From: an uncultured virus (IMG/VR IMGVR_UViG_3300028603_000036)
Taxonomy: Duplodnaviria > Heunggongvirae > Uroviricota > Caudoviricetes
Direction: 5' to 3' (one strand)
Length of the DNA stretch: 64,000 bases
Virus record (IMG/VR): IMGVR_UViG_3300028603_000036
The position numbers were made by a program, and so were the translations under genes. The notes under the pieces are model-generated. The model was not told where the DNA came from. It did not search any database and saw only the letters and a list, made by a program, of their open reading frames with translations. How positions within the stretch are numbered: the first letter of the stretch is position 1; each line of letters begins with the position of its first letter. This document shows positions 1 through 64,000 of this stretch, piece after piece.

Positions 1-242
1 GCATGACGGCTAAGGCTGGCCTGAATGTTCCTGCTATCGCCAAGGCGTTGGGACTGTATCCGGCTGTGCCTGAAACGATGAAAAGTGAAAGCGCCTATAT
101 GCGCAACTATGGCGAGCGCGTCCCGTTTCGTGGCGGCAACTGGAGCTTCGGCGCGGTTGCCGGGGTGTTCGCCGTCAACTTGAACTACTCCCGTTCGAAC
201 GCGCTTTCGATCATCGGCGGTCGGCCCGCTTTTGTGATCTGA
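1..242 (+). CDS. DGR1 target protein, C-terminal fragment (CLec-fold; probable tail fibre/receptor-binding protein), truncated by window start
   Basis: Ends ...RGGNWSFGAVAGVFAVNLNYSRSNALSIIGGRPAFVI, a typical CLec VR end; contains VR1. The tail-fibre role is inferred from position. Confidence 0.9.
   Translation, partial: MTAKAGLNVPAIAKALGLYPAVPETMKSESAYMRNYGERVPFRGGNWSFGAVAGVFAVNLNYSRSNALSIIGGRPAFVI
114..230 (+). repeat. DGR1 variable repeat (VR1)
   Basis: 117-bp ungapped match to 1001-1117; 11 mismatches, all opposite TR adenines. Confidence 0.97.
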
Positions 243-264
243 AATCTGGCGCGTGGAATCTGAA

Positions 265-286
265 GGGGAGGGCGGTAGCCCGCCCC
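265..286 (+). promoter_or_regulatory. DGR1 post-VR hairpin with GGTA (GRNA) loop
   Basis: GGGGAGGGC-GGTA-GCCCGCCCC, 9-bp stem with one mismatch, just downstream of VR1. Confidence 0.75.
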
Positions 287-312
287 ATCACAACTTTCAG
301 GAGTCTTTTGAA

Positions 313-612
313 ATGAACATCACACGCTTGGAGCATTCTGTCATCACGCTTTTTGTTCAGGCGCTTTTCGGCTTGCTCTTCGACAACTGGGTGATCGGTG
401 CCGTGCTGGCCGTTTGCTTCTGGCTAGGCCGGGAGCATGCCCAGGCTGAATATCGCTGGATGCGCCTGTTCGGCAACGGCACCCGCGCCAGCATGCCGTG
501 GTACGGCGGTTTTGACCCCAAGGCATGGGATAAGGATGGGCTGTTTGATTGGCTGGTGCCGATTGTGGCGGCCATCGTTCTTTATGTGGTTGTGAAGGTA
601 ATCGGAGTCTGA
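313..612 (+). CDS. small membrane protein of phage tail regions
   Basis: RBS CAGGAG then ATG at 313; hydrophobic segments; REHAQAEYRW motif. Confidence 0.7.
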   Translation: MNITRLEHSVITLFVQALFGLLFDNWVIGAVLAVCFWLGREHAQAEYRWMRLFGNGTRASMPWYGGFDPKAWDKDGLFDWLVPIVAAIVLYVVVKVIGV

Positions 613-613
613 T

Positions 614-988
614 TTGTCGGAGCAAGTGCAGAAGAATGATTTGCTGATTCGTCAGAAGTGCGAAGCGATGATCGTGTACGGACAGACGGCGGTTCGGCAT
701 TTCCCAAAAATGGAACGGCACGTACTTGGTGCGGAGATTCGCAGAAGCATGTGGTCGCTGCTGCGGCTGATTGTGATCTGCAATAAGCGCTACCACAAGA
801 AAACGACCCTTCAGGATTTGGATGCAGAGCTGGACTTGCTTCGATCACAGATTCGGATTGCAAAGAGTCTTGGCTATCTGGATTTCAAGAAATATGAAAC
901 CTGGGCCAAATTGAATGACGAGATTGGCCGCATGGTAGGCGGCTGGGTCAAGTCCATTGCCGGTGACGGTAATGGGGGTGTCCGTTGA
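614..988 (+). CDS. avd: DGR accessory variability determinant Avd (copy 1)
   Basis: 124 aa; FPKMERHVLGAEIR, LQDLDAELDLLR, EIGRMVGGW motifs; directly upstream of TR1. Confidence 0.93.
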   Translation: MSEQVQKNDLLIRQKCEAMIVYGQTAVRHFPKMERHVLGAEIRRSMWSLLRLIVICNKRYHKKTTLQDLDAELDLLRSQIRIAKSLGYLDFKKYETWAKLNDEIGRMVGGWVKSIAGDGNGGVR

Positions 989-1000
989 AAACGACTGTCG

Positions 1001-1117
1001 GAGCGCGTCCCGTATCGTGGCGGCAACTGGAACAACGGCGCGAATGCCGGGGTGTTCGCCGTCAACTTGAACAACTCCCGTTCGAACGCGAATACGAACA
1101 TCGGCGGTCGGCCCGCT
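1001..1117 (+). repeat. DGR1 template repeat (TR1)
   Basis: Between avd and RT; 10 AAY codons in VR frame; differs from VR1 only at adenines. Confidence 0.97.
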
Positions 1118-1292
1118 CTTGGGGAAAGTCAGAAGCGCCAGGCTCACGGGCCTGACGACAGTACACCCCTCAAAAGGACGGACATCCCCCGGCATCAGGT
1201 TTCTGGAGCCGAAAGATTAAACAGGCGGCCCGAGACAGTAGCTTTGAAAGCGACCCCTCGCAGCCGCCGCCCTTCGGGGTTTGGTTGGTGCA

Positions 1293-2357
1293 ATGGCAAA
1301 GACGTATAACGGTATCTATCCAAATGTTTACAGTTTTGAAGCACTCCACGCGGCATACATCCGCGCCCGGCGCAACAAGCGCGACAGGCGGGAAGTGCAG
1401 CGGTTTGAGCAGGATCTAGAAGGCAATCTGATTCAGCTTCAAAATGAGCTGATCTGGGGCATGTACAAAACCGGGCGGTATCGCACCTTTGAGGTGTACG
1501 AGCCGAAGCAGCGAACGGTGGCCGCGCTTCCGTTCCGTGACCGGGTTGTTCAGCATGCGCTGGTGGCGGCCATCGAGCCGATATGGGAGCGGCGCTTTAT
1601 TCACGACAGCTATGCTTGTCGGCCAGGCCGGGGAACCCATAGGGGTGCTGATCGCGCCCAGGCGATGCTACGGAAGGTGAAGCGCCAGCATGGCCGTGTG
1701 TATGTCCTGAAAGCGGACATCGCCAAATATTTCTATTCCATCGACCATGGCGTACTGAAGGCGCTGCTTCGCAAGCGCATCCGATGCAAGCAGACGCTGG
1801 CCTTGCTCGACAGCATTATTGATTCCACTGCTGACCCAGGCGACCCGCATCCGGTTGGCTTGCCTATTGGAAACCTGACATCGCAGCTTTTCGCAAACCT
1901 TTACCTGCACGAGCTGGATGAGTTCGTAAAGCATGAGCTGCGGGAAAAGCACTACATCCGGTACATGGACGATTTCATGATTGCCAGCCACGACAAAGCG
2001 CACCTGCATGAAGTGCGCGCCATCATCGAGCGGTTCCTGTGGGAGCGGCTGCGGCTGAAAACCAACGCGAAAACGCAGGTGTTCCCTGTGGGTGAGCGCA
2101 ATGGCCGTGCGCTCGATTTCCTGGGCTACAGGATATGGACGACGCACCGGCGCATCAGGAAGAGTTCAATTTCCAGGATTTCGCGCACGCTCAAGCATCT
2201 GCGAAAGCGGTACGCCGCCGGGAAGGTGGAGCTGTCAAAAATCAAGGAATCCGTGATGTCGTGGATTGCCCATGCGAGCCACGCTGAAACCTTCGGCCTG
2301 CGGAACAAGCTGCTGGGCAGTATCCCGTTTTCCCGTGGGGAGGGGCCGGAGCCGTGA
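1293..2357 (+). CDS. DGR reverse transcriptase 1
   Basis: RDRVVQHAL, GLPIGNLTSQ, YIRYMDD; about 354 aa with no maturase or nuclease extension. Confidence 0.96.
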   Translation: MAKTYNGIYPNVYSFEALHAAYIRARRNKRDRREVQRFEQDLEGNLIQLQNELIWGMYKTGRYRTFEVYEPKQRTVAALPFRDRVVQHALVAAIEPIWERRFIHDSYACRPGRGTHRGADRAQAMLRKVKRQHGRVYVLKADIAKYFYSIDHGVLKALLRKRIRCKQTLALLDSIIDSTADPGDPHPVGLPIGNLTSQLFANLYLHELDEFVKHELREKHYIRYMDDFMIASHDKAHLHEVRAIIERFLWERLRLKTNAKTQVFPVGERNGRALDFLGYRIWTTHRRIRKSSISRISRTLKHLRKRYAAGKVELSKIKESVMSWIAHASHAETFGLRNKLLGSIPFSRGEGPEP

Positions 2358-2704
2358 GCAACGCCCACCTTGTCCTGATGACGAAGCTCGAAGAGCTGGA
2401 CGCATACACGCATACCGTTCTGCACCAGTTCCCCAGGATAGAGCGTCACCTGTTGAGCGCCGAAATGCGCGGCACGATGAACCGCGTCATGCGCCAGGTG
2501 GTGGTGGCTTGGAAACGCAAGCAAAAGTCCGGTGCGCTGTTTGACCTGGACGTGGAGATTGAGGTGTTTCGCGGTCTCATCAGAAAGGCTCACCGCCTGG
2601 GCTACATCAATACCCATCGGCTTGAGGTGTGGATGCGGCACACGAACGAGATAGGCCGGATGGTGGGCGCTTGGATTAAGAGCGAAGGGGGTAAGGCCAT
2701 GTAG
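2354..2704 (+). CDS. avd: DGR accessory variability determinant Avd (copy 2)
   Basis: FPRIERHLLSAEMR, LFDLDVEIE, EIGRMVGAW; GTGA overlap with the RT1 stop. Confidence 0.92.
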   Translation: MSNAHLVLMTKLEELDAYTHTVLHQFPRIERHLLSAEMRGTMNRVMRQVVVAWKRKQKSGALFDLDVEIEVFRGLIRKAHRLGYINTHRLEVWMRHTNEIGRMVGAWIKSEGGKAM

Positions 2705-2742
2705 CAGGGTGCTTACACCAGAAAGCGGGCATGAGCTTATAC

Positions 2743-2844
2743 CGGCGGCAATTGGGGCAACGGCGAGAACGCTGGCCTCTTCCATCTCAACGTCAACAAC
2801 GGCGCGGAGATCTCCAACTCCAATCTCGGGGGTCGTCTCGCAAA
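2743..2844 (+). repeat. DGR2 template repeat (TR2)
   Basis: 8 AAY codons; 102-bp match to reverse complement of 16822-16923, mismatches only at adenines. Confidence 0.97.
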
Positions 2845-3007
2845 CGATTTCGCCAGAAGGCGGGCGGCTCATGGGCCGCCGTCCAGTGCAATTCCTTTGG
2901 GGCTTGTGTCCTGACCATGCTGTCAAAGATGAATAGGGCGCCACGGCCAGTATCCGGTAAGCCGGTGAACGTGGTGGCGCCCGTCCACCTCCCCCAACAG
3001 GATTCCC

Positions 3008-4090
3008 ATGCCAAAGACCATCAGCGGACTGTGGCCGCAAGTCGTCGCGTTCGACAACCTGCATCAAGCATACCTTCTGGCCCGCCGCACGAAGCGGTAC
3101 AGGGCAGACGTACTGCAATTCTCTGAAAACCTCGAAGAAAACCTGTTCCATATTCAGGCCGCCCTGGAAGGCAGGATTTGGCGGCCAGGCCCGCAGCACG
3201 AATTTGTCGTGCGGGAGCCGAAGCTGCGCGCCATCCAAGCGCCGCCGTTCGCTGATCGCGTGGTGCATCACGCCCTGGTGGGCGTCGTCGGCCCGCATTT
3301 TGAGCGCCGGTTCATTTCCGATTCATACGCCTGCCGCCAGGGTAAGGGAACCCAGCGCGCGGTCGCGCGTGTGCAGCACTTCCTGCGGGCAGCCAAGCGC
3401 AACCATGGCGACGGGATCTACGTCATGCAGGCCGACATCAGCAGGTATTTCGCCAGCATCCGGCATGACGTGCTCATGCGTGAGGCCGCGCGCGTCATTT
3501 CCGACCCGGACGTGCTTTGGTTGTGGCGGCGCATTGTGGCGGGCTACGGCCACGAGAACGGCGTGGGCCTGCCGGTAGGCGCGCTGACCAGCCAGCTCGG
3601 TGCGAACATCGTTCTGAACAGGCTCGATCACGTCGCCAAAGATGATATGGGCCTGCGGCACTACGTCCGTTACATGGACGACTTTATTGCCGTTTTGCCT
3701 ACCAAGCATGCAGCCCAAGAGGTTATGCAGGTGATGGAGGCGGTGGTGGGCGATCTGGGCTTGCATCTGAATCCGAAGACGGCTGTTCATCCGTGGCAGC
3801 GTGGCGTGGACTTTTGCGGATACAGAATCTGGCCCACGCATATCCTGCCGCGCAAGAGAAATATCAAGCGGGCGCGCGCGGACTTCCGAGAGCTGGCAAG
3901 CCAGTTCTATCACGGAGAGGTTGGGCTGGAGCACGTTCGTCAGAGAGTGGCGTCGTTCTTGGCGTATGCGAAACACTGCAACGCGCAGCGCACAGTGGAG
4001 GGCGTTCTGGGCGACTTGGTGCTTGTGCCTGGCTTACGTGGTATTGTTGCCGCAAATGCAGGAAATAACAGGCAATTTGTATCAAGATAA
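3008..4090 (+). CDS. DGR reverse transcriptase 2
   Basis: ADRVVHHAL, GLPVGALTSQ, YVRYMDD; 360 aa. Confidence 0.96.
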   Translation: MPKTISGLWPQVVAFDNLHQAYLLARRTKRYRADVLQFSENLEENLFHIQAALEGRIWRPGPQHEFVVREPKLRAIQAPPFADRVVHHALVGVVGPHFERRFISDSYACRQGKGTQRAVARVQHFLRAAKRNHGDGIYVMQADISRYFASIRHDVLMREAARVISDPDVLWLWRRIVAGYGHENGVGLPVGALTSQLGANIVLNRLDHVAKDDMGLRHYVRYMDDFIAVLPTKHAAQEVMQVMEAVVGDLGLHLNPKTAVHPWQRGVDFCGYRIWPTHILPRKRNIKRARADFRELASQFYHGEVGLEHVRQRVASFLAYAKHCNAQRTVEGVLGDLVLVPGLRGIVAANAGNNRQFVSR

Positions 4091-4092
4091 TA

Positions 4093-4469
4093 TGATGGTA
4101 CGTGTGCTGGTACGAATCCCGCAGAGAGCGATAAAACCCTTATAAATCAAGCCACTACAAAGCAGGAAACAATAGAGTGGGAGTGATTTTATAACGCGCA
4201 ACGTCGCGCAACAACAAGCAAGAAACAAGCATAAAGCCCTGATTCGTCAGGGTTTTTTGCTTTATGGCCCGGCATCGTCTGGCAATGGCGGGCGGTAACA
4301 AGCAGTAGAAAATGATGGCATTTTTGATGGTACGGTTCATCCCCGTACCATCATTGAACGGCTCGTACCATCACGGCTTTTCAGGTTGGATGATGGTATC
4401 AAAATTCGATAAGCGTTTGATTATTAACGAGAAAACGGGCAAAAAATACCCTTTTTCAATGATGGTATC
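4093..4469. mobile_element. attP-like region: guaA 3'-end core flanked by arm-type repeats
   Basis: ACAATAGAGTGGGAGTGA (TIEWE*) at 4169-4186; eight TGATGGTA-like repeats at 4093, 4105, 4313, 4325, 4344(inv), 4364(inv), 4391, 4460. Confidence 0.85.
4234..4258 (+). terminator. intrinsic terminator after the att core
   Basis: AAGCCCTGA-TTCG-TCAGGG followed by a T run. Confidence 0.75.
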
Positions 4470-4487
4470 AAGTCGAGGAAAAGAGCC

Positions 4488-5735
4488 ATGCTTACTGACG
4501 CAAAGCTGCGGTCGCTGAAACCGCAAGAGAAGCCCTACAAGGTCGTTGATCGTGATGGGCTGTACATCATGGTGCTGTCGAGCGGCAGCATTTCGTTTCG
4601 CTACAACTACCGGATCAACGGGCGACAAGAAACGCTGGTGCTGGGCAAGTACGGGGCGGCTGGGGGATGTATCTCGCTGTCCGAGGCGCGAGAGCTGCTG
4701 ACGAAGGCAAAGAAGACCCTGGCGGCTGGAACGTCTCCTGCGAGACAGAAGGCCAGGGTGAAGCAGCGGATGGGGGAAATGGGGACGTTTGGCGCATGGG
4801 CCAAGAGGTGGCTCGAAGAGTACGCGATGGCCGAATCGACCAGGGATATGCGGCGCTCGGTGTATCTGCGTGAGCTGGAGCCGAAGTTCGGCAGGCTGAA
4901 AATGCCAGAAATCACGCCGGAGGATATTCGCATTCTTTGCGGTGAGATTGTTGATCGTGGCGCCCCGGCTACGGCGGTTCACGTCAGGGAGATTGTCATG
5001 CTGGTGTTCCGGTTCGCCATTGAGCGCGGCTACAGCGGCAAGAACCCGGCCACGGAAATCAGGCCGTCGTCCATTGCCACGTTCGCGCCGCGCAGCCGGT
5101 CGCTTTCGCCGGAAGAGGTGGGGATGATGTGCAGATACCTTGACCGCGTGGCCGCTGGGCCGCAGTTCAAGGTGGCGACAAGGCTGTTGCTGCTGACCAT
5201 GGTTCGCAAGAGCGAGCTGACCAAGGCCACCTGGTCGGAAATCAGCTTCACGAATGCGCTCTGGACGATACCGGGCGAGCGCATGAAACGACGCAACCCG
5301 CACGTCGTCTACCTGTCCAAGCAGGCGCTTGAATACTTCGTGGCGCTGAAGACCTTCGCGGGCGGCTCCGAATACGTGCTGCCGTCACGCTATGACACGG
5401 ATACGCCAATGAGCAGCGCAACGCTCAATCGGGTGCTGACGCAGGTCTACGAGCTGGCCCAGAAGGATGGGCAGCCGCTCGGGAAGTTTGGGCCGCACGA
5501 CTTGCGCCGCACGGCCAGCACCCTGCTGCATGAGGCCGGGTACAACACCGATTGGATAGAAAAGTGCCTGGCGCATGAGCAAAAGGGTGTCCGCGCCGTC
5601 TACAACAAGGCGGAGTACCGCGAGCAGCGCACGGCCATGTTGCAGGACTGGGCGGACATGATCGACCGATGGGAGGCTACGCCGGTTGATGAGACGGTTC
5701 AGCGTTCCTATGAAACGGCGCTGCTTGTTGAATAG
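4488..5735 (+). CDS. int: P4-family tyrosine integrase
   Basis: MLTDAKLRSLKP..DRDGLY arm-binding N-terminus; catalytic R (VRKSE), HDLRR, LAH, Y (RAVYN). Confidence 0.95.
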   Translation: MLTDAKLRSLKPQEKPYKVVDRDGLYIMVLSSGSISFRYNYRINGRQETLVLGKYGAAGGCISLSEARELLTKAKKTLAAGTSPARQKARVKQRMGEMGTFGAWAKRWLEEYAMAESTRDMRRSVYLRELEPKFGRLKMPEITPEDIRILCGEIVDRGAPATAVHVREIVMLVFRFAIERGYSGKNPATEIRPSSIATFAPRSRSLSPEEVGMMCRYLDRVAAGPQFKVATRLLLLTMVRKSELTKATWSEISFTNALWTIPGERMKRRNPHVVYLSKQALEYFVALKTFAGGSEYVLPSRYDTDTPMSSATLNRVLTQVYELAQKDGQPLGKFGPHDLRRTASTLLHEAGYNTDWIEKCLAHEQKGVRAVYNKAEYREQRTAMLQDWADMIDRWEATPVDETVQRSYETALLVE

Positions 5736-5955
5736 CGGCGGCGCGCCGCTCTTCTATCCACCTTTCCACCTCATGTAAATCCCACGCAACAAGGCGCGTG
5801 GTTATCGAAAAGCGGCGGGGAAACTCGCCGCGCTTTTCCATGTCGAGGATGGTGCGGTCGGATAGCGGCACCATTTCCAGAAGCTGTTTTCGGTTGATGA
5901 GTTTTGTGCCGGGCGCCTTAATGGCGGCGTCGGCGGTAGTTTCGCTTGTCGTCAT
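5677..5955 (-). CDS. alpA: AlpA-family regulator / excisionase
   Basis: KLINRKQLLEMVPLSDRTILDMEKRGEFPRRF..VAWDLHEVERW; converges on and overlaps the end of int. Confidence 0.88.
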   Translation of the reverse strand: MTTSETTADAAIKAPGTKLINRKQLLEMVPLSDRTILDMEKRGEFPRRFSITTRLVAWDLHEVERWIEERRAAAIQQAAPFHRNAEPSHQPA

Positions 5956-6034
5956 CTTCAAGTCCTTGTATATGCAAAAGCGCCAGCCTCTATGATTGCC
6001 GTTTGGCAAGGGCTGGCAGCATGGGAATTTCCGA

Positions 6035-8035
6035 TCAAGCCCGGCGCTGCATAAAGGCCGCTTCGTGGGCGAAGTTGGCGCGTACAAGCGCCTCGGCCTG
6101 GGCAGGAGCCACGCTGTTGCCGCACATGCGTACCTGCGCGGTGATCGTGAGCGGTATGCGGGGAATCTGGCGTGGGTCGCCTGGAACCTGCACCCCGTCC
6201 TTGAACAGTAGCCGGGGGTCTGGTATCTCATGGATGATGTAATCATCCGGGAACGACTGGGCGCGATATAGCTCCCTTGGCTTGAGCATCCGCAGCGTGA
6301 TGTCCACCAGCACCCACCAGGTTTCGCCGTACTCCATGAGCACCATTTCGGCTTCTCCAGAGAAGTGCTCTGGCAGGTGCTCTTGCAGCAGGGCGGCACA
6401 AGCCTTGGCCTTGCGCCGGTGCTCTGGGGTAAGTGCTTCCGCTGGCACCTGGACGCTGGAAACCAGGCCCATGCGCGCCTTGGTCGGGATGGTGTGCATG
6501 GATTCATCAAGCGCCTGCCACTGGCCGCCGGAGCCGTAGTATTTCACCAGGTAGGCCGTGACCATGCGCTGATTGCTGCCGGTGGCGGTGATCGTAGACA
6601 GCGGGGCGTCTGCTGGCCGACCGTCGCCATCGTAGAACCCGCCGTTGGCCTGTTCAAAGAACGTCGTTACCAGGGCGCTCGGTACGCTGCTGGCCGTCAC
6701 GGAATTAAGCGGCGTCTCGATGTGGCGTATGCCGTTGCTCCACCGCCGCGCGCCGGTGGAGCATGATTCGCCATGGCCCATGTCAACCAGCGTACCGGCC
6801 ACCAGGGCTTGCTTGATGCCTCCGGCGACCACTGTTCCAAGCGGTGCCTCCAGGTCGTGGGTGCGCGGGCGCTGTCCGCTCCTTTCGCCGTAGCCGATAG
6901 TGACCAGGTGCGCCCCGACGGCAGCATGGTGAATGCCACCGGCGGATATAGTGGAAAGAGGGCGCTCTACGCTATGCCCGCCAAGCTGATCTTCCTTGGT
7001 TCCGCGCATCGGGGCCAGGACGGGCATCACCACGGCCCGGTGATTCTCTGTCGTCAGGGTTCCGAACGGCTTGTCTGCTGCAACTGGCTTGCCAGAGTAG
7101 GCCGGGCCGCCCGCGCCGGTCAGGAACGGCGTCAGAACCGGCTCCCCCAGCATGTGGTGATTTCCGGTCGTGACGGTCGGCAGTGGATCTTCAATTCCTG
7201 CGCCTGGGTGGCCGCTGGTGTTGGTGACGATAAAGGGCGCGTCACTGGTGAGGACATGCCGCCAAAGCCCCTTGGCGACGCGCCGCTGGGTGTTGGTGGC
7301 AAGCGCCTTCTTTCTGTCGAAGATGCTTTGCGCGGGCAGGCCGAAGTCGATGCACTCGGCAGCCGTTCGATACGGTGCCAGCATGCCAGCCAGGACTTCA
7401 CGGGAAGCCGGTTCGCCGTGGGTGGCCTCGGGGAAGATGATGGGCAGCCCGTCGCGCCGGGCAACCAGGAACAGGCGCTTGCGAATCGTGGGTGCGCCGT
7501 TATCGCAGGCCCGAAGCTCTTTCCAGTCCACGGTGTAGCCGTGCTGCCGGAGCTGTCGAACGAAGGATTCAAACGTCCGCCCCTTGCGGGCCGGGCAGGG
7601 GCGCATGCTGCCATCGCTTCCTACGACTACCGGCCCCCAGGTCTGGAACTCTTCCACGTTCTCCAGCATGAGTACGCGCGGCTTGGTGAGAGCTATCCAC
7701 CGCATTCCAACCCAAGCAAGCCCACGGATATGCTTCGATACCGGGGTGCCGCCCTTGGCCTTTGAGAAATGCTTGCAGTCCGGGGAGAGCCACACCAGGC
7801 CCACCGGCTGGCTGTTCGTTACCTTGATCGGGTCAACATCCCACACGCTTTCGCACAGGTGCTTGGTGTGCGGGTGGTTGAGGGCGTGCATGGCAAGGGC
7901 TTCGGGATCGTGGTTGATGGCAATATCTACCGGGCGTCCGAAAGCCGCCTCCAGGCCGGTCGAGGTTCCACCCCCACCGGCGAAGTTGTCGATGATGAGT
8001 TCGCCATGGAACGGCAAGGCAAGTTGCGGGCGCAT
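6035..8035 (-). CDS. C5 DNA cytosine methyltransferase
   Basis: DNFAGGGG, SPDCKHFS, LENVEEF, RKRLF, MCGNSV motifs. Confidence 0.93.
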   Translation of the reverse strand: MRPQLALPFHGELIIDNFAGGGGTSTGLEAAFGRPVDIAINHDPEALAMHALNHPHTKHLCESVWDVDPIKVTNSQPVGLVWLSPDCKHFSKAKGGTPVSKHIRGLAWVGMRWIALTKPRVLMLENVEEFQTWGPVVVGSDGSMRPCPARKGRTFESFVRQLRQHGYTVDWKELRACDNGAPTIRKRLFLVARRDGLPIIFPEATHGEPASREVLAGMLAPYRTAAECIDFGLPAQSIFDRKKALATNTQRRVAKGLWRHVLTSDAPFIVTNTSGHPGAGIEDPLPTVTTGNHHMLGEPVLTPFLTGAGGPAYSGKPVAADKPFGTLTTENHRAVVMPVLAPMRGTKEDQLGGHSVERPLSTISAGGIHHAAVGAHLVTIGYGERSGQRPRTHDLEAPLGTVVAGGIKQALVAGTLVDMGHGESCSTGARRWSNGIRHIETPLNSVTASSVPSALVTTFFEQANGGFYDGDGRPADAPLSTITATGSNQRMVTAYLVKYYGSGGQWQALDESMHTIPTKARMGLVSSVQVPAEALTPEHRRKAKACAALLQEHLPEHFSGEAEMVLMEYGETWWVLVDITLRMLKPRELYRAQSFPDDYIIHEIPDPRLLFKDGVQVPGDPRQIPRIPLTITAQVRMCGNSVAPAQAEALVRANFAHEAAFMQRRA

Positions 8036-8141
8036 CGGATGATTTCCTCAAAAAAATAGGGCGCTCGATGGCGCCCTGGGTGTATTCGTGGTGAGAAAGG
8101 CCGTGGTCGGCCTGCACGTTGGTAAAGCGGTCGTGCTCCGC

Positions 8142-8654
8142 TCAATCAAAAGGGATGTCGTCGTCCATGTCGGCAAGACTGGTTGCCGGTGGCGCTGGCG
8201 GTCGTTGCGCGGGAGCTGCGCTGCGCGCGGGCGGAGCCTGTCGTGCTGGGGGCTGCCGTCGTTGGGCGCCGCCGTCGCCTTGGTAGTGGCCGCCGTTACT
8301 GCCGCCGTCGCCGTCGCGCCCGCCGCCCAGCATCTGCATCTGTTCGGCCACGATGTCCGTGGAGTAGCGATCTTGCCCGGTTTCCTTGTCCTGCCACTTG
8401 CGCGTTTTCAGGCGGCCCTCGATGTAGACCGAACGGCCTTTGCGCAGGTATTCGCCCGCAATCTCGGCCAGGCGGTTATAGAAAACGACGCGGTGCCATT
8501 CGGTGTCTTCGCGGCGTTCGCCGGTGTTGCGGTCTTTCCATTGCGACGTGGTGGCAATGGATATGTTGCAGATTGCGCTGCCGTCCGGCGTGTAGCGCAC
8601 CTCCGGGTCGCGCCCAAGGTTGCCAACCAGTATCACCTTGTTGACTGAAGCCAT
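8142..8654 (-). CDS. ssb: single-stranded DNA-binding protein
   Basis: [29 protein letters not shown]-terminal DDDIPF. Confidence 0.96.
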
Positions 8655-8682
8655 ATTGATTCCTTCTTGTGTTGGTGGCCCG

Positions 8683-8916
8683 TCAGTGCGCGCGCTGGCG
8701 GCGCACGACCTCGGCGGCCAGTTGCCTTGCGGCCCCGTCAATCGGTAGCCGCCCTGTGTCCATCATTCCGTTGCGCCAGCCGTGCCAGTAGGACTTGCTC
8801 TTGTCGCTGCCAGGCTCGGGTGCGCCGCCAAGGCCCGCCCGGTATCCTGCAACGCACTCGTCGTCATCCAGAAACGCCAGCTCTGCGGCGGTGGAAAGCG
8901 GGCTGTATTCACTCAT
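8683..8916 (-). CDS. small protein with Rmf/CrpP-like motif
   Basis: [18 protein letters not shown]. Confidence 0.55.
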
Positions 8917-9214
8917 TTGCTCTTTCCTCTGCCTGTACCGGCCAGCGTCCGCCCAGGCGTGTGATGAGCTGCCGGACGCCGCGCCGCCGCTCTTTGCTGC
9001 CGCGAACAATCCAAAGCCCCGTTCCGGGCCAAAAATCCACGACCGCGCCCTGGCCGGAAACGATCAAGTGAGATCCTTCGTTCTTCGATTCAAAAGAAAT
9101 GCCAGCCTCGGTCAGCAGCCTTGATGATGACTCACGATTGCTGCTGCGCCTGCGCTGGCTTTCCTCTTTCATGGCTGGGCGCACGTCGCGCCAGTAATCT
9201 CCCATGTCGCCCAT
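8909..9214 (-). CDS. hypothetical phage protein
   Basis: RBS AGGAGG; overlaps the next gene in the operon. Confidence 0.7.
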   Translation of the reverse strand: MGDMGDYWRDVRPAMKEESQRRRSSNRESSSRLLTEAGISFESKNEGSHLIVSGQGAVVDFWPGTGLWIVRGSKERRRGVRQLITRLGGRWPVQAEERANE

Positions 9215-9235
9215 GGTGGCCTCCTGTAAGGTTTG

Positions 9236-9805
9236 TTATGAATGCGGCTCCCGTGCTGTGGCAAGGTGAGCCAGGGCGCACTTGATGGCCTCCGGCACGA
9301 GCCTGGCCGGGTCGGGGCAATCCCTGTCCGGCATGCGGATGAAGCCGAACTCAATGCCGTTGCTGATGAACTGGTCTGCCTGCTGAAGCGCCCTGACGCA
9401 CTGTGCCAGCGGCCCGGACAGCAGGCGCCGCACTTCCTTCAGCTCATGATTCCTGTACGCTGAATCGACGTAGACCCGGTGGTACTTGCTGGCGCCCACG
9501 AAAGCGTCAGCCGCTTCCTTGGTGAGATAGAACTGGCCGGTGTAGCGCCAACTCCATTCGTAGCCGGTGCGTGTCCAGTTCTCCGGCTCCTTGCCGAATC
9601 GGGTGTAGTAGCGGTCAAGGGCGCGGGATTTTTGAGGGTCGGCCAAGTCGCCCTCGCAAAACCAGCCTACATCGGAGGCGTAATCCGGGTCGATTCCCGT
9701 CACCAACACGCGCTCCTGAATGCAATACACGGGGCTGGCGGTGTATGCGTTGTCCTGCTCTTTGAGCTTGGCGGCCAGCGCGTCCAGAAACTCTACGTGA
9801 CCCAT
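9236..9805 (-). CDS. hypothetical phage protein
   Basis: 189-aa ORF coupled to upstream gene. Confidence 0.7.
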   Translation of the reverse strand: MGHVEFLDALAAKLKEQDNAYTASPVYCIQERVLVTGIDPDYASDVGWFCEGDLADPQKSRALDRYYTRFGKEPENWTRTGYEWSWRYTGQFYLTKEAADAFVGASKYHRVYVDSAYRNHELKEVRRLLSGPLAQCVRALQQADQFISNGIEFGFIRMPDRDCPDPARLVPEAIKCALAHLATAREPHS

Positions 9806-10737
9806 TACGATGCCTCCGGGAATCCGTTGTGTTCAATGCCGTTGAGCAGGCGACCGGCGGCGGACTTCCCGGCCCGCCCCATGATCGTGCCGTCTGGAAA
9901 TGTGTGCTTCTTTCCGTTGACGGGTACACCCTCCGCGTGGCCCATCATCGGAACCCACTCGCCCCATTGCTTGAACAGGAACGGCACACCTTCAGCCTCG
10001 CATTGGTCGCGCAGGCTTTGCGCCCATTCCGGGTGCATGGGGCGTGAGCCTGGGCCGCTTTCGCCGCCGGTTATCACCCAGTCAATGCGCGGGCGCAGCA
10101 TGTCGTCCATCGTTCGGAGCGCGTTTATTCTGGCCGGGGAAGCGCCGTCCTTCGCCGGAACGGGGATGTCGGTGAGCTTCACCGGCCCCAGCAGCGGCTC
10201 CATGCTCAAGAAGCGAATGGCAGCCGGTAGCGAGAGAAGCTTGGGGATGTCGCGGTCTGCTTCCTGCTGGTTCACTACCGTTATGCCCAGCCAGACATTG
10301 CTGGGAAGGCGCGGCTCATCCAGCAGGTCGAGCCAGAACAGGCGCTGGGCAACTTCCGCCATCATGGCGGCGACGTTGCCGACGCGCTTGGTGACAAGCA
10401 GCCAGTCCAGGTGAGGGGTGCGCTCAATGAGCTGGAACAGGTCGGCCCGCCAGGACGCCGGTACGGCGTTGTCGAATACGTCCGCCAATGAGGCGGAGAA
10501 GACGCGGTAGCGGATGCCCTGGCGCTCGGCGTTGGCGTTCCAGGTCAAGGGCTTGCGCCAGTATGAATCCCTGGTGCGGTGCCGCTCTGCTCCAGAACCC
10601 CACTCAACAAGCCCGCTGCGCTTTGCCCAGCCTTCGGCGTAGCAGTTGTCGCAGCCCGGCCCCACGCGCTGGCAACCATACCAGGGGTTGAAGGTGTGAT
10701 TTGCCCACTCGATTTTCGTGTTCTCGGCCATGGTCAA
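9805..10737 (-). CDS. phage Gp37/Gp68 family protein (DUF5131)
   Basis: TKIEWANHTFNPWYGCQRVGPGCDNCYA, FLSMEPLLG, WVITGGESG, FLFKQWG. Confidence 0.9.
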   Translation of the reverse strand: MTMAENTKIEWANHTFNPWYGCQRVGPGCDNCYAEGWAKRSGLVEWGSGAERHRTRDSYWRKPLTWNANAERQGIRYRVFSASLADVFDNAVPASWRADLFQLIERTPHLDWLLVTKRVGNVAAMMAEVAQRLFWLDLLDEPRLPSNVWLGITVVNQQEADRDIPKLLSLPAAIRFLSMEPLLGPVKLTDIPVPAKDGASPARINALRTMDDMLRPRIDWVITGGESGPGSRPMHPEWAQSLRDQCEAEGVPFLFKQWGEWVPMMGHAEGVPVNGKKHTFPDGTIMGRAGKSAAGRLLNGIEHNGFPEAS

Positions 10738-11261
10738 TCATCCTTGTTCTTGGCGTCGTGCTCCGCCTTCGCCTGTCGGTAGTGAGCTTCGGAGCAAAAG
10801 CCTTGGCCCATCCATAGATGGTGTGATGGGCGACCGCAGAAGCAGACAGGGAATGGGTCGGCGCGGTTGGCGTCAAACCATGCTTGCGCCTCTTTTCCAT
10901 ACGGCTCATCCTCGTCAGGGATGTGGCCGGGGCCGAATAGACCGTTTTGAATCCAGACCATGGCCGCATCAGCACCCCGTCCGTGCTGCCACTCAATCCA
11001 TGCTGCCTGGTTGGCTACCACCATGTCGTGGATGATCTTGCCCAGGTCGTTGCCAACGCTCTTGAGTCTGGCTACTTCGTTCTCAAGCGCGTGACTTCGG
11101 TCGCGCAGGATCTGCTGAATCAAGGCATCAACGGCCATTTCGCTGCCGAACTCCACGTAGCCCTGGGCGTTGATTCTGCCGCCGACGTGGGCCACGCGCT
11201 GCGCCAGCGTCATGCCCTTGGTGGGGCTGTCGGCGGCTGGTGTTTTGCTTTCTTCTGTCAT
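10734..11261 (-). CDS. hypothetical protein with C-terminal Cys motif
   Basis: 4-bp overlaps on both sides; CFCG..FCSEAH. Confidence 0.7.
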   Translation of the reverse strand: MTEESKTPAADSPTKGMTLAQRVAHVGGRINAQGYVEFGSEMAVDALIQQILRDRSHALENEVARLKSVGNDLGKIIHDMVVANQAAWIEWQHGRGADAAMVWIQNGLFGPGHIPDEDEPYGKEAQAWFDANRADPFPVCFCGRPSHHLWMGQGFCSEAHYRQAKAEHDAKNKDD

Positions 11262-11452
11262 TTCGACCTCAATTGGTTCATGTGTTCCAGGACATCACGC
11301 TCGGCGGACTCGGTGACGGGGTGATGCCCCAGCGCGCGCCCGCACTGGCCGTCTTCCAGTGCGGCGATGGTCAATTGCTCCACCAGCTCGGTGTGCTCTT
11401 TCTTCCATCGCTCCAGGGCTTCGTGGGAAAGGTTGATGATGGCCGCTGTCAT
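11258..11452 (-). CDS. hypothetical protein
   Basis: 4-bp overlaps on both sides. Confidence 0.6.
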   Translation of the reverse strand: MTAAIINLSHEALERWKKEHTELVEQLTIAALEDGQCGRALGHHPVTESAERDVLEHMNQLRSK

Positions 11453-11982
11453 GCTTCAGCGCCGGACAGGGCGGCTTGTTGCTTGGCGTCCTGAATTCGG
11501 CTCAAGTGCGTCAGGTAGTAGACGGCGGCTTCCACCTCTTCCGGCATCAATATCTGAGGGTCGCGGTTGCGGGTTTCGTCCAGTAGGCCAATGGAGAAAA
11601 TCAAGGAGCCATGCTTCGGGCCGTAGCCGTAGCCATGGTCTGATCGTTGACCGTGCCAGCGGTCGTAGCTCTTCGTGCTGAAGTGCTGTTCCCACAGTTT
11701 GCCGCCGCCGTGCAGGGATAATTCCTTGATGGCATCATGCAGGGCGCTGGCGCGATCCTCCCCGGCGCTGGCGTAGCTGCCATGAACGCGCAACACGGTT
11801 TCTGCCAGGGCAATCTGGTCGCTATCAAGGCCAGAGACAGACTCGTTTATGGACTGCCTGATCTTGGAGATTCGTTCCCGAATGGCGGTGCGGTTGGCGT
11901 TGTATTCGTCATCCAGGCTCTTCAGCGACTGCTGGGCGGCGTGTAGTGCCACATAAGATTCTGTCAGTCTGCTACTCCGCAT
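11449..11982 (-). CDS. hypothetical protein
   Basis: ORF coupled to the end of rdgC; start approximate. Confidence 0.65.
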   Translation of the reverse strand: MRSSRLTESYVALHAAQQSLKSLDDEYNANRTAIRERISKIRQSINESVSGLDSDQIALAETVLRVHGSYASAGEDRASALHDAIKELSLHGGGKLWEQHFSTKSYDRWHGQRSDHGYGYGPKHGSLIFSIGLLDETRNRDPQILMPEEVEAAVYYLTHLSRIQDAKQQAALSGAEA

Positions 11983-12871
11983 GGCGTTCACCTCCAAGCC
12001 CTTCCACCAGGTCATCAATCAGCCGGGAAAGCTCGCCGCTCATCAGGGTGAAATCGGAATCGAATTGCTCGGTTTCGTCTTCGGCAGGGGCGCGGCCCTC
12101 TTGCAGCACGTCCAGCGGCACAATGCGCTTCAGCTCCATGCCGTCGGTGAGCATGAAAGAAACCTTATCCGCCCAGGTCAGCGCCATGCGGGTGCATTGC
12201 TTACCGGCTTCGACGTGGCGCCGGGCGTCGTCCAGCTCCACGGTTTCGCGGACATATCGCACCGCGCCGCCGCTTTCTGACGTGGAGCGCAGCTCGGTGT
12301 CGCTGTCGATGGTGAAGTTGGCTGGCGGTTCATCGCTGATAAGCCAGTTGGACATGGCTGCCGCCGGTGACACCTCGGTGTAGAGCGGCATGGCGGGGAA
12401 GGGGTCAAGCGCCTTGGCAAGAGCGCCCATTACCTCATCGCTCTTTGCTGCCGTGGCCGTGTCGATCACCAGCCAGCGGTTCTTGATGTCAATCCACACG
12501 CGGGTGTCGCGGTACTGGCTGAATGCCTTGGGAAGCAGCTCATCGGTGATCTGCTCCTTGATTTCCTTCATCTGCCTGCGGCCAGGCCGGTAGCCTTGCT
12601 GCTCTTCGACCTCTTTGGCGCGGGCGGCGGTGAATTGGTTGATGACGGTCGTTGGCAGAATCTTCGACTCCACGCGCAGCGTCAGCAGGTAGTTGCCGTC
12701 GATGGCATGCACCAGGCCGGATTCAGGGCGAGGTGGAACCCAGCCCATTGCCGTCATTTCAGTTGCACCGCCAGGGCGAAACGCCGTTGCCCCCAGAGCA
12801 TCCTCAAGGGCAGTGGCGTCCAGGCTCCAGGCGGGTGAAAGCCGGAAGATTCTTAGGTTTTTGAACCACAT
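11972..12871 (-). CDS. rdgC: recombination-associated protein RdgC
   Basis: MWFKNLRIFRL, MGWVPP, LLPKAFS, FDSDFTLM. Confidence 0.95.
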   Translation of the reverse strand: MWFKNLRIFRLSPAWSLDATALEDALGATAFRPGGATEMTAMGWVPPRPESGLVHAIDGNYLLTLRVESKILPTTVINQFTAARAKEVEEQQGYRPGRRQMKEIKEQITDELLPKAFSQYRDTRVWIDIKNRWLVIDTATAAKSDEVMGALAKALDPFPAMPLYTEVSPAAAMSNWLISDEPPANFTIDSDTELRSTSESGGAVRYVRETVELDDARRHVEAGKQCTRMALTWADKVSFMLTDGMELKRIVPLDVLQEGRAPAEDETEQFDSDFTLMSGELSRLIDDLVEGLGGERHAE

Positions 12872-12892
12872 GATGAATTCCTTTTGTTGGGC

Positions 12893-13267
12893 CTATTCGG
12901 CGTGGCCCGTGTTGATCTGCATAGGGGTGGATTCGACAATGGCGATGATTTCGCTCATGGCTTCGCGTGTGCTGATTCCGCCTTCTGCCTGATGTCTTTG
13001 AATGACGGCGGAAATTTGGGTTAGGGCCGCCTCCGCGCCAACTTCCTGGCTTTTTTCAATCGCCGGAATGGGGCGCAGCTTGGGGAAATCTTTTATGCGA
13101 CACGCTTCTTCTATCGCTGCTTTTAAGGAGGCAACAATCGGCCTAGTGTCCTCATCATCCAATGTGATTGATTCGATGCCTCCGCATGACGGGCAAAAAC
13201 GAATGGCGGGATTTTGCCCGGCCAGCGCCGGGCTGGCCGGGGGGCTGCCGTGATGCTGGCCGTCCAT
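12893..13267 (-). CDS. hypothetical protein
   Basis: 124 aa with CPSC motif; abuts upstream gene. Confidence 0.55.
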   Translation of the reverse strand: MDGQHHGSPPASPALAGQNPAIRFCPSCGGIESITLDDEDTRPIVASLKAAIEEACRIKDFPKLRPIPAIEKSQEVGAEAALTQISAVIQRHQAEGGISTREAMSEIIAIVESTPMQINTGHAE

Positions 13268-15300
13268 TACGCCGCTACCTCTTCTGGGTGGTATTTCTTG
13301 AACGGCAGGCTTTGCAGGTGCTTGCCGAAGTAGGTGCCGACGGATTCGGCCCCGATGAAGTCGGCATGCGTCTGCGGGTCTACGTCCGGGTAGTGATAGA
13401 TCGCGCCGTTCCCGCGTGTGAACGTCACGGCCAGGGTGCGGGTGGCTTCGTCGTAGCCGATAGCCTTGATCTTGTTGGATTCCACCGGCTCCATGGGGAT
13501 GTGCTGGTAGGTTGCTGCGTCATCAAAAGCGGCTGCTGGGGTACGTGCCATGTCGTGGCTCCTTTCTTGGGGTTGGTTGATCTGCGCTGCATGGGCGCGC
13601 GCAGCAGACGTGAGGCGCGCGATCAGGGCTTGGCAGATTCGGGGGAAATCGCTCTCGTGATAGAGCTTTGCGGACTTCTCGGTGGCCGCATGCGCAAAGC
13701 CAATGTTCGCCAGCCCGTCAGCGGTCAGCGTGATGGGCGACAGGCGTTCATTGATCTGGCCCAGGCGGAGCGTGGGCGCGGAGTCAGCGGCCTCCGGTGT
13801 TGGCTGCTCATCCAGCAGGCCGCTGAAGGTGCTGGTGCCAACAAAGGCGGGCGACTGGCTCGCTAGGCTGGCCGGGCCGTTGTTTTCAATGACTGTGGCG
13901 GCGGGCGATTCGATAGCTGTATTGGCCTTTGCTTCTGCCGGGAGCTGCTGCGCCTCTTGCTCAAGCTCCTTGCGGATTTGTTCACGCTGCTCTTCAAGTC
14001 GGTCGGCTTCGGCCTTTTCGTGCGCCTCGATGCGGGTGGTGATCGTCAGGGCGAAGTCTTCCAGCGGCTTGGCGATGAGCTGCTGCAAGTCGGCCAGCAG
14101 GGCGCGGTGCTGCGATGCGTTCTCTTCCACCCAGAGCAGCTTTTCATGGACTTCGGCGGCGATCTTGTCGGCGTCGATTTTGCCGTTTGCCAGGGCGGTG
14201 TCGAGCTTGTCCTGCATGCTCGTGAACGTGCGCAGCCCTTTGATGGCGGCGGCGAAGTCGGGCGCCCTAACGTCGATGCGGACGCCCTGGATGCCTTTTT
14301 GCAGGTCGGCAACGTAGCTGGTGAATGCCTGCGCTGCGTTGCGCACAATCTCTTCGCGCCTGCGCTTTTTCTCGGCCTCCAGCAAGCGTTCAGCGATCAG
14401 GCGGTTGTCGCGCACCAGCTTCGCCAGCATGTTTTTATGCCGCTTGGCCTCGTCCACGCTCTGGATCTGCGCCAGCATCATGTCTTCGGCGGCGTCGAGC
14501 TTTTCCTCGGCCTCCTTCATGGCCTTGATCTGCCGGTCGAGGTCAACGAAATCCTGGTCGCTCTCCGGCTTGCGAATCAGCTTGTTGTCCAGGAAGTCTT
14601 GCAACGCTTGCTCGAAGACTTTGAAGTTGTCGATCACGTCGATCTGGCCGGACACACGTACCGAAACTGCGGGCAGAGACTGCACCGGCTCGGCCACCAG
14701 CACCGGCACGACCTCGGGCAGCTCGTAGCCTGCCAGGTCGCGGTCAAACTGCGCCCAGCCCGCCTTGATTCGTTCTTGCCAGTCGGGGTCTGGGAAGACC
14801 TCCATCCACTCCATCTTGTCGGGAGTGCCGTCCGACACAACGAAGATCACCCGGCGCGCGCCGGTGATGAGCAGGATTTGCTGGCACTGCGGCATGTGCT
14901 CTTCGGGCAGGACGCCTGTGGCCACCGATTCGGCCAGCGCGGCGTTCCATTGTTTGTGCTCAAAGGCGGTGTCGCCGTCCAGGGTCAGACCGTCGCATGA
15001 CGCGGACAGGTGGCCGCCTTCGTCTTCATTCGAGCACGTTACCGGGTACAAGTCGTCACCGGCGATTTCTTCCGCAAGCGGGCGGGCCTTGGCTTCGACC
15101 TTGTGGCCGTAGTCCAGGATGTGCTCCTGCACCCAGTCCGAAAACTCCTTGGGGGTGCCGGTGTGCTTCATGCGCAGCAGCTCGGAGCGGGTCGTTTTTT
15201 TCGACAGGCCCAGCATGGCGGCGGCTTCGCTGGCGCCGTGGTGTTCCAGCCGGAATGCCTGCCACTCCGGGCTACCCTGGACAAGATTGTGGATCTTCAT
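13267..15300 (-). CDS. YqaJ/lambda-type exonuclease with coiled-coil region and C-terminal KTSC domain
   Basis: QGSPEWQAFR, ASEAAAMLG, SASCDG, FEHK; C-terminus PVESNKIKAIGYD..IYHYPDV..AESVGTYF. Confidence 0.88.
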   Translation of the reverse strand: MKIHNLVQGSPEWQAFRLEHHGASEAAAMLGLSKKTTRSELLRMKHTGTPKEFSDWVQEHILDYGHKVEAKARPLAEEIAGDDLYPVTCSNEDEGGHLSASCDGLTLDGDTAFEHKQWNAALAESVATGVLPEEHMPQCQQILLITGARRVIFVVSDGTPDKMEWMEVFPDPDWQERIKAGWAQFDRDLAGYELPEVVPVLVAEPVQSLPAVSVRVSGQIDVIDNFKVFEQALQDFLDNKLIRKPESDQDFVDLDRQIKAMKEAEEKLDAAEDMMLAQIQSVDEAKRHKNMLAKLVRDNRLIAERLLEAEKKRRREEIVRNAAQAFTSYVADLQKGIQGVRIDVRAPDFAAAIKGLRTFTSMQDKLDTALANGKIDADKIAAEVHEKLLWVEENASQHRALLADLQQLIAKPLEDFALTITTRIEAHEKAEADRLEEQREQIRKELEQEAQQLPAEAKANTAIESPAATVIENNGPASLASQSPAFVGTSTFSGLLDEQPTPEAADSAPTLRLGQINERLSPITLTADGLANIGFAHAATEKSAKLYHESDFPRICQALIARLTSAARAHAAQINQPQERSHDMARTPAAAFDDAATYQHIPMEPVESNKIKAIGYDEATRTLAVTFTRGNGAIYHYPDVDPQTHADFIGAESVGTYFGKHLQSLPFKKYHPEEVAA

Positions 15301-15306
15301 TTGGTG

Positions 15307-16005
15307 TTACTCCGTTTTTGCCCAGGACGCGATTTCGGCTTTTTGCTCGTCGGTCAGCAGGGTTTTGGTTTCGATCATGGCGATCATGTCGGCCACCGGC
15401 TTTCCAGCCGTGACCAGCCGCTTCCAGCCTTCGGTTTTCTGCGCGAAGGTGTCGGGGGTGCATTCAGGGAGTCCGCCTGGCTCCGTGCGGGTGGCGGGTT
15501 TGTTGGAGCGGGCCGCGTCGTTCGATTTGCCCTTGGTTGGCGCATCCTGAACAGGCGCGCCGTCCTCGTCCAAGTCGTCGTCGGACGTGAGACCCAGGAT
15601 TGCGCCGTAGGCATAGCGCCGTAGGTATGTCACGACGGCGCCGAACGCCTTGGGGTCGTGGAAGTCGTTCGCAACTTTCAGGCGTGACGTGACTGTTCCG
15701 CCGTCTTTGTGTCCGAGAATCGTCTCGATGACGGCCTCTGGAACCCGGCCCTCAAGGTCGTTGATGGGTTGGATGACGAACAGCCCGTTGTCCGCCAGCG
15801 GCTGCTTGACCGATTCACGCATGACAGACAGGTCGGCGTAGCGGAATGAGTACGGCGCGCTGTCACGCGGCCTGATTTGAACCAGACGGTTCTTCTTGAT
15901 TTCGGGGAAAGCGCCCTGGGCCACGGCCAGCGCGGCAAACAGGGCATTCCTGCCGGGGTGATCTGCAATCGTGGTGCGATTTTCAATGATCGGGATGGTG
16001 CTCAT
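15307..16005 (-). CDS. ERF-family ssDNA annealing protein
   Basis: FRYADLS..PLADNGL, FGAVVTYLRRY..DDDLD. Confidence 0.9.
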   Translation of the reverse strand: MSTIPIIENRTTIADHPGRNALFAALAVAQGAFPEIKKNRLVQIRPRDSAPYSFRYADLSVMRESVKQPLADNGLFVIQPINDLEGRVPEAVIETILGHKDGGTVTSRLKVANDFHDPKAFGAVVTYLRRYAYGAILGLTSDDDLDEDGAPVQDAPTKGKSNDAARSNKPATRTEPGGLPECTPDTFAQKTEGWKRLVTAGKPVADMIAMIETKTLLTDEQKAEIASWAKTE

Positions 16006-16015
16006 GGTTGATTCC

Positions 16016-16411
16016 TCATGCATCGCAGCTTGAGCAGCGCCGACTGCTGCAACCTGCGCAGGGGTGGTTCTCTGCCTCTTTGTTGATCTGCCGTTCCGCT
16101 TCGCTGCGGGCGGCGGCTTCCCAGTAATCGCGCGTCAGCTTTTCCAGCGCCTGGCCCGCTGCTGCCGTGTCACCCTCGCGCAGCAAGTCGGCCAGGCGCG
16201 TCACCGCCTGGTCGTCGGCTTCGCACAGGGCTTCGCATAGGTTCTGCGGGTCGAATGGCGTAAAGCCGGGCGTCTCCATCAGCTCGGCGGCGCGGTCGCC
16301 AATGGCGGAGTCGCTGGGGCCGTCATCGTCGGCCCTGGGGTCGTTGGGGTGGCCGCTGTATGGCGGCCATGTTGCTTAGTCGCCGAAGCCGGGCATGGAT
16401 GTCAGGTTCAT
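16016..16411 (-). pseudogene. small phage gene interrupted by in-frame TAA at codon 12 (or shorter gene 16016-16279)
   Basis: MNLTSMPGFGD*ATWPPYSGHPNDPR... continues in frame into ORF 16016-16279. Confidence 0.55.
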
Positions 16412-16511
16412 AGCGTCACCTTTGCCAAGCCCCAGGAACGGCGGCGGCCATAGCCGCACCGGCGGTAGTGCCGGTAGTCGGCAAAGAGCTTCAGCGTCTT
16501 GCGGATTCTCT

Positions 16512-16712
16512 TCATCGCGCGGCCCTCACGCTGACTTTGCAGAACCCGAACCGCTCAAAAGCGTCAATCGCCGCGCCGCAGGTGCTGCGGTGCAGGGCGG
16601 TGTAGCTATGGCGGTCGCCGGATGCCGTGGTTACGTTCACCTGGCAGGGGATAAGCCGGGTGGCAGGACGCGCGGCAGGGGATGCCGCACTTTTCAATGT
16701 CGTGGCGCCCAT
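16512..16712 (-). CDS. hypothetical small protein
   Basis: RBS AAGGAG; 66 aa. Confidence 0.65.
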   Translation of the reverse strand: MGATTLKSAASPAARPATRLIPCQVNVTTASGDRHSYTALHRSTCGAAIDAFERFGFCKVSVRAAR

Positions 16713-16730
16713 ATCGCGCTCCTTTGTCTG

Positions 16731-16760
16731 AAAAAAGAAAACGCCCCTGGCGGGGCGTTT
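16731..16760 (-). terminator. intrinsic terminator downstream of the DGR2 target
   Basis: AAACGCCCC-GCCA-GGGGCGTTT then TCTTTTTT on the minus strand. Confidence 0.8.
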
Positions 16761-16766
16761 GGGTGC

Positions 16767-16783
16767 GGCCCGCTCGGCGGGCC
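16767..16783 (-). promoter_or_regulatory. DGR2 post-VR hairpin
   Basis: GGCCCGC-CGA-GCGGGCC, perfect 7-bp stem about 40 bp after VR2. Confidence 0.6.
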
Positions 16784-16814
16784 TTCCCGGTCATGACACA
16801 AGTCTCAAAAGGCA

Positions 16815-17780
16815 CTACACCTTTGCGAGACGACCCCCGAGAAGGGAGTAGGAGATCTCCGCGCCGTCGTAGACGTTGAGATGGAAGAGGCCAGCGTCCT
16901 CGCCGCCGCCCCAATTGCCGCCGTGGTAGGCAACGGCGTTGCGGCAGGCCCAAAAGTAGTCACCGAACGCGCTCTTGTCGCGGTCGTCATACGTCTTCTT
17001 GGGTAGGAACATCGCGCCAAGGTCGAAACCTTCACCGCTTCTGTTCGAGCGGCGGCGGAACCATCCGCTGTCGGGAGCCTGAACGCCGGTGTTGCGATAC
17101 TCGCGGCTGCCGCCTTCATCCCAGACCAGGTAGCGGCCTTCGTTGTCAGTGCGCAGGCCGTCCACCATCTGCCAGACGTTGCCCCACAGGCCGCTGATGC
17201 CGCGCCACGACGCGCTCATTACGCGGGGGTCGTCCACCGGCTGTACGCCGCCGCCGTCAACATGACCACGGGCGATAGCGGTCTGGGCATCCGGGGTGCC
17301 TAGCTCGATAAGTGCCAGCATCTGCACCGCCGCAAGCTGGTGGGCGCTCCACAGCATCCAGCCGTCGCCGCGCGCTGCGGCGCGGGCCTGCATGGTCGGG
17401 AAGTCGATATTGGTCAGCGGCATATGTCCGGGCTGGCTGCCCAGCATGTCGCCGTCCGGGGTGCCTTGGTACGCGCCCAACCAGAACCGGCCAAGGTCTT
17501 CGCCCTGGTGGCGGAACGCCGGGTGCAGCTTGAAGCCGTCTTCCGGGCCGGGGCTGCACCAGATTGCCTTCTTACCGGCGTTGTCGCCGTGCTTGATGGT
17601 CGTGGAGCGGTAGTAGTAGGCGGGGATCTCGATCATGTGCTGATCGTCAAAGAGTGCGGGCTTGATGCCTGCATAGAGCGCGTCGAATGCGCCCGGCTCG
17701 ACTTCGACGCTGTTGCCGTCGGCGTCAACGCGCTGCCAGTCGGTCAGTTTCTTGCCGACGATGATTCCTTGAATGCTCAT
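16815..17780 (-). CDS. DGR2 target protein (CLec-fold), remote from its cassette
   Basis: WRGISGLWGNVWQMVDG; ends YHGGNWGGGEDAGLFHLNVYDGAEISYSLLGGRLAKV; carries VR2. Confidence 0.93.
   Translation of the reverse strand: MSIQGIIVGKKLTDWQRVDADGNSVEVEPGAFDALYAGIKPALFDDQHMIEIPAYYYRSTTIKHGDNAGKKAIWCSPGPEDGFKLHPAFRHQGEDLGRFWLGAYQGTPDGDMLGSQPGHMPLTNIDFPTMQARAAARGDGWMLWSAHQLAAVQMLALIELGTPDAQTAIARGHVDGGGVQPVDDPRVMSASWRGISGLWGNVWQMVDGLRTDNEGRYLVWDEGGSREYRNTGVQAPDSGWFRRRSNRSGEGFDLGAMFLPKKTYDDRDKSAFGDYFWACRNAVAYHGGNWGGGEDAGLFHLNVYDGAEISYSLLGGRLAKV
16822..16923 (-). repeat. DGR2 variable repeat (VR2)
   Basis: Matches TR2; 8 substitutions, all at TR adenines. Confidence 0.97.
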
Positions 17781-17804
17781 GGGTGGATTCCTTGATAGGG
17801 AGGG

Positions 17805-18278
17805 TTACTGCTGGGGTTTGAGGCGGCTTGCTTCGAGAATCGGCAAACCGGCTTCGGTCGGAACGTAGATCACCTGGGCGCCCTGCGCGCGGGCTTCTTT
17901 CAGGCTTTCGATATGCAGGTAGCGCAGGTAGCCTTCAGGGCCGCCCAGGCCGTCGGCCACGATGCGGTTTGCTTCGGCCACGCCAAGCGCGCGGGTGATT
18001 TCGGCGTCGGCCAGCGCCTGGGCCGAATCCTTGATTGCCGCCGCTTCGAGCACCTTGATCTGTCGGTTGAACTCGGCCTCGGCCAGTTGGGCCTTGCCGG
18101 ACATCGAGCGCTGCCAGACGTTGGCGTAGGGGTAGGCCAGTAGCCCGGCTATGGCGATGATGACGCCGACGGCGATGGTGACAAGCCCTGGCGTTGAGCT
18201 GCGCAGCGAGTCGGCCAGGACGTAGCCGACAAAGCCGACGATGAGGCCAATGATGAGAATGACGATGGTGATAAGCAT
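17805..18278 (-). CDS. membrane protein, SPFH/band-7-like coiled-coil tail
   Basis: Two TM segments; AEITRALGVAEANRI..YLRYL..IYVPTEAGLPILEA. Confidence 0.7.
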   Translation of the reverse strand: MLITIVILIIGLIVGFVGYVLADSLRSSTPGLVTIAVGVIIAIAGLLAYPYANVWQRSMSGKAQLAEAEFNRQIKVLEAAAIKDSAQALADAEITRALGVAEANRIVADGLGGPEGYLRYLHIESLKEARAQGAQVIYVPTEAGLPILEASRLKPQQ

Positions 18279-18313
18279 GGGGTGGTGGTTCCTGTGGTGG
18301 GGTGGTTGGTAAT

Positions 18314-18577
18314 TCAGTCGAGTCCGGTTTCTCGGGGTGCGGTGCGGACGAGCCGCGCGGCTTCCTCAAAAGCCTGGGCCAGCCTCTCTCTGCGCTTTGC
18401 CGATTTAGGAAGCCAAAACGTGACGGCACTGCGGTCGTCGTCTTCTGGCGGGTGGTGCAGGCGTTCGCTGCTGTGCAGGATGAACTGGACGGCGCTGTAC
18501 ACCGCGCCGGTGTTGCTGCCTTTCTCGACGGGCAGAACTTCGTCGGTCAGCTCTTGGCTGTAAACATTCACTCGCAT
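18314..18577 (-). CDS. hypothetical phage protein
   Basis: 87-aa ORF in operon. Confidence 0.7.
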   Translation of the reverse strand: MRVNVYSQELTDEVLPVEKGSNTGAVYSAVQFILHSSERLHHPPEDDDRSAVTFWLPKSAKRRERLAQAFEEAARLVRTAPRETGLD

Positions 18578-18963
18578 ATCGGGGTCTCTGTCGGCGTTTT
18601 ATCCGGGATGGTTGGGGTGATTCGGGCTATCCGTTTTCGGATTTCTTGCTCGATGACGGTGTAGGCGCGCGCCTGGCCGGTGTGCTCAAGATTCCAGTTC
18701 CGGGCGTGGATGTCGTCGTCATCGGTTTCTCGGTTGGCAAGCGCGCCCAGGTAGTGTTCGGACGCGAACGCCAAGAGTGATTCGAGTGCGGCCAGCGTCT
18801 GCGCATTGGCGTAGGCTTTCGCACTGGCTGCGGTCACAAGGTCGTGCCGCTCTGTGCCTGCGGACAAGTCCATATCGCCGCGCATGCTCAAGCTCACGCC
18901 GCGATGGTCGCCGTTCACATACAGATAGGCTTCGACCTCGGGCTGGGCTTGCTTGGATGTCAT
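18568..18963 (-). CDS. hypothetical protein
   Basis: RBS AAGGAG; overlaps neighbours. Confidence 0.65.
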   Translation of the reverse strand: MTSKQAQPEVEAYLYVNGDHRGVSLSMRGDMDLSAGTERHDLVTAASAKAYANAQTLAALESLLAFASEHYLGALANRETDDDDIHARNWNLEHTGQARAYTVIEQEIRKRIARITPTIPDKTPTETPICE

Positions 18964-19481
18964 GCCGTGCTCCTTTCTCGCGCTATGGGGATGCCCTTGT
19001 CGTTTTTGTCGGCCAGGATGACCAGGCCACCAACTACGGCCAGGACGGATGCGCCGTCGTGCTCCTGCATGTAGGCGTTGGCTGCGCGCTCGCCCTCGGG
19101 GTCGTCCGGGAACGTCGCCAGGACGCGGAAGCGCCTGCCCATGGTCAGGTAGAAGCCGTGGCCGTCGCGCGCCGCTACCGCGTTGTTCGCAATGTCCAGG
19201 TCGGACGGCCCGTAGTCGTCCATGACCGTTCGCGCTCGTTCGTCGGGTATCTCCGTTTGCACACGCTCGGCGGGAATCCGTTCGACGGCAAGGCGCGGGA
19301 TGTTGTGCGCGATGCGCAGGCCGCTGCCGTCCAGCTCAACGAAGTGCTCGGAGTCGTCAAAATGGATGGTCAGCATCCCGCAGTCATCACCAACGATGTC
19401 GCCGGTGGCGCCTTCCTGGGCCTTCAGTCGGCCATCGGCGAAATGCGTGTTGCGGAGCAGTCGTGCTCGTTCGAATGCCAT
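18960..19481 (-). CDS. hypothetical protein
   Basis: RBS AAGGA; 173 aa. Confidence 0.65.
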   Translation of the reverse strand: MAFERARLLRNTHFADGRLKAQEGATGDIVGDDCGMLTIHFDDSEHFVELDGSGLRIAHNIPRLAVERIPAERVQTEIPDERARTVMDDYGPSDLDIANNAVAARDGHGFYLTMGRRFRVLATFPDDPEGERAANAYMQEHDGASVLAVVGGLVILADKNDKGIPIARERSTA

Positions 19482-19501
19482 ATTGGGTTCCTTTTGGTGG
19501 G

Positions 19502-19852
19502 TTACTTCGGCGGCAGGCCGTTCAGGGCGGCCTGGAGCGCGTCCTTGATTTGCTGCAAGTCCTGCCGGGTGAACTCCGGTACGTCGTCATCGTCGTCGTA
19601 GTGGGTGCGGTGTTCCGGCAGGTCGTCTGCGTTGATTTGGTCGGCCAGGCGCAGCGCGTCGTTGATGAGGCTGCGGTGGACGACGCACATTTGCACCCGG
19701 TAAAGCTCGCGTACGCACTGGTCGTAGATGGCTGGCGTCCAGCCCTCCGGTTCGAGTTTCCCGTATACCTCCAGCATGGTTTCCAGCGCTTTAGCGTTTC
19801 GCTGGTTGGCGGATAGTGCGTATTCGAGCTGGTGTTTTAAGCCTGCGGTCAT
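19502..19852 (-). CDS. hypothetical protein, first clear gene of the PL operon
   Basis: RBS AGGAGG; 116 aa. Confidence 0.65.
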   Translation of the reverse strand: MTAGLKHQLEYALSANQRNAKALETMLEVYGKLEPEGWTPAIYDQCVRELYRVQMCVVHRSLINDALRLADQINADDLPEHRTHYDDDDDVPEFTRQDLQQIKDALQAALNGLPPK

Positions 19853-20117
19853 AAAAGCCTCCTGTTATCGGGAACTGGCCTGCATGCAAGCCGGTTTCGG
19901 ATAAGGCCCGTTGCCGGGCCTGGGTGGGGTGCCGGGATTCCAACCGGCGTAACCGTTTCTCGTCTTGGCCGTCTTCGCCTCACTCTGTTTGCCCGTGTAC
20001 GCGCTTTGGCGGCTGGGTACGGCAGAGACACCGCGCGCCGACCGGCCCATGCCCAGGGCGGCGCTATTTGTGCCGGGGAACCCTCGCGTCGGGGAGGGAG
20101 CAACATCGGCGGATTCG

Positions 20118-20154
20118 TTGTTAAAGAGCGGGTGCGTTGCCGGGCGTTGCCCGG
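20118..20154 (-). promoter_or_regulatory. boxA antitermination site preceded by a small hairpin
   Basis: CCGGGC-AAC-GCCCGG then CGCTCTTTAACAA on the minus strand just after PL. Confidence 0.75.
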
Positions 20155-20167
20155 TGCTGCGATAGTC

Positions 20168-20209
20168 GTAACTATAGTTACCGTAGGAAGAGTTGTCAAC
20201 TATGGTTAC
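20168..20209 (-). promoter_or_regulatory. PL promoter with two overlapping operators
   Basis: TTGACA-17 bp-TATAGT (20199 to 20171); operators GTAACTATAGTTAC 20168-20181 and TCAACTATGGTTAC 20196-20209. Confidence 0.88.
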
Positions 20210-20218
20210 CTGAAGGCG

Positions 20219-20246
20219 AAAAAAAACCCGCCGGAAAGGGCGGGCT
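20219..20246 (-). terminator. intrinsic terminator
   Basis: GCCCGCC-CTTTCC-GGCGGGT followed by a T run on the minus strand. Confidence 0.8.
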
Positions 20247-20310
20247 TGTTCGAAGCGAAAGGGCGGCGGGGACTACATCACAGTCGTCTATCGTCTATGT
20301 GGGGGCATTG

Positions 20311-21066
20311 TCACCATACCTTGAAGTAAACGGCCTCAAAGACGGGGGCAGATTTTTCTTGCCCTGATACTGTCGTGTACTTCGTGTTTGAGACATATCG
20401 TCCAACCAAGTCGAATCCGCCCTCAATCTTTGCTTTATCGAAGTAGTAGTTTTGCAATTGATCCGGGATTACAACGGCAAAATAGTCTGTGCTTTCACCG
20501 AGTCCGCGCGATCTCCGTAGTGCGTTGGCGAGCAATTCATTGTCTTTGGACGATGATAAGGCAGCAAGAAACTCTGGCGATTCCCCTGCCATCTTGATCT
20601 TTCCGTGAACGTAATACATACCCCCATCTGGCTTTATTTTGGGGGCGCTTGCAAGCTGGCCACCATGTTCGGCTTCGTAGTAAATGACGGCCTCTCCCAA
20701 ATTCTCCGGCACGGAGGTTCTGGCACGCATTGCGGCTTCCCGAATTGCCAGTGCGGAGGCTTGGGCTTTTTCTCTGGCTTTCTTTTGTTCTTGCTCGACC
20801 TGGCGGGCTTCCCGCTCGGCTTTTACCTCATCGAAGAGCCTTCGTAGCCCAGCCGACTCTTCACACCCTTCGCCGCACCAGTTTGATGCTCGCAGAGCTT
20901 GGCAGAACGCTTCGACCGTAGGGATCTGCTCGTAGTCGAGCATCCTCAAGTCATCTCTGGCTATGCTGTTGTTCCATCCGCGATGGCACTGCTGCGCCAT
21001 AACATTCAATGGAGAAAGAAAGACGATTGAGCAGGCGGCGACGGCGACATAGAAAATACGTTTCAT
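20311..21066 (-). CDS. exported hypothetical protein downstream of the repressor (moron-like)
   Basis: Signal-peptide-like N-terminus MKRIFYVAVAACSIVFLSPLNVMA; visibly more AT-rich. Confidence 0.75.
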   Translation of the reverse strand: MKRIFYVAVAACSIVFLSPLNVMAQQCHRGWNNSIARDDLRMLDYEQIPTVEAFCQALRASNWCGEGCEESAGLRRLFDEVKAEREARQVEQEQKKAREKAQASALAIREAAMRARTSVPENLGEAVIYYEAEHGGQLASAPKIKPDGGMYYVHGKIKMAGESPEFLAALSSSKDNELLANALRRSRGLGESTDYFAVVIPDQLQNYYFDKAKIEGGFDLVGRYVSNTKYTTVSGQEKSAPVFEAVYFKVW

Positions 21067-21169
21067 TTTGGTGATTTATTTTCTTTCAAGAGAATTGAAA
21101 TGTTACTTGGATGGCAAAATTTTTTGACCATTTGACCATACCAGCGAAAGCCGAGGGCGCTCTTTTGGC

Positions 21170-21601
21170 TTAGGCAACATTTGTCTTTTTTCTCTCCCGC
21201 AGGAGCTGCGCAGCCCTTTCTTCGAGGATTTCGATAGAAAGGAGCGCTTGCTTTTCTAGCTCATCTCGTTCCTCTTTGGGCAGCAGCACAAGATCAACGA
21301 CGGCGCGGGTTGCTTCGCTGGCGTCGCTGTATGCTTTCCACGCGGACTCCATGGCGACAGCCTTGGCGGCTTCGCGCTCGACACCAGGCTTGGCTGCGCC
21401 AACACCGCGCACAAGCTCTTCAACTGACACGCCGAATAGGTCGCACAGACTTAAGAGGTTGCCCAGCTTGAGGTTAGCCGTCATGCCGCTTTCCCATTTT
21501 GTGACGGCGACACGGCTTACCCCTACCTTGTCGGCAACGGCCTGTTGAGACATCCCTCTGGACTCTCGTAATCGTTGTATTCGTTTATCTAGCGACTCCA
21601 T
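21170..21601 (-). CDS. CI-like XRE HTH repressor
   Basis: RIQRLRESRGMSQQAVADKVGVSRVAVTKWESG; divergent from cro; no peptidase domain seen. Confidence 0.88.
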   Translation of the reverse strand: MESLDKRIQRLRESRGMSQQAVADKVGVSRVAVTKWESGMTANLKLGNLLSLCDLFGVSVEELVRGVGAAKPGVEREAAKAVAMESAWKAYSDASEATRAVVDLVLLPKEERDELEKQALLSIEILEERAAQLLRERKKTNVA

Positions 21602-21666
21602 GTAAGCATGGTTACATGGAACGCTGAAACTATGGTTTGCTTTCTCATGGTAACTATAGTTACAAT
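21602..21666. promoter_or_regulatory. OR: three operators at 24-bp spacing plus PR
   Basis: GTAAGCATGGTTAC 21602, GAAACTATGGTTTG 21626, GTAACTATAGTTAC 21650; TTGCTT-18-TACAAT. Confidence 0.85.
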
Positions 21667-21673
21667 GGCAGGC

Positions 21674-21904
21674 ATGAAAAACGAAGCCCACTCCCGTCTG
21701 ATTGATGAGCTTGGCGGAACCGTCGAGGTTTCCCGTCTCTGCCAAGTTTCGTCTCAAGCTGTCTCCAAGTGGCGCAACGAAGGCATCCCGCAAGCACGTC
21801 TTATGTACCTGCGACTGGCGAAACGGGAAGTTTTCGAGGCGTGGGAGGCGAAGCAAATCGCGGCCCAAGAGGTCGGTAAACATAAAGGAGTCTCCCATGA
21901 GTGA
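21674..21904 (+). CDS. Cro-like regulator
   Basis: LIDELGGTVEVSRLCQVSSQAVSKWRNEGIP. Confidence 0.85.
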   Translation: MKNEAHSRLIDELGGTVEVSRLCQVSSQAVSKWRNEGIPQARLMYLRLAKREVFEAWEAKQIAAQEVGKHKGVSHE

Positions 21905-22146
21905 GAACGAATCGCCAACGAGCAAGCGGCCACAAGTTGCGCCGCAATCGGCGGCGCCGCTGGCTCCCGCTAAACCGTCGCCCAAGGGCGACGACCATCC
22001 TACCGAGTCCGCTCAAGACGCAAAACGGGTACAGATCGGCCCGACCGATGTGTAGAGAGTTGTCATTTTTTTCACCATTTTTTCCATGCCACCAGTATCT
22101 AACCCCAGCCAGGGGAGCGATAGGCGAAAGTTAAGGGTCGTTCGTC

Positions 22147-22611
22147 ATGCGTAGACCAATCAAGCAAATTCACCGTGCGCTTTTCCTGGCGCTGCAAGCC
22201 GATGCCAAGGAATTTCCGGGCGGCATCAAAGCCATCGCGGAGACGATGGGGATGAATGGGAACACGCTGGCGAACGGCATCAATCCCGACCACGACGCGC
22301 CGCCCCCCAGCTTCGGCGTCATCCTTGAAATCATCAGTCTGGCCCAGGCCCGTCGCGCCGTGTTCGCGCTGGCGCGCCTGGTCGGCCAGGTTCCCATGGA
22401 CTTCGAGCTTGACGACCGCGACCCAGCCGACGCCGTGCGCTTGTTCATGGCGCTGGTCAATTCGGCCAGCCAGTCGCTGGCCGCCGGTTCGGATCGGGCA
22501 AAGGATGGTTATTTCTGCGCCGACGACCGCCGCGCGCTGGAGCCGCTGCTGACCCAGTTGATGAAGGCGACCGGCGAACTGCTGCAATCCATCCGTGGGG
22601 GCGCCCTATGA
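22147..22611 (+). CDS. CII-like phage regulatory protein
   Basis: FPGGIKAIAETMGMNGNTLANGINP; position after cro. Confidence 0.75.
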   Translation: MRRPIKQIHRALFLALQADAKEFPGGIKAIAETMGMNGNTLANGINPDHDAPPPSFGVILEIISLAQARRAVFALARLVGQVPMDFELDDRDPADAVRLFMALVNSASQSLAAGSDRAKDGYFCADDRRALEPLLTQLMKATGELLQSIRGGAL

Positions 22612-22835
22612 GCCAGTGCGAACGACTGCTGGCGCGTCTGAAGCGCGGCCCCATTACGCCGCTGGAGGCGTGGAGCGAGCTGGGCATTTATCGCCTGGGC
22701 GCGCGGGTCTACGACCTGAAAGAGCAGGGCCACGAAATCACCAAGGAGCTGGTTTCCGTCACCAACCGTATGGGTGAAGAGTGCCGCGTCGCGCAATACA
22801 CCCTGCTGCGCTGCCAGGGGAGGGCTGCCCAATGA
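22608..22835 (+). CDS. small winged-HTH protein
   Basis: ITPLEAWSELGIYRLGARVYDLKEQG. Confidence 0.8.
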   Translation: MSQCERLLARLKRGPITPLEAWSELGIYRLGARVYDLKEQGHEITKELVSVTNRMGEECRVAQYTLLRCQGRAAQ

Positions 22836-23701
22836 CGCATGATGAATTGGCACTCGACTTGGCGCGCCACCTGCGCGAGAGAACCGGACGCATTGTCTGG
22901 ACTGACATGCAGCTTGGCCCCGTCGGCTCGCCGCGCCCTGACGCCTACAGCATCGAGCCGTCCTACACGAAGTTTCGGCCCATTGCCTACGAAGTCAAGG
23001 TGTCGCAGGCCGACTACCGGCGCGACATTACCGCTGGCAAATGGCAAACCTACCTGCCGTTCGCTGCGGGCGTCGTATTCGCGGCCCCGTCTGGGCTGAT
23101 AGAGCGCTCATCGTTGCCAGAAGGCTGCGGTCTGATTGCGCGCAATGCAGATGGCTGGCGGACGGTGAAGGCACCCACGCTGCGGGCCATTGAAACGCTG
23201 CCCCATAGTGCGTGGGTCAAGCTGTTTATTGACGGCATGGGCCGTGAAGCTGACCGGCTAATCCGCGAAAGCCGCCCCGGCCTGTCAGACGAATGGATGG
23301 CGCGGCGCACCGTAGGGGAGAAGCTGGGCAGAGAAGTTTCCCAGATCCTGGTGGAAAGGGGGTATGCGGAAAGCCGGTACGCGCTGGAGACAAAGCGCCT
23401 GCGCGATGCCGCCGACGGCATGACCGAAGAAATCCGGGAGCATGAGCGGCGTATCAGGGAGCGGGTGGAGCGCGATGCGGCTGCCATCGACCAGGTACGC
23501 GCAACACTGGCCCAGGCGCTGGGGCTTCCCGCCAATTCCTCTGTGCGAAGCATTCAGGCTGCGGCTGAAAGCCAGTCCTACCGTCTGTCGAAAGACGGGG
23601 AAATCCAAGAACTGCGACACGCCCTGTCAATGGCCCAGCGGGCGCTGACTGGCGGGCTGTCCGTGCCTGCCCTTGCGACCAATGGAGGGCAGACGGCGTG
23701 A
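22832..23701 (+). CDS. PD-(D/E)xK-like (MmcB-like) protein
   Basis: RPDAY..AYEVKVSQADYRRD. Confidence 0.65.
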   Translation: MTHDELALDLARHLRERTGRIVWTDMQLGPVGSPRPDAYSIEPSYTKFRPIAYEVKVSQADYRRDITAGKWQTYLPFAAGVVFAAPSGLIERSSLPEGCGLIARNADGWRTVKAPTLRAIETLPHSAWVKLFIDGMGREADRLIRESRPGLSDEWMARRTVGEKLGREVSQILVERGYAESRYALETKRLRDAADGMTEEIREHERRIRERVERDAAAIDQVRATLAQALGLPANSSVRSIQAAAESQSYRLSKDGEIQELRHALSMAQRALTGGLSVPALATNGGQTA

Positions 23702-24204
23702 ATGTGTTGTTTGAAACGGGTGCCGCCGGTTCTGTTGCGACGACGCACGACTGGCTGACGCCGCCGGAGATTCTGGCCCCCCTTGGTGAATTTGATCTTG
23801 ACCCCTGCGCCAGCGAGTTTCAGCCGTGGCGCACGGCAAAGCAGCAGCTCACGATCCGCGACGATGGCCTGGCGCATGAATGGGCTGGCCGCGTCTGGTG
23901 CAACCCGCCATACGGCCCGCATGCGGCTGAATGGCTGGCGCGGTGCGCAGCCCATGGCGATGCGATTGCCCTGGTGTTCGCCCGTACCGAAACCGCGTCC
24001 TTTCACGAGCACGTCTGGCCCAAGGCCGACGCGCTGCTGTTCTTGCGCGGGCGAATCAAATTCCATCTTCCTGGTGGGCGGCGGGCAGTCAGCAATGCGG
24101 GCGCGCCGTCCGTTCTGGTCGCGTTCGGCAAGGCCAACGCTGACGCACTGGCTTCCTGCGGCTTGGCGGGTGCATTCGTACCGCTGCGGGAGGCTGGGGA
24201 ATGA
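23698..24204 (+). CDS. phage N6-adenine DNA methyltransferase
   Basis: DWLTP, FDLDPCA, DDGL, VWCNPPY, FLRGRIKF. Confidence 0.9.
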   Translation: MNVLFETGAAGSVATTHDWLTPPEILAPLGEFDLDPCASEFQPWRTAKQQLTIRDDGLAHEWAGRVWCNPPYGPHAAEWLARCAAHGDAIALVFARTETASFHEHVWPKADALLFLRGRIKFHLPGGRRAVSNAGAPSVLVAFGKANADALASCGLAGAFVPLREAGE

Positions 24205-25427
24205 CGGAACAAATCAAACACCTGTCGGCTGAAGCAGTCATGGCGCCGTTCGTTGGCCGCGATCACCTGACGAATCGTGAGCTGTTCGGCCAGCTTGCGT
24301 TACAGCTTGACCTGCCCGAGAACGTGATTGATGCCCGCGCGCCTGTAGGCAAGTCGGGTAAGGAGTGCAACCTGTTCGAGCGCAAGGTGCGCTGGCACCA
24401 GCAGACGCTGAAGCACCTGGGTGTCCTGGAGCGAGTGGATCGCGGAACCTGGAGGTTGAGTGGGGAGGCGCAAAAAGAGCTGACGCCCGCGCCCAAGCGT
24501 TCCGTCCTGCTGGCCTTTTCAACGGACTTGGGGTGCGCCCTGTGGGCAAGTGCGGAAGACGTTTTCAGCGGCCTGGGGGAAGAAATAACCCTGGCCTTCA
24601 CGTCGCCGCCGTACCCGCTGGCAAAGCAGCGCGCATACGGCAATGTTGACCAGTCGGCCTATATCGACTGGCTGCTACCGATCATGGAGCCGGTCGTAAA
24701 GAGCCTGCGGCCAGGCGGGAGCATCGTCCTGAACGTCGGCAACGATATTTTCATGCCCGGTTCCCCGGCAAGATCGCTGTACGTTGAGCGGTTGACGCTG
24801 GCGCTGCACGACAGCCTTGGGCTTCACCTGATGGAGCGCTTTGTCTGGCACAACCCGACGAAGCCGCCCGGCCCCGTTCAGTGGGCATCCATCAAGCGAG
24901 TGCATCACAACACGGCCTACGAGCATGTCCTGTGGTTCACCAATGACCCGGAGCTGGTGCTGGCCGACAACCGCCGGTGCCTGCAAGAGCACACAGAGAA
25001 GCACCGGCGCTTCATGGGGTCTGGTGGTGTGAAGCGGTACGCAAGGAATACCGGCGGCGCATACACGCTGCGAGAGGGCAGCTTTGGCGCGCACACCGAG
25101 GGCGCAATAGCCCGGAACGTGCTGACCATCCCGCACCGATGCCCTGACCAGCAGCCTGCGCGCGATTTCGCCTCTGCCAATGGCCTGCAAGCCCATCCGG
25201 CGCTGATGCCGGTGAGGCTGGCGGAGCACTTTGTTCGATTCCTGTCCGAAGCAGGAGATTTGATTGTTGACCCGTTCGGTGGCTGGGCCACAACGGGCCG
25301 TGGCGCCGAGCTGAATGGCAGGCGCTGGCTTGTCACCGAACGATGCCGGGAATACCTGATAGCTGCTGCGCAGCGTTTCAGGGATGCCCCTGGCTTCTAT
25401 TCGCCGATGGAGTGCAGCAATGCGTGA
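24201..25427 (+). CDS. N4/N6 DNA methyltransferase (beta class) with Mrr_N-like N-terminus
   Basis: TSPPY, HPALMP, DPFGG; FERKVRW..RGTWRLS. Confidence 0.88.
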   Translation: MTEQIKHLSAEAVMAPFVGRDHLTNRELFGQLALQLDLPENVIDARAPVGKSGKECNLFERKVRWHQQTLKHLGVLERVDRGTWRLSGEAQKELTPAPKRSVLLAFSTDLGCALWASAEDVFSGLGEEITLAFTSPPYPLAKQRAYGNVDQSAYIDWLLPIMEPVVKSLRPGGSIVLNVGNDIFMPGSPARSLYVERLTLALHDSLGLHLMERFVWHNPTKPPGPVQWASIKRVHHNTAYEHVLWFTNDPELVLADNRRCLQEHTEKHRRFMGSGGVKRYARNTGGAYTLREGSFGAHTEGAIARNVLTIPHRCPDQQPARDFASANGLQAHPALMPVRLAEHFVRFLSEAGDLIVDPFGGWATTGRGAELNGRRWLVTERCREYLIAAAQRFRDAPGFYSPMECSNA

Positions 25428-26355
25428 TTACTCAAAGGTCGGCCCGAAGTTCTGGATTGGAGCCACTGGCAAGCGGCTGCGGACAGCGGGCGTGGAGGCG
25501 CAGATCGTCGCCATGTACCTGCTGACCAGCCCACACGCCAACATGCTGGGCCTGTATTACTGCCCCGAAATGTTCATTGCGCACGAAACCGGACTGGGCT
25601 TGGAAGGGGCTTCAAAGGGGCTTCAAAGGGCCATCGAAGCGGGGTTTTGTGAGTATGACGAGGCTTCGGAGGTGGTGTGGGTGATCGAAATGGCTTCGTA
25701 CCAGATCGGCAATGCCCTCAAGCCCAATGATTTGCGCGTGAAGGGGGTGCAGAACGAGTACGGCTCACTGCCCGATAACCCTTATTTGGTGCGGTTTTAC
25801 GAGAAATACAAGGACGCTTTCTGCATGTCCGTATGCAGGGGAAAACAAAGCCCCATCGAAGCCCCTTCCAAGCCCCATCGAAGCCAAGAACAGGAACAGG
25901 AACAGGAACAAGAACAGGAGAAAGAAAAACAAGGCGCTGCCGCGCCCGGTGTGTCTGGTTCGGATTCGCCTGACGGCGATGAGCCTGGAAACCCTGCTGC
26001 GCCTGAAGACCCGCCCGGTGACCCTGCTGACGACGAAAAATCAAAACGCGCCCTGGGTATCCGGGAGCTGGTGGCCGAGGGCGTTGACCGGCAACACGCC
26101 GAGGACTGGCTGAAGATCCGTCGGGCGAAGAAAGCCCCGCTGACCGAAACCGCCCTGGACATCGTGAAACGAGAGGCCGCGAAGGCCGGGATAACGCTGG
26201 CGGAGGCAATCGCCCATGCGGCCAGCTCGAACTGGGCCGGGTTCAAGGCGAAATGGCTGGATCAGCCTGACGGCGACCGTTCGCGCCAGCCAGCAGCAAG
26301 CGGCAGATTTGCCGGATTTGAAGATCGAAATTACGGAACTGGAGGCCGACTGTGA
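25420..26355 (+). CDS. replication initiator (O-like)
   Basis: Precedes DnaC-like gene; internal iteron-like repeats and QEQEQE linker; WAGFKAKW C-terminal motif. Confidence 0.8.
   Translation: MRDYSKVGPKFWIGATGKRLRTAGVEAQIVAMYLLTSPHANMLGLYYCPEMFIAHETGLGLEGASKGLQRAIEAGFCEYDEASEVVWVIEMASYQIGNALKPNDLRVKGVQNEYGSLPDNPYLVRFYEKYKDAFCMSVCRGKQSPIEAPSKPHRSQEQEQEQEQEQEKEKQGAAAPGVSGSDSPDGDEPGNPAAPEDPPGDPADDEKSKRALGIRELVAEGVDRQHAEDWLKIRRAKKAPLTETALDIVKREAAKAGITLAEAIAHAASSNWAGFKAKWLDQPDGDRSRQPAASGRFAGFEDRNYGTGGRL
25596..25925. repeat. candidate origin: 11-bp repeats in two inverted clusters plus a (CAGGAA)n tract
   Basis: AAGGGGCTTCA-type repeats at 25596-25644; AAGCCCC(A/T)TC repeats at 25848-25885. 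Confidence 0.6.
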
Positions 26356-27137
26356 CCTTGAAAGCACTGACCGACTTGCTGCCTGGCAGCACACCACAAA
26401 CCCAGGCCGCCATGTGCGAAGAGCACGGCGAGTACGAGAGCCGCAACGTTTTCGGGCGCGTCTGGACGAAATGCCCCGCCTGCGAAGCCAACGACAAGGA
26501 GAAGCGTCGCCGCGAGGAAGAGGCGCGCGACCGGGCAAAGCGCGTGATGGCGTGGCAGAACAAGGTCGGCGGCGCGGGCATCCCCGAGCGGTTCCTTGAC
26601 CGCCGCCTGGGTACGTTTATCGCGAAGAGCGACGAACAGCGCCGCGCCCTGGCCTTTGCCCAGGATTACGCCGACAGGTTCGATGAGGTTCTGGCGTCGG
26701 GCCGCTGCGCGCTGTTCATTGGCCGCCCCGGCACGGGCAAGACGCACTTGGCCGTAGGCGTGGGCATGCAGATCATGGAGAGCGGTTACACCGCGCTGTT
26801 CCAGACCGTTATGCGGGCCATTCGCAGGGTGAAGGACACCTGGCGGCGCGATAGCACGGAGAGCGAAACGGCGGCGATTGCGGCCCTGGTGTTCCCCGAC
26901 CTACTGATTCTGGACGAGGTGGGGGTGCAGTTCGCCAGCGATGCCGAGCGCCTGATTCTGTTCGACATCCTGAACGAGCGGTACGAGAAGCGGAAGCCGA
27001 CCCTATTCCTGTCGAACCTGACGACCGACGAAGTTAAGAGCTGCCTGGGCGAGCGCGTGTTCGACCGGCTGCGCGAGGACGGCGGCGAGTTCGTGGCGTT
27101 CGGCTGGGAAAGCCATCGCGGCAAGGAGGTGGTGTGA
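26352..27137 (+). CDS. DnaC/IstB-like ATPase (helicase loader)
   Basis: GRPGTGKTHLA, DLLILDEVG, FLSNL, RVFDRL. Confidence 0.92.
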   Translation: MTLKALTDLLPGSTPQTQAAMCEEHGEYESRNVFGRVWTKCPACEANDKEKRRREEEARDRAKRVMAWQNKVGGAGIPERFLDRRLGTFIAKSDEQRRALAFAQDYADRFDEVLASGRCALFIGRPGTGKTHLAVGVGMQIMESGYTALFQTVMRAIRRVKDTWRRDSTESETAAIAALVFPDLLILDEVGVQFASDAERLILFDILNERYEKRKPTLFLSNLTTDEVKSCLGERVFDRLREDGGEFVAFGWESHRGKEVV

Positions 27138-27271
27138 TGCTGGAAGCTCTGCTGGTTGGTGTTTGCATGTTCCTGGTGTTCGGCCTGGTGGCGCTGGCGG
27201 CGGCTTCCCTGGCCGCAGCGCTGGCCCTGGCGACCTTGGCCCGCGACTGCGAAGAGCGGGAGGGGCGGTAA
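27137..27271 (+). CDS. 44-aa hydrophobic peptide
   Basis: Overlaps the stop and start of both neighbours; single TM; below ORF-track cutoff. Confidence 0.55.
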   Translation: MLEALLVGVCMFLVFGLVALAAASLAAALALATLARDCEEREGR

Positions 27272-27744
27272 TGGACATCATGCTGGTGAAGACGCCCGGC
27301 GGCGCGCTGGCGCCGGTGGATGCCGAGGCGCGGGAAATGGTGGACAAGCTGAAGCTGGGCCAAGGTATCCAGGCAAGTGTGCGCCGCGCGCGCAACGTGC
27401 GGTTTCACCGTAAGGGCATGGCCCTGTTCCGCCTGGCATACGACGTGTGGGAGCCGCTGACGCCGCTGGAATACAAGGGGCTGCCGGTCGCCAAGGACTT
27501 CGAGCGGTTCCGCAAAGACATGACGATCCTGGCCGGGTTCTACAAGGCCGTCTACAACGCGCGTGGCGAAGTGCGCCTGGAGGCGGAGAGCCTTCGGTTT
27601 TCGTCCATGAGCGAAGAGCGGTTCGAGGAAGTGTTCAACGCGGTGCTGAATGTCGTCTGGAGCCGGGTACTCAAGGCCGCTGGGTACGCCAGCACCGAGG
27701 ACGTGGAAGAGGTCATCGAAGAGCTGTTGAGGTTTGATCAATGA
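27271..27744 (+). CDS. DUF1367-like nin-region protein
   Basis: RNVRFHRK, FERFRK, SLRFSSMSEERF. Confidence 0.75.
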   Translation: MDIMLVKTPGGALAPVDAEAREMVDKLKLGQGIQASVRRARNVRFHRKGMALFRLAYDVWEPLTPLEYKGLPVAKDFERFRKDMTILAGFYKAVYNARGEVRLEAESLRFSSMSEERFEEVFNAVLNVVWSRVLKAAGYASTEDVEEVIEELLRFDQ

Positions 27745-28043
27745 AGCGCGCACCGACCGCCGCAGAGAAAAGGCACATGGGCCGGGTAGCGGCGCTGGGT
27801 TGCGTCCTGTGCGACCACCTGGGCCTGGGCGCGACGCCCGCGCAGGTGCATCACATACGCGAGGGCCAGGGCATGAGCCAGCGCGCCAGCAACTACCTGA
27901 CCGTGGGCCTTTGCCCGGAGCACCATACGGGCAAAAGCGGCCTGCATGGCCTGGGAACCAATGCCTTCGAGCGCACCTATGGGCTGTCCGAGCTGGATTT
28001 GCTGGCGATGGTCGTGGAGCGGCTGGGGGCGAAATGCAGGTAG
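27741..28043 (+). CDS. Ref/DUF968-like HNH-type nuclease
   Basis: GCVLC..QVHH..LCPEHH. Confidence 0.8.
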   Translation: MKRAPTAAEKRHMGRVAALGCVLCDHLGLGATPAQVHHIREGQGMSQRASNYLTVGLCPEHHTGKSGLHGLGTNAFERTYGLSELDLLAMVVERLGAKCR

Positions 28044-28255
28044 AAGCGACCACCGTGCGCTGTATCGACTGCGCCCACTACCGAATGAAGGACGCCGGGC
28101 AAATGGGGCGTCTCGGTTTCGGTCTGTGCGCCAAGAGCACCAGCACGGCCACGTTCGAGAGTTCGACGTATCCCCGGCAGTGTCCGATGTTCGGCCCGGC
28201 GGCTGAAAACGTGAAGGCTGCCAGGCTGGACTGGCTCAACGGATGCAGGGGGTGA
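28034..28255 (+). CDS. small Cys-rich hypothetical protein
   Basis: CIDCAHY..GLC..RQC. Confidence 0.6.
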   Translation: MQVEATTVRCIDCAHYRMKDAGQMGRLGFGLCAKSTSTATFESSTYPRQCPMFGPAAENVKAARLDWLNGCRG

Positions 28256-28257
28256 CG

Positions 28258-28698
28258 ATGGCGAACGCATTGCGATGGAGCGAAGAGCAGTTGGCCGCAC
28301 ACCTGCGCCGCAATCCGGTGACGGAGGCTGCGCCGTTGCCCCAGGCCCAGCCGGAGGCGGCATGCACGTACACGGCGCCCACTGAAAACCCGGCCATGAA
28401 CAAGACAGAGGCCGAATACGCCGGGATGCTGGAAGCCCAGCGCCTGGCCGGTTCGGTTCTGGCGTGGCAGTACGAGGCTGTCACGCTCAAGTTGGCTCAC
28501 AACACCCGCTACACGCCTGATTTCATGGTCGTGGCGGCTGATGGCGCCCTGGAGTTCCACGAAACCAAGGGCGGTTTCATTCGTGAGGATGGTTGGCTGA
28601 AGCTGAAGATGGCGGCATCCATGTTCCCGTTCCGTTTTTTTCTGTGCCAGAAGGCGGCAAAGAAGGATGGCGGCGGCTGGTCGATAAAGAGGATTTAG
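28258..28698 (+). CDS. DUF1064-like PD-(D/E)xK nuclease
   Basis: MNKTEAEYA, YTPDF, HETKG. Confidence 0.8.
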   Translation: MANALRWSEEQLAAHLRRNPVTEAAPLPQAQPEAACTYTAPTENPAMNKTEAEYAGMLEAQRLAGSVLAWQYEAVTLKLAHNTRYTPDFMVVAADGALEFHETKGGFIREDGWLKLKMAASMFPFRFFLCQKAAKKDGGGWSIKRI

Positions 28699-28700
28699 GA

Positions 28701-29333
28701 ATGGCAGAAAGAAAATCGGCACCCAGCACGCGCATGGAGCAGGCGGCAGCGGTGAGAACCATCGGAGCGCGGATGCGGCAGGCCAGAGAGCTGTGCAACC
28801 TGTCGCAGAGCGCGGCGGCCAAGCGTCTGGGCTACAGCAACAGCTCGAAGCTGTCCAAGGTGGAGGGGGCGACGGACACCAACAGCGTACCGCTGTGGCT
28901 CATCACGAGGGCCGCCAAGGTGTACGACGTGTCCGTGGATTTTCTTTTCGGCGTGAACGATGACTGGGAAACCGGCGCGCGCATGACGCAAGAGCGCGAG
29001 GTTTCCGCCTGGTTGTGGGAGGCGATGGAAAAAGCGCGGCTGCGTGACGTGGCGACTCTGAAAAAATTACACGACAAGCTCGAAGCCATGGGGGAGTCCA
29101 CCGCGATGATGCTGGAAACCACGGGCGATGCTTCGGCGGCGCTGGCCCGGTTCATTGAACTGAACCCAGGATTCGAGGACATGCCCGGCGGCGCGCGGCT
29201 GATGAGTTCCGTCGGGCGGGCGAACGGCGCGGCAAAGGGGGTGAAGGTCAAGCTGGAGCGGTTCAGGATGGAATGCAAGATGGCCGCAAGCGATACCCTA
29301 CAGCAAAGCCTGCCCCTGTGGGATGAGGATTGA
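28701..29333 (+). CDS. XRE HTH regulator (candidate late activator)
   Basis: N-terminal HTH; last gene before terminase. Confidence 0.75.
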   Translation: MAERKSAPSTRMEQAAAVRTIGARMRQARELCNLSQSAAAKRLGYSNSSKLSKVEGATDTNSVPLWLITRAAKVYDVSVDFLFGVNDDWETGARMTQEREVSAWLWEAMEKARLRDVATLKKLHDKLEAMGESTAMMLETTGDASAALARFIELNPGFEDMPGGARLMSSVGRANGAAKGVKVKLERFRMECKMAASDTLQQSLPLWDED

Positions 29334-29337
29334 TTGT

Positions 29338-30561
29338 ATGGCAGCAAAACCAAAGCTGACGCCCGAAGAGTGGGCGAAGGCGCGAAAGCACTGGGAGAAC
29401 GATTCACGCGACGGATACGCATGGCTGATTGCCGAGCTGGAGCTTCCCGTTTCGGGGCCAGCCGTGCGCAAGACGGCGTTGCGTGATGGATGGACGAAGG
29501 CGGAAGGGGCGGTAGCGGCAGAGAAGCCAGAGGCACCAGCCAAGGTAGAGGCCAAGCCAGCCACCAAGAGGGCGGCAGCAAAGAAGGTAGCAGCGAAGAA
29601 GGCTGCCGCCAGGGGCACCAGCACCCAGAGAGCCGCCAAGCAAGCAAGCAAGGTTTCCAAGGTTTCCGAGAACCATAAGGTTTCCGAAACCATGAGCAAG
29701 GCGAAAACCATAGAAACCTTGCCCACGACAACTTTGGACTCTCTGGAGGAAGACCCCGACCAGTTTGGGGTGCTGGAAGACCTGACCGATATGCAGGAAG
29801 TTTTCGTCAGGGAATACATGGTGGACTGGAATGGCACCAAGGCCGCAATCAGGGCAGGGTACAGCCCGAAGAGCGCATCAGAGATTGCTTACCAGCTCCT
29901 ACAAAAAACTCCAGTCAGGGATGCGATACAGGCGCTGGCGTCAGTGCGCGCCCGCCGTCTTGGCATAGACGCGGACGGGGTGATGATGATGTGGGCGGCC
30001 ATCATCGAGCTGGACGCCAACGAGCTTTCGCAACTGCGCCGGGTGTGCTGCCCGTACTGCCATGGAGAGAACCATGAGCGCCAGTACACGCCGTCTGGAT
30101 TGGAGGGTGCAAGGCTGAAGCATGAGCGGGAGCGTCAGCGCCGCCTGAAGGCTGACCAGAACGATGACATTGGCGACTTCCCGGAATATGAAGGGGAGTG
30201 GTACGACAAGCGCCTGCCGCCAGCCGAGGATTGCCCGGAGTGCCACGGCGATGGAGTGGAAGAGGTCTGGTTTGCGGATACGCGCCACCTGTCGCCTGCT
30301 GCCCGTCTGGCGTACTCCGGCGTGAAGGTGGGCCGTGACGGCATTGAGGTGCTGACCATGAGCAAGGAGAAGGCAGCGGACAACCTTGCCCGCGCGCTGG
30401 GGTTGTTCAAAGACAAGGAGGCTGATGTCAACATCAACATGGTTGCCAGTGAAGACCTGTACCGCGTGTTCGATGAGAAGATGCAGGCTGCCCGCGAGCG
30501 CCAGGCGCGAATCATGGAAGAGCGCGGCATGCTTAATGATGGCCGGGGAGGGGGCGAGTAG
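29338..30561 (+). CDS. terminase small subunit
   Basis: FVREYMVDWNGTKAAIRAGYS; CPYC and CPEC motifs; AKK-rich linker. Confidence 0.88.
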   Translation: MAAKPKLTPEEWAKARKHWENDSRDGYAWLIAELELPVSGPAVRKTALRDGWTKAEGAVAAEKPEAPAKVEAKPATKRAAAKKVAAKKAAARGTSTQRAAKQASKVSKVSENHKVSETMSKAKTIETLPTTTLDSLEEDPDQFGVLEDLTDMQEVFVREYMVDWNGTKAAIRAGYSPKSASEIAYQLLQKTPVRDAIQALASVRARRLGIDADGVMMMWAAIIELDANELSQLRRVCCPYCHGENHERQYTPSGLEGARLKHERERQRRLKADQNDDIGDFPEYEGEWYDKRLPPAEDCPECHGDGVEEVWFADTRHLSPAARLAYSGVKVGRDGIEVLTMSKEKAADNLARALGLFKDKEADVNINMVASEDLYRVFDEKMQAARERQARIMEERGMLNDGRGGGE

Positions 30562-30563
30562 GA

Positions 30564-32141
30564 ATGGCCCGCCGTAGAAAAAACCGGAACCTGCTTGAAG
30601 ATCCCCGCTACGGTGATTTCGTGGAGCGTTACCACGCCGACCCGCTGCGCTTTGCCGTTGAGGTGACGGGGTTCCTGCCGAGCGAAGACCAGGAAGCGCT
30701 GTTCCAGGGAATCACCGAGCCGAACGCCAAGGTGTCCGTGGTGTCCGGCACCGGCACCGGCAAGACGGCGGCGTTCGCCCGGATTGCCCTGTGGCACCTG
30801 CTGTGCTTCCCGCTGGCCTTCTATGAGGGCAAGGTGGAGATCGGCAGCAACACGTACATCGGTGCGCCGTTCATCCAGCAGGTGGCTGATGGCATTTGGA
30901 AGGAAATGCAGGACGCCAGGGTGGCTATCGGCAACGGGCCGCATGCCTGGATACTGGATTTCTTCACCATCACGAAGACTCGCGTCCACGTCAACGGGTA
31001 CGCCGATCAGTGGTTTGTGACCCAGATCGCAATGAAGAAGGGCGAGGCCATCGGGGTAGCAGGTAAGCACCGCTACTGGCAGCTCATCATCATTGACGAA
31101 GCCGCCGGTGTCGGCGATGACCACTTCGACGTTATCGACGGCACCCAGACCCAGCCGGGCAACCGGACGCTGATGGCGTCGCAGGGCGCCCGGAGCGCTG
31201 GGCGGTTTTACGACTCGCACCACACGTTGAGCATAAAGAACGGCGGGAGCTGGCTGCCGCTGCGCTTCAGCTCCGAGCGGTCGCCGTTCGTGACGACAAA
31301 GTGGCTGCTTGACCGGGCGAACGAGTCCGGTGGGCGTAATTCGGTCGAATACCAGATACGGGTTCTGGGCCTGTTCGCGCAGAGCAGCAGTAACGTCCTG
31401 CTGACCCGCGCCGACATCGAGGAAGGGTTCAAGCCGCGCAAGATCATCCAAGACGATGAGCCGTTCGGCCTGGTGGTGCTGTCTGACGTGGCCCTGGGCG
31501 AGTACCGCGACGACTCGGTGGCGATTGTCGCCAAAGTAATTGGTGATGCCGACCACGGCCCGGACGCCCGGCGCGTGGAGTTCATCGAGATACCGATTTG
31601 CTCCAACGACAAGAACGAAATCGACTTGGCCGGGGATCTGGTCAACCTGGTGGGCAAGCTATCGAACGCCACTCTGTACGTGGATGCCGGGGGCGTGGGC
31701 GCGACCGTCTGCAAGCTGATCGAGCGTTCCGGCGCGACGGTGACGCGGGTGAACTGGGGTGCGCCGTGTTTCAAGAACGAATACAAGCAGCGGTTCTACA
31801 ACCTGCGGGCCTGCGCCATGGTGCGGTTCCGCGATGCCATACGCCAGGGGCGCGTAGTGCTCCCGCAGGGGCTTCCCAAGAAGTTGGTCGAGAAGATCAT
31901 CGACCAGGGTTCCCGGCTGCCGTACTACTTCAGTGAGGCGGGCGGCCTGCGCTATGTGATGCAGAGCAAGGAAGACATGCGCAAGGCTGGCATCAAGTCG
32001 CCCGACTTGATTGACGCCATGAGTTTCGTGTTCCTGGAGGGCGCGACCTACATGGTGGCCGGTGGGGCCGCCAGCGAGGCCACCAACCTGACAGAAGCGG
32101 TGCTGGACAAGGCCGAGGATATGTTCGCTGATGTCGAGTAA
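30564..32141 (+). CDS. terminase large subunit (P1 PacB-like)
   Basis: SGTGTGKT, IIIDEAAGV, VDAGGVG, SPDLIDA. Confidence 0.9.
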   Translation: MARRRKNRNLLEDPRYGDFVERYHADPLRFAVEVTGFLPSEDQEALFQGITEPNAKVSVVSGTGTGKTAAFARIALWHLLCFPLAFYEGKVEIGSNTYIGAPFIQQVADGIWKEMQDARVAIGNGPHAWILDFFTITKTRVHVNGYADQWFVTQIAMKKGEAIGVAGKHRYWQLIIIDEAAGVGDDHFDVIDGTQTQPGNRTLMASQGARSAGRFYDSHHTLSIKNGGSWLPLRFSSERSPFVTTKWLLDRANESGGRNSVEYQIRVLGLFAQSSSNVLLTRADIEEGFKPRKIIQDDEPFGLVVLSDVALGEYRDDSVAIVAKVIGDADHGPDARRVEFIEIPICSNDKNEIDLAGDLVNLVGKLSNATLYVDAGGVGATVCKLIERSGATVTRVNWGAPCFKNEYKQRFYNLRACAMVRFRDAIRQGRVVLPQGLPKKLVEKIIDQGSRLPYYFSEAGGLRYVMQSKEDMRKAGIKSPDLIDAMSFVFLEGATYMVAGGAASEATNLTEAVLDKAEDMFADVE

Positions 32142-32142
32142 T

Positions 32143-32183
32143 GGAAAACGGGGCGCTTTTGCATGCTGTCGCGCGCATACCAT
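32143..32183 (+). promoter_or_regulatory. late promoter motif 1
   Basis: GGAAAA-N29-TACCAT. Confidence 0.75.
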
Positions 32184-32207
32184 CCTTTCATCAAGGAGGT
32201 TTCCACC

Positions 32208-33035
32208 ATGCAAACCAAGGTAATCACCTACAACCTGAAAGAACGCGGTCGCCAGTTTCGCGGCAAAGAGCGCCATTTCAACATCCGCGCCATTTGTGAC
32301 GCCATCAATAGCCCGGCCTGCCAGGAACGAGTCAAGAACCGCGACATGCTGGGCTACTACGGACACTGGCCGCGCATCAAGTTCGGCATGAACCCGGCAG
32401 AGGGCGGCATGGATGGTGGCCGCCCGTCGCTGGTCGAGCCTGCGCTTGTCACGACGCTGCTGCGCGCGCACCCGGACGGCACGATTGAGCATCAGGCAGA
32501 GTTCCTGAACAACGACCCCGGCCAGGTGGCGGCAAAGCTCTACACCAGCCGCGCGGGCGGTTTCAGCTCCGCTATCGACCAGCACCGCCCGGAGTTCTTT
32601 GGATTCGACTACGTGCTGGAGCCGAATTACAGCACCAACCGGGGCTACACGCTGGACGATGTGAACGGCATGACGCTGGATGACATTGAGGCGGCTATCT
32701 ACGATGAGCAGATGCGCGGCGTTATGCGGCTGCTGGACTCTGCCAATACGGCCCGTGAGCAGGCGAACGAGGTTATTGAGCGCCTGCGAGCAGAGAACGA
32801 GCAGTTGCTTTCCATGGTGGCGGCCAGCGGCAAAGATCCATTGGCGGCCCTGGATTCCGTCGCCATTGCCCCGATAGCGGTGTCTGCCGACCCGGTTGAG
32901 CGCATGAAGCGCGACGCTGCCGCGTTCCATGGCGCTGATGCGCTGCCCGAGTTTATCGAGCCGCGCGGGCCGGAGAAAGACCCGACCGACCAACCGCTTT
33001 ATGGCCGCCTCCTGGGCCAGTTCATGCGCCGGTAA
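32208..33035 (+). CDS. probable head-processing protease
   Basis: GYYGH, GGFSSA, GFDYVLEPN resemble prohead protease motifs. Confidence 0.65.
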   Translation: MQTKVITYNLKERGRQFRGKERHFNIRAICDAINSPACQERVKNRDMLGYYGHWPRIKFGMNPAEGGMDGGRPSLVEPALVTTLLRAHPDGTIEHQAEFLNNDPGQVAAKLYTSRAGGFSSAIDQHRPEFFGFDYVLEPNYSTNRGYTLDDVNGMTLDDIEAAIYDEQMRGVMRLLDSANTAREQANEVIERLRAENEQLLSMVAASGKDPLAALDSVAIAPIAVSADPVERMKRDAAAFHGADALPEFIEPRGPEKDPTDQPLYGRLLGQFMRR

Positions 33036-33041
33036 TCACAC

Positions 33042-33815
33042 ATGCTAGAACCAGTCAAAGTTGCATTCGGCGGATATTTGAGCCGCTACTTCGATTCCGT
33101 CGTGCCTACCACGAAGCCCCTGGAGGGGTTTGTGGCGCGTCCGCTTTCCAAGGCCATCGCCTGGGCGCCGTCGCGCATGGTAGATGCGGCTGAAGACATG
33201 TTGGCGCTGTGGATGCGTACCGACATGGAGAATGCCCCCACCACGCCACCAGAGCTGCCCGCCATTATCGTGGCGATGGCGAAGGACTACACGCCCACGG
33301 GCCGGGACTACACCCGCCAGGTGGCCGACCGGCAGATGGTGATGATTCCGGGCGACGACAAGGAGCGACTGTTCGGCTTGCGGGCCTTGGCCGGTGATGT
33401 GCGGGTGCAGATCGTGATATTCGCTACGGATGAGCCGTCGGCCCGGTCGCTGGCCGCTCAATTCCTGCTGTTCCTGGATGAAACCGGCAGCCGCCGGTTT
33501 GAGGCGTCCTATCGGTTCGCTGGCATAGATACGGCCTGGCCGGTGCAGATTGAATCGCCGGACGTTCCAGCCATGTCCATTGCCACCGGCTCCAAGAATC
33601 TGACTGTGCTTGCCATGGACATCACGCTGCGGGCGGAAATCCCGCTGTTCGATGCGCCCAAGGATGGCGAGCCGAATGACGGCAAGGGCGTTCCTGGCAC
33701 GGATGACCCGGCAGGCTACCCGCTGGTGCAGTCCGTGAGCGTAGACAGCATGGACGGGAACGCCATGACGATTCGTAGCTACGAGGTATCGACCGGCGAA
33801 GGGGGCGAGCCGTGA
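33042..33815 (+). CDS. virion morphogenesis protein
   Basis: Coupled ORF in the late operon. Confidence 0.6.
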   Translation: MLEPVKVAFGGYLSRYFDSVVPTTKPLEGFVARPLSKAIAWAPSRMVDAAEDMLALWMRTDMENAPTTPPELPAIIVAMAKDYTPTGRDYTRQVADRQMVMIPGDDKERLFGLRALAGDVRVQIVIFATDEPSARSLAAQFLLFLDETGSRRFEASYRFAGIDTAWPVQIESPDVPAMSIATGSKNLTVLAMDITLRAEIPLFDAPKDGEPNDGKGVPGTDDPAGYPLVQSVSVDSMDGNAMTIRSYEVSTGEGGEP

Positions 33816-34300
33816 TTCAGTTCCAGGCGACGATCACCGGCTACGGCGGGCGGCCTTGCTCCCTGTTCTCCGCGTATGACCCTGCTGCCCGCGTCCTGGT
33901 GGTGAGCGCGGAAGCGGCCTACCGTGCCGAGCGCCGGGAAGGCTGCATCGTGCTGACCAATGACCAGGACATAGCCCGCGACGGCCTTTTCACGAACGAC
34001 AGCCTGATGGACGCCATTGAGGCGTTCTATTCGCTGAAGGCGGGTATTGCGTCCGACGGCAAGAGCGCCCGCCTTGTGTTCGGCAACCGGGCCGCACGGG
34101 CGAACCCGGAGCAGTCCATCGAGCGGGACAGCATCGACACCAATGGCCCCAAATACCGAGTCAACCCGGAAATCACCTGCGGGCAGATCGCGGCGCTGGC
34201 GACGTGCCTGCATGCCGCCCGATCAGACACCGTAGAGCGCACCGTCAAGCTGGCAGAGTCGTTCCGCGACCTGCTGGGCGGCGGGATCATGACCATTTGA
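33812..34300 (+). CDS. hypothetical late protein
   Basis: GTGA overlap. Confidence 0.6.
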   Translation: MIQFQATITGYGGRPCSLFSAYDPAARVLVVSAEAAYRAERREGCIVLTNDQDIARDGLFTNDSLMDAIEAFYSLKAGIASDGKSARLVFGNRAARANPEQSIERDSIDTNGPKYRVNPEITCGQIAALATCLHAARSDTVERTVKLAESFRDLLGGGIMTI

Positions 34301-34311
34301 AAGGGGTCGTC

Positions 34312-34650
34312 ATGCTTGATCGAGACACCCGCGCCGCCAAGAGCTTTTACCGCGAGGTGCGTAAGTTCGCGGAAAGCGTCAAGTCGTGGGATGCCACGGC
34401 GGTATGGTACGAAACGAAGCCCGATGAAGCGCATGACCTGACGCTGGTTTCCCAGCGCGTGTACGGGCGTCGTGATGAGGTTCTGGCCGTTATGGCTGCT
34501 GCTGGCCTGGATACACCGTACCAGCCGCTCCCCCAGAAGCGTATAGCGTTGCCCAGCGACGGGCTGCTGATGAGCATCAAACGGCGCACGGGCTTTGAGT
34601 CAGTCGCGCAGTACCGCCGAGACTTCGCGCCAACCTGGATGGAGCCGTAG
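34312..34650 (+). CDS. probable baseplate protein (LysM/tail-X-like)
   Basis: DLTLVSQRVYG..AAAGL. Confidence 0.55.
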   Translation: MLDRDTRAAKSFYREVRKFAESVKSWDATAVWYETKPDEAHDLTLVSQRVYGRRDEVLAVMAAAGLDTPYQPLPQKRIALPSDGLLMSIKRRTGFESVAQYRRDFAPTWMEP

Positions 34651-34652
34651 CC

Positions 34653-35732
34653 ATGGATAACTGGCTTGGCAAAGTCCGGGGGCATGTCGGAGAGCAGAAA
34701 GGGCGGTTTGAGACTGACCGGCGCGAGCGTGAGGCCGCTGGTCGCGCGCCCGCTGACAAGAACATCATCCTGACCGAGCGCGAGGTACAGGGCGAATGGG
34801 ATGCCGGTCGCGTTCTGTTTACGACCCTGGGCGGGCAGGCCAGACCGATTACCGCCGATGACCTGGCCGCGTTCCGCCAGAATATGCGGCAGGCGGAAAG
34901 GCGGTTCAAGGGCGGAAAGGGCATCACCGCGCGCCAGGTTATCGACCTGGCATCTTCTACGCCGCTGCGCTACGTGTCGCCCGGCCAGCCATCCAGTGAC
35001 ATCGACAAGGCCCGCCGCGAAATCACCATGGCCGCGCCGGTGTCCGCGCTGAACGGCACAATTCGGTTCATGACCAACGCGGGGCCGGACTCCAAGGTGA
35101 GCCGTCACCATGTCGTGGTCAACCTGCACGAATTTGAGGGGGCGGCGGCCCAATTGGCTGCCGCATCCCGGAAGGACGGAAAGACGCCAAAGCAGGTGGC
35201 AGGCTGGCTTCGCAAGCAGAAGCTGTCATTCGACTGTGATTGCGAGCGCCACCGCTATTTCTTCCGGTACGTCGCCACCATCGGCGGGTTCGCCGCCGGG
35301 CGCAAGGAAACCGGCTACCCGAAGATCCGCAACCCGCGACTGATGGGCGTAGCCTGCAAGCACGTCCTGCGCGTCATGACCGAGCTGGAGTCATCCACGG
35401 CAGTCCTGCGGTTCCTGGAAAAGCACCTTGCCAGCGTGTCCGAGTACAAGGCGCGCACCCAGCTCACGCAGATGGAGGCGGAAGACGCACTGAAGGCCAG
35501 GACGCCCGCGCGCATCAAAACCAGTGAGCAGCGGGCAGCCGAGGCCGCCCGTGTGCGAGAAAAGCGGGCGCTGGCGCGTTCAGCGAAGCAGGCTTCGGCC
35601 AAGCGTCCAAGCAGACCCGCTCCAGCTACACGCCGATCAACGAAGAGTGCAGCCGCCACACTGGGCAGCCAGTACGGCATGACGCCCGACCAGGTGCTGG
35701 CGCTGCTGGCTCAACACGCCAAGAAAGGATAA
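34653..35732 (+). CDS. late protein with SWIM-like Zn finger
   Basis: FDCDC...ACKHVLRV. Confidence 0.65.
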   Translation: MDNWLGKVRGHVGEQKGRFETDRREREAAGRAPADKNIILTEREVQGEWDAGRVLFTTLGGQARPITADDLAAFRQNMRQAERRFKGGKGITARQVIDLASSTPLRYVSPGQPSSDIDKARREITMAAPVSALNGTIRFMTNAGPDSKVSRHHVVVNLHEFEGAAAQLAAASRKDGKTPKQVAGWLRKQKLSFDCDCERHRYFFRYVATIGGFAAGRKETGYPKIRNPRLMGVACKHVLRVMTELESSTAVLRFLEKHLASVSEYKARTQLTQMEAEDALKARTPARIKTSEQRAAEAARVREKRALARSAKQASAKRPSRPAPATRRSTKSAAATLGSQYGMTPDQVLALLAQHAKKG

Positions 35733-35735
35733 GCC

Positions 35736-36317
35736 ATGCTGACCAATGTGCCGACCGCCATCAACCGGATGGCGCGCAATGTGGTGATGAATCACCCAAA
35801 TTCGTTCAACTGCCAGGTGTTCCGCAAGGGCGTCACGCGCACCGCGCCGGACACCATGGGCGGCGCTCCGACCATGGGTGGCCTGGGCGTCCTGGATTCG
35901 ATGGACGAAGAGAAGTACGAATACCAGTTCCTGGGCAATGGCTACGCGCTGCCCGCCGAGGGCTTTTCTCCGGCCCCCATGACCAAGCGGGGCGACGCGA
36001 ACATCGGCGCGAACGATGAGTTCCTGTTCATGGTTGAGCCTGAACACCCGTCCGGCCATGAAGAGTGGTTCGACCTTCGCAGCCATGACGTGGTTTACCT
36101 GCTGCTGGGCCTGGAAGCGTCCGCCCCCATGCTGGCGTTCGAGGTGGTGGCCATTGAAACCACGTCCAACATCCCGCCATACACGACTCGCTATGTCATG
36201 AACCGGCGTGACGACCTGCATATACCCGCTGGCGCGCTGGTCGATGAGGATGATTCTGGCGACCCAGAGACGCCGACGCCTGGTGATGATGATGTGCCGC
36301 CGGAGGGCGGGGGCTAA
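35736..36317 (+). CDS. virion morphogenesis protein
   Basis: RBS AAGGA; late operon. Confidence 0.6.
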   Translation: MLTNVPTAINRMARNVVMNHPNSFNCQVFRKGVTRTAPDTMGGAPTMGGLGVLDSMDEEKYEYQFLGNGYALPAEGFSPAPMTKRGDANIGANDEFLFMVEPEHPSGHEEWFDLRSHDVVYLLLGLEASAPMLAFEVVAIETTSNIPPYTTRYVMNRRDDLHIPAGALVDEDDSGDPETPTPGDDDVPPEGGG

Positions 36318-36322
36318 AACCC

Positions 36323-36363
36323 GGAAAACAGCCCGTTTAGGGTGCGCCGTGGGCCTTGAGAAT
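36323..36363 (+). promoter_or_regulatory. late promoter motif 2
   Basis: GGAAAA-N29-GAGAAT. Confidence 0.7.
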
Positions 36364-36422
36364 GTTCGTCAGTCGGTATTAACCGGCGTCCGTGACTGAA
36401 CTTTCCGAAAGGACACGAAAAC

Positions 36423-38090
36423 ATGACCAAGCGCACCCGCCAGGATTACTTCAAGCGCGAGACTGCCGAAGTAGCCCATTTTGTAGACAGCCTGAAGGAC
36501 AACGCCATCAAGGGCGGCACCTTCGATTCCGCAGCCGCAGCCGATTTCATCGTGACGGCCACCAACCAATCAGCGGGCGTGAAAGTGCCCGAGAAGCTTC
36601 AGCATGTGCTGGATGAGGCGGGCGATGAAGATTCCTCCCTCATTACCCGCGCCATTCTGGATGGCGTGGACGTGTATGAAGCGCAGCACGGCTGCCAAGC
36701 CCCTGCTGACGTGATTGAGCTGGCTTTGCACACCGCATACGCCACCACCGAACACGCCCGCAAGAAGTTCTCCCTGGATTCGGCGAACTCGACCCACCAC
36801 GACCAGATGTCGCTTCAGCCCAACAGGGCAGTTATCGCCATTCTGGCGGCCATGGGCGAAGCTATTCCGTTCGCGCACTACCTGCCTGCCGACATCGGTT
36901 CCAACGAAGCCAAGCTGGCAATCATGACGCACCATGCTGGCAGCGCATTCGGCTCCTACGGCCAGAACGCACTGCTGGATGGCATTGCTTCTGGTGACAC
37001 CTACATCAGCTCCAGCCGCGTCCATACTTCGACGCCTGACGCTCTCGACGGCGCCGTAACCGGCAAGATCACCAAGATTCAGGCAACCGAGGACACCTGC
37101 AATCCTGCTGGCGGAGACTTGAAACTGCTGCGCGGGCGCACCATCGTTTATGTCGATGGCCGTGTGGCCGCCCGCGAAGTGGATTCGTCCGGCAGCGGCA
37201 ACTCCACCATTTCCGGCATCATCAAGGTTGCTGGTGTGGACTATGCCATCGGCGGCTCGATCAACACCGATACCGGCGCTTACGCATTGACGACCACGCC
37301 GAAGCTGCCCGATACGGTTCCTGTCGTGGTTGAAGGCTTTATCGACTTCGAGCGCGCGCCCGAGCTGACGCCATCTATCATTTCTGCCGTCAATACCTTC
37401 CCGCTGCATGCGAAGCCCTGGCGCGTAACCACGCACCAGACCATCGACAGCCGCACCCAGATGGCGAACGAACTGGGCCTCGACCCGTACAGCGAGAGTG
37501 TGATCGCCATCCAGGCGCAATTTGCCAATGAGCGCCACTACGACGTGCTGCGCAAGGGCCGCCGCCTGGCCGCGATGAACACGCAAACGTTCGACTTCGG
37601 CGACGCCGCCAGCTACAACGACGGTGGTCGTTCCGCTATCTGGGCCGACTTCGCCTACCCGCTGGGCATCGTTTCTCAGAAAATGGCGGAAGACACCATC
37701 AATCATGGTGTAACCCACCTGTACGTCGGCAAGCGTATCGCTGCGCAGTTCCTGGGCCTGCCTTCGACCATCTTCCAGCCGTCCGGCATCGCGCCGCGCC
37801 CTGGCATCTATCGCCTTGGCCGCTTGTTCGGCATGTACGAGGTGTACTACACGCCCAAGGGTCTGAACGAAACCCAAACCACCGCACAAATCCTGTGCGT
37901 GGGCCGCGCTACTGACGTGACGCGCAACCCCGTGGTGCTGGGTGATGCCGTGCCGCCCACCGTAATCCCGCTGGCGGTCAACGCCGACCTTCGTCAAGGC
38001 GCTGGCTTCTACGCCCGCAACTTCACGGCGGTCAACCCTCACGACCCGTCTTCGCGTGGCTTCGCCATGATCGAAGTCACCAACATGTAA
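36423..38090 (+). CDS. probable major capsid protein (P1 gp23-like)
   Basis: 555 aa, strong codon bias, own promoter, precedes the sheath gene. Confidence 0.7.
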   Translation: MTKRTRQDYFKRETAEVAHFVDSLKDNAIKGGTFDSAAAADFIVTATNQSAGVKVPEKLQHVLDEAGDEDSSLITRAILDGVDVYEAQHGCQAPADVIELALHTAYATTEHARKKFSLDSANSTHHDQMSLQPNRAVIAILAAMGEAIPFAHYLPADIGSNEAKLAIMTHHAGSAFGSYGQNALLDGIASGDTYISSSRVHTSTPDALDGAVTGKITKIQATEDTCNPAGGDLKLLRGRTIVYVDGRVAAREVDSSGSGNSTISGIIKVAGVDYAIGGSINTDTGAYALTTTPKLPDTVPVVVEGFIDFERAPELTPSIISAVNTFPLHAKPWRVTTHQTIDSRTQMANELGLDPYSESVIAIQAQFANERHYDVLRKGRRLAAMNTQTFDFGDAASYNDGGRSAIWADFAYPLGIVSQKMAEDTINHGVTHLYVGKRIAAQFLGLPSTIFQPSGIAPRPGIYRLGRLFGMYEVYYTPKGLNETQTTAQILCVGRATDVTRNPVVLGDAVPPTVIPLAVNADLRQGAGFYARNFTAVNPHDPSSRGFAMIEVTNM

Positions 38091-38108
38091 TCAAGGATGG
38101 ATGGAGCC

Positions 38109-38675
38109 ATGACAATTCGTAAAGTCCAATTGGGTGCTCCTTCCCTTACCGGGAAGGACTGCAACGACCTTGTAGCCGAGACGTTCGCTGACGCCAAGTA
38201 TCCGCTCAACGTGCTGGTACAGAACCACATGCCGCGCGACGTGGTGTTTCCCGAGGCGAAAGGTCTTTTCCTGCGCCACGTAGCCAATCCCAAGGAAAGC
38301 AAAGCGTCCGTCGTGATTGACAGCCACGACCTGTTTCAGCGCCTAGCCTCCAGCATTGAGCAGGTGGCCGAGCTGAACGGCTATGAGCTGGCCCTGACCA
38401 TTTCGGAATCGGCCGCAGTTGCAGACCCGGCCAAAACCGCAGCCACCAATGCTGGCGGAACGGAAAGCGCCGCAAAACCGTCTGACGGTCTGAGCGCCGA
38501 GCAGATCAAGGAGCTACTGAAGGAAAAGGGCATCAAGTTCGCATCCAACGCCAAGAAGGATGAGCTTGCTGCGCTGCTGGACGCCGCGCCTGCTGAAACC
38601 GACAACACCGCCGACACCGCCAATGCTGGCGGCACGGAAGGCACTGGCGCAGCCGGTGCTGGTGAGAACGCTTAA
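38109..38675 (+). CDS. protein with HeH/SAP-like domain
   Basis: LSAEQIKELLKEKGIKFASNAKKDELAALL flanked by two NAGGTE repeats. Confidence 0.65.
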   Translation: MTIRKVQLGAPSLTGKDCNDLVAETFADAKYPLNVLVQNHMPRDVVFPEAKGLFLRHVANPKESKASVVIDSHDLFQRLASSIEQVAELNGYELALTISESAAVADPAKTAATNAGGTESAAKPSDGLSAEQIKELLKEKGIKFASNAKKDELAALLDAAPAETDNTADTANAGGTEGTGAAGAGENA

Positions 38676-38688
38676 TAGGGGGTAGGCC

Positions 38689-40344
38689 ATGAGCACCGCA
38701 TTCGTGCGACAACTGGGCGCGGAATCTGGGGTGCAGCTTAACCCGCTGCGCGACGCATCCGAGATTCCCGCCGGTGATAACTCCGATCAGGTTTTCGGCA
38801 TCATGATGCGCGCCACTCGTGGCCGCATCGACAAACCTTTTGCCGTTGATCGTGGCAACGTGTTCAAGAAGCTGGGCAGTGGTGAGCAGATTCGTCTGAA
38901 TGCCCTGAACGAAGCTTGGGTTCACGTTGTTGAAGCTCTGAACAAGGGCGCATACCAGGCCGTAATCCAGCGCCTGGTGACGGACTCTGCCGTCATCAAG
39001 TGGGCGGTAGTCAAACCTGAAGTGGCCGACACCACGCCCACTGGTGCCTTCGAGTTCACCGTTTCTGATGATGAGCCGGTTGGCAGCTACCTGTTTGCGG
39101 TCAAGCACCTGGGCTGCTTTAACGACGGCATCGTGCTGGAGTTCCGTGCCGAGGAAGTTGAAGAGGGCGGACTGCCTGCCGATAACGACAAGCTGACCCT
39201 GCGCCTGCGCGACAAGGAAGGCAACATGCTGTACGAGTTCTACGGTTCGCTGAAGAGCGATGCCAAGGACGACTACGGCAACTCCGCTTACCTGCCCGAC
39301 GTAGTTTTGAGCCAAACGGACGAGGTGGAGATTCTTGTTGGCTCCATTGGCGATGACGCTGTGATCGCCGCTGGCTCCGACGCCTACGGCTACAACTCCA
39401 ACGGCCAGCAGAAATGGGCCAAGTCGGACGCCCTGGTGTGCTTCAGCGAAGGCGGCACCGCCTACACCACGCAAAACTACATGGCTGCGCGTGAAAAGCT
39501 GCAATACACCCAGCTCGACTACGCCTACGTGTCGTCCGGCGGCACCCAGGCGCCCGCTCTGCTGGCGCAACTGGCGCAACTGGCGTTCGACACCAACCGC
39601 CAGCTCCGCTTTGGTGTTCCGGGCAATCTGTCGCCGGAAGCGGCTGTTGCTTTCGTGAATCAGCTCAATATGGGAGCCAGCCCGACCGCGCACCTGATGC
39701 ACGCTTTTTGGTCGCCGCTCAAGACTGACGACCCGACTGGCGTAAACCCGCATGGGTTCATCGGCACCGAAACGCTCAACATCGCCTATGCCTGCGGGCG
39801 TAACGCGGTGAAGAACGCCAAGGGTTTCGCGCCGAAGAATTACCCTATCGCGGGCCGCGAGTGGCCGGTGCAACGCACCCGCATCGTGCAGGTGTACTCG
39901 CCGACCAATCAGGAGCTGAATCTGCTGGCGCGCGCCAAGATCAACCCGGTGATCTACGAGACGTACACCGGCGGCGGTCGCTATGTGTTCCGCGACTCGC
40001 TGACTTGTGCCTTGGTGGAATCCAGCCTGAAGAAGCTCATTGCGGTGGCCGATATGTCCACTCACATTGACGATGCCGTGACCCGCGCCGCGAAGGACTA
40101 TCTGCAATTGCCGATGGAAACCTCCGTGAAGCGGATGCGCGATTACCTGACCTTCCTGTTTGAAGGCGCAGAGGCGTCTAAGTGGCTGGTTCCGTCGGCT
40201 GACCCAATGATGAACGGCAAGGCGTGGGCCTACCAGGTGCAGCCCAACGAGCTGCGCCCCTACGACTCCATGGATGTGTCGTACTGGCTCCGCTATGACG
40301 GCACCAACCGCCAGACGTTTGTAACCCAGACGCTGACCCGCTAA
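38689..40344 (+). CDS. probable tail sheath protein
   Basis: 551 aa; ELNLLARAKINPV sheath-like C-terminal motif. Confidence 0.7.
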   Translation: MSTAFVRQLGAESGVQLNPLRDASEIPAGDNSDQVFGIMMRATRGRIDKPFAVDRGNVFKKLGSGEQIRLNALNEAWVHVVEALNKGAYQAVIQRLVTDSAVIKWAVVKPEVADTTPTGAFEFTVSDDEPVGSYLFAVKHLGCFNDGIVLEFRAEEVEEGGLPADNDKLTLRLRDKEGNMLYEFYGSLKSDAKDDYGNSAYLPDVVLSQTDEVEILVGSIGDDAVIAAGSDAYGYNSNGQQKWAKSDALVCFSEGGTAYTTQNYMAAREKLQYTQLDYAYVSSGGTQAPALLAQLAQLAFDTNRQLRFGVPGNLSPEAAVAFVNQLNMGASPTAHLMHAFWSPLKTDDPTGVNPHGFIGTETLNIAYACGRNAVKNAKGFAPKNYPIAGREWPVQRTRIVQVYSPTNQELNLLARAKINPVIYETYTGGGRYVFRDSLTCALVESSLKKLIAVADMSTHIDDAVTRAAKDYLQLPMETSVKRMRDYLTFLFEGAEASKWLVPSADPMMNGKAWAYQVQPNELRPYDSMDVSYWLRYDGTNRQTFVTQTLTR

Positions 40345-40366
40345 CCATCATCGACAAGGAAACATT

Positions 40367-41059
40367 ATGAGCATGAGCGAAATGTTGCGCGCTGCCATGA
40401 AGCAGCAAGGCAACAAGCAGAAGCCGGTGCTGGATGACGCTGGTGAAGGCCCGGCGCTGTCCGGCGCGGATGACTACACCATCCACGACATCAGCATGGC
40501 GTCGGTCGCTGCCGTGCAGCAGTGGGCGGAAACCGACGACCTGGACGATGGCGAAAGCTACTCCGACCGCCTGATGGCGCTCTTTGTGGGCATCGCTGAC
40601 GCCAACAAGGACGGCGACATCACCGAGGAAGAGCAGGGCGTACTGAACGTGGCACTCAATGCAGGCTGGGATTACCTGGTCAAGCTGGGTGTCACTGAAG
40701 AGGATGCCGGTTCCCTGCTGAACGACTGGGATGATGAGGCCGCCGACCGTGTGCGCGATCTGGTGGCTTCTGTGCTACCCGAGGGCGAGGATGAAGCCGG
40801 TTCTGAGATTGACAGTTTCGTGTTCTCTGAAGAAGACCAGGAATCCGCCCTGGATGCTGTTCTGGATGCCGTGTACCGGAAGAAGCTGGTTGTTCGCAAC
40901 GGCAAGAAGGTTCGCGTCAACAAGCGTATTTCCGGCGTGGTTCGGCTTTCTCCCAAGCAGAAGGTCGCCATCCGCAAAGCGCGCATGAAGAGTCATTCTG
41001 CCGGAGCCATGATGCGGCGCATGAAGTCCATGCGCCTGCGCCGTAAGTCCGGTCTGTAA
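40367..41059 (+). CDS. probable prohead core-like protein
   Basis: Acidic body with very basic tail ARMKSHSAGAMMRRMKSMRLRRK. Confidence 0.55.
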   Translation: MSMSEMLRAAMKQQGNKQKPVLDDAGEGPALSGADDYTIHDISMASVAAVQQWAETDDLDDGESYSDRLMALFVGIADANKDGDITEEEQGVLNVALNAGWDYLVKLGVTEEDAGSLLNDWDDEAADRVRDLVASVLPEGEDEAGSEIDSFVFSEEDQESALDAVLDAVYRKKLVVRNGKKVRVNKRISGVVRLSPKQKVAIRKARMKSHSAGAMMRRMKSMRLRRKSGL

Positions 41060-41123
41060 ATAACCGCTGCCGAGGGGCTTTAGGCGCCGCTGTGCAATAG
41101 CCGGTGGCGCCGTTTTTTATGCC

Positions 41124-41945
41124 ATGAACAACTTTCCTATCGGAATGCCCGCCAGCTTGACCGGCCCTGTTCTCACGTCTTTGTGGGATGGCCTGTCGCC
41201 ACACCTCATAGCGTCGTTCTACGAGGTTGCCAAAACGGGCGAACATACATGGGGCCGCATCGAGGGCGAGGGCGGCACTGACCCGGTGACGGTGCTTGCG
41301 CCGCTGACCGAGGCCAATCTGGAAATGGTGCTCAACTGGCAATCGCCATTCGAGCAATCCGGCCCCGAGTCACGCGCCCCCGCGCTGATGGCAATGCTCC
41401 AGTCCGGCGCGTTGCAGCCGGTGGTGGATGCCGTGATGGGCAAGCAAAAGGAAGGCGAGGGCGATGCGCAGTCAAAGTCCGGCGAGTTCCTGAAGCAGTT
41501 TGAGGGCCGTACCGGCATTACCAAGCTGAACAGCACCCAGGTTTTCAACGGTATGCCGCCAGTCAAAATTACCGTGGTGGCGCTGTTTCGGGCTTGGCGC
41601 AATGCGGCCAGCGAGGTCGAAGCGCCGTTTGACAAGCTGATGGAGTGGGCGCTTCCCGTGGAGCTGTCCGAGGATGGATCTGTGCTGGCGCGGGCCGTGG
41701 AGACGGCCAAGGGCGACATGGGCTACATCGAAGCCCTGATGCCATCGAAGTCTCCGACGCGGATAGCCATGAAGTACAAGGGCCGCGTGTTTTCTCCCCT
41801 GGTTATCGAATCCATCGGCATGCCATTGAGTTCGCCGGTGAACAGCAGCGGGCAATTCGTCCAGCTTGCCGTACCCATGACGCTTTGCACCTTGACCGCG
41901 CTCGACCGCAAGGACTGGAGCAATGCGTCGTTTGCTTCTCTGTAG
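41124..41945 (+). CDS. tail/baseplate-region hypothetical protein
   Basis: 273-aa ORF in the late region. Confidence 0.6.
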   Translation: MNNFPIGMPASLTGPVLTSLWDGLSPHLIASFYEVAKTGEHTWGRIEGEGGTDPVTVLAPLTEANLEMVLNWQSPFEQSGPESRAPALMAMLQSGALQPVVDAVMGKQKEGEGDAQSKSGEFLKQFEGRTGITKLNSTQVFNGMPPVKITVVALFRAWRNAASEVEAPFDKLMEWALPVELSEDGSVLARAVETAKGDMGYIEALMPSKSPTRIAMKYKGRVFSPLVIESIGMPLSSPVNSSGQFVQLAVPMTLCTLTALDRKDWSNASFASL

Positions 41946-41953
41946 GAGGGAGC

Positions 41954-42739
41954 GTGATTCATTTTCCACCACTGCGCACACGCCGCCTGACGGTGCAATT
42001 GCGTGAGCTGAGTATCAGCGAGTCGGTCGCCATCGCCGCCATGCCGCCCCACCTTGAGGAAGCCGAGTGTACGGCCTTCCTGCGAGCTGCCGTGCAGTCC
42101 GCAAAGGGCATTGAAGATCCCGCGCACTGGACGGTGCAAGAGCGGATGCTGGCTGTATGTCACTACCTGGCCTCCACGTCCGATGATGGCCCGGATTTCG
42201 CCGTCGGTGGCGGGCATTACTCGGACTACCTGGACGGCGCGTCCGATATACAGACCCAGGCACCCATGATTGAGCTGGGCGAGCTGGGCGGCGATACCTG
42301 GAAGATTCAGAACCTGACCGGGCGCATGGTGGAGTCCATTGAGCGCATGGAGGGCGAGATACAGAACGCCTCCGGCCAGCCGTTCACGGGCCGCCTGCAC
42401 TGGATTCTGGGCGGCATGGCAGCGCAGTTGGTGCGCGCCAGCGAGGAGGCGCCGGATACGGCCATGGCCGATGGTGCATTCGATGAATACCTTGTGGAGC
42501 GTATGCGCGTGATGGCGGCCTTCCCTGGCAGCGACTTCGAGGCGCTGATGGGCATGTACCTGACGGGCCGTCAGAAGCTGAATCACCTGTTCAAGATCGA
42601 GTTTTCACCCGGCGGCGTCGTGGCTATGCCGAAAGGAGGGGCGGCAGCGAACCTGCCGCCAGCGCGATTTCCGGTGCGTACCTGCCTCTCTCGCGTCGCG
42701 CTCGAACTGGTCGGAAAACCTGATGAGTCTGGCGTCTAG
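41954..42739 (+). CDS. tail/baseplate-region hypothetical protein
   Basis: RBS AGGAGG, GTG start. Confidence 0.6.
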   Translation: MIHFPPLRTRRLTVQLRELSISESVAIAAMPPHLEEAECTAFLRAAVQSAKGIEDPAHWTVQERMLAVCHYLASTSDDGPDFAVGGGHYSDYLDGASDIQTQAPMIELGELGGDTWKIQNLTGRMVESIERMEGEIQNASGQPFTGRLHWILGGMAAQLVRASEEAPDTAMADGAFDEYLVERMRVMAAFPGSDFEALMGMYLTGRQKLNHLFKIEFSPGGVVAMPKGGAAANLPPARFPVRTCLSRVALELVGKPDESGV

Positions 42740-42753
42740 CCTGACCCTATATT
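42713..42753 (+). promoter_or_regulatory. late promoter motif 3 (upstream of lysis genes)
   Basis: GGAAAA-N29-TATATT. Confidence 0.65.
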
Positions 42754-42953
42754 CATCAACATCCCTAGCCGAAGCCATGCAAATGCAACCGAGCGTGGCA
42801 AGGAAATTCTTTGAGGGCAAACCGTTCAACGATTGGAAAAAAGGAAGGGAGTCCGAATTGAAGATGCAAGCGGCAATTGTGAATCGGCTGAATGACGTGA
42901 TACGCGCCAGTGTGATCGTCGCTAAGACCATTTCAAGGACTCGACAACTATGA
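42723..42953 (+). CDS. small hypothetical protein
   Basis: Overlaps neighbours; start uncertain. Confidence 0.5.
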   Translation: MSLASSLTLYSSTSLAEAMQMQPSVARKFFEGKPFNDWKKGRESELKMQAAIVNRLNDVIRASVIVAKTISRTRQL

Positions 42954-43222
42954 CCGAGAAAGTAAGTGATGAGCGCTGTTTGCCAGCGGAGACGATTTCC
43001 GCCCGTGCCGCTGACCGCGCAGTGAAAAAGGTGTTCGCCATTCTCGGGGTGGACATTGACCGGCCGGAAAGCATCGAAGAGTTCCGCGCCGACCTGCGGT
43101 TTGGCAGGAAGCTGCGCCGGATTGCCGACCACGGAACCTTGGCGTTCATAGGCGTCGTGGCTGCGGCGCTGGCCGCCGCAATTTGGGCTGGCGTGGTGTC
43201 AAAGATTTCTGGGGGCAACTGA
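42950..43222 (+). CDS. small membrane protein of the lysis cassette
   Basis: C-terminal TM; coupled to endolysin. Confidence 0.6.
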   Translation: MTEKVSDERCLPAETISARAADRAVKKVFAILGVDIDRPESIEEFRADLRFGRKLRRIADHGTLAFIGVVAAALAAAIWAGVVSKISGGN

Positions 43223-43845
43223 TGAAAATCGAAGACCTGTTCCGCAACCTGCTTGGCGCAATTACCAAGCCAGCAGCCCAAGCGCCTGCGCCCGTCGTCG
43301 TGTCGGGCCAGGCTGAACCCGTTGTGAGCAATCCGCCCGCGCCCGGCACCGTGGTGACTTTCGAGGCGGCATTCGAGCGCCTGATAGGCCACGAAGGCGG
43401 GTATGTGAACCATCCTGACGACCCTGGTGGAGAAACGAACTGGGGAATCACGCTGCGCACCGCCCGCTCTGCCGGGTACACCGGCAGCATGCGCGACCTG
43501 ACGCGGGAGCAGGCCAAGGAAATCTACCGGGCCGAATATTGGAGCCGCGCGCGCAGCGAAGAGCTGGATGGCGCAATTGCGTTCCAGGTGTTCGATGCTG
43601 CCGTGAACCACGGTATCGGCAACGCTATCCGGTTCCTGCAACGCGCTGCCGAGGTGGCGGACGATGGCGCTATCGGCCCCGTGACTCTGGCCGCAGTGAA
43701 GGCGATGAGCGTGACGGACGTTCTGGCCCGGTTCAATGCCGAGCGACTGATTTTCTACACCAACCTATCAACCTGGGGTTCGTTTGGCCGTGGCTGGGCG
43801 CGCCGTGTGGCTGGCAATCTGCAATACGCAGCGGAGGATTCGTAA
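43222..43845 (+). CDS. endolysin, glycoside hydrolase family 108
   Basis: HEGGYVNHPDDPGGETNWGIT, FDAAVNHG, FGRGWARR. Confidence 0.93.
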   Translation: MKIEDLFRNLLGAITKPAAQAPAPVVVSGQAEPVVSNPPAPGTVVTFEAAFERLIGHEGGYVNHPDDPGGETNWGITLRTARSAGYTGSMRDLTREQAKEIYRAEYWSRARSEELDGAIAFQVFDAAVNHGIGNAIRFLQRAAEVADDGAIGPVTLAAVKAMSVTDVLARFNAERLIFYTNLSTWGSFGRGWARRVAGNLQYAAEDS

Positions 43846-44447
43846 TGGAATGGAAAGATATTGCGGGGATAGTCGGCAAGGCTGCCCCCATCGTGGGCGG
43901 GCTGATTGGCGGCCCTGCTGGGGCTGCCGTGGGCGGTTTGGTGGCCTCTGCCCTGGGAACCGAGGCGACGCCTGACGCCATTTCTCGCGCGCTGGAAACT
44001 GACCCGCAGGCCGCTGTAAAGCTCAAGGAGCTGGAGGTCAATTCCAAGACGCAACTCCAGACCCTGGCCGTAACTGCCGAAAACAACCGGCTCCAGGCGG
44101 CTGCCGTGCAGTACGCGGCGGAGGCGGCTGACCGCGACAGCGCCCGGCGACTGGCCGCGCAGCAGACGAAGGACTGGGTGCGCCCGTCCGTTACCGTGCT
44201 CTTGCTCATGGGAGCGGGCGTCATTGTCTGGTTCGTTTTCTCTGGCATGGCCGACGGCCTGCTGAAAGACGCCACGGCCAGCCTGACCATCGGCACCATC
44301 ATCGGCTACTGGTTCAACGAACTGAAGCAGGTGCTGGCGTTCTGGTTCGGAACTACTGGCGAATCGCAGCATGCGAACGAGGAAGTCCGGCGTTTTGCCG
44401 TTACGCCCGGCTCCGTAACCATCGACTCCGTGCCGAGCAAGAAATAG
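43845..44447 (+). CDS. probable holin-like membrane protein
   Basis: Gly-rich N-terminus, DRDSAR, two TMs, AFWFG. Confidence 0.7.
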   Translation: MEWKDIAGIVGKAAPIVGGLIGGPAGAAVGGLVASALGTEATPDAISRALETDPQAAVKLKELEVNSKTQLQTLAVTAENNRLQAAAVQYAAEAADRDSARRLAAQQTKDWVRPSVTVLLLMGAGVIVWFVFSGMADGLLKDATASLTIGTIIGYWFNELKQVLAFWFGTTGESQHANEEVRRFAVTPGSVTIDSVPSKK

Positions 44448-44481
44448 TCCTGTCCGGCTGCCGCTCCCCCTGCTGGCAGCC

Positions 44482-44522
44482 GGAAAACAAGGGGGTGCGG
44501 CGTGGCGGCGCACCCGTACAGT
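44482..44522 (+). promoter_or_regulatory. late promoter motif 4
   Basis: GGAAAA-N29-TACAGT. Confidence 0.75.
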
Positions 44523-44556
44523 GCAGGGGTGACTTCACACACCATAAGGACACGAA

Positions 44557-45078
44557 ATGACTGTTTCCAATGCTGCCTATCTCAAGGGCTTTTATGACCA
44601 GACCGCCGCCCTGGGCGCGAAGGTCATTTCCAGCGACTTCACATTTGAAATCGAAGGTTTCGAGGGCAATTACCTGCTGTGCAAGCAGGCTCCCTGGCCC
44701 GAGCTTTCGCCCGCCGGTGAAATCGAGGTTCCCACTCCGCTTGGCGCTACCCTGTGGCAGCCCCAGCAACTGAAGGTTGCCCAGCAGGGCCAAATCTCCC
44801 TCATGGAGACGGTCGCCGGTAACATCGACCAGATGCTGGTCGAGCTGATTACCCGTGGCGGCACGTACCCCAGCGGGGGCGGCACCTTTAATGCGAAGAT
44901 CTACGAAGGCACTCCCCAGAAGTTCCTGCGGGCCAAGCGCATCATTGATGCGTTCATCCAGATGGACATCCCTGACCGTGACTGGGAGAACCGTTCGCAG
45001 CCGCTCTTGTTCAGCGGAACGATCTTCTACCACTACTTCGGCGAACTCATCCCTGGCAACTCGGGTGACTACCGCTGA
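44557..45078 (+). CDS. probable tail tube/baseplate protein
   Basis: 173 aa, beta-rich pattern, own promoter. Confidence 0.55.
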   Translation: MTVSNAAYLKGFYDQTAALGAKVISSDFTFEIEGFEGNYLLCKQAPWPELSPAGEIEVPTPLGATLWQPQQLKVAQQGQISLMETVAGNIDQMLVELITRGGTYPSGGGTFNAKIYEGTPQKFLRAKRIIDAFIQMDIPDRDWENRSQPLLFSGTIFYHYFGELIPGNSGDYR

Positions 45079-45464
45079 TGACCAGGCTGGCCGACTTGGC
45101 GAAATCCTTCGCAGAGGATGAGCGGCCAGCGGGCAACCTGCTGGACGATGAGTCTGTTTTGGCTCAAGCCATTGCTGCAACCCGGTTCTACGCCGGGTTT
45201 GCAGCTTTGCGCGACCATGAAGGCAAGGAGCCGCCGGAGCAGTCCATAGGCGGCGATACCGGCATCACCACGTCAGAGTGGGCGCTGGTGCGACCGCTGT
45301 TCTTGCTCTACATGGAGCGGGAGACGGCGCTGCAACTGGAGGCATCGCGCGGCATGGGCGCCGACCCATTCGGGCGCTCATCCAGCGAAATCGCCATCGA
45401 AATCACGCAACTCGAATCGGAAATGCCGCGCAAGGCGTTTTATCAGCCGATCATCACCATATAA
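45078..45464 (+). CDS. hypothetical virion protein
   Basis: Coupled ORF. Confidence 0.6.
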   Translation: MTRLADLAKSFAEDERPAGNLLDDESVLAQAIAATRFYAGFAALRDHEGKEPPEQSIGGDTGITTSEWALVRPLFLLYMERETALQLEASRGMGADPFGRSSSEIAIEITQLESEMPRKAFYQPIITI

Positions 45465-45473
45465 GGGGCGGCC

Positions 45474-46379
45474 ATGCTCCTATTCCTAGAAAACGGCAAG
45501 CAGGTACGCGGCGACCTTATCAAGTCCGCCACGTTGCGCTCCGACATGGCTCCCGTACCTGTGACCCTGGAGGCCGACATTCGGGCCGGTGACGATAGCC
45601 TGGAGCTGGACAAGATGCTGGCCGAGGGCAAGACGCTGGAAATCGGCGGTGGCGACAAGCTGCATATCGTCAAGTCCGTCCGCACTGCTGGGCGGACAAC
45701 TCAAGCCGAGCGCGAAGTGGCTGCATATCGCGTCACGGCGCTGCTTGATTCCTGTCTTGGTGCGGCCTACGTCCGTAGCCGGGCCATTATCAAAGAAGAT
45801 GCCGCGCTGTCCGCCATTTACAAGGCGGCAGGCGCGACCCTGAAGGCGGTAGATGCTGACTTCCCTGTTCCTCGTTTTTATTGCCCGGTGGGTGAAACGC
45901 CGACGTTCCATATTTCCCGCGCCCTGCAAGAAGAGGGCGGCGTTGTGCGCTGGCGTAATGGCAAGCTCCAATTCATCCGCCTGCCTGACCTGTTCACGCA
46001 AGAGTCTGTACTGACGCTTCCTGACAACGCTTCGGATGATGTAGACGGCGGCTTCCTGGAGCGCCACGAGGTTCCGTGGTTCTTTTCCCTGGATGCGGCA
46101 GGGCAGGCCGTATTCGGTGCGCGCGACAAGCCCCGTGTGGTTCGATTTTCGCCGCATAAGAATGTGCAGCGGCTACGGAACATGACACGGTGCCTGGTGC
46201 ATCGCAAGACCGTGAAAATCAACTATGACGCTCGCCTGGGTGCGGGTGACCTGATTGCCTTCGCGGGTGGCCTAAAGCTCGCCGTCATCACCGCTGCGCA
46301 CTTCTTCAGCAGCGGAACGGACGACGGCGGCGACAGCGAAACCTACACCCGGCTATGGCTGGGCGCACTGGAGGAATGA
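45474..46379 (+). CDS. probable baseplate hub protein
   Basis: Immediately upstream of the spike gene. Confidence 0.55.
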   Translation: MLLFLENGKQVRGDLIKSATLRSDMAPVPVTLEADIRAGDDSLELDKMLAEGKTLEIGGGDKLHIVKSVRTAGRTTQAEREVAAYRVTALLDSCLGAAYVRSRAIIKEDAALSAIYKAAGATLKAVDADFPVPRFYCPVGETPTFHISRALQEEGGVVRWRNGKLQFIRLPDLFTQESVLTLPDNASDDVDGGFLERHEVPWFFSLDAAGQAVFGARDKPRVVRFSPHKNVQRLRNMTRCLVHRKTVKINYDARLGAGDLIAFAGGLKLAVITAAHFFSSGTDDGGDSETYTRLWLGALEE

Positions 46380-46795
46380 TGCAATACGGAACCATGCCGG
46401 GGCGCTATCCGGCTATCGTGCGCTCCTACGACCAAGCCAAGCGGACATGCCGCGTTGAAATACCGGGCCTGACCGATGGCGGCGACGTGCTGCCGGAAGC
46501 CGAAATCGAATACCCAATAGGCGACAAGTCGCGGGCGGGGGCGAATACCACAGAGCTTGAGATCCTTTCGGGCGACACAGTTTGGGTGGCATTTATCGGC
46601 GGCGACGCGCGCTATCCGATCATCACTGGCTACAGAAACCCGGAGGCTGGCAACTCCGCCGACTGGCGGCGCTGGCACCATCCGAATATAGAGCTGCTGG
46701 CCGACGGCACCATGCGCCTGGCTGTCGGGCCGTCTGAAATCGTGATGACGCCTGACGGCATTGTGATGAATGCCCCGCGAATCGACATGAACTGA
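46376..46795 (+). CDS. baseplate spike (gpV/gp5 OB-fold)
   Basis: CRVEIPGL, GDTVWVAFIGGDARYPIITG. Confidence 0.85.
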   Translation: MMQYGTMPGRYPAIVRSYDQAKRTCRVEIPGLTDGGDVLPEAEIEYPIGDKSRAGANTTELEILSGDTVWVAFIGGDARYPIITGYRNPEAGNSADWRRWHHPNIELLADGTMRLAVGPSEIVMTPDGIVMNAPRIDMN

Positions 46796-46796
46796 T

Positions 46797-47279
46797 ATGC
46801 CGCTGACCTGGACACCTGACCCCGCTACCGTGCCATGGCATGACGTACAGGCTGATGAGGTCTGGACGGAAGGCCCGATAACCGCCGTAGACCCAGAGGC
46901 GCTTCTGACTGTCGTGGGGTACTCCTGCGAGATAGTCGGGCCGGAGCCGCTGGAAGGCTTGGTGGTGGATGCTGGCGCAGCAGGCGTTACGCTGTCTGCG
47001 CCGAATACTCTGGCCCATGTGTTCCCTCCTGTGGAAATCGAATATCAGATACAGGGCGTCACGGGGTTCTGCGCCAACTTCGATGAGCTGCCCGAAGAGG
47101 CCGATGAGGTGATCCGCTATATCCCGAATCCGGCCAACACGAAAGACTGGACGATTCGCGTAAGCGCGAAGTGCAGCGACGGCTCAACGCACACCGGGGA
47201 TTTTGTGCTGCGCGTTTGGGCGAACTTCGACCCAGGCCGCGACCAACTCAAGGAGGCCGTCAATGCCCGCCGTCGCTAG
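46797..47279 (+). CDS. hypothetical virion protein
   Basis: Between spike and PAAR genes. Confidence 0.6.
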   Translation: MPLTWTPDPATVPWHDVQADEVWTEGPITAVDPEALLTVVGYSCEIVGPEPLEGLVVDAGAAGVTLSAPNTLAHVFPPVEIEYQIQGVTGFCANFDELPEEADEVIRYIPNPANTKDWTIRVSAKCSDGSTHTGDFVLRVWANFDPGRDQLKEAVNARRR

Positions 47280-47550
47280 ATTTGGTGATACCTGCACCGG
47301 ACACGGCTGCTTTCCCGCGCGCGCCAATGATGAGGCGTCCGCCAACGTGTTCGTGAATGGTCTGGGCGCCCACCGGCAGGGCGATCACTGGGTAACGCAC
47401 TGCTGCGGCCCGTCGTGCCACGATTCTGCCCTGGCGTCCGGCTCCAGCACCGTGTTCGTGAACGGCAAGCCCCTGGGCCGTATAGGCGACTCGGTGGCAT
47501 GTGGCAGCGCCGTAGCCACCGGCTCCGGTAACGTGTTCGCTGGTGGCTGA
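47263..47550 (+). CDS. PAAR spike-tip protein
   Basis: MPAVARFGD..H, VFVNG, GRIGD..CG. Confidence 0.92.
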   Translation: MPAVARFGDTCTGHGCFPARANDEASANVFVNGLGAHRQGDHWVTHCCGPSCHDSALASGSSTVFVNGKPLGRIGDSVACGSAVATGSGNVFAGG

Positions 47551-47556
47551 CCTGCC

Positions 47557-47597
47557 GGAAAACCGGGCGGCTCCGGGCGGGGCCAGGCTCCCATAAT
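47557..47597 (+). promoter_or_regulatory. late promoter motif 5
   Basis: GGAAAA-N29-CATAAT. Confidence 0.75.
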
Positions 47598-47625
47598 GCC
47601 TTCAGTCTGATTATCTGGGGGCAAC

Positions 47626-48114
47626 ATGAAAAACCTACTGTTTAGTTTTGAAGACCTTTCGACCAAGGATAAGGCCGTCAAGCAGGCCGCCCGCTACTTT
47701 TCCCGCGCGGGCGCGAACGTCGTTCAGCAAGAGGTTATCCCGACCGTCAAACGCACTTCCGGTATCTCGTACCGTGAAATGGCGCTGACTTTCGCGGACT
47801 CCCAGCGCGTCCTGCTGCGCATCAAGCAGTCCGGCGACATATTCCAGGTGGTGCTGAACGGCAAGCCTCTGCCGATCAAGAGCCAGGACGATCACGTCAA
47901 GGCCATCGCCGAAATCGTGAAGGCTATGGATGCGGGCCGCTCCCGGTTCCAGAAGCTGATGGCCGCCGCCAAGGTTCGCCCGCCGGTGGGCATTCGCACT
48001 GCCGCCCCGCGCATGGAGCAGGTGCTGACCGAAAAGCGCGACGCTCTGCGCAGCGCCATTGATGATGTTCGCCAGCAGATAGCGTCCTTGAGGGGCGCGG
48101 CAGCGGCAGCATGA
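47626..48114 (+). CDS. DarA-related (Hdf-like) protein
   Basis: KRTSGI..FADSQ..GDIFQVVLNGK resembles the DarA N-terminal domain; next to DarA-like gene. Confidence 0.65.
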   Translation: MKNLLFSFEDLSTKDKAVKQAARYFSRAGANVVQQEVIPTVKRTSGISYREMALTFADSQRVLLRIKQSGDIFQVVLNGKPLPIKSQDDHVKAIAEIVKAMDAGRSRFQKLMAAAKVRPPVGIRTAAPRMEQVLTEKRDALRSAIDDVRQQIASLRGAAAAA

Positions 48115-48302
48115 TGACGGCTGAAAAAATCGCCCGGCGGCTGCGCGAAGTGGCTGCCGAAATGGAGCAGTTGGGCGCGGCCATGGACTATTACGGCGGG
48201 TTCAATGGCCGCATGGCGCGCCATGGCCGGGAAATGGTTGGCGCTGCCGGAATTGCCCGTGATTGGGCTGAAGAAATCGAGTCCGCCAAGACGGGCGAGT
48301 AG
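48111..48302 (+). CDS. small hypothetical protein
   Basis: ATGA overlap. Confidence 0.55.
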   Translation: MMTAEKIARRLREVAAEMEQLGAAMDYYGGFNGRMARHGREMVGAAGIARDWAEEIESAKTGE

Positions 48303-48303
48303 C

Positions 48304-48344
48304 GGAAAAAGCAGCCCTTTTCCTGCGATGCCCAGCCATACCAT
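48304..48344 (+). promoter_or_regulatory. late promoter motif 6
   Basis: GGAAAA-N29-TACCAT; ATG at 48351. Confidence 0.75.
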
Positions 48345-48350
48345 GCCTGC

Positions 48351-51300
48351 ATGGACAATCTATTTACTCATATCGAGAACGCCGCTCACAGCGGGGCTTT
48401 TGGGGATAACGACCTTCCCAGGCCCAGCGAGGCAGAGTGTGCCGCCGGTAACTACAAGGTAGGGCGGGCCAGCTTCCACGGCCTTCCGGTAGCCATCGAG
48501 CAGCCGCGCGGCACGTATCGCACTGGGAAAGACGCCAACGGCAAGTGTTGGGTCAACCGCATGGCCGCGCACTACGGCTACATCAGCGGAACCAAGGGAA
48601 ACGATGGCGACGCGGTGGATTGTTTCATCGGCTTCTACCCGCAATCCGAGCGGGTTTTTGTCATCAACCAGAACATCGGCGGGCGCTTCGATGAGCACAA
48701 GGTAATGCTTGGGTTCCCTGATGAGGATTCCGCGCGCCGGGCCTACCTGGACAGCTATGACAGAGGGTGGAACGGGCTTGCCAGCATCGTTCCGTGCTCA
48801 ATTTCTCAACTCAAGTGGTGGCTCAAGCGTGGTGACACGAGCCGCCCGCTCCGCGACCTCCCACCTGAAGGACTGGAAACCATGACTCGAAAAGTTCAAT
48901 GGAACAACGATGCGCAGCCGCTTGGCAGCACGCTTGACCAAATTCTGTATCAAATTCGTTGCGCGGATGCTGGCGAAGGCTTGCTGATGGACGCGGTGAC
49001 GCCCGAGGAAATAACCGAGGACTCGGACGGCATCCTGACGTTCGACGCCCTCGTGTCGCCCTACGCCCGGCTGGAGCGCAAGATGGAGCTGCTGCGCGGC
49101 ATCATGGAGCGAGCCGGGGATAAGGTAAAGCCGGTCGCCATGCAGATCACCGAGCCGTTCAAGCAGCGCGGCGTGGCCCACGTTGCGGTCATATTCGAGC
49201 TGTCCGACGGCCAGACCGTTTCCATCTACTTTCACAACCCTGACGGGAGTCCGGGCAAGATGGCCCCGACCGATGAGGTTATCTCGTGGAAGTGGCTGCT
49301 GAACAAGAAGGACATCACCATTGTGGTGGCGCCCGAGCGCGGCTCCGACCTGAACGTGCGCGAGGTGGCCCGCCGCATCATGCGCCTGTCCGAGAAGAAC
49401 AGCGCGGCGTTCCAGCGCGTGAATGCCCGTCGCGCCGAGCGTATGGGGGCGATTCAAGCGCTGAAAAATGAAATCAGCGAACTGGAAACCGAATTGGCCT
49501 CTGCGCAGAACGAGCTGGAAGTAGCAAAGGTCGAGGTCGAGGAAGCCAAGAACCGCAAGGCGCGTGATTACGCCGATGCCGTGCGCAAGGTGAGCGCTAT
49601 CAGCGACGCCTACACGCGCGCCACCGAGAATGGCGGCGTAGATCCGACCACGGGCAAGACGGCCAACGAACTGATGGTTGAGATTGATCGGGAATCCGCG
49701 CAGGTGACCCGTCTGAAAGCCATTGCCAATGGCGAAGACCCTGGCCCCGAGGGGCCGCATAAGTCCGTGCTGGTGCTTCAGGCGTTGGTCGCCGACCACG
49801 GCTGGAATCGCATGGGTTCCGATGGCGTGGTGAAGACGTTTGCCGGGCTTGAGACAGCCGGGGAGCTTTCGCCCGACGGTTCGCGCCGTGTGTTTGCCGG
49901 GTATCAGTTCGACGGCGAACGCAGGCGCTACATTTCTGTGTCGTTCGGGGGTGATGAGCTGTTCGACATCGACGGGCGCGACCGTGAGCCTGCCGATATC
50001 GCCCGCGAACTGAATCAGCGTGTTGACGCTTGGGTGGCAAGCCGTCGTGCGGCGCAGAGCCAAGAGGGGCAGGATGGCGGCGAGTCGGACGCCGACCAGC
50101 TTGCTGAAGCCATCAGCAGCAAAGGCGGCGCCAATCGAGAGGCCGTTGATCGCTGGATTGGCCGGTTTGGGGAAGAGGGCGCCCGTGCGCTGGCCCAGTC
50201 GGATTACAGCCGCATGGCTATCTTCAAGATTATCGCCAGCTCCATCAGCCCGAATCGTGAGCTGATGGATGCTGTCAATGCGGACACCGGAATCGCCGCG
50301 TATTGGAGCGCGTCGCCGGAGTCGGTGAAGGCGCTTAGTGCGGAAGCGTTTGCAGCACTACTTGAGTCCGGCCATGAGGATGCCGGTGATCGTTCCCGTG
50401 AATTGGCGTACCTGGTGCTGCGGCACAGCACAAAAAAGGCCGAGCTGGATTATGTCCGGGCCTTGGGCGGTATGAAGAATAGTGCGCGATTCACGACCCA
50501 AGCCGCTGGCGGAAAGCTGTTCAAGATGGTGCAGCCGTACCTGCCGAGCCAGCCCGCACCCGAGAGCGAAGAGGCTACGCCTGATGCCGAGCAGACGGAC
50601 TTGAGCTACCGCAGCGTGGAGGGTGGGTTGTTCACTGCGTTCTTTGCCAACACCCCGGCAGGACAGGAGGCTTGGAACACCATGAACGCCACACAGGGCA
50701 GTGAAAACGGCAAGGTACTGGCTTCGCATACTGATGCGGTCGTCAAGCAGCTACGTGACGCGGGCTACACCGTGGCGGAAGACTCTTCGCCGCTACCGTC
50801 GATTGAAGAGGTCGCCGCCGAGCTTGAGGAATCTTCCCGAGGGCTTGAAGAGCGCCAGCGCGAGCTGATCGACGCCTACATGACCGCCTGGAGCGAAGAG
50901 GCCGAGCAGATCAACGTGGCTGTGGCTTCGGTGAACTGGGATGCCATTGTGGATGGCGAAACGGCAAAGGCCGAAATCGAGCGCCTGCATGCTGCCGTCA
51001 ATACTGACCGGCCCGTGGAAAAGGCCAGCGCGGCGCTGGAGGCCGCCGGTATCAAGACGTGGGATGAACGTCTGTCGGGGCTTGCTGAAACCGACGGATT
51101 CAGGGCGCAGGGCGCTGCCATCGAAGCCTACCGGCAGGCTGTTGACCGGATTCAGGCGGTAGCCAAGGAGAAACTGATTGAGTCGGGCAGGGCGGCCCTG
51201 GCCGGGCTGGATTCCGATACGCCGCTGGTAGACGTAGCGCGCGCGGTGTTCGCCAGCCATGGTATCGACGCTGGCGGCGGTGTTCCGGCGATTGTCCAGG

Positions 51301-53231
51301 CCATCGAAGGCAAGGACGTTGACTGGGCCTGGGGCTTTCTGCGGAACCTGGAGAACAAGGCCAGCGCCGACATTTTCGAACGCGCCACCGGCATCAAGCT
51401 GGCCGGTACGCAGCGCGAACGCCGCGCGCAGCTCGATGCGTGGGCGGGCATCACGCCAGAGCGCCGCGCAGAGATTGAGGCACAGCGCACCGAACGACGC
51501 GAACGTGAGAAGCGCGAAGATAGTCTGAAATGGGCTTGGCGCGACCTTGAGCACATGAATGTGCGTGTCAATGATGGCTCCGTGAAGAGCGGGCAAGGAT
51601 TCCTGGCGCACATTTTCAACCAGGGGTTCCAAGAGGTAGTCGCGCGCAAGCGTGGTGCTGCGACAGCTTATTACGCCAGCAACGGCGACAGCTTTACCGG
51701 CTTGCGTAACAAGGCATTCAACGGGTTCATGAAGGCCGCGCTGGCCTATGGCGGACTGCGCCAAGCCCTGGAGCTTGTGGGCGGAATTGAGTCGCCGGAG
51801 AGCGCAGGGCAGCCGGGTGAAGGCGAAATGAGCGATGCGGACAAGATCGCCGCCGTGGATGCCGCATACCAGTTTGAGGGGGCAACGGAAGGATTCAAGC
51901 TCTGGCTGCATTCCTCCTTGAACGATGAGGAATATTCCCCGTTCGTGACTGCAAAGGCCATGGATACCGCCGTCAAGGCGCATGGCGCTTCGGTCGATTG
52001 GGCGCTTGCAGCAGGCGCGGCCATGGACGACACCGGCGCTGCGGTCGTGGCCCTTGAGCAGTCTCTGGCGGTGCTGGAGAACAATGAGCCGATCAATCGC
52101 GCCGAGGGCAACGACGAGCAGGCCGACTTGGAGGCGCACACTGCCGCCAGCATCCGCGAGGCCATCGAAGAGCTGTCCGAGGACGAGTATTCGCCCAGCG
52201 AAGAGGAAATGGGCGGCACGTTCGACCCCGAGACGGAAGTGGCAACCATGGACAGCGCCGAAGAAGCCGGAGAGCGGCCAGTGGCCGCGCTTCTGGAGTC
52301 GTTGCGGGCATTTCTGGGTCATTCGGCCACGCTTGACGCCGCCAGCAGCGCCAGCCATGTCGGCGTCATCAAACAGGACGGAAAGGTTATGGGCCGTATC
52401 GACATTGCCGGTGATGGAAAGGCCATGATTTACGTCGGGGAATCCGGCGATGAGCGCGTGAAAGACAGCGAGGGGCAGCCGTTCATGTATTCCGAGGATG
52501 ACGCTGAAAGGATGGTGGCGGCGCTACTCGCGGCCAAGCAGGAGCCGGATGCCGCGCCTTCTGCGGAATCGACGGGCCGGGAGAAAACCCGCGCGGACGC
52601 GCTCAAGGTGCTGACTGATACCGGCATGAACAAATGGATGTCCGAGGCCCAGAACAAGGCCGTTATCGACGGCCTGATGGGCGAAGAGTGGCAGTTCTTC
52701 GCTGACAAGATGAAAGAGCTTGCCGCCACTATCGCCAGCATGCCGAAGACCTATGACCAGGACGGCAAGGGCGAAGAGGCAATCGCGCATCTGCACTATT
52801 TCAGGGGTTCCGGCGACTGGTACATCACCGAGAAGGACATGGAGGGCGTAGGCACCGAGCAAGCCTTTGGCCTGGCCGACCTGTACGGCGATGGCGGAGA
52901 GCTTGGGTATATCAGCATCCAGGAGCTGCGCGAAGCTGGCGTGGAGCTGGACTTCCATTTCACGCCGAAGGCCGTGCGCGAAGTGCGCAAGAAGCCTGCC
53001 GAAACTGCGCCGCCTGCTGGTGGCGAGCCTGACGAAAAGCAGGTTGATCGCTCGCTGTTTCAGTCGGTGATCGACGGCACAGCCCCGAACATGCTGGCTC
53101 CCGAACTGGCCGACGAGCTGGAAATAGCCTATCTGCGCAACCAGAGCGACCCCGAGCTGGCGGCGCTGTTCGAGCAAGCCGTTATCGCCTACCAGGCCGC
53201 CATGATGGCAGCCACGTCCAGCCTTGCGTAA
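48351..53231 (+). CDS. DarA-like polyvalent protein (InPase-like, DarA_N, DUF2958-like domains)
   Basis: GNYK..HYGYI..DGDAVD..FDEHKVMLG; FELSDGQTVSIYFHNPD..WLLNKKDIT; HLHYF..DWYITE..ELGYISI. Confidence 0.75.
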   Translation: MDNLFTHIENAAHSGAFGDNDLPRPSEAECAAGNYKVGRASFHGLPVAIEQPRGTYRTGKDANGKCWVNRMAAHYGYISGTKGNDGDAVDCFIGFYPQSERVFVINQNIGGRFDEHKVMLGFPDEDSARRAYLDSYDRGWNGLASIVPCSISQLKWWLKRGDTSRPLRDLPPEGLETMTRKVQWNNDAQPLGSTLDQILYQIRCADAGEGLLMDAVTPEEITEDSDGILTFDALVSPYARLERKMELLRGIMERAGDKVKPVAMQITEPFKQRGVAHVAVIFELSDGQTVSIYFHNPDGSPGKMAPTDEVISWKWLLNKKDITIVVAPERGSDLNVREVARRIMRLSEKNSAAFQRVNARRAERMGAIQALKNEISELETELASAQNELEVAKVEVEEAKNRKARDYADAVRKVSAISDAYTRATENGGVDPTTGKTANELMVEIDRESAQVTRLKAIANGEDPGPEGPHKSVLVLQALVADHGWNRMGSDGVVKTFAGLETAGELSPDGSRRVFAGYQFDGERRRYISVSFGGDELFDIDGRDREPADIARELNQRVDAWVASRRAAQSQEGQDGGESDADQLAEAISSKGGANREAVDRWIGRFGEEGARALAQSDYSRMAIFKIIASSISPNRELMDAVNADTGIAAYWSASPESVKALSAEAFAALLESGHEDAGDRSRELAYLVLRHSTKKAELDYVRALGGMKNSARFTTQAAGGKLFKMVQPYLPSQPAPESEEATPDAEQTDLSYRSVEGGLFTAFFANTPAGQEAWNTMNATQGSENGKVLASHTDAVVKQLRDAGYTVAEDSSPLPSIEEVAAELEESSRGLEERQRELIDAYMTAWSEEAEQINVAVASVNWDAIVDGETAKAEIERLHAAVNTDRPVEKASAALEAAGIKTWDERLSGLAETDGFRAQGAAIEAYRQAVDRIQAVAKEKLIESGRAALAGLDSDTPLVDVARAVFASHGIDAGGGVPAIVQAIEGKDVDWAWGFLRNLENKASADIFERATGIKLAGTQRERRAQLDAWAGITPERRAEIEAQRTERREREKREDSLKWAWRDLEHMNVRVNDGSVKSGQGFLAHIFNQGFQEVVARKRGAATAYYASNGDSFTGLRNKAFNGFMKAALAYGGLRQALELVGGIESPESAGQPGEGEMSDADKIAAVDAAYQFEGATEGFKLWLHSSLNDEEYSPFVTAKAMDTAVKAHGASVDWALAAGAAMDDTGAAVVALEQSLAVLENNEPINRAEGNDEQADLEAHTAASIREAIEELSEDEYSPSEEEMGGTFDPETEVATMDSAEEAGERPVAALLESLRAFLGHSATLDAASSASHVGVIKQDGKVMGRIDIAGDGKAMIYVGESGDERVKDSEGQPFMYSEDDAERMVAALLAAKQEPDAAPSAESTGREKTRADALKVLTDTGMNKWMSEAQNKAVIDGLMGEEWQFFADKMKELAATIASMPKTYDQDGKGEEAIAHLHYFRGSGDWYITEKDMEGVGTEQAFGLADLYGDGGELGYISIQELREAGVELDFHFTPKAVREVRKKPAETAPPAGGEPDEKQVDRSLFQSVIDGTAPNMLAPELADELEIAYLRNQSDPELAALFEQAVIAYQAAMMAATSSLA

Positions 53232-53243
53232 GGAAAAGAGAAA

Positions 53244-56200
53244 ATGCTGAACCGAAATTCCCTTGATGATGCGGCTGGCGGTGTGCTGGCCCGCTTGAAG
53301 CTGGTGGGGGAGCTGGCCCGAATCAAGGGCGAACTGAATGATGTAGGCGCGGGGCCGGTCGCGGCCATGAAGCGCCTGAAGCTGGTTTCGCGCGCGAACC
53401 AGATCCGTGCGTCGCTTGGCGCGGCAGCACCCCAGGCGAGCGCAGCACCAGAAGCTGCGCCGGTGGCGGAGCCGCAGGCCGCTGCCGCCCCTGAACCGCA
53501 GCCAGAAGGCGGCCCCGAAGAGGTGCTGGAGCCGCGCAACCAGACTGCGCAGTATTACGAGTTCGACCCGAACCGAAAGCCAGCGCAGCGCAAGAAGGAC
53601 AACGCCGAGGCCATGGCGCTGCTGGCGCGCATCGACGCGGGCGAGGTGGCCGCGTCCAGCCTGACGCCAGAGGAAAAGCTGGCCCTGGCGAAATACTCCG
53701 GCACCGGCGGCGCGCTGATCGGCGCAGACGGCAAGAAGGGAAGCGCCTACGAGTATTACACTCCCAAGCCGATTGCCGAAGGCATTTGGTCGCTCATGGA
53801 GGAGCTGGGCTTTGCTGGCGGAAAGGTGCTTGACCCGTGCGCGGGCGTGGGCATCTTTGGTGCCACCGCGCCGCTGAACGCCGCCATCGACGCCGTGGAG
53901 CTGAACGAGACTTCGGGCCGTATCAATGGCCTGGTGAACGCTGGCCCAGGCTACAGCGCCACGGTAGCACCATTTGAGCGAGTGGCCGCCGCCACGCCCG
54001 ATGAGCAGTACGACGCCGTGGTGACGAACGTGCCGTTTGGTGGCGTGGCTGACCGGGGCGGAAACCAATTGCTGGATGACCGATACCAGAAAGAGCCGCT
54101 GCAAAACTATTTCATTCTGCGGACGCTTGAGAAGCTGAAGCCCGGCGGCCTGGCCGTGTTCATCACGCCGCCCCGATGCGTTACCGGCAAGGGTGGCAAG
54201 GAAGAAGAGCTGCGCGTGAAGGCCAGCTACATGGCCGAGTTCCTGGGAGCGTACCGATTGCCGAATGCCGTGTTCGGCACGGCCAGCGCGGACACAATGA
54301 CCGACGTGATCGCGTTCCGCAAATACAGCCGCGAAGCCCTGGACAAGATCGCCGAATTGCGGGAGCAGTCGCCCAAGGCGCTGGTGGAGGCCAATGTGCA
54401 GTGGCAGCCGTTCGTCAACGGTCGCTACTTCGACGGCGAGGGCAAGCGGTTCATCCTGGGCGACTTCGTACCGAAAGACCCCAACAAGTTCCGCGACGTT
54501 GACCGCGTGGTGACGCGCCAGCCCATTGCCGAGATTGCCCGGATGCTCAAGCGCTTCCCCGGCTCGCGTGTGGACTGGGAAATGCTGGGAACAGTCGAAA
54601 CCACGCCCATCGTGTACCGCGACGGCGACACCATCACGCAATCTGGGCAGACCCTGCAAATGCAGGATGGCCGGTGGGTTCCCATGGCTCGCACCGAGAG
54701 TAGCGCCAGCATGGCGGAACTGGTCGGCAAGCTGGCAACGCCTTACTCCGCGTTCGAGGGCCGCGTACAGTGGGCCGACGCCGTGCAGTGCGTCGAGCAC
54801 ATGATTGAAACGTCGCAGTCGCTCGATATTCCCGCGTGGCTGCGCGGCGCGGTCGCGGAAATCCGTCACCTGAAGGATGAGGGCCAGAGGGCGCAGTTCT
54901 GGAATGCGGGCATCGTCGGTATGGCCGCCGACCAGGTGTTTGAAGAGCGCATGGGTGAAGAAACCGGCGTGAACTTCGCCGAAGAATACCCGGCGTTGTC
55001 TGATGCCATGCAGCGCGTGTCTGTTGCGGCCAGGAAGCGACCGGCGGCCATCGGCGGCAAGCTGCGCGACGGCCTGGCTTTCATCGGCAACCACTACCAG
55101 AAGAAAACCGGCTTTTCTGCCGTCTGGCGGGGCGACGTGCGGCAGGAAGCGCCTACGGTCGAGATTACTGCCGACGCCAGCTTTGAAGGGCTGCGCTACA
55201 AAACGAAATCTATCTGGGTGAGCATGGAGGATGCGCGCGCCATCTACGGCGACGGGTTCGACCCATACGCCGATGCTGACTGGTGCGTTTCGCCCGACGG
55301 CAAGAGCGTCACGCGCGCCGATGACTATTACATCGGCAACTATGCCGAGTTCCTGCGCCGCGTGGATGCCGACATTGCCAGCGCGGAGAACGAGGACATC
55401 CGGGCCAAGCTGCTGCGCCAGAAGATCGACGCCGAAAGCCGAATCGACAGGGTGGACGTATCCAAGCTGTCGTTCAACCTGTTCAGCCCGCATGTCACGC
55501 ATGAGGAAAAGGCCGAGTTCCTGCGCCGCTTCGTGCATCCGTCCGCCGCTGTTGTGTACGACGAAAAAACCGGCGTAAAGCGCGTGGACATCGACGTGCC
55601 GGGCAGCAGGCTGACAGACCGTGAAAAGCTGCTGAATCGCATTGGCGACTACCTGAAGAACGGCACGATCACGCTGGGCGGGGCCAAGCTGGATATGCCG
55701 GATGCCCAGGCGCTGCAAGAGCTGCGTCGCATGGTGAATACCGCCAATGAGCAGTTCAACGGCTGGGCGCGCGGCAACCGTGCCGTTATCTCGCGCCTGG
55801 AGGCGACCGCCTCTGACCCGGAGCGCCTGCGCTTCCGGCAAGTTGAGGATGAAGCGCCCATGCCGATACCGGGCATGAGCGAGGGGTTGACCCTGCACGG
55901 CTACCAGAACGCCTATGTGCGCAAGACCAGCCGGGAGTTCGGCGGAATCAACGGGTTTGGCGTGGGCCTGGGCAAAACCTTCACTGCGCTGGCCGCTACG
56001 CAGTACGCGCAGAGCATCGGCGTCAAGAAGAAAACGCTGTTCGTCGTTCCCAACTCCGTGCTGTCCAACTGGCGCAAGGAGGCCATGCGGGCCTATTCCA
56101 GCACGGACGATTGCCTGTTTGTGGGCCTGCGCATTGCCAAGGATGGGCGCGCCACGATCAGTTCCAGCAACTTCGACGCCGACCTGACTGCGGTGATGGA

Positions 56201-59200
56201 GAACCGGCACAGCAAGATTTTCATGACGCTGGAGGCGTTCGAGCGCATCCGCATGCGTGATGAGACGATCAGCGAGTACGAGGCGTTCATGCGCCGGGCT
56301 GACGCCAGTTTCTCGGAGAGCATGGACAAGAAGGAAGACGAGCGCGCCAAGAGCAAGCAAGCGGGCCTACTGTCCATCCTGTCGGACAAGCGTGGCAGCG
56401 CCCCCTACATCGAGGACATGGGCGTGGATAGCGTCGTCTTCGATGAGGCCCACGTTTTCAAGAACTCCGCGCAGACCGTGGACTTCAAAGGGGCCAAGTT
56501 CCTTTCGATGTCGCCAGCATCCAAGCGTGGCATCGACGCCCAGGCCAAAGCATGGTTCATTCGCGGGCAATCCCCGCTGAAGGACGGCGTTCTGATGCTG
56601 ACGGCAACGCCGATCACGAACAGCCCACTGGAAATGTACGCCATGCTGTCGCTGGCCGTCGGCCATGAGCGCGTGAACGACCTTTGCCTGGGCATCAAGG
56701 GCGCCGACAACTTCATGGAAATGATGTGCATCAAGGAGAACCAGGACGATGTGACCATGGACGGCGTGGCGCGCACCACCGATGTCTTTGTCGGCCTGAA
56801 TAACGTCGGGGTGCTCCGCAAGTCCATCGGTGAGGTGGCGACCATCAAGAGCGCGGCTGACGTTGGCGGGCAGATCATTGTGCCGGAGCGTGAGGAAAAG
56901 CCCACGCCCGTCACGTTGCCTGATGCCGTGGTGGAACGTCTGAAGCTCTACAAGAGCGCCTTCCGATACGCCATTGATGAGCTGGCCGAGAAGTCGCCGA
57001 ACCGTGGCGACCCGGAAGCCTACGACCAGGTTGCCCAGCACTTCGGCGAAGAGCTGAACCTGATTGGGCATCCTTTCAACCTCATCAATAAGATGACCAT
57101 GCTCATTGCTGACCCAGAGCTTGACCAGCGGGCCAGTTTTTATAGCTACCTGTCCACCCAGGCGGACAAGGCCAAGCAGGCCATCGAGCAGTTCAACGCC
57201 CGCAAGATCACCGAGGAACGCCCCCGGCCCGGCCCGATGACGGATGAAAGCGCCATTGTCGGGAAGAAAAAGGTGAAGGACTCCGGCGGCAACGAAACCG
57301 AACTGCTGAAGATCGAGGTGCGGGCAAGGGCCATTGATGGCGGGCGCGTGGTGATCGACAGCATTGACCCGGACGTGCAGAGCGCATTCGAGGCTATCGC
57401 GGACAAGATCGGCCTTGACCTGGACGTGTCCGTGCCGCCCAAGCTGGCCGCCATGCTCGAAAACTTCCAGAACGAGCAGGCCAGTCCGCGTGGCATCGAC
57501 GCCAGCGGCAAGGCGACCAGCGTGGTCAAGCAGATCGTGTTTTGCGACATCCTGCCGCTGCACAACAAGATCAAGCGCCTTTTGACGCGCCGTGCCGGTG
57601 TGCCAAGCAGCGCCATTGCCATTATCACGGGCCGCACCAACAACACGCCGGACGAAATCCTGGCCGTTCAGGACGGCTTCAACGGCGTGGGCGAGGACAG
57701 CAAGTATCAGACGGTGATCGCCAACGAAAAGGCGGAAGTCGGTATCAACCTTCAGAAAGGAACGCAAGCGATTCACCACCTGACCATCGGATGGACGCCG
57801 GACAGTCTGGAGCAGCGCAACGGGCGCGGTGTTCGGCAGGGCAACGCGACCGAGCGAGTGAATCTCTACTATTACGATGCTGACGGCACCTTTGACACCA
57901 GCAAGCGTTCCATGGTGAACAAGAAGGCTGACTGGATTGGGCAGGTTATGGACGTGAACGGAACCGGCAGCGTGTCCGTGGCTGGCGGGCTGTCCAGGGA
58001 GCAGATGGAAGCACTCATTGATGTGGTGGGCGACGTTGACGCCATGCGCCGGATGCAGGAGACGATTGCCGCCAAAGAGGCCGAATCGCGGGCCTCCAAC
58101 AACCGCGACCGGCAAATGATCAACCTGGATACCATCCGCAAGCAAAATACCTTCCTGAACGACAACCGGGCTGCCGATAGTTTCGTGATTCGCAAGATCA
58201 TCGGCCTGTTCGGGCTGGAAAGGCAGGCCGACAAGCTGCGGGATCGTATTGCCAACCCGAAGGCAACGGCTACCGCTGTTGCCCGCAATGAAAGCCTGCT
58301 GGCCGAGCTGATGGCAAGCATAGGCGGCCTGCGGCGCCAGATCGAGGAATCGGCCACGCTGCACCGCTCGCAATGGAGCGGAGGCGGGCAAACCAGGGAG
58401 CCTGCGACTCTGGATAGCTTCTTTGCTGCTGTGCGTAGCGGTAAGAAGCAGAAGGACGATGATATTGAGGCCATGCTGCGCGGGCGCTCTTACCCGTCGT
58501 TCGGGCTTGAGATTGTCGAGGGCGGCCCGATCACCAACGAATGGCAGGCTGAAGTCGATATGGCGGAATCCATGATCGAAGAGGCCAAGGCCGCGTTCGC
58601 CCGCCAAGCCGAGGAAGCGGGTGGATACCCCGCTGACGTGGCCGAAGCCATTGCCCGAGGCGATGGGGTTGTCTACAACGGCAAGCCGCTGACTCACGGC
58701 ACGTTTGTGCGCGTGGCTGGTGGGCTGGCGGTGCTGGCGCTTGAGAATGGCCGCCCGCGCGCCTTCGGTCGATCTATGGACGGCTCTCCGCTGGCGGCGG
58801 ATACGTCGGCAGTTATGGCCGGGGAGTGGATCTATCGTGGCACGGCTGGCTACGACTCGTGCCTGACGGACGCGGCGCAGATCGAAGACATAATCAACGG
58901 CGATGGCCGGATTGAAAACGGCTTCAATACGGTCGTGCCGGAGGTGGCGCAGCGCCGTAAGGTGGAGGCGCTGGCCGCTTATCGGGTGTTCGAGTATCGC
59001 TTGCCGCAGCCGTACTTCCCGTATGTGGTTGTGCCGACAGATGCCGACAAGTCGGAGGTGCAGCGCAGCATCTTTGAGTCGCAGAAGGCCGTGGTTCGGT
59101 CGTTCGATGGGGGCTCTTTCGTCGTGGCGGGCGACGTGGCCGTGGAGCGGGCGAACAGCCGTTCGGATGATCGGTTCAAGCTGCTGCGCGAATACGCTGT

Positions 59201-59696
59201 TGCCCATGGCATGAAGCTGACCGTGGCCGACTTTGACGGTAGCCCTATGTGGGTGCAGCGGCAGATTGAGGAAACGGTTACGGTGGACGCCCTGAAGGCT
59301 GCGCTGACCGGCAATACTGAGCACGACATTCGTGAGCAGGCCGCCGCGTTCGTTCGTGGTGCGACGGGCTGGTTTGACTGGGAAGGGAAGGATACCAGCG
59401 ACTACCTGCCGTATGAGTTCCGCATCGCCATTGTCAACGCCGGGCGCAAGGCCATGGCCGGAACCGAGCAGCCTTCCAGCCAGTCGCCCAATGACGTGGT
59501 GGGCATCCGGGGCAACACCATGGCCTGGAAAGACACGATCAAGAGCTGCGCCGTTCGCGCGGGAGCAGGCAAGTACAAGTGGGATAAGCGCTCTCTGTCA
59601 TGGAACGTGTACCGTTCCACCTGGGATTACCTGGTTGCCAACTACCCCAAGGCGGCAGAGCAACTCGAATTGATCGGCGCGACCCGTTCACTGTAA
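53244..59696 (+). CDS. DarB-like N6-methyltransferase plus SNF2 helicase
   Basis: YYTP, LDPCAGVG, NVPF; GVGLGKT, DEAH, TATP, EQRNGRGVRQGN; 2150 aa. Confidence 0.88.
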   Translation: MLNRNSLDDAAGGVLARLKLVGELARIKGELNDVGAGPVAAMKRLKLVSRANQIRASLGAAAPQASAAPEAAPVAEPQAAAAPEPQPEGGPEEVLEPRNQTAQYYEFDPNRKPAQRKKDNAEAMALLARIDAGEVAASSLTPEEKLALAKYSGTGGALIGADGKKGSAYEYYTPKPIAEGIWSLMEELGFAGGKVLDPCAGVGIFGATAPLNAAIDAVELNETSGRINGLVNAGPGYSATVAPFERVAAATPDEQYDAVVTNVPFGGVADRGGNQLLDDRYQKEPLQNYFILRTLEKLKPGGLAVFITPPRCVTGKGGKEEELRVKASYMAEFLGAYRLPNAVFGTASADTMTDVIAFRKYSREALDKIAELREQSPKALVEANVQWQPFVNGRYFDGEGKRFILGDFVPKDPNKFRDVDRVVTRQPIAEIARMLKRFPGSRVDWEMLGTVETTPIVYRDGDTITQSGQTLQMQDGRWVPMARTESSASMAELVGKLATPYSAFEGRVQWADAVQCVEHMIETSQSLDIPAWLRGAVAEIRHLKDEGQRAQFWNAGIVGMAADQVFEERMGEETGVNFAEEYPALSDAMQRVSVAARKRPAAIGGKLRDGLAFIGNHYQKKTGFSAVWRGDVRQEAPTVEITADASFEGLRYKTKSIWVSMEDARAIYGDGFDPYADADWCVSPDGKSVTRADDYYIGNYAEFLRRVDADIASAENEDIRAKLLRQKIDAESRIDRVDVSKLSFNLFSPHVTHEEKAEFLRRFVHPSAAVVYDEKTGVKRVDIDVPGSRLTDREKLLNRIGDYLKNGTITLGGAKLDMPDAQALQELRRMVNTANEQFNGWARGNRAVISRLEATASDPERLRFRQVEDEAPMPIPGMSEGLTLHGYQNAYVRKTSREFGGINGFGVGLGKTFTALAATQYAQSIGVKKKTLFVVPNSVLSNWRKEAMRAYSSTDDCLFVGLRIAKDGRATISSSNFDADLTAVMENRHSKIFMTLEAFERIRMRDETISEYEAFMRRADASFSESMDKKEDERAKSKQAGLLSILSDKRGSAPYIEDMGVDSVVFDEAHVFKNSAQTVDFKGAKFLSMSPASKRGIDAQAKAWFIRGQSPLKDGVLMLTATPITNSPLEMYAMLSLAVGHERVNDLCLGIKGADNFMEMMCIKENQDDVTMDGVARTTDVFVGLNNVGVLRKSIGEVATIKSAADVGGQIIVPEREEKPTPVTLPDAVVERLKLYKSAFRYAIDELAEKSPNRGDPEAYDQVAQHFGEELNLIGHPFNLINKMTMLIADPELDQRASFYSYLSTQADKAKQAIEQFNARKITEERPRPGPMTDESAIVGKKKVKDSGGNETELLKIEVRARAIDGGRVVIDSIDPDVQSAFEAIADKIGLDLDVSVPPKLAAMLENFQNEQASPRGIDASGKATSVVKQIVFCDILPLHNKIKRLLTRRAGVPSSAIAIITGRTNNTPDEILAVQDGFNGVGEDSKYQTVIANEKAEVGINLQKGTQAIHHLTIGWTPDSLEQRNGRGVRQGNATERVNLYYYDADGTFDTSKRSMVNKKADWIGQVMDVNGTGSVSVAGGLSREQMEALIDVVGDVDAMRRMQETIAAKEAESRASNNRDRQMINLDTIRKQNTFLNDNRAADSFVIRKIIGLFGLERQADKLRDRIANPKATATAVARNESLLAELMASIGGLRRQIEESATLHRSQWSGGGQTREPATLDSFFAAVRSGKKQKDDDIEAMLRGRSYPSFGLEIVEGGPITNEWQAEVDMAESMIEEAKAAFARQAEEAGGYPADVAEAIARGDGVVYNGKPLTHGTFVRVAGGLAVLALENGRPRAFGRSMDGSPLAADTSAVMAGEWIYRGTAGYDSCLTDAAQIEDIINGDGRIENGFNTVVPEVAQRRKVEALAAYRVFEYRLPQPYFPYVVVPTDADKSEVQRSIFESQKAVVRSFDGGSFVVAGDVAVERANSRSDDRFKLLREYAVAHGMKLTVADFDGSPMWVQRQIEETVTVDALKAALTGNTEHDIREQAAAFVRGATGWFDWEGKDTSDYLPYEFRIAIVNAGRKAMAGTEQPSSQSPNDVVGIRGNTMAWKDTIKSCAVRAGAGKYKWDKRSLSWNVYRSTWDYLVANYPKAAEQLELIGATRSL

Positions 59697-59706
59697 GGAT
59701 TGAGAC

Positions 59707-60120
59707 ATGGCATACACCGAATACAAGTTCGACAAGGAAGCAATCAAGAGCCTGGTGGCCGAGCGCGCCGCCGCCCTGCGCGCCAACCGGGGGTTTTCCA
59801 ACCTGCTGGCGTTTGGGCTGGGTGTCGTGGCCGACCGCCTGAACAAAGATCCGCGCCGCTACCGGGATTACGGCCCCTATTGGTGGGCGCTCAAGGACGC
59901 CATGAAAGCCGGTGGCTACAGCCTGGGCGACCAGACTGACCCTCTGGTGAAGCGGGTATACCAGGGCGATAGCGAGGCGGAAACGCTCATCATGGCCGAT
60001 GAGTTCCGCACCGAATACCTGAAAACGCACATGGTTTATGCAAACCAGTTCCAGCTTGATGCGGGTAGCGCGGACTTTTATGAGCTGTTCGACGCGGATA
60101 TGGAGTTTCCGGCAGCCTAA
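59707..60120 (+). CDS. hypothetical protein
   Basis: RBS AAGGA; YRDYGPYWWALK. Confidence 0.7.
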   Translation: MAYTEYKFDKEAIKSLVAERAAALRANRGFSNLLAFGLGVVADRLNKDPRRYRDYGPYWWALKDAMKAGGYSLGDQTDPLVKRVYQGDSEAETLIMADEFRTEYLKTHMVYANQFQLDAGSADFYELFDADMEFPAA

Positions 60121-60130
60121 AGCGTAGGGC

Positions 60131-60171
60131 GGAAAATCAGGCAGGGGCATCGTTGCGGCAGAACATACTCT
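60131..60171 (+). promoter_or_regulatory. late promoter motif 7
   Basis: GGAAAA-N29-TACTCT; ATG at 60179. Confidence 0.72.
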
Positions 60172-60178
60172 GTTCCGC

Positions 60179-61741
60179 ATGGACGATACCCCCAACACCG
60201 CCGATTCGACACGGCCAGGCTTCCTGGCCCGCCTTGGCCTGTCGCGCAAGCGATGGCAGTCAACGCACGTCGCGCCATCAAGAGAGATTCGGGCTTCCGA
60301 TACGCACCTGTACGGAGCCGGAACAACCACGGTTGCCTCCTTGCTGGGGTCTGGAAACCGTGGCGCACGGTCGCGCCAGATCATCTACGAGAAGTGGATG
60401 CGCATGGAGGGCGACCCGATCATCAGCAGTGCATTGCAGTTGCTGGTGACTTCGGCGCTGGGCGGCCATGAAACCAGCGGCGACCTGGTGTTCGTTGAAA
60501 AAACGGCAGAAGCGAAAAAGGACAAACGCCTTGCCGCTATCGCCGACGAGGTTTCCGCAAAGTTGTCGCCCCTGTTCAATCGGGTGGCTTTTCAGATGGC
60601 CTACACGGGGTCGGCTTACGGCGATTCCTACGCTCGAATCTATACCGACGCCACCGGCGTTGTGGATCTTCACTCTGACGAAATGGTGCGCCCGCAGTTG
60701 GTGCAGCCATTCGAACGTGGGAGCCGTACCATCGGCTTTGCCGTGTCCATTGGTGAACGAAACTTCGAGCGCCTGGACGTGACCCAGCTCGCGCGCCTGA
60801 AGATGCCGCGTACCCAGTGGATTCCGCAGTTCGGCGTAGTCGAGAAGTCGCTGAAAGTCGCCCTGAAAGAGAACAACATCGACAACCTGCCGATCATGCC
60901 GAGCATGGTGGGCGGCTCGATGCTCTACAACGCCGAAGAACCCTATGACAACTTGTCGGCATCGCTGCTGGGCCTGGTGGGGCAGCGGTGGATGGATTCG
61001 ATTGATGAGCAGATGGTGGCCGTCAACCTGGAGTCCATGACGCTGGAGCAGCAAGAGCGGTTCGTGGAGTCGGTAAAGGGTATGCTCATGGCGTCGAAGA
61101 AGTATGCCGAGCAGGCAGTGACACGGGGCCGCCCGATCATGGAGCGCATCCGGCACATCATCCCGGTCTTCAATGAGAAGCAACTGACGAATATCGGCCC
61201 CGGCAACGGCGGCCAGACAGGCCGCGCCGCGACGATCAGCATTGAGGACGTGCTGCTGCATGCTCGCTTGCTGTCCGGCGCCCTGGGCGTCGATCTTTCC
61301 ATGCTGGGCTTTGCCGACCAGCTTTCCGGCGGCCTGGGCGAAGGCGGCTTCTTCCGTGTGTCCGCGCAGGCGGCGGAGCGCGCGCGGGTCATCCGCGTGG
61401 CGCTGTCCGACTTCTTCCATCACGTTATCGACATTCATACTGCCCGCCGTTATGGCGTGGTGTTTCATGAGAGCGAACGTCCTTGGGAAATCAACTTCTT
61501 TGGCTCCATATCCGCCCTGGAGGCAGAGAAACAGCGTACACGCACCGATTCCATGAACTCCGGCATGCTGCTTGTGCAGGCCATGCAGATGCTCAAGGAA
61601 ATGGGGGCTTCCAAGGACATCATGGCCGAGTTTCTGGCAAAGACCATGCTTCTGGACGAAGACCAGGCCGCGCTCTACGCCACCATCGTGGACGCCAAGC
61701 CGCAGGGTAACGACATGGGCGGGTTCGGCGGGGGGGTGTAG
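60179..61741 (+). CDS. probable portal protein (P1 Prt-like)
   Basis: 520 aa; MEGDPIISSAL, YGDSY, ALGVDLSMLG. Confidence 0.75.
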   Translation: MDDTPNTADSTRPGFLARLGLSRKRWQSTHVAPSREIRASDTHLYGAGTTTVASLLGSGNRGARSRQIIYEKWMRMEGDPIISSALQLLVTSALGGHETSGDLVFVEKTAEAKKDKRLAAIADEVSAKLSPLFNRVAFQMAYTGSAYGDSYARIYTDATGVVDLHSDEMVRPQLVQPFERGSRTIGFAVSIGERNFERLDVTQLARLKMPRTQWIPQFGVVEKSLKVALKENNIDNLPIMPSMVGGSMLYNAEEPYDNLSASLLGLVGQRWMDSIDEQMVAVNLESMTLEQQERFVESVKGMLMASKKYAEQAVTRGRPIMERIRHIIPVFNEKQLTNIGPGNGGQTGRAATISIEDVLLHARLLSGALGVDLSMLGFADQLSGGLGEGGFFRVSAQAAERARVIRVALSDFFHHVIDIHTARRYGVVFHESERPWEINFFGSISALEAEKQRTRTDSMNSGMLLVQAMQMLKEMGASKDIMAEFLAKTMLLDEDQAALYATIVDAKPQGNDMGGFGGGV

Positions 61742-61743
61742 GC

Positions 61744-62661
61744 ATGTCCTTGTATAACAACGTCGCGGAAAGCCTGTCGGGCGGAAGCCTGATTGGTTCG
61801 ATTCGCACCGGCATGAACGCTGCCCTGGGTGGAGTTGCTAATTCAGCCGCCCAGGCCATGGGTGGCGGCCAGGTGGCGCAGACGGTCGCCAAGATGGGGC
61901 AGAGCGCAGCGGTCAATGCCGCCGTGAACGTCGTCAACAAGCATGTTCCCATGCAGGCCCAGCGCGCCGTCAATCTGGGAACCGGCGTGGTGGGCGACAT
62001 CATGCGCGGCGACTGGGATGGCGCGGGCATGCGCGTCCTGAACTCCGGCATCCTGAATGAAATGCTGCCAGGGTTTGGCGGCGGCATCATGGCGCAAACC
62101 GCCTACTGGGGCGGCGCTACGCCGCTGCTGGGCGGCATCAGCCCGAGCGAGGCCAAGCGCATCTACGACGAAGTGCGCGGTGAGCGGCTTTCCAAAAAGA
62201 ACCTGTGGCTGCTGGAGGTGACAAGCAGGCTGGGCGGTGGAGGCATGAACATGCCAGACCGTTTCAACCTGTTCGCCACCGAGGTCGAGTATTCGCCCTT
62301 CATCATGGCGGGCGACAAGGTGCGTGTAGGCGGCTCCGTGGTCGATGCAATTCAAGGCACGGAGCCTGTCGAAATGCGTATGACGACGCTTGACGATGAG
62401 GCCGGTTCAATCAAGCGGTGGTTTGCTGCTCACCATGGCGCCGCGTCCGCGCGCGACGGCACCATTGGCGAGCCGGATTCCTACGCCATCACCGTCAAGG
62501 TGGTTCATTCATTTATTACGGCTGCAAGCAACCGGGGCGGGTACGAGGACATCGGCCTGTTCCGGCCAGTCAACCTGGACGTGGCGCTTTCTCGCAGGGA
62601 AGACGGGCTGCAAGAGGTGCAGATGACACTTTCTCAACTAGACACATTTATGAAGCCATGA
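61744..62661 (+). CDS. tail/baseplate-region protein
   Basis: Gly-rich N-terminus; tube-like C-terminal pattern. Confidence 0.55.
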   Translation: MSLYNNVAESLSGGSLIGSIRTGMNAALGGVANSAAQAMGGGQVAQTVAKMGQSAAVNAAVNVVNKHVPMQAQRAVNLGTGVVGDIMRGDWDGAGMRVLNSGILNEMLPGFGGGIMAQTAYWGGATPLLGGISPSEAKRIYDEVRGERLSKKNLWLLEVTSRLGGGGMNMPDRFNLFATEVEYSPFIMAGDKVRVGGSVVDAIQGTEPVEMRMTTLDDEAGSIKRWFAAHHGAASARDGTIGEPDSYAITVKVVHSFITAASNRGGYEDIGLFRPVNLDVALSRREDGLQEVQMTLSQLDTFMKP

Positions 62662-63299
62662 GCGCAGGCGTTTACATCATCAAGAACATTAAAAATGGGA
62701 AGGTGTATGTTGGCAGCTCTGCCGACATACCTACCAGGTGGCGCAAGCATAGAGGAACGCTTGAGGCTGGTACGCACCACAACACAAAACTACAGCGTGC
62801 ATGGTTCAAATATGGTCGAGATGTATTTTCGTTTGAGGTGGTGGAGATCGAGCCGGACTACGAAAAACGTCTCAAGGCAGAGCAGAGGCTTATTGACCAG
62901 CAAAATTCCGCAGTCACTGGATACAACATTTACAGCACGGCGGGGAGTCCTCAAGGGTATAGGCACTCTGAGGAAACAATCGCAAAGATTTCTGCTTCGC
63001 AGAAGGGCAGGAAGAAACCGGCTGGACACGGGGAGCGGGTTTCTGCGGCCCGCAAGGGCATGGCTGTCGGTGCGGATGAGATTGCGCGCTTGGGTGCAAT
63101 CCGACCCAAATTCCATACCGCTGAATCGCGGGAAAAAATGTCCGCATCACGGCGCGGAAATACGCACCGGCGCGGCTTCAAGGCGTCCGATGAGACGAGG
63201 GCCAAGCAGTCAGCAGCCTTGAAGGGGCGGCCAAAGTCTGAAGAGGCAAGGCGCAATATTGCCGCAGCCGTCCGTCGCCGATTCGGCAAAGAGAGTTGA
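62658..63299 (+). CDS. GIY-YIG homing endonuclease with NUMOD3-like repeats
   Basis: GVYIIKNIKNGKVYVGSS..RW..H; HSEETIAKIS-type repeats. Confidence 0.9.
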   Translation: MSAGVYIIKNIKNGKVYVGSSADIPTRWRKHRGTLEAGTHHNTKLQRAWFKYGRDVFSFEVVEIEPDYEKRLKAEQRLIDQQNSAVTGYNIYSTAGSPQGYRHSEETIAKISASQKGRKKPAGHGERVSAARKGMAVGADEIARLGAIRPKFHTAESREKMSASRRGNTHRRGFKASDETRAKQSAALKGRPKSEEARRNIAAAVRRRFGKES

Positions 63300-63301
63300 A
63301 T

Positions 63302-64000
63302 ATGGCACTGAAGCATGACGCCCAAGGATTCCTGGTTGGCGACCCTATCGACTTGAGCGCCCTGGTGGCCGAATGGGCTGGCATCCGTGAGGACGTGCGG
63401 GCCATTCGGCAGGCGGTGCTTGGGATTGAGCAGGCCATGAGCAGCATGGCGCCGGAGTCCACGCCGGTGGCGCTTGCCGTGCCTGGTCGCAGCACCGGCC
63501 TTGAAGAAGCTGACCCGGCTGTAAAGGCGCTGTCCGAAGTCGCACAGCCGGTGATCGCCATCCAGCCAGTTGAGAGCACCGGCGCGCCAGTGCAGCACCA
63601 GCAGCCAGAAGCTGCCCGTCCTGCGCCATCGGCGGCGTCCGCTCCAGCCGCGTCCAGAGACGTGCGGCAAATCCCCGTTTTGTTGCGCACACCGGCCACG
63701 CCGAAGGCGAATGCAGCCGGAGGCGGGCGAGAGGGGGCGGCAGATGCCGCCGTGAACAGGGTAGTTGCCGAGCTGCGCGCCACACGGGCGGCAACGCTAC
63801 GCGCGCCGGTGGAGCCGCCGCGCCGGGATAGTCGTGGCAGGTTCGTGAAGGGGCAGGAAGCCAATCAGTCGAAACCCGGCCAGCGCTCCGATGGATCTTC
63901 GCCGCGCGAAGAGGAAGAGCAGGATGAAAGCCTGGTTCGGTCGCTGACTGACCGTGTAACCGGAGCGGTTCGGGAGGCCAGCACCGGCCTTGAAGAAGCT
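63302..64000 (+). CDS. probable tape measure protein, N-terminus (runs off window)
   Basis: MALKHDAQGFLVGD..., Ala-rich, open to the window end; not in the ORF track because it has no stop. Confidence 0.55.
   Translation, partial: MALKHDAQGFLVGDPIDLSALVAEWAGIREDVRAIRQAVLGIEQAMSSMAPESTPVALAVPGRSTGLEEADPAVKALSEVAQPVIAIQPVESTGAPVQHQQPEAARPAPSAASAPAASRDVRQIPVLLRTPATPKANAAGGGREGAADAAVNRVVAELRATRAATLRAPVEPPRRDSRGRFVKGQEANQSKPGQRSDGSSPREEEEQDESLVRSLTDRVTGAVREASTGLEEA

What the first reader, a model, noticed from the sequence alone, without database searches (positions are those of the whole stretch)
1..4090. Two complete, independent DGR cassettes in tandem in one phage
Seen: avd1-TR1-RT1 is followed directly (GTGA overlap) by avd2-TR2-RT2. 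The two Avd, RT and TR copies are clearly divergent, so this is not a recent duplication. Each TR has its own VR with adenine-only differences (11 in 117 bp; 8 in 102 bp), and all four ORFs look intact. Known: model phage DGRs such as BPP-1 have one avd/TR/RT set, and multi-target DGRs normally reuse one TR. Inference: two orthogonal mutagenic retrohoming machines share one operon.
Basis: partly seen in the sequence, partly recalled or inferred. Interest (0 to 1): 0.93.

Follow-up and report, generated by a model that had tools for sequence, protein, structure and literature searches.

The report
Two working hypermutation cassettes, one phage
A 72-kb temperate phage carries two different, intact diversity-generating retroelements back to back, one rewriting a tail-module protein next to it and the other a small lectin-like protein encoded 12.7 kb away among the early genes; it is a rare layout of a well-known system.

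Summary
avd1-TR1-RT1 (614-2357) runs by a GTGA overlap into avd2-TR2-RT2 (2354-4090). TR1 differs from VR1 (114-230) at 11 positions and TR2 from VR2 (16822-16923, minus strand) at 8, all template adenines. The RTs are 42% and the Avds 41% identical.

The contig is a circular ~72.5 kb temperate myophage. It broke inside VR1, and its two end copies differ at 5 sites, all TR1 adenines. A metagenome contig matches 599 nt around VR2 except at 9 sites, all TR2 adenines. So both pairs were rewritten recently.

The tandem layout recurs in 6 of 51 genome loci (Pigmentiphaga, Comamonas, Burkholderia, Pseudothauera, Azonexus) and 5 of 80 IMG/VR loci. Each VR follows its own TR at non-adenine differences, except in one recombinant. 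All four genes are under purifying selection.

Sister phages with the same backbone have only cassette 2, and its single TR serves both a long tail fibre and the free early-operon protein. The likely history is a fibre-tip module swap that brought its own DGR, with the resident DGR kept for the remote target.

Biochemical orthogonality is untested. Genomes with several DGRs and loci with two RTs are already in print, and this scan noted similar layouts on other DNA. It is a new variant of a known kind.

The parts
1..242 (+). 3' end of target gene 1 (TG1, 370 aa; starts at C3:71588 across the circular junction). It is a stand-alone DGR variable protein at the end of the tail module.
   Evidence: ORF across the junction. 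phrog_2889, E 5e-136. PDB 5vf4_A (TaqVP), E 6.6e-104.
114..230 (+). VR1
   Evidence: 11 of 11 mismatches to TR1 at adenines. The two contig-end copies differ at 5 sites, all TR1 adenines. Isolate run X3 differs at 14 listed sites, all TR1 adenines.
265..286 (+). GC-rich hairpin downstream of VR1, a possible target-recognition element
   Evidence: DNA fold. The role is inferred by analogy only.
253..612 (+). 119-aa accessory ORF of the cassette-1 module
   Evidence: phrog_1443, E 3e-32. It is present between TG1 and avd1 in dual loci and in cassette-1 single loci.
614..988 (+). avd1
   Evidence: PF22296 bAvd, E 2e-31. phrog_3206. dN/dS 0.04-0.07.
1001..1117 (+). TR1 (24 A, all at codon positions 1-2; 8 AAC codons)
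1116..1268 (+). Spacer RNA 1 between TR1 and RT1
   Evidence: Rfam RF02921 RT-14 RNA at 46.0 bits, just under the gathering score of 48.1; E 2e-5.
1281..2357 (+). RT1 (probable start at 1293); YMDD and LPIGNLTSQ present
   Evidence: PF00078. phrog_1423, E 7e-147. Translation. dN/dS 0.07-0.10.
2354..2704 (+). avd2, its start overlapping the RT1 stop
   Evidence: PF22296, E 7e-24. dN/dS 0.04-0.13.
2743..2844 (+). TR2 (23 A; 6 AAC codons)
2845..3007 (+). Spacer RNA 2 between TR2 and RT2
   Evidence: No Rfam match at E<=10. A conserved fold across 20 relatives has 14 of 31 pairs with compensatory changes.
3008..4090 (+). RT2; YMDD and LPVGALTSQ present
   Evidence: PF00078. phrog_1423, E 6e-119. 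PDB 8ub7_A 'Reverse transcriptase', E 2.5e-48. dN/dS 0.16-0.21.
4175..4187 (.). attP crossover core
   Evidence: In isolate run X3, a 126.6-kb contig leaves the phage at 4187 and a 71.2-kb contig enters it at 4175 (tables 7 and 8).
4233..4256 (+). Terminator-like hairpin ending the DGR operon
   Evidence: No such site lies between RT1 and avd2.
4488..5735 (+). Tyrosine integrase
   Evidence: PF00589 and arm-binding domain. phrog_1.
16815..17780 (-). Target gene 2 (TG2, 321 aa), a free C-type-lectin-fold variable protein in the leftward early operon, upstream of the erf and recE-like genes
   Evidence: phrog_5302 and phrog_2889. AlphaFold model with pLDDT 92.2. Foldseek best match TaqVP at E 1e-13, then Mtd, FGE and TvpA.
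16822..16923 (-). VR2
   Evidence: 8 of 8 mismatches to TR2 at adenines. Metagenome locus L249 is identical over 599 nt except at 9 sites, all TR2 adenines.
16739..16788 (-). GC hairpin (16761-16788) followed by an intrinsic-terminator-like hairpin (16739-16760) and a T run, downstream of VR2
   Evidence: DNA fold, z -4.2. Sequence.

Best explanation
The phage carries two functional DGRs of different lineages in one operon, and they divide the work. Cassette 1 (TG1, a 119-aa ORF, avd1, TR1, spacer 1, RT1) is a self-contained module at the end of the tail genes. It copies TR1 with adenine errors into VR1, at the C-terminal lectin-fold tip of TG1. Cassette 2 (avd2, TR2, spacer 2, RT2) has no neighbouring target. 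Its cDNA goes in trans to VR2, at the tip of TG2, a free 321-aa lectin-fold protein in the early leftward operon. TG2 lies 12.7 kb away in the circular genome. Since attP sits between RT2 and int, it would lie roughly 60 kb away in the integrated prophage. Shown: the anatomy, adenine-only TR/VR differences, recent rewriting of both VRs, concerted TR-to-VR evolution in relatives, purifying selection on all four genes, and separate RT clades. Inferred: co-transcription as one operon; that each RT-Avd pair uses its own spacer RNA; and the history. In that history an ancestor like today's single-cassette-2 sister phages (one TR, two targets: a long tail fibre and free TG2) had its fibre-tip target replaced by a TG1 module that brought its own DGR. 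The resident DGR was kept because TG2 still needs it.
For: Anatomy and adenine-only mismatches. Divergence of 42% and 41%. VR1 in use: the circular contig's two end copies differ at 5 of 5 TR1-adenine sites, and isolate run X3 shows 14 of 14 listed VR1 differences at TR1 adenines. VR2 in use: L249 matches 590 of 599 nt, and all 9 differences lie in VR2 at TR2 adenines. TR2 has 23 A, so chance is about 2e-13. Relatives: the tandem layout is in 6 of 51 genome loci and 5 of 80 IMG/VR loci, always with a remote TG2. Where TRs of two phages differ at non-adenine sites, each VR carries its own TR's base. For cassette 2 this is window vs L095 10/10, vs L098 20/20, vs L106 26/26; for cassette 1, 25/26 to 46/46. 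L099 and L100 share an identical TR2 but have different VR2s. dN/dS is 0.04-0.21 for all four genes. The RT tree puts RT1-type and RT2-type on opposite sides of a 98% branch, each mixed with single-cassette relatives (FastTree). Cassette-1-only loci are L151, L153, L154, L155 and L162. Five of five 70-76 kb sister records (tail sheath 71-78% identical) have one TR2-type template matching two VRs, in a long fibre ORF (852-986 aa open frame) and in a free TG2 orthologue. TG1 and TG2 are DGR variable-protein homologues.
Against: Orthogonality is not tested, and the spacers share a 5' hairpin, a CAGUGCA/CAGUACA motif and a 3' hairpin, so cross-use is possible. In the likely source run, one contig spans VR2 with no difference; contigs drop rare variants, so this neither shows nor excludes lower activity at VR2. 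Cassette 2 is dispensable in some relatives. In L033 a deletion joins Avd2 residue 76 to RT2 residue 54 and removes TR2. In L096 TR2 and VR2 differ at 11 non-adenine sites. Cassette-1-only loci nest inside the dual clade. L106's RT2 sits in a different subclade, so the layout arose or was exchanged more than once, and the direction of events is not rooted. The tree is FastTree only; the IQ-TREE run did not finish. TG2's function and location are unknown.
Confidence: 0.8

Rival explanations
1. One enzyme pair does the work. Both templates are read by a single RT-Avd pair, and the other pair is redundant and on its way out, so the cassettes are not orthogonal.
For: The two spacers share an overall architecture and motifs. 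Cassette 2 is deleted in L033 and absent from L151, L153 and L154, which nest among the dual phages. This scan noted two-template, one-RT loci in other phages (unchecked AI notes).
Against: All four genes are intact and under purifying selection (dN/dS 0.04-0.21) in every intact dual phage examined. The RTs and Avds are only 41-42% identical. In the BPP-1 system the flanking RNA makes many essential contacts with bRT-Avd (10.1101/2023.10.23.563531; abstract and section 10 read).
Confidence: 0.13
2. Cassette 2 is a frozen relic. VR2 was written once and is no longer diversified in this phage.
For: A single VR2 allele stands in the contigs of the likely source run. L096 and L033 show decay.
Against: L249 is identical outside VR2 over 497 nt but differs at 9 TR2-adenine sites. 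Each VR2 tracks its own TR2 in 5 of 6 related species' prophages. ORFs are intact and dN/dS is low.
Confidence: 0.05
3. Assembly chimera or recent tandem duplication at about 2354.
For: None found.
Against: Contigs of 4 of 4 runs cross 2354. The same junction stands in 11 loci from other records. The copies are 41-42% identical and fall in different RT clades.
Confidence: 0.01

Closest known systems
Bordetella phage BPP-1 DGR (mtd-avd-TR-brt), the prototype
   Same: Cassette 1 has the same order: a stand-alone lectin-fold target with a C-terminal VR, then avd, TR, spacer and RT. Mismatches are adenine-only, AAC codons are present, and it sits at the end of the tail module of a temperate phage. 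RT2's best solved relative is 8ub7_A, a 328-aa reverse transcriptase; that this entry is bRT is my recollection, not checked. The TG2 model matches Mtd (1yu0) at E 1.7e-4.
   Different: Here there are two avd/TR/RT sets instead of one. An extra 119-aa ORF lies between target and avd1. The targets are closer to TaqVP than to Mtd. The second set's target is remote and on the other strand.
Single-cassette-2 sister phages of the same backbone (IMG/VR records behind L009-L012 and L014)
   Same: Backbone (tail sheath 71-78% identical), an avd2-TR2-RT2 type cassette at the same place, and the free TG2 orthologue in the early region as a remote target.
   Different: They use one TR for two targets: a long fibre ORF next to the cassette, and free TG2. 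In the window's phage the adjacent type-2 fibre target is gone, and TG1 with its own cassette stands there.
Genomes with several DGRs, and DGR loci with two RTs or several TRs, reported in surveys
   Same: More than one DGR in one genome in about 10% of complete DGR-bearing genomes (PMC5758913, passage). [quoted passage not shown] Non-adjacent targets are also described (PMC5758913, passage).
   Different: Those are counts without anatomy. I found no description of two divergent complete cassettes fused into one phage operon with separate adjacent and remote targets. The search 'tandem DGR / dual DGR / two complete, distinct, separate or independent DGR' gave 6 papers, none of the 4 listed about retroelements. 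A search of that survey's supplementary tables for RT-TR-RT patterns found nothing. Subscription journals are not covered.
Thermus aquaticus variable protein TaqVP (PDB 5vf4)
   Same: TG1 is a clear sequence homologue (E 6.6e-104). The TG2 family profile (E 1e-13) and the TG2 model (Foldseek E 1e-13) match it best.
   Different: TaqVP is a bacterial chromosomal DGR target; these two are phage-borne. TG2 shares only 18-19% identity with it in the structural alignment.

Membership tests
Diversity-generating retroelement (each cassette) | Reverse transcriptase of the DGR type with an intact catalytic YMDD | tested here: met
   RT1 and RT2: PF00078; phrog_1423 at E 7e-147 and 6e-119. YMDD is seen in both, as are LPIGNLTSQ and LPVGALTSQ. 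That (I/L)GxxxSQ marks DGR RTs is recalled, not tested.
Diversity-generating retroelement (each cassette) | TR/VR pair whose differences fall at template adenines | tested here: met
   11 of 11 and 8 of 8. The same holds in relatives: 5 of 6 species for cassette 2 and 6 of 6 for cassette 1, with 0-2 non-adenine sites in the core.
Diversity-generating retroelement (each cassette) | VR at the 3' end of a gene for a C-type-lectin-fold (or Ig-fold) variable protein | tested here: met
   TG1 matches TaqVP at E 6.6e-104. The TG2 model (pLDDT 92.2) matches TaqVP, Mtd, FGE and TvpA. VR1 ends 12 nt and VR2 5 nt before the stop codon.
Diversity-generating retroelement (each cassette) | Accessory protein Avd | tested here: met
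   PF22296 bAvd at E 2e-31 and 7e-24.
Diversity-generating retroelement (each cassette) | Structured spacer RNA between TR and RT, with a stem-loop just downstream of TR | tested here: inconclusive
   Spacer 1 scores 46.0 bits against RT-14 RNA, under the gathering score of 48.1. Spacer 2 has no Rfam match but a conserved fold with 14 of 31 covarying pairs. Both have a GC stem with a small loop after TR. Binding is not testable here.
Diversity-generating retroelement (each cassette) | 3' end-of-homology element (IMH/IMH*) and a hairpin downstream of VR | tested here: inconclusive
   A C/T difference at the 3' edge of TR1/VR1 is kept in 7 of 7 phages. GC hairpins follow both VRs. Their role is inferred from PMC3240598 (abstract in the listing only).
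Diversity-generating retroelement (each cassette) | Evidence of actual diversification | tested here: met
   VR1. VR2. Concerted TR-to-VR changes.
   Only indirect: 41-42% identity, different RT clades, and no cross-matching VR.

The most novel reading that the evidence does not exclude
The two co-resident DGRs are truly orthogonal ribonucleoprotein machines. The second is kept only to hypermutate TG2, a free lectin-fold protein of the early operon that is not a tail part. On this reading the phage uses targeted hypermutation for something other than receptor binding by the virion, for example a diversified binder acting early in infection or in the lysogen.
Probability: 0.2. Interest if true: 0.8.

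Novelty: new variant of a known kind. Interest (0 to 1): 0.55.

Why it matters
DGRs are being turned into programmable mutagenesis tools. The library lists E. coli reconstitution and DGRec preprints (listing only). A natural pair of divergent, co-expressed RT-Avd-RNA sets, each with its own target, would let one measure how specific a DGR enzyme is for its RNA. It might also provide two channels that do not cross-talk.

The comparison with sister phages shows a DGR being retained after its neighbouring fibre target was replaced. This implies selection to keep diversifying a small early-operon lectin whose role in phage biology is unknown.

The system itself is a textbook DGR, and several DGRs per genome are already on record, so the finding refines what is known rather than overturning it.

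Tried and rejected
1. Read depth and variation at VR2 in the source sample. Only Logan contigs were served. The stretch 144-207 inside VR1 has no listed long piece in X1, and an X2 contig ends at 16872 inside VR2. The 'other letters' table was also cut (851 rows not shown), so VR2 alleles in X3 and X4 could not be read.

2. The IQ-TREE 'quick' tree of 151 RTs did not finish in 288 s. It was replaced by FastTree on the 104 rows that are at least 46% identical to a query, so 47 more distant rows were dropped.

3. Rfam gave nothing for spacer 2.

4. Avd2 has no solved relative by sequence at E<=0.01.

5. Pfam gave no family for TG1 or TG2 at E<=0.001.

6. Order-level sample of the host bin: RT2-like hits in 8 of 401 genomes, and a tandem pair only in the window's own genome. 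Whether the phage contig belongs to that bin's organism was not examined.

7. Phage GenBank records: no record covers 80% or more of window 1-4400. The best is Aeromonas phage phiWae15, at 29% coverage and 67% identity.

8. The PDB code 8ub7 was not found in the Handa et al. preprint text, so its identity as bRT stays a recollection.

9. Complex prediction was not used, because a score could not separate cognate from cross pairs.

10. Recent duplication and misassembly were considered and rejected (see rivals).


Full report
**What is there.** The window is the first 64 kb of a 72,616-nt contig whose last 158 nt repeat its first 158 nt. The element is therefore a circle of about 72.46 kb.

PHROG and Pfam scans mark it as a temperate myophage with some P1-like genes. 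It has terminase, portal, sheath, tube and baseplate genes, and DarB-, Hdf- and Ulx-like antirestriction genes. It also has a tyrosine integrase and a leftward early operon with a CI-like repressor, Erf, RecE-like, RdgC, SSB and methylase genes.

At the end of the tail module the order is as follows:
- TG1 (370 aa, crossing the contig junction)
- a 119-aa ORF
- avd1, TR1, a 160-nt spacer and RT1
- avd2, whose GTG overlaps the RT1 stop codon
- TR2, a 160-nt spacer and RT2
- a terminator-like hairpin, and then int

**Checking the observation.** TR1 (1001-1117) and VR1 (114-230) differ at 11 sites. TR2 (2743-2844) and VR2 (16822-16923, opposite strand, the last 100 nt of the 321-aa gene TG2) differ at 8 sites. 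Every one of these is an adenine in the template. The adenines sit at codon positions 1 and 2, with 8 and 6 AAC codons respectively.

- RT1 and RT2 are 42% identical, and Avd1 and Avd2 41%.
- Both RTs keep YMDD, and both Avds match PF22296.
- The whole genome holds no further copy of either template.
- Contigs of four of four public runs cross the RT1/avd2 junction.

The exceptions are that VR2 lies far outside the stated span and that the TG1 gene wraps around the contig end.

**Are both cassettes in use?**

For VR1: the assembly broke inside VR1, and the two end copies differ at five sites, all TR1 adenines. An isolate assembly that carries the phage as an integrated prophage (run X3) differs from the window at 14 listed VR1 sites, all TR1 adenines.

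For VR2: a metagenome contig (L249) is identical to the window over 599 nt except at nine positions. All nine lie inside VR2 at TR2 adenines. With 23 adenines in TR2, chance is about 2e-13.

In the likely source run, one contig spans VR2 unchanged. Contigs hide minor variants, so relative activity in that sample is open.

**Relatives.** The tandem layout TG1-ORF-avd1-RT1-avd2-RT2 occurs in 5 of 80 IMG/VR loci and 6 of 51 species-representative genome loci found with RT2. The genomes are Pigmentiphaga humi, Comamonas nitrativorans, Burkholderia sp. LMG 13014, Pseudothauera nasutitermitis, Pigmentiphaga sp. NML080357 and an Azonexus MAG. Three IMG/VR loci have the same VR1 as three genome loci and are probably the same prophages.

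Every one with enough sequence has a remote TG2 orthologue. Where the templates of two phages differ at non-adenine positions, each VR carries its own template's base:
- Cassette 2: 10/10, 20/20, 18/18, 18/18 and 26/26 for the window against five relatives.
- Cassette 1: 25/26 to 46/46.

Two phages with identical TR2 have different VR2s. This concerted pattern shows that information kept flowing from each TR to its own VR after these phages diverged. All four genes show dN/dS of 0.04-0.21.

There are exceptions:
- The C. nitrativorans prophage pairs the TR2 of one sublineage with a VR2 that looks like another's, with 11 non-adenine mismatches.
- One IMG/VR provirus has a deletion from Avd2 residue 76 to RT2 residue 54, which removes TR2.

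**Where the layout came from.** In a FastTree of 104 RTs, the RT1-type and RT2-type enzymes lie on opposite sides of a 98% branch. Each is interleaved with single-cassette relatives.

Cassette 1 occurs alone in L151, L153-L155 and L162. Cassette 2 occurs alone in many phages. Five of these are 70-76 kb records with the same backbone, their tail sheath being 71-78% identical. In all five, one TR2-type template matches two VRs with adenine-only differences in the core. One VR is at the end of a long fibre ORF (852-986 aa open frame) next to the cassette. The other is in a free TG2 orthologue in the early region.

The simplest reading is that the window's lineage replaced the type-2 fibre tip with a TG1 module that carried its own DGR. 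It then kept the resident DGR for the remote target. The direction is inferred, not rooted. L106's RT2 sits in another subclade, so exchange happened more than once.

Another (e1-4878738) reports a second tandem cassette with a remote target on other DNA. So the scan has seen this kind of layout before.

**The parts in detail.**
- TG1 is a close homologue of the Thermus aquaticus DGR variable protein (5vf4, E 6.6e-104).
- The TG2 family profile hits the same entry.
- A confident TG2 model (pLDDT 92.2) matches TaqVP, then Mtd, formylglycine-generating enzymes and TvpA. This is the C-type-lectin fold of DGR targets.
- TG2 is followed by a GC hairpin and an intrinsic-terminator-like hairpin, and VR1 is followed by a GC hairpin.
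- Spacer 1 matches Rfam RT-14 RNA just under threshold, at 46.0 against 48.1 bits.
- Spacer 2 has no Rfam match. It does have a conserved fold, with compensatory changes in 14 of 31 pairs across 20 relatives.
- Both spacers begin with a GC stem-loop soon after TR and share a CAGU(A/G)CA motif. Handa et al. place the Avd-binding stem-loop in that position in 207 of 278 DGRs (10.1101/2023.10.23.563531, section 10).

**What is not shown.** Whether each RT-Avd pair reads only its own RNA cannot be tested here. The shared spacer architecture leaves cross-use possible. The 41-42% identity and the many RNA-protein contacts described for BPP-1 (abstract) argue for specificity. TG2's role is unknown. 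It has no fixed neighbour apart from the downstream small ORF and erf, and it lies outside the tail module.

**Novelty.** Several DGRs per genome (PMC5758913, passage) and loci with two RTs or several TRs (PMC11661182, section 9) are in print as counts. My searches found no description of this fused two-cassette operon with split adjacent and remote targets. They also found no description of the module-swap history. Subscription journals and some supplements were not visible.

I rate it a new variant of a known kind, of moderate interest. It is a clean natural test bed for DGR specificity, and a pointer to an unexplained hypermutated early-operon protein.

Noticed in passing
window 4175-4187 (and 4090-4480): In isolate run X3 two contigs meet here, so the phage integrates by a 13-nt core between RT2 and int. 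The AT-rich stretch around it holds repeated GGTACG / ATGATGGTA-like words that look like integrase arm sites. In the C. nitrativorans and P. humi loci an integrase gene still follows RT2 directly, so those prophages may recombine at another place.
   Followed up: partly
window 48351-59696: Two giant ORFs of 1626 and 2150 aa. The second matches a methyltransferase/helicase PHROG and DarB-like antirestriction. Hdf-like (47626-48114) and Ulx-like (59707-60120) genes flank them. This is a P1-type Dar antirestriction set in an integrative 72-kb myophage.
   Followed up: no
window 25594-25888: Inverted and direct repeats of a GGGGCTTCAAAGG-type word inside the DnaD/O-like replication gene (25384-26355). 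They look like origin iterons.
   Followed up: no
window 253-612: The 119-aa ORF between TG1 and avd1 (phrog_1443) shares about 71% nucleotide identity over 141 nt with a hypothetical or membrane-protein gene of many lambda-like E. coli phages. It travels with cassette 1 in relatives.
   Followed up: partly
L096 / L085 (Comamonas nitrativorans prophage): TR2 is identical to that of the P. humi prophage, but VR2 carries the non-adenine bases of the Burkholderia/Pseudothauera-type TR2. This is a recombinant in which template and target no longer match (11 non-adenine differences).
   Followed up: partly
L033:5784-6828: A deletion fuses the first 76 codons of avd2 to codon 54 of RT2 and removes TR2. 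The TG2 orthologue of the same provirus (L086) is still an open 322-aa gene.
   Followed up: partly
L108:8474-9445: In one Burkholderiaceae MAG contig, a TG2 orthologue (77% identical) lies directly downstream of RT2, in addition to an upstream type-2 target. This is another arrangement of the same parts.
   Followed up: no
window 6035-8035, 23698-25427: Three separate DNA methyltransferase genes lie outside the Dar region: one C5-cytosine type of 666 aa and two more in the rightward early operon.
   Followed up: no
L098, L100 VR2: The same T-to-G difference (GAGTTC to GAGGTC) between TR2 and VR2 appears in two prophages that share a TR2, but not in a third. It is a non-adenine change that may be selected or inherited.
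   Followed up: no

Follow-up and report, generated by a model that had tools for sequence, protein, structure and literature searches.

The understood role of DGRs in phages is to switch tropism by acting on tail proteins. The DGR of BPP-1 (mtd-avd-TR-brt) shares with the element described here, DGR2, an Avd protein, a repeat serving as the template (TR) and a reverse transcriptase (RT), adenine-specific rewriting of a variable repeat (VR) at the 3′ end of a CLec-fold gene, and a GC hairpin (PMC5758913, PMC3240598). The IMH and hairpin of BPP-1 are required and are sufficient to target a foreign gene, and the target works in either orientation (PMC3240598); it can also be served in trans, as the target of DGR2 would be (PMC5758913, PMC3240598). 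The two systems differ in layout. The target of BPP-1 is adjacent and is the tail-fibre tip protein, whereas that of DGR2, which we call TARGET2, is found 14 kb away, on the other strand and across attP. The hairpin of DGR2 begins 38 nt past the last base of the VR, whereas that of BPP-1 lies within 24 bp immediately downstream.

Two further comparisons concern the protein and the distance. TaqVP (5VF4), from a DGR of a Thermus aquaticus prophage, is a monomeric single-domain FGE-type C-type-lectin (CLec) protein of similar size to TARGET2, but it is encoded beside its avd-TR-RT cassette, as in BPP-1 (PMC6328139), whereas TARGET2 is remote, and the two proteins are only 18–20% identical. DGRs with non-adjacent or multiple targets occur in Treponema and Legionella, where one TR serves targets off the cassette, as for DGR2 (PMC5758913). 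Wu et al. 2018 reported many phage-associated DGRs with a non-adjacent target at up to 50 kb and two DGRs with only a non-adjacent target about 20 kb off (PMC5758913). That survey does not give the nature or place of the non-adjacent phage targets (PMC5758913), and the available portion of its supplement text has 0 occurrences of five host genus or species names; TARGET2, by contrast, is an identified, anchor-less fibre-tip paralogue with a lineage of its own. Phage DGR targets have otherwise been treated as receptor-binding or as 'structural versus unknown' (PMC10743442, PMC8144416). A CLec-type variable domain acting inside the cell was proposed for DGR-diversified putative intracellular sensors of conflict systems in multicellular bacteria; these are cellular multi-domain proteins, however, and TARGET2 is a phage-encoded single domain (PMC10907252). 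In the literature on phage DGR targets that are anchor-less and early-operon or non-structural, we found none described beyond Wu et al. 2018. A DGR with a non-adjacent target is known; of interest here are the identity and placement of that target, and a DGR dedicated to it.

The window, the whole stretch of DNA analysed, comprises the first 64 kb (64,000 nucleotides) of a 72,616-bp contig of an uncultured virus (IMGVR_UViG_3300028603_000036). The terminal 156 nt of the contig are its first 156 nt with 4 mismatches, all of them at TR1-adenine positions of VR1, and because the contig ends repeat in this way we take the phage genome to be circular, or circularly assembled, at about 72.5 kb; the assembly broke within the polymorphic VR1. 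The phage is a temperate P1/lambda hybrid. Its late genes are P1-like (tail sheath, PmgG-like and Hdf-, DarB- and Ulx-like anti-restriction proteins), and its immunity and early regions are lambda-like by Pfam and PHROGs. An Rfam scan of the window at gathering thresholds and a tRNA scan each returned 0 matches, and megablast of positions 14000–22000 against a phage collection gave no match.

Two DGRs lie in tandem at the end of the late operon. The context of DGR1 (1..2357, plus strand) consists of the end of its tail target with VR1 (114–234), an accessory gene (253–612), Avd1 (614–988), TR1 (1001–1121) and RT1 (1281–2357). Its target, TARGET1, is a separate 370-aa tail-side protein adjoining the cassette, and 11 of the 12 TR1/VR1 mismatches fall at adenines. 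DGR2 follows directly. The start of its accessory protein Avd2 (2354..2704, plus strand) overlaps the RT1 stop by 4 nt; the product matches PF22296 bAvd (6.8e-24, exceeding the cut-off of 40 bits) and phrog_3206 (1.3e-30). Adjoining Avd2 is TR2 (2743..2844, plus strand), recovered by repeat search and by alignment with VR2, and then RT2 (3008..4090, plus strand), which matches RVT_1 (1.4e-21) and phrog_1423 (5.8e-119). YMDD and LPxGxLTSQ motifs mark DGR RTs; RT2 reads YMDD and LPVGALTSQ in translation, leaving its catalytic motif intact, and YMDD is kept in RT1 as well. The likeness between TR1 and TR2 is only about 72%, and the two have different repeat ends; on that basis we consider the two DGRs probably orthogonal.

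TARGET2 (16815..17780, minus strand) is the only target of DGR2, a 321-aa stand-alone protein whose assignment as an FGE-type C-type lectin draws on its open reading frame, phrog_5302, an AlphaFold (AF2) model and the resemblance to TaqVP (5VF4). An initial annotation of this DNA had paired TR2 with the 3′ end of this remote gene, 14 kb off and on the opposite strand, and our alignment agrees. TR2 and VR2 (16822..16923, minus strand) form a 102-nt inverted repeat pair with 92% complementarity; 13,977 nt separate the arms, and VR2 supplies the final 35 codons of the gene. The two repeats have 8 mismatches, 8/8 at adenines of TR2, which holds 23 A in 102 nt; by our own arithmetic the chance of this is (23/102)^8, or ~7e-6. 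Read in frame, six of the eight AAY codons of TR2 are altered in VR2, and the changes are exactly those that had been listed before: AAC>GGC, AAC>GAC twice, AAC>TAC twice and AAT>CTT. A BLAST search with TR2 against the whole 3.65-Mb assembly matched TR2 and VR2 only. The phage's second DGR (Avd2-TR2-RT2) is complete, and in TARGET2 it has a genuine, remote target. An apparent VR2 variant at 16868 among contigs of the probable source sequencing run proved to be only the TR2 contig aligned to VR2, and was discarded.

The gene also has, by comparison with BPP-1, the full predicted cis equipment for mutagenic retrohoming: a VR, an IMH-like end and a GC hairpin. The end of the repeat homology, the stop codon and a spacer (GCAAAGGTGTAG ... 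TGTGTCATG) at 16784..16821 (minus strand) are conserved in 16 aligned free and tail-fibre copies of the gene. The IMH-like role of the spacer and its boundaries are putative and follow the model of BPP-1 (PMC3240598). Downstream of VR2, at 16767..16783 (minus strand), is the GC-rich hairpin GGCCCGC-CGA-GCGGGCC, unique in the window, with a DNA fold z of −3.87. Across 16 sequences 92% of its cells are paired, versus 18–51% with slid controls, and 3 of its 7 pairs carry compensatory substitutions. The repeat end GCAAAGGTGTA, the TGTGTCATG box and the GC hairpin are common to free and fibre copies.

The attP core GAGTGGGAGTGA was placed by homology at 4175..4186, between RT2 and a tyrosine integrase gene (4488..5735, plus strand; Phage_integrase 7.9e-23, phrog_1 6.6e-80). 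The homologue is an integrated relative in a Pigmentiphaga humi record (G001) with flanks that are 98% identical to the window. Window positions 4169–6000 and 1–4191 correspond to the two ends of its ~70.5-kb insert, and GAGTGGGAGTGA is common to both ends. Because the two sides of position ~4180 are 70.5 kb apart in that prophage and share GAGTGGGAGTGA, the earlier statement that TR2 and VR2 lie across the att site holds by homology. TR2 and VR2 are separated by 14 kb when the phage genome is circular; in the integrated relative the separation is about 56 kb.

After the integrase, a minus-strand leftward operon encodes a C5 methylase, SSB, DUF5131, RdgC, a RecE-like exonuclease and Erf. Beyond Erf come TARGET2 and five small genes, then a promoter, a 251-aa gene and an HTH repressor. 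The five genes upstream of TARGET2 (17805..19852, minus strand; 157, 87, 131, 173 and 116 aa) were called on coding GC3, with matches to phrog_11227 and phrog_20753 only. Pfam and PHROGs annotation of the unit bears out the description of TARGET2 as lying among recombination and accessory genes. When TARGET2 and 14 neighbours were screened with PADLOC, the only match was a DpdH-like one at 10734–11261.

Expression signals in this region were predicted by consensus scans. A PL-like promoter, TTGACA-17-TATAGT, with a 14-bp palindromic operator, GTAACTATAGTTAC, over its −10, occupies 20168..20199 (minus strand; the site proper at 20199–20171). The exact palindrome occurs twice in the window, with 0 copies expected by chance; its second copy (21650–21663) lies over the −10 of another leftward promoter-like site (21650..21680, minus strand) upstream of the HTH repressor gene. 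A terminator-like site (20247–20224, minus strand) precedes the PL-like promoter, and none is predicted on the minus strand between 20171 and 16760. Since the next predicted terminator is the one after the hairpin, at 16760–16739 (16739..16760, minus strand; a 9-bp stem and a T run), which would end the first leftward unit, TARGET2 is probably the sixth and last gene of that unit, downstream of a repressor-controlled promoter with no intervening terminator. The gene starts 24 nt past the co-directional gene for the 157-aa protein (g157) and has its own Shine-Dalgarno sequence, AAGGA, 8 nt 5′ of the ATG; the only promoter-like site directly upstream is a 9/12 match within g157. The predicted promoter and the repeated GTAACTATAGTTAC agree with the initial annotation, which had placed the gene in the early leftward operon downstream of an operator-controlled PL, and TARGET2 would accordingly be made from an early transcript if these consensus matches act as predicted. 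Words common to eight late intergenic regions, compared in a search for a late-promoter motif, were GC-rich noise only. In an RNA library, contigs of a related prophage extend over portions of this gene and of the genes beside it; these contigs may derive from DNA, and they give no timing.

We turned to the protein itself. In phrog_5302, annotated 'tail protein', residues 40–319 of TARGET2 match positions 230–541 of the 548-position profile (6e-35). TARGET2 is modelled by AlphaFold as one compact domain (pLDDT 95.8, pTM 0.94), and when a profile was built from 53 relatives, the one solved protein that it matched was 5VF4 (TaqVP; E 6.3e-18), over three stretches that take in the VR. Foldseek likewise placed TaqVP first for the model (2.8e-16), with PvdO, Mtd, TvpA and formylglycine-generating enzymes next in order. 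Together these predictions give a confident single-domain FGE-type C-type-lectin fold, in keeping with the CLec fold proposed from sequence. The best matches among the predicted viral structures of BFVD were 'tail collar fiber' proteins of 418–1486 aa, the distal part of which covers the whole query (TMq up to 0.84), and the ESM Atlas returned unnamed clusters only, a minority with FGE-sulfatase. The N-terminus of TARGET2 is a strand of the folded domain in the model (block pLDDT 90), consistent with the earlier remark that it has no signal peptide.

Relatives of TARGET2 are numerous and fall into two kinds. A protein database search gave 108 relatives at E<=1e-5, 55 of them protein clusters of 315–331 aa and 49–90% identity, and 54 IMG/VR loci carry relatives. 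The closer kind, which we refer to as free copies, was found at 11 IMG/VR loci (56–66% identity). The distant kind, at 27 loci (37–50% identity), has Avd2- and RT2-like genes no more than about 2 kb downstream; the remaining 16 of the 54 loci were too short or had no neighbour matches. The distant kind is the C-terminus of 839–867-aa tail fibres (20 of the 26 non-free rows). Free copies and the final ~330 residues of the ~855-aa fibres are 41–51% identical; for example, residues 525–855 of one tail paralogue (L025) align with residues 3–327 of a free copy (L009) at 51% identity. A free copy is therefore the fibre's distal binding module and nothing more. The N-terminal 72 residues of the fibre copy match the 305-aa fibre protein of the window itself, and a DUF4376 chaperone-like gene lies directly 3′ of the fibre form, before Avd-TR-RT.

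The ~855-aa fibre targets (such as L025, L020 and L034) have the same VR class, IMH-like end and hairpin as the free copies, but the fibre form consists of an N-terminal baseplate-side segment and repeat domains and is followed by the DUF4376 gene and Avd-TR-RT, and TARGET2 is without all of these. No DUF4376-type chaperone gene is found beside TARGET2, which is also without residues 1–524 of its ~855-aa paralogues and so differs from a tail-module fibre with shaft or anchor and chaperone; relative to these paralogues, it is true that TARGET2 has no tail-attachment region.

In a tree, 9 free copies stand apart from 24 fibre copies, with support of 93/98 for the separating branch; a long-branch trio of other short proteins joins the free side, and the branch for a strict single clade has 50/49. 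The free and fibre copies of one phage fall in different clades, which argues for an old duplication rather than a fresh copy in each phage. Outside the VR, dN/dS among 8 free copies was 0.12–0.63 in 28 of 28 pairs, while VR dN was high (for example 0.30 versus 0.04 for L004/L007), and the reading frame was intact in every free copy read; the scaffold of free copies is under purifying selection. Compared with the fibre module, free copies have about twice the charged residues and about half the Ser/Thr. An invariant RR, in the consensus GWFRRR, stands just before the VR in 8/8 aligned free copies.

We next asked how the free copies are templated. VR/TR mismatches were biased to adenines in 10 of 12 testable phages: 8/8 in the window, and 15/15, 13/13, 9/9, 9/9, 7/7, 11/13, 14/17, 6/7 and 20/24 in relatives. 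A Comamonas provirus was out of step, with 9 of 20 mismatches at A, and for another relative (G005) the template was not found in the stretches searched and the RT2-like gene has an in-frame TGA. The same TR serves the free and the fibre copy in at least 6 phages. The phage of the window has lost the ~855-aa fibre form, and has DGR1 with an unrelated target in its place; because its lineage made this exchange of the fibre end, DGR2 is left with no target but the remote one. This remote-only layout is found again in the P. humi prophage, and another two proviruses carry two RTs. Both the window and the P. humi prophage keep a whole DGR for this one gene.

A comparison of these two phages bears on whether the remote target is still rewritten. 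Their target genes differ at 17 of 102 VR positions versus 42 of 857 elsewhere in the gene. Of the VR differences, 11/17 are at A positions and the non-A ones (6/6) match each phage's own TR. This VR divergence and the tracking of each phage's own TR suggest that retrohoming has gone on in the remote-only layout. The VR varies among homologues generally, as the initial annotation would require of a diversified gene. In a second environmental sample with near-identical phage contigs, 6 of the 8 listed pieces had no differences; the contigs end within VR2 and show a difference at a single A position, a comparison made between contigs only. At the level of contigs, no VR2 polymorphism was seen within a sample.

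The genomic position of free copies was broadly consistent with that in the window. Co-directional early or recombination homologues lie beside the free copy at 10 of 11 viral loci and 9 of 12 genome loci, two sets that overlap in some records. The exact position varies: the gene precedes Erf/RecE in some phages and follows SSB in others, no neighbour gene is constant across the compared loci, and the 157-aa upstream gene is common only to L003 and the P. humi prophage. L003 has the same unit of terminator, promoter, genes, target and terminator, and L004 does not. Terminator-like stems flank the gene in L004, L007 and L008, and a like site lies 3′ of it in L003. In one close relative (L058, 77% identity), the free copy follows the RT by 430 nt on the late-gene strand. 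Because of this gene, the early-operon placement proposed for TARGET2 stands as the usual one among relatives and not as a universal one.

How might TARGET2 act? We propose that it is the last gene of a unit that would fire from the repressor-controlled PL-like promoter; given such a promoter, the protein would be made at once upon infection or induction. TR2 RNA, Avd2 and RT2, encoded at the late-operon end, would rewrite VR2 in trans across attP, and the product, not built into the tail, would bind variable ligands as a free protein, whether within the infected cell or once lysis has released it. The phage would keep a private DGR to retune its specificity. We consider the chances even that TARGET2 is such a free variable binder made early, and on balance the interpretation offered in the initial annotation is partly supported.

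The chief alternative, which we regard as possible but less probable, is that TARGET2 is a virion adhesin supplied in trans, a second, alternative tip for receptor binding that attaches to the tail or fibre by non-covalent docking. The descent of the protein from the distal binding module of tail fibres fits this, as does the general finding that phage DGR targets are mostly receptor-binding proteins (PMC10743442, PMC8144416), and Mtd-type proteins are separate small proteins at fibre tips (PMC5758913). The phage's own TARGET1, a separate 370-aa protein, shows that small DGR proteins can be tail parts, and the L058 gene sits after its DGR on the late strand. An adhesin of this kind, diversified apart from TARGET1, might widen host range, its encoding in the early region being incidental, and we hold this extension to be about as tentative as the adhesin itself. 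Several features speak against the adhesin: in most loci the gene lies apart from every tail gene, TARGET2 is without the adjoining DUF4376-type chaperone gene that the tail paralogue has, and the composition of free copies has moved away from that of the fibre module.

A narrower form of the free-binder reading is an offensive, antibody-like DGR in temperate phages of Burkholderiales and Pseudomonas, in which an immediate-early lectin binder is continually re-randomised so as to capture some host factor that varies inside the cell, for instance a sensor or effector of defence. We consider this unlikely on present evidence, and it is equally doubtful that, under it, a whole DGR is kept for that job alone beside a separate tropism DGR. 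An anti-defence or host-takeover role, raised in the initial annotation, stays hypothetical: PADLOC and Pfam had no match to TARGET2 or the five upstream genes, no family match points to an intracellular role, and across TARGET2 and those five neighbours neither tool placed a gene in a described defence or anti-defence family.

Two further readings fit the data less well than the free binder and the adhesin. TARGET2 might be a moron-like gene, expressed from its own signals rather than from PL, that acts in the lysogen or at the cell surface, for example in exclusion or receptor masking. It does have its own Shine-Dalgarno sequence and terminator, and its neighbours vary among phages, as would befit a single-gene module; however, it has no signal peptide or membrane segment, its N-terminus lies within the fold, and no strong promoter lies directly upstream, the gene following g157 by 24 nt in the same direction, so we judge this improbable. 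Slightly less probable still is a functionless duplicate of the fibre tip, re-templated only since its VR, IMH-like end and hairpin persist: transplanting IMH and hairpin suffices to make any gene a target (PMC3240598) and two relatives are out of step (the Comamonas provirus) or have no template found (G005), but the intact frames, the non-VR dN/dS below one in all pairs, the old separate clade, the 55 clusters, the class-specific invariant residues, and the fact that both the window and the P. humi prophage keep a whole DGR for nothing but this gene all argue against it.

What emerges is a recurrent, selectively maintained second target: it has shed the fibre, sits in the early or accessory region, and has its own DGR in some phages. 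If TARGET2 is not part of the virion, programmed hypermutation would serve also for a job in the infected cell or the lysate, and would define a new class of variable phage effector. The phage offers a natural case of two apparently orthogonal DGRs side by side in one 72-kb genome, and of what would be efficient trans-targeting over 14–56 kb; both points would be useful for DGR-based directed evolution. We note that a cultured lysogen carries a gene that is 93% identical to TARGET2.

Two complete diversity-generating retroelements (DGRs) lie in tandem at window positions 1–4090. Their reverse transcriptases, RT1 and RT2, are ~43% identical and their template repeats, TR1 and TR2, ~72% identical, and the start of Avd2 overlaps the stop of RT1 by 4 nt. 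We found the same tandem layout in the prophage of Pigmentiphaga humi, and two other proviruses (G003 and G005) each carry two reverse transcriptases. When the contig ends were compared, window 1–156 matched the far end (G000:C3:72459-72614) at 97.4% identity, an overlap indicating that the phage genome is circular in the assembly. All four mismatches in this overlap fall on positions of VR1 that are adenines in TR1, which indicates that VR1 is polymorphic in the sample and DGR1 active.

In the Comamonas nitrativorans provirus (L004/G003), the variable repeat of the free-standing target homologue differs from the template repeat of the RT2-like DGR at 20 positions, only 9 of which are at adenines. 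Template and target are thus out of step, as if related phages had recently exchanged modules.

We also observed several features around the target gene and the immunity region. The ~460 nt past the target's terminator (window 16280–16738) yielded no convincing gene and no Rfam match; the sole open reading frame there (133 aa, plus strand) lacks coding GC3. The 271-aa repressor frame (21170–21985) was probably called too long. Residue 134 is where its HTH begins, and the frame contains a promoter-like site (21680–21650) that bears the shared operator. Between the repressor and the leftward promoter PL is a 251-aa gene (20311–21066) followed by a terminator, in a position equivalent to that of rex in lambda. 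This gene has no assigned family, and PADLOC and Pfam searches returned no match. Homologues occupy the same position in four related phage loci (L003, L004, L006 and L007).

A DUF5131 gene (9805–10737) adjoins a gene for a 175-aa protein (both within 9805–11261) with a DpdH-like stretch (PADLOC PDLC02890, 1.8e-8). A P1-like Dar anti-restriction block spans 47626–60120 and comprises genes for an Hdf-like protein (47626–48114), a 1626-aa protein (48351–53231), a 2150-aa DarB-like methylase/helicase (53244–59696) and an Ulx-like protein (59707–60120). Three further DNA methyltransferases are encoded elsewhere (6035–8035, 23698–24204 and 24201–25427). The gene gap at contig 63296–66382 (L090 1296–4382) is not real: it is filled by a 1028-aa open reading frame, overlooked by GC3-based gene picking, that probably encodes the tape measure protein.
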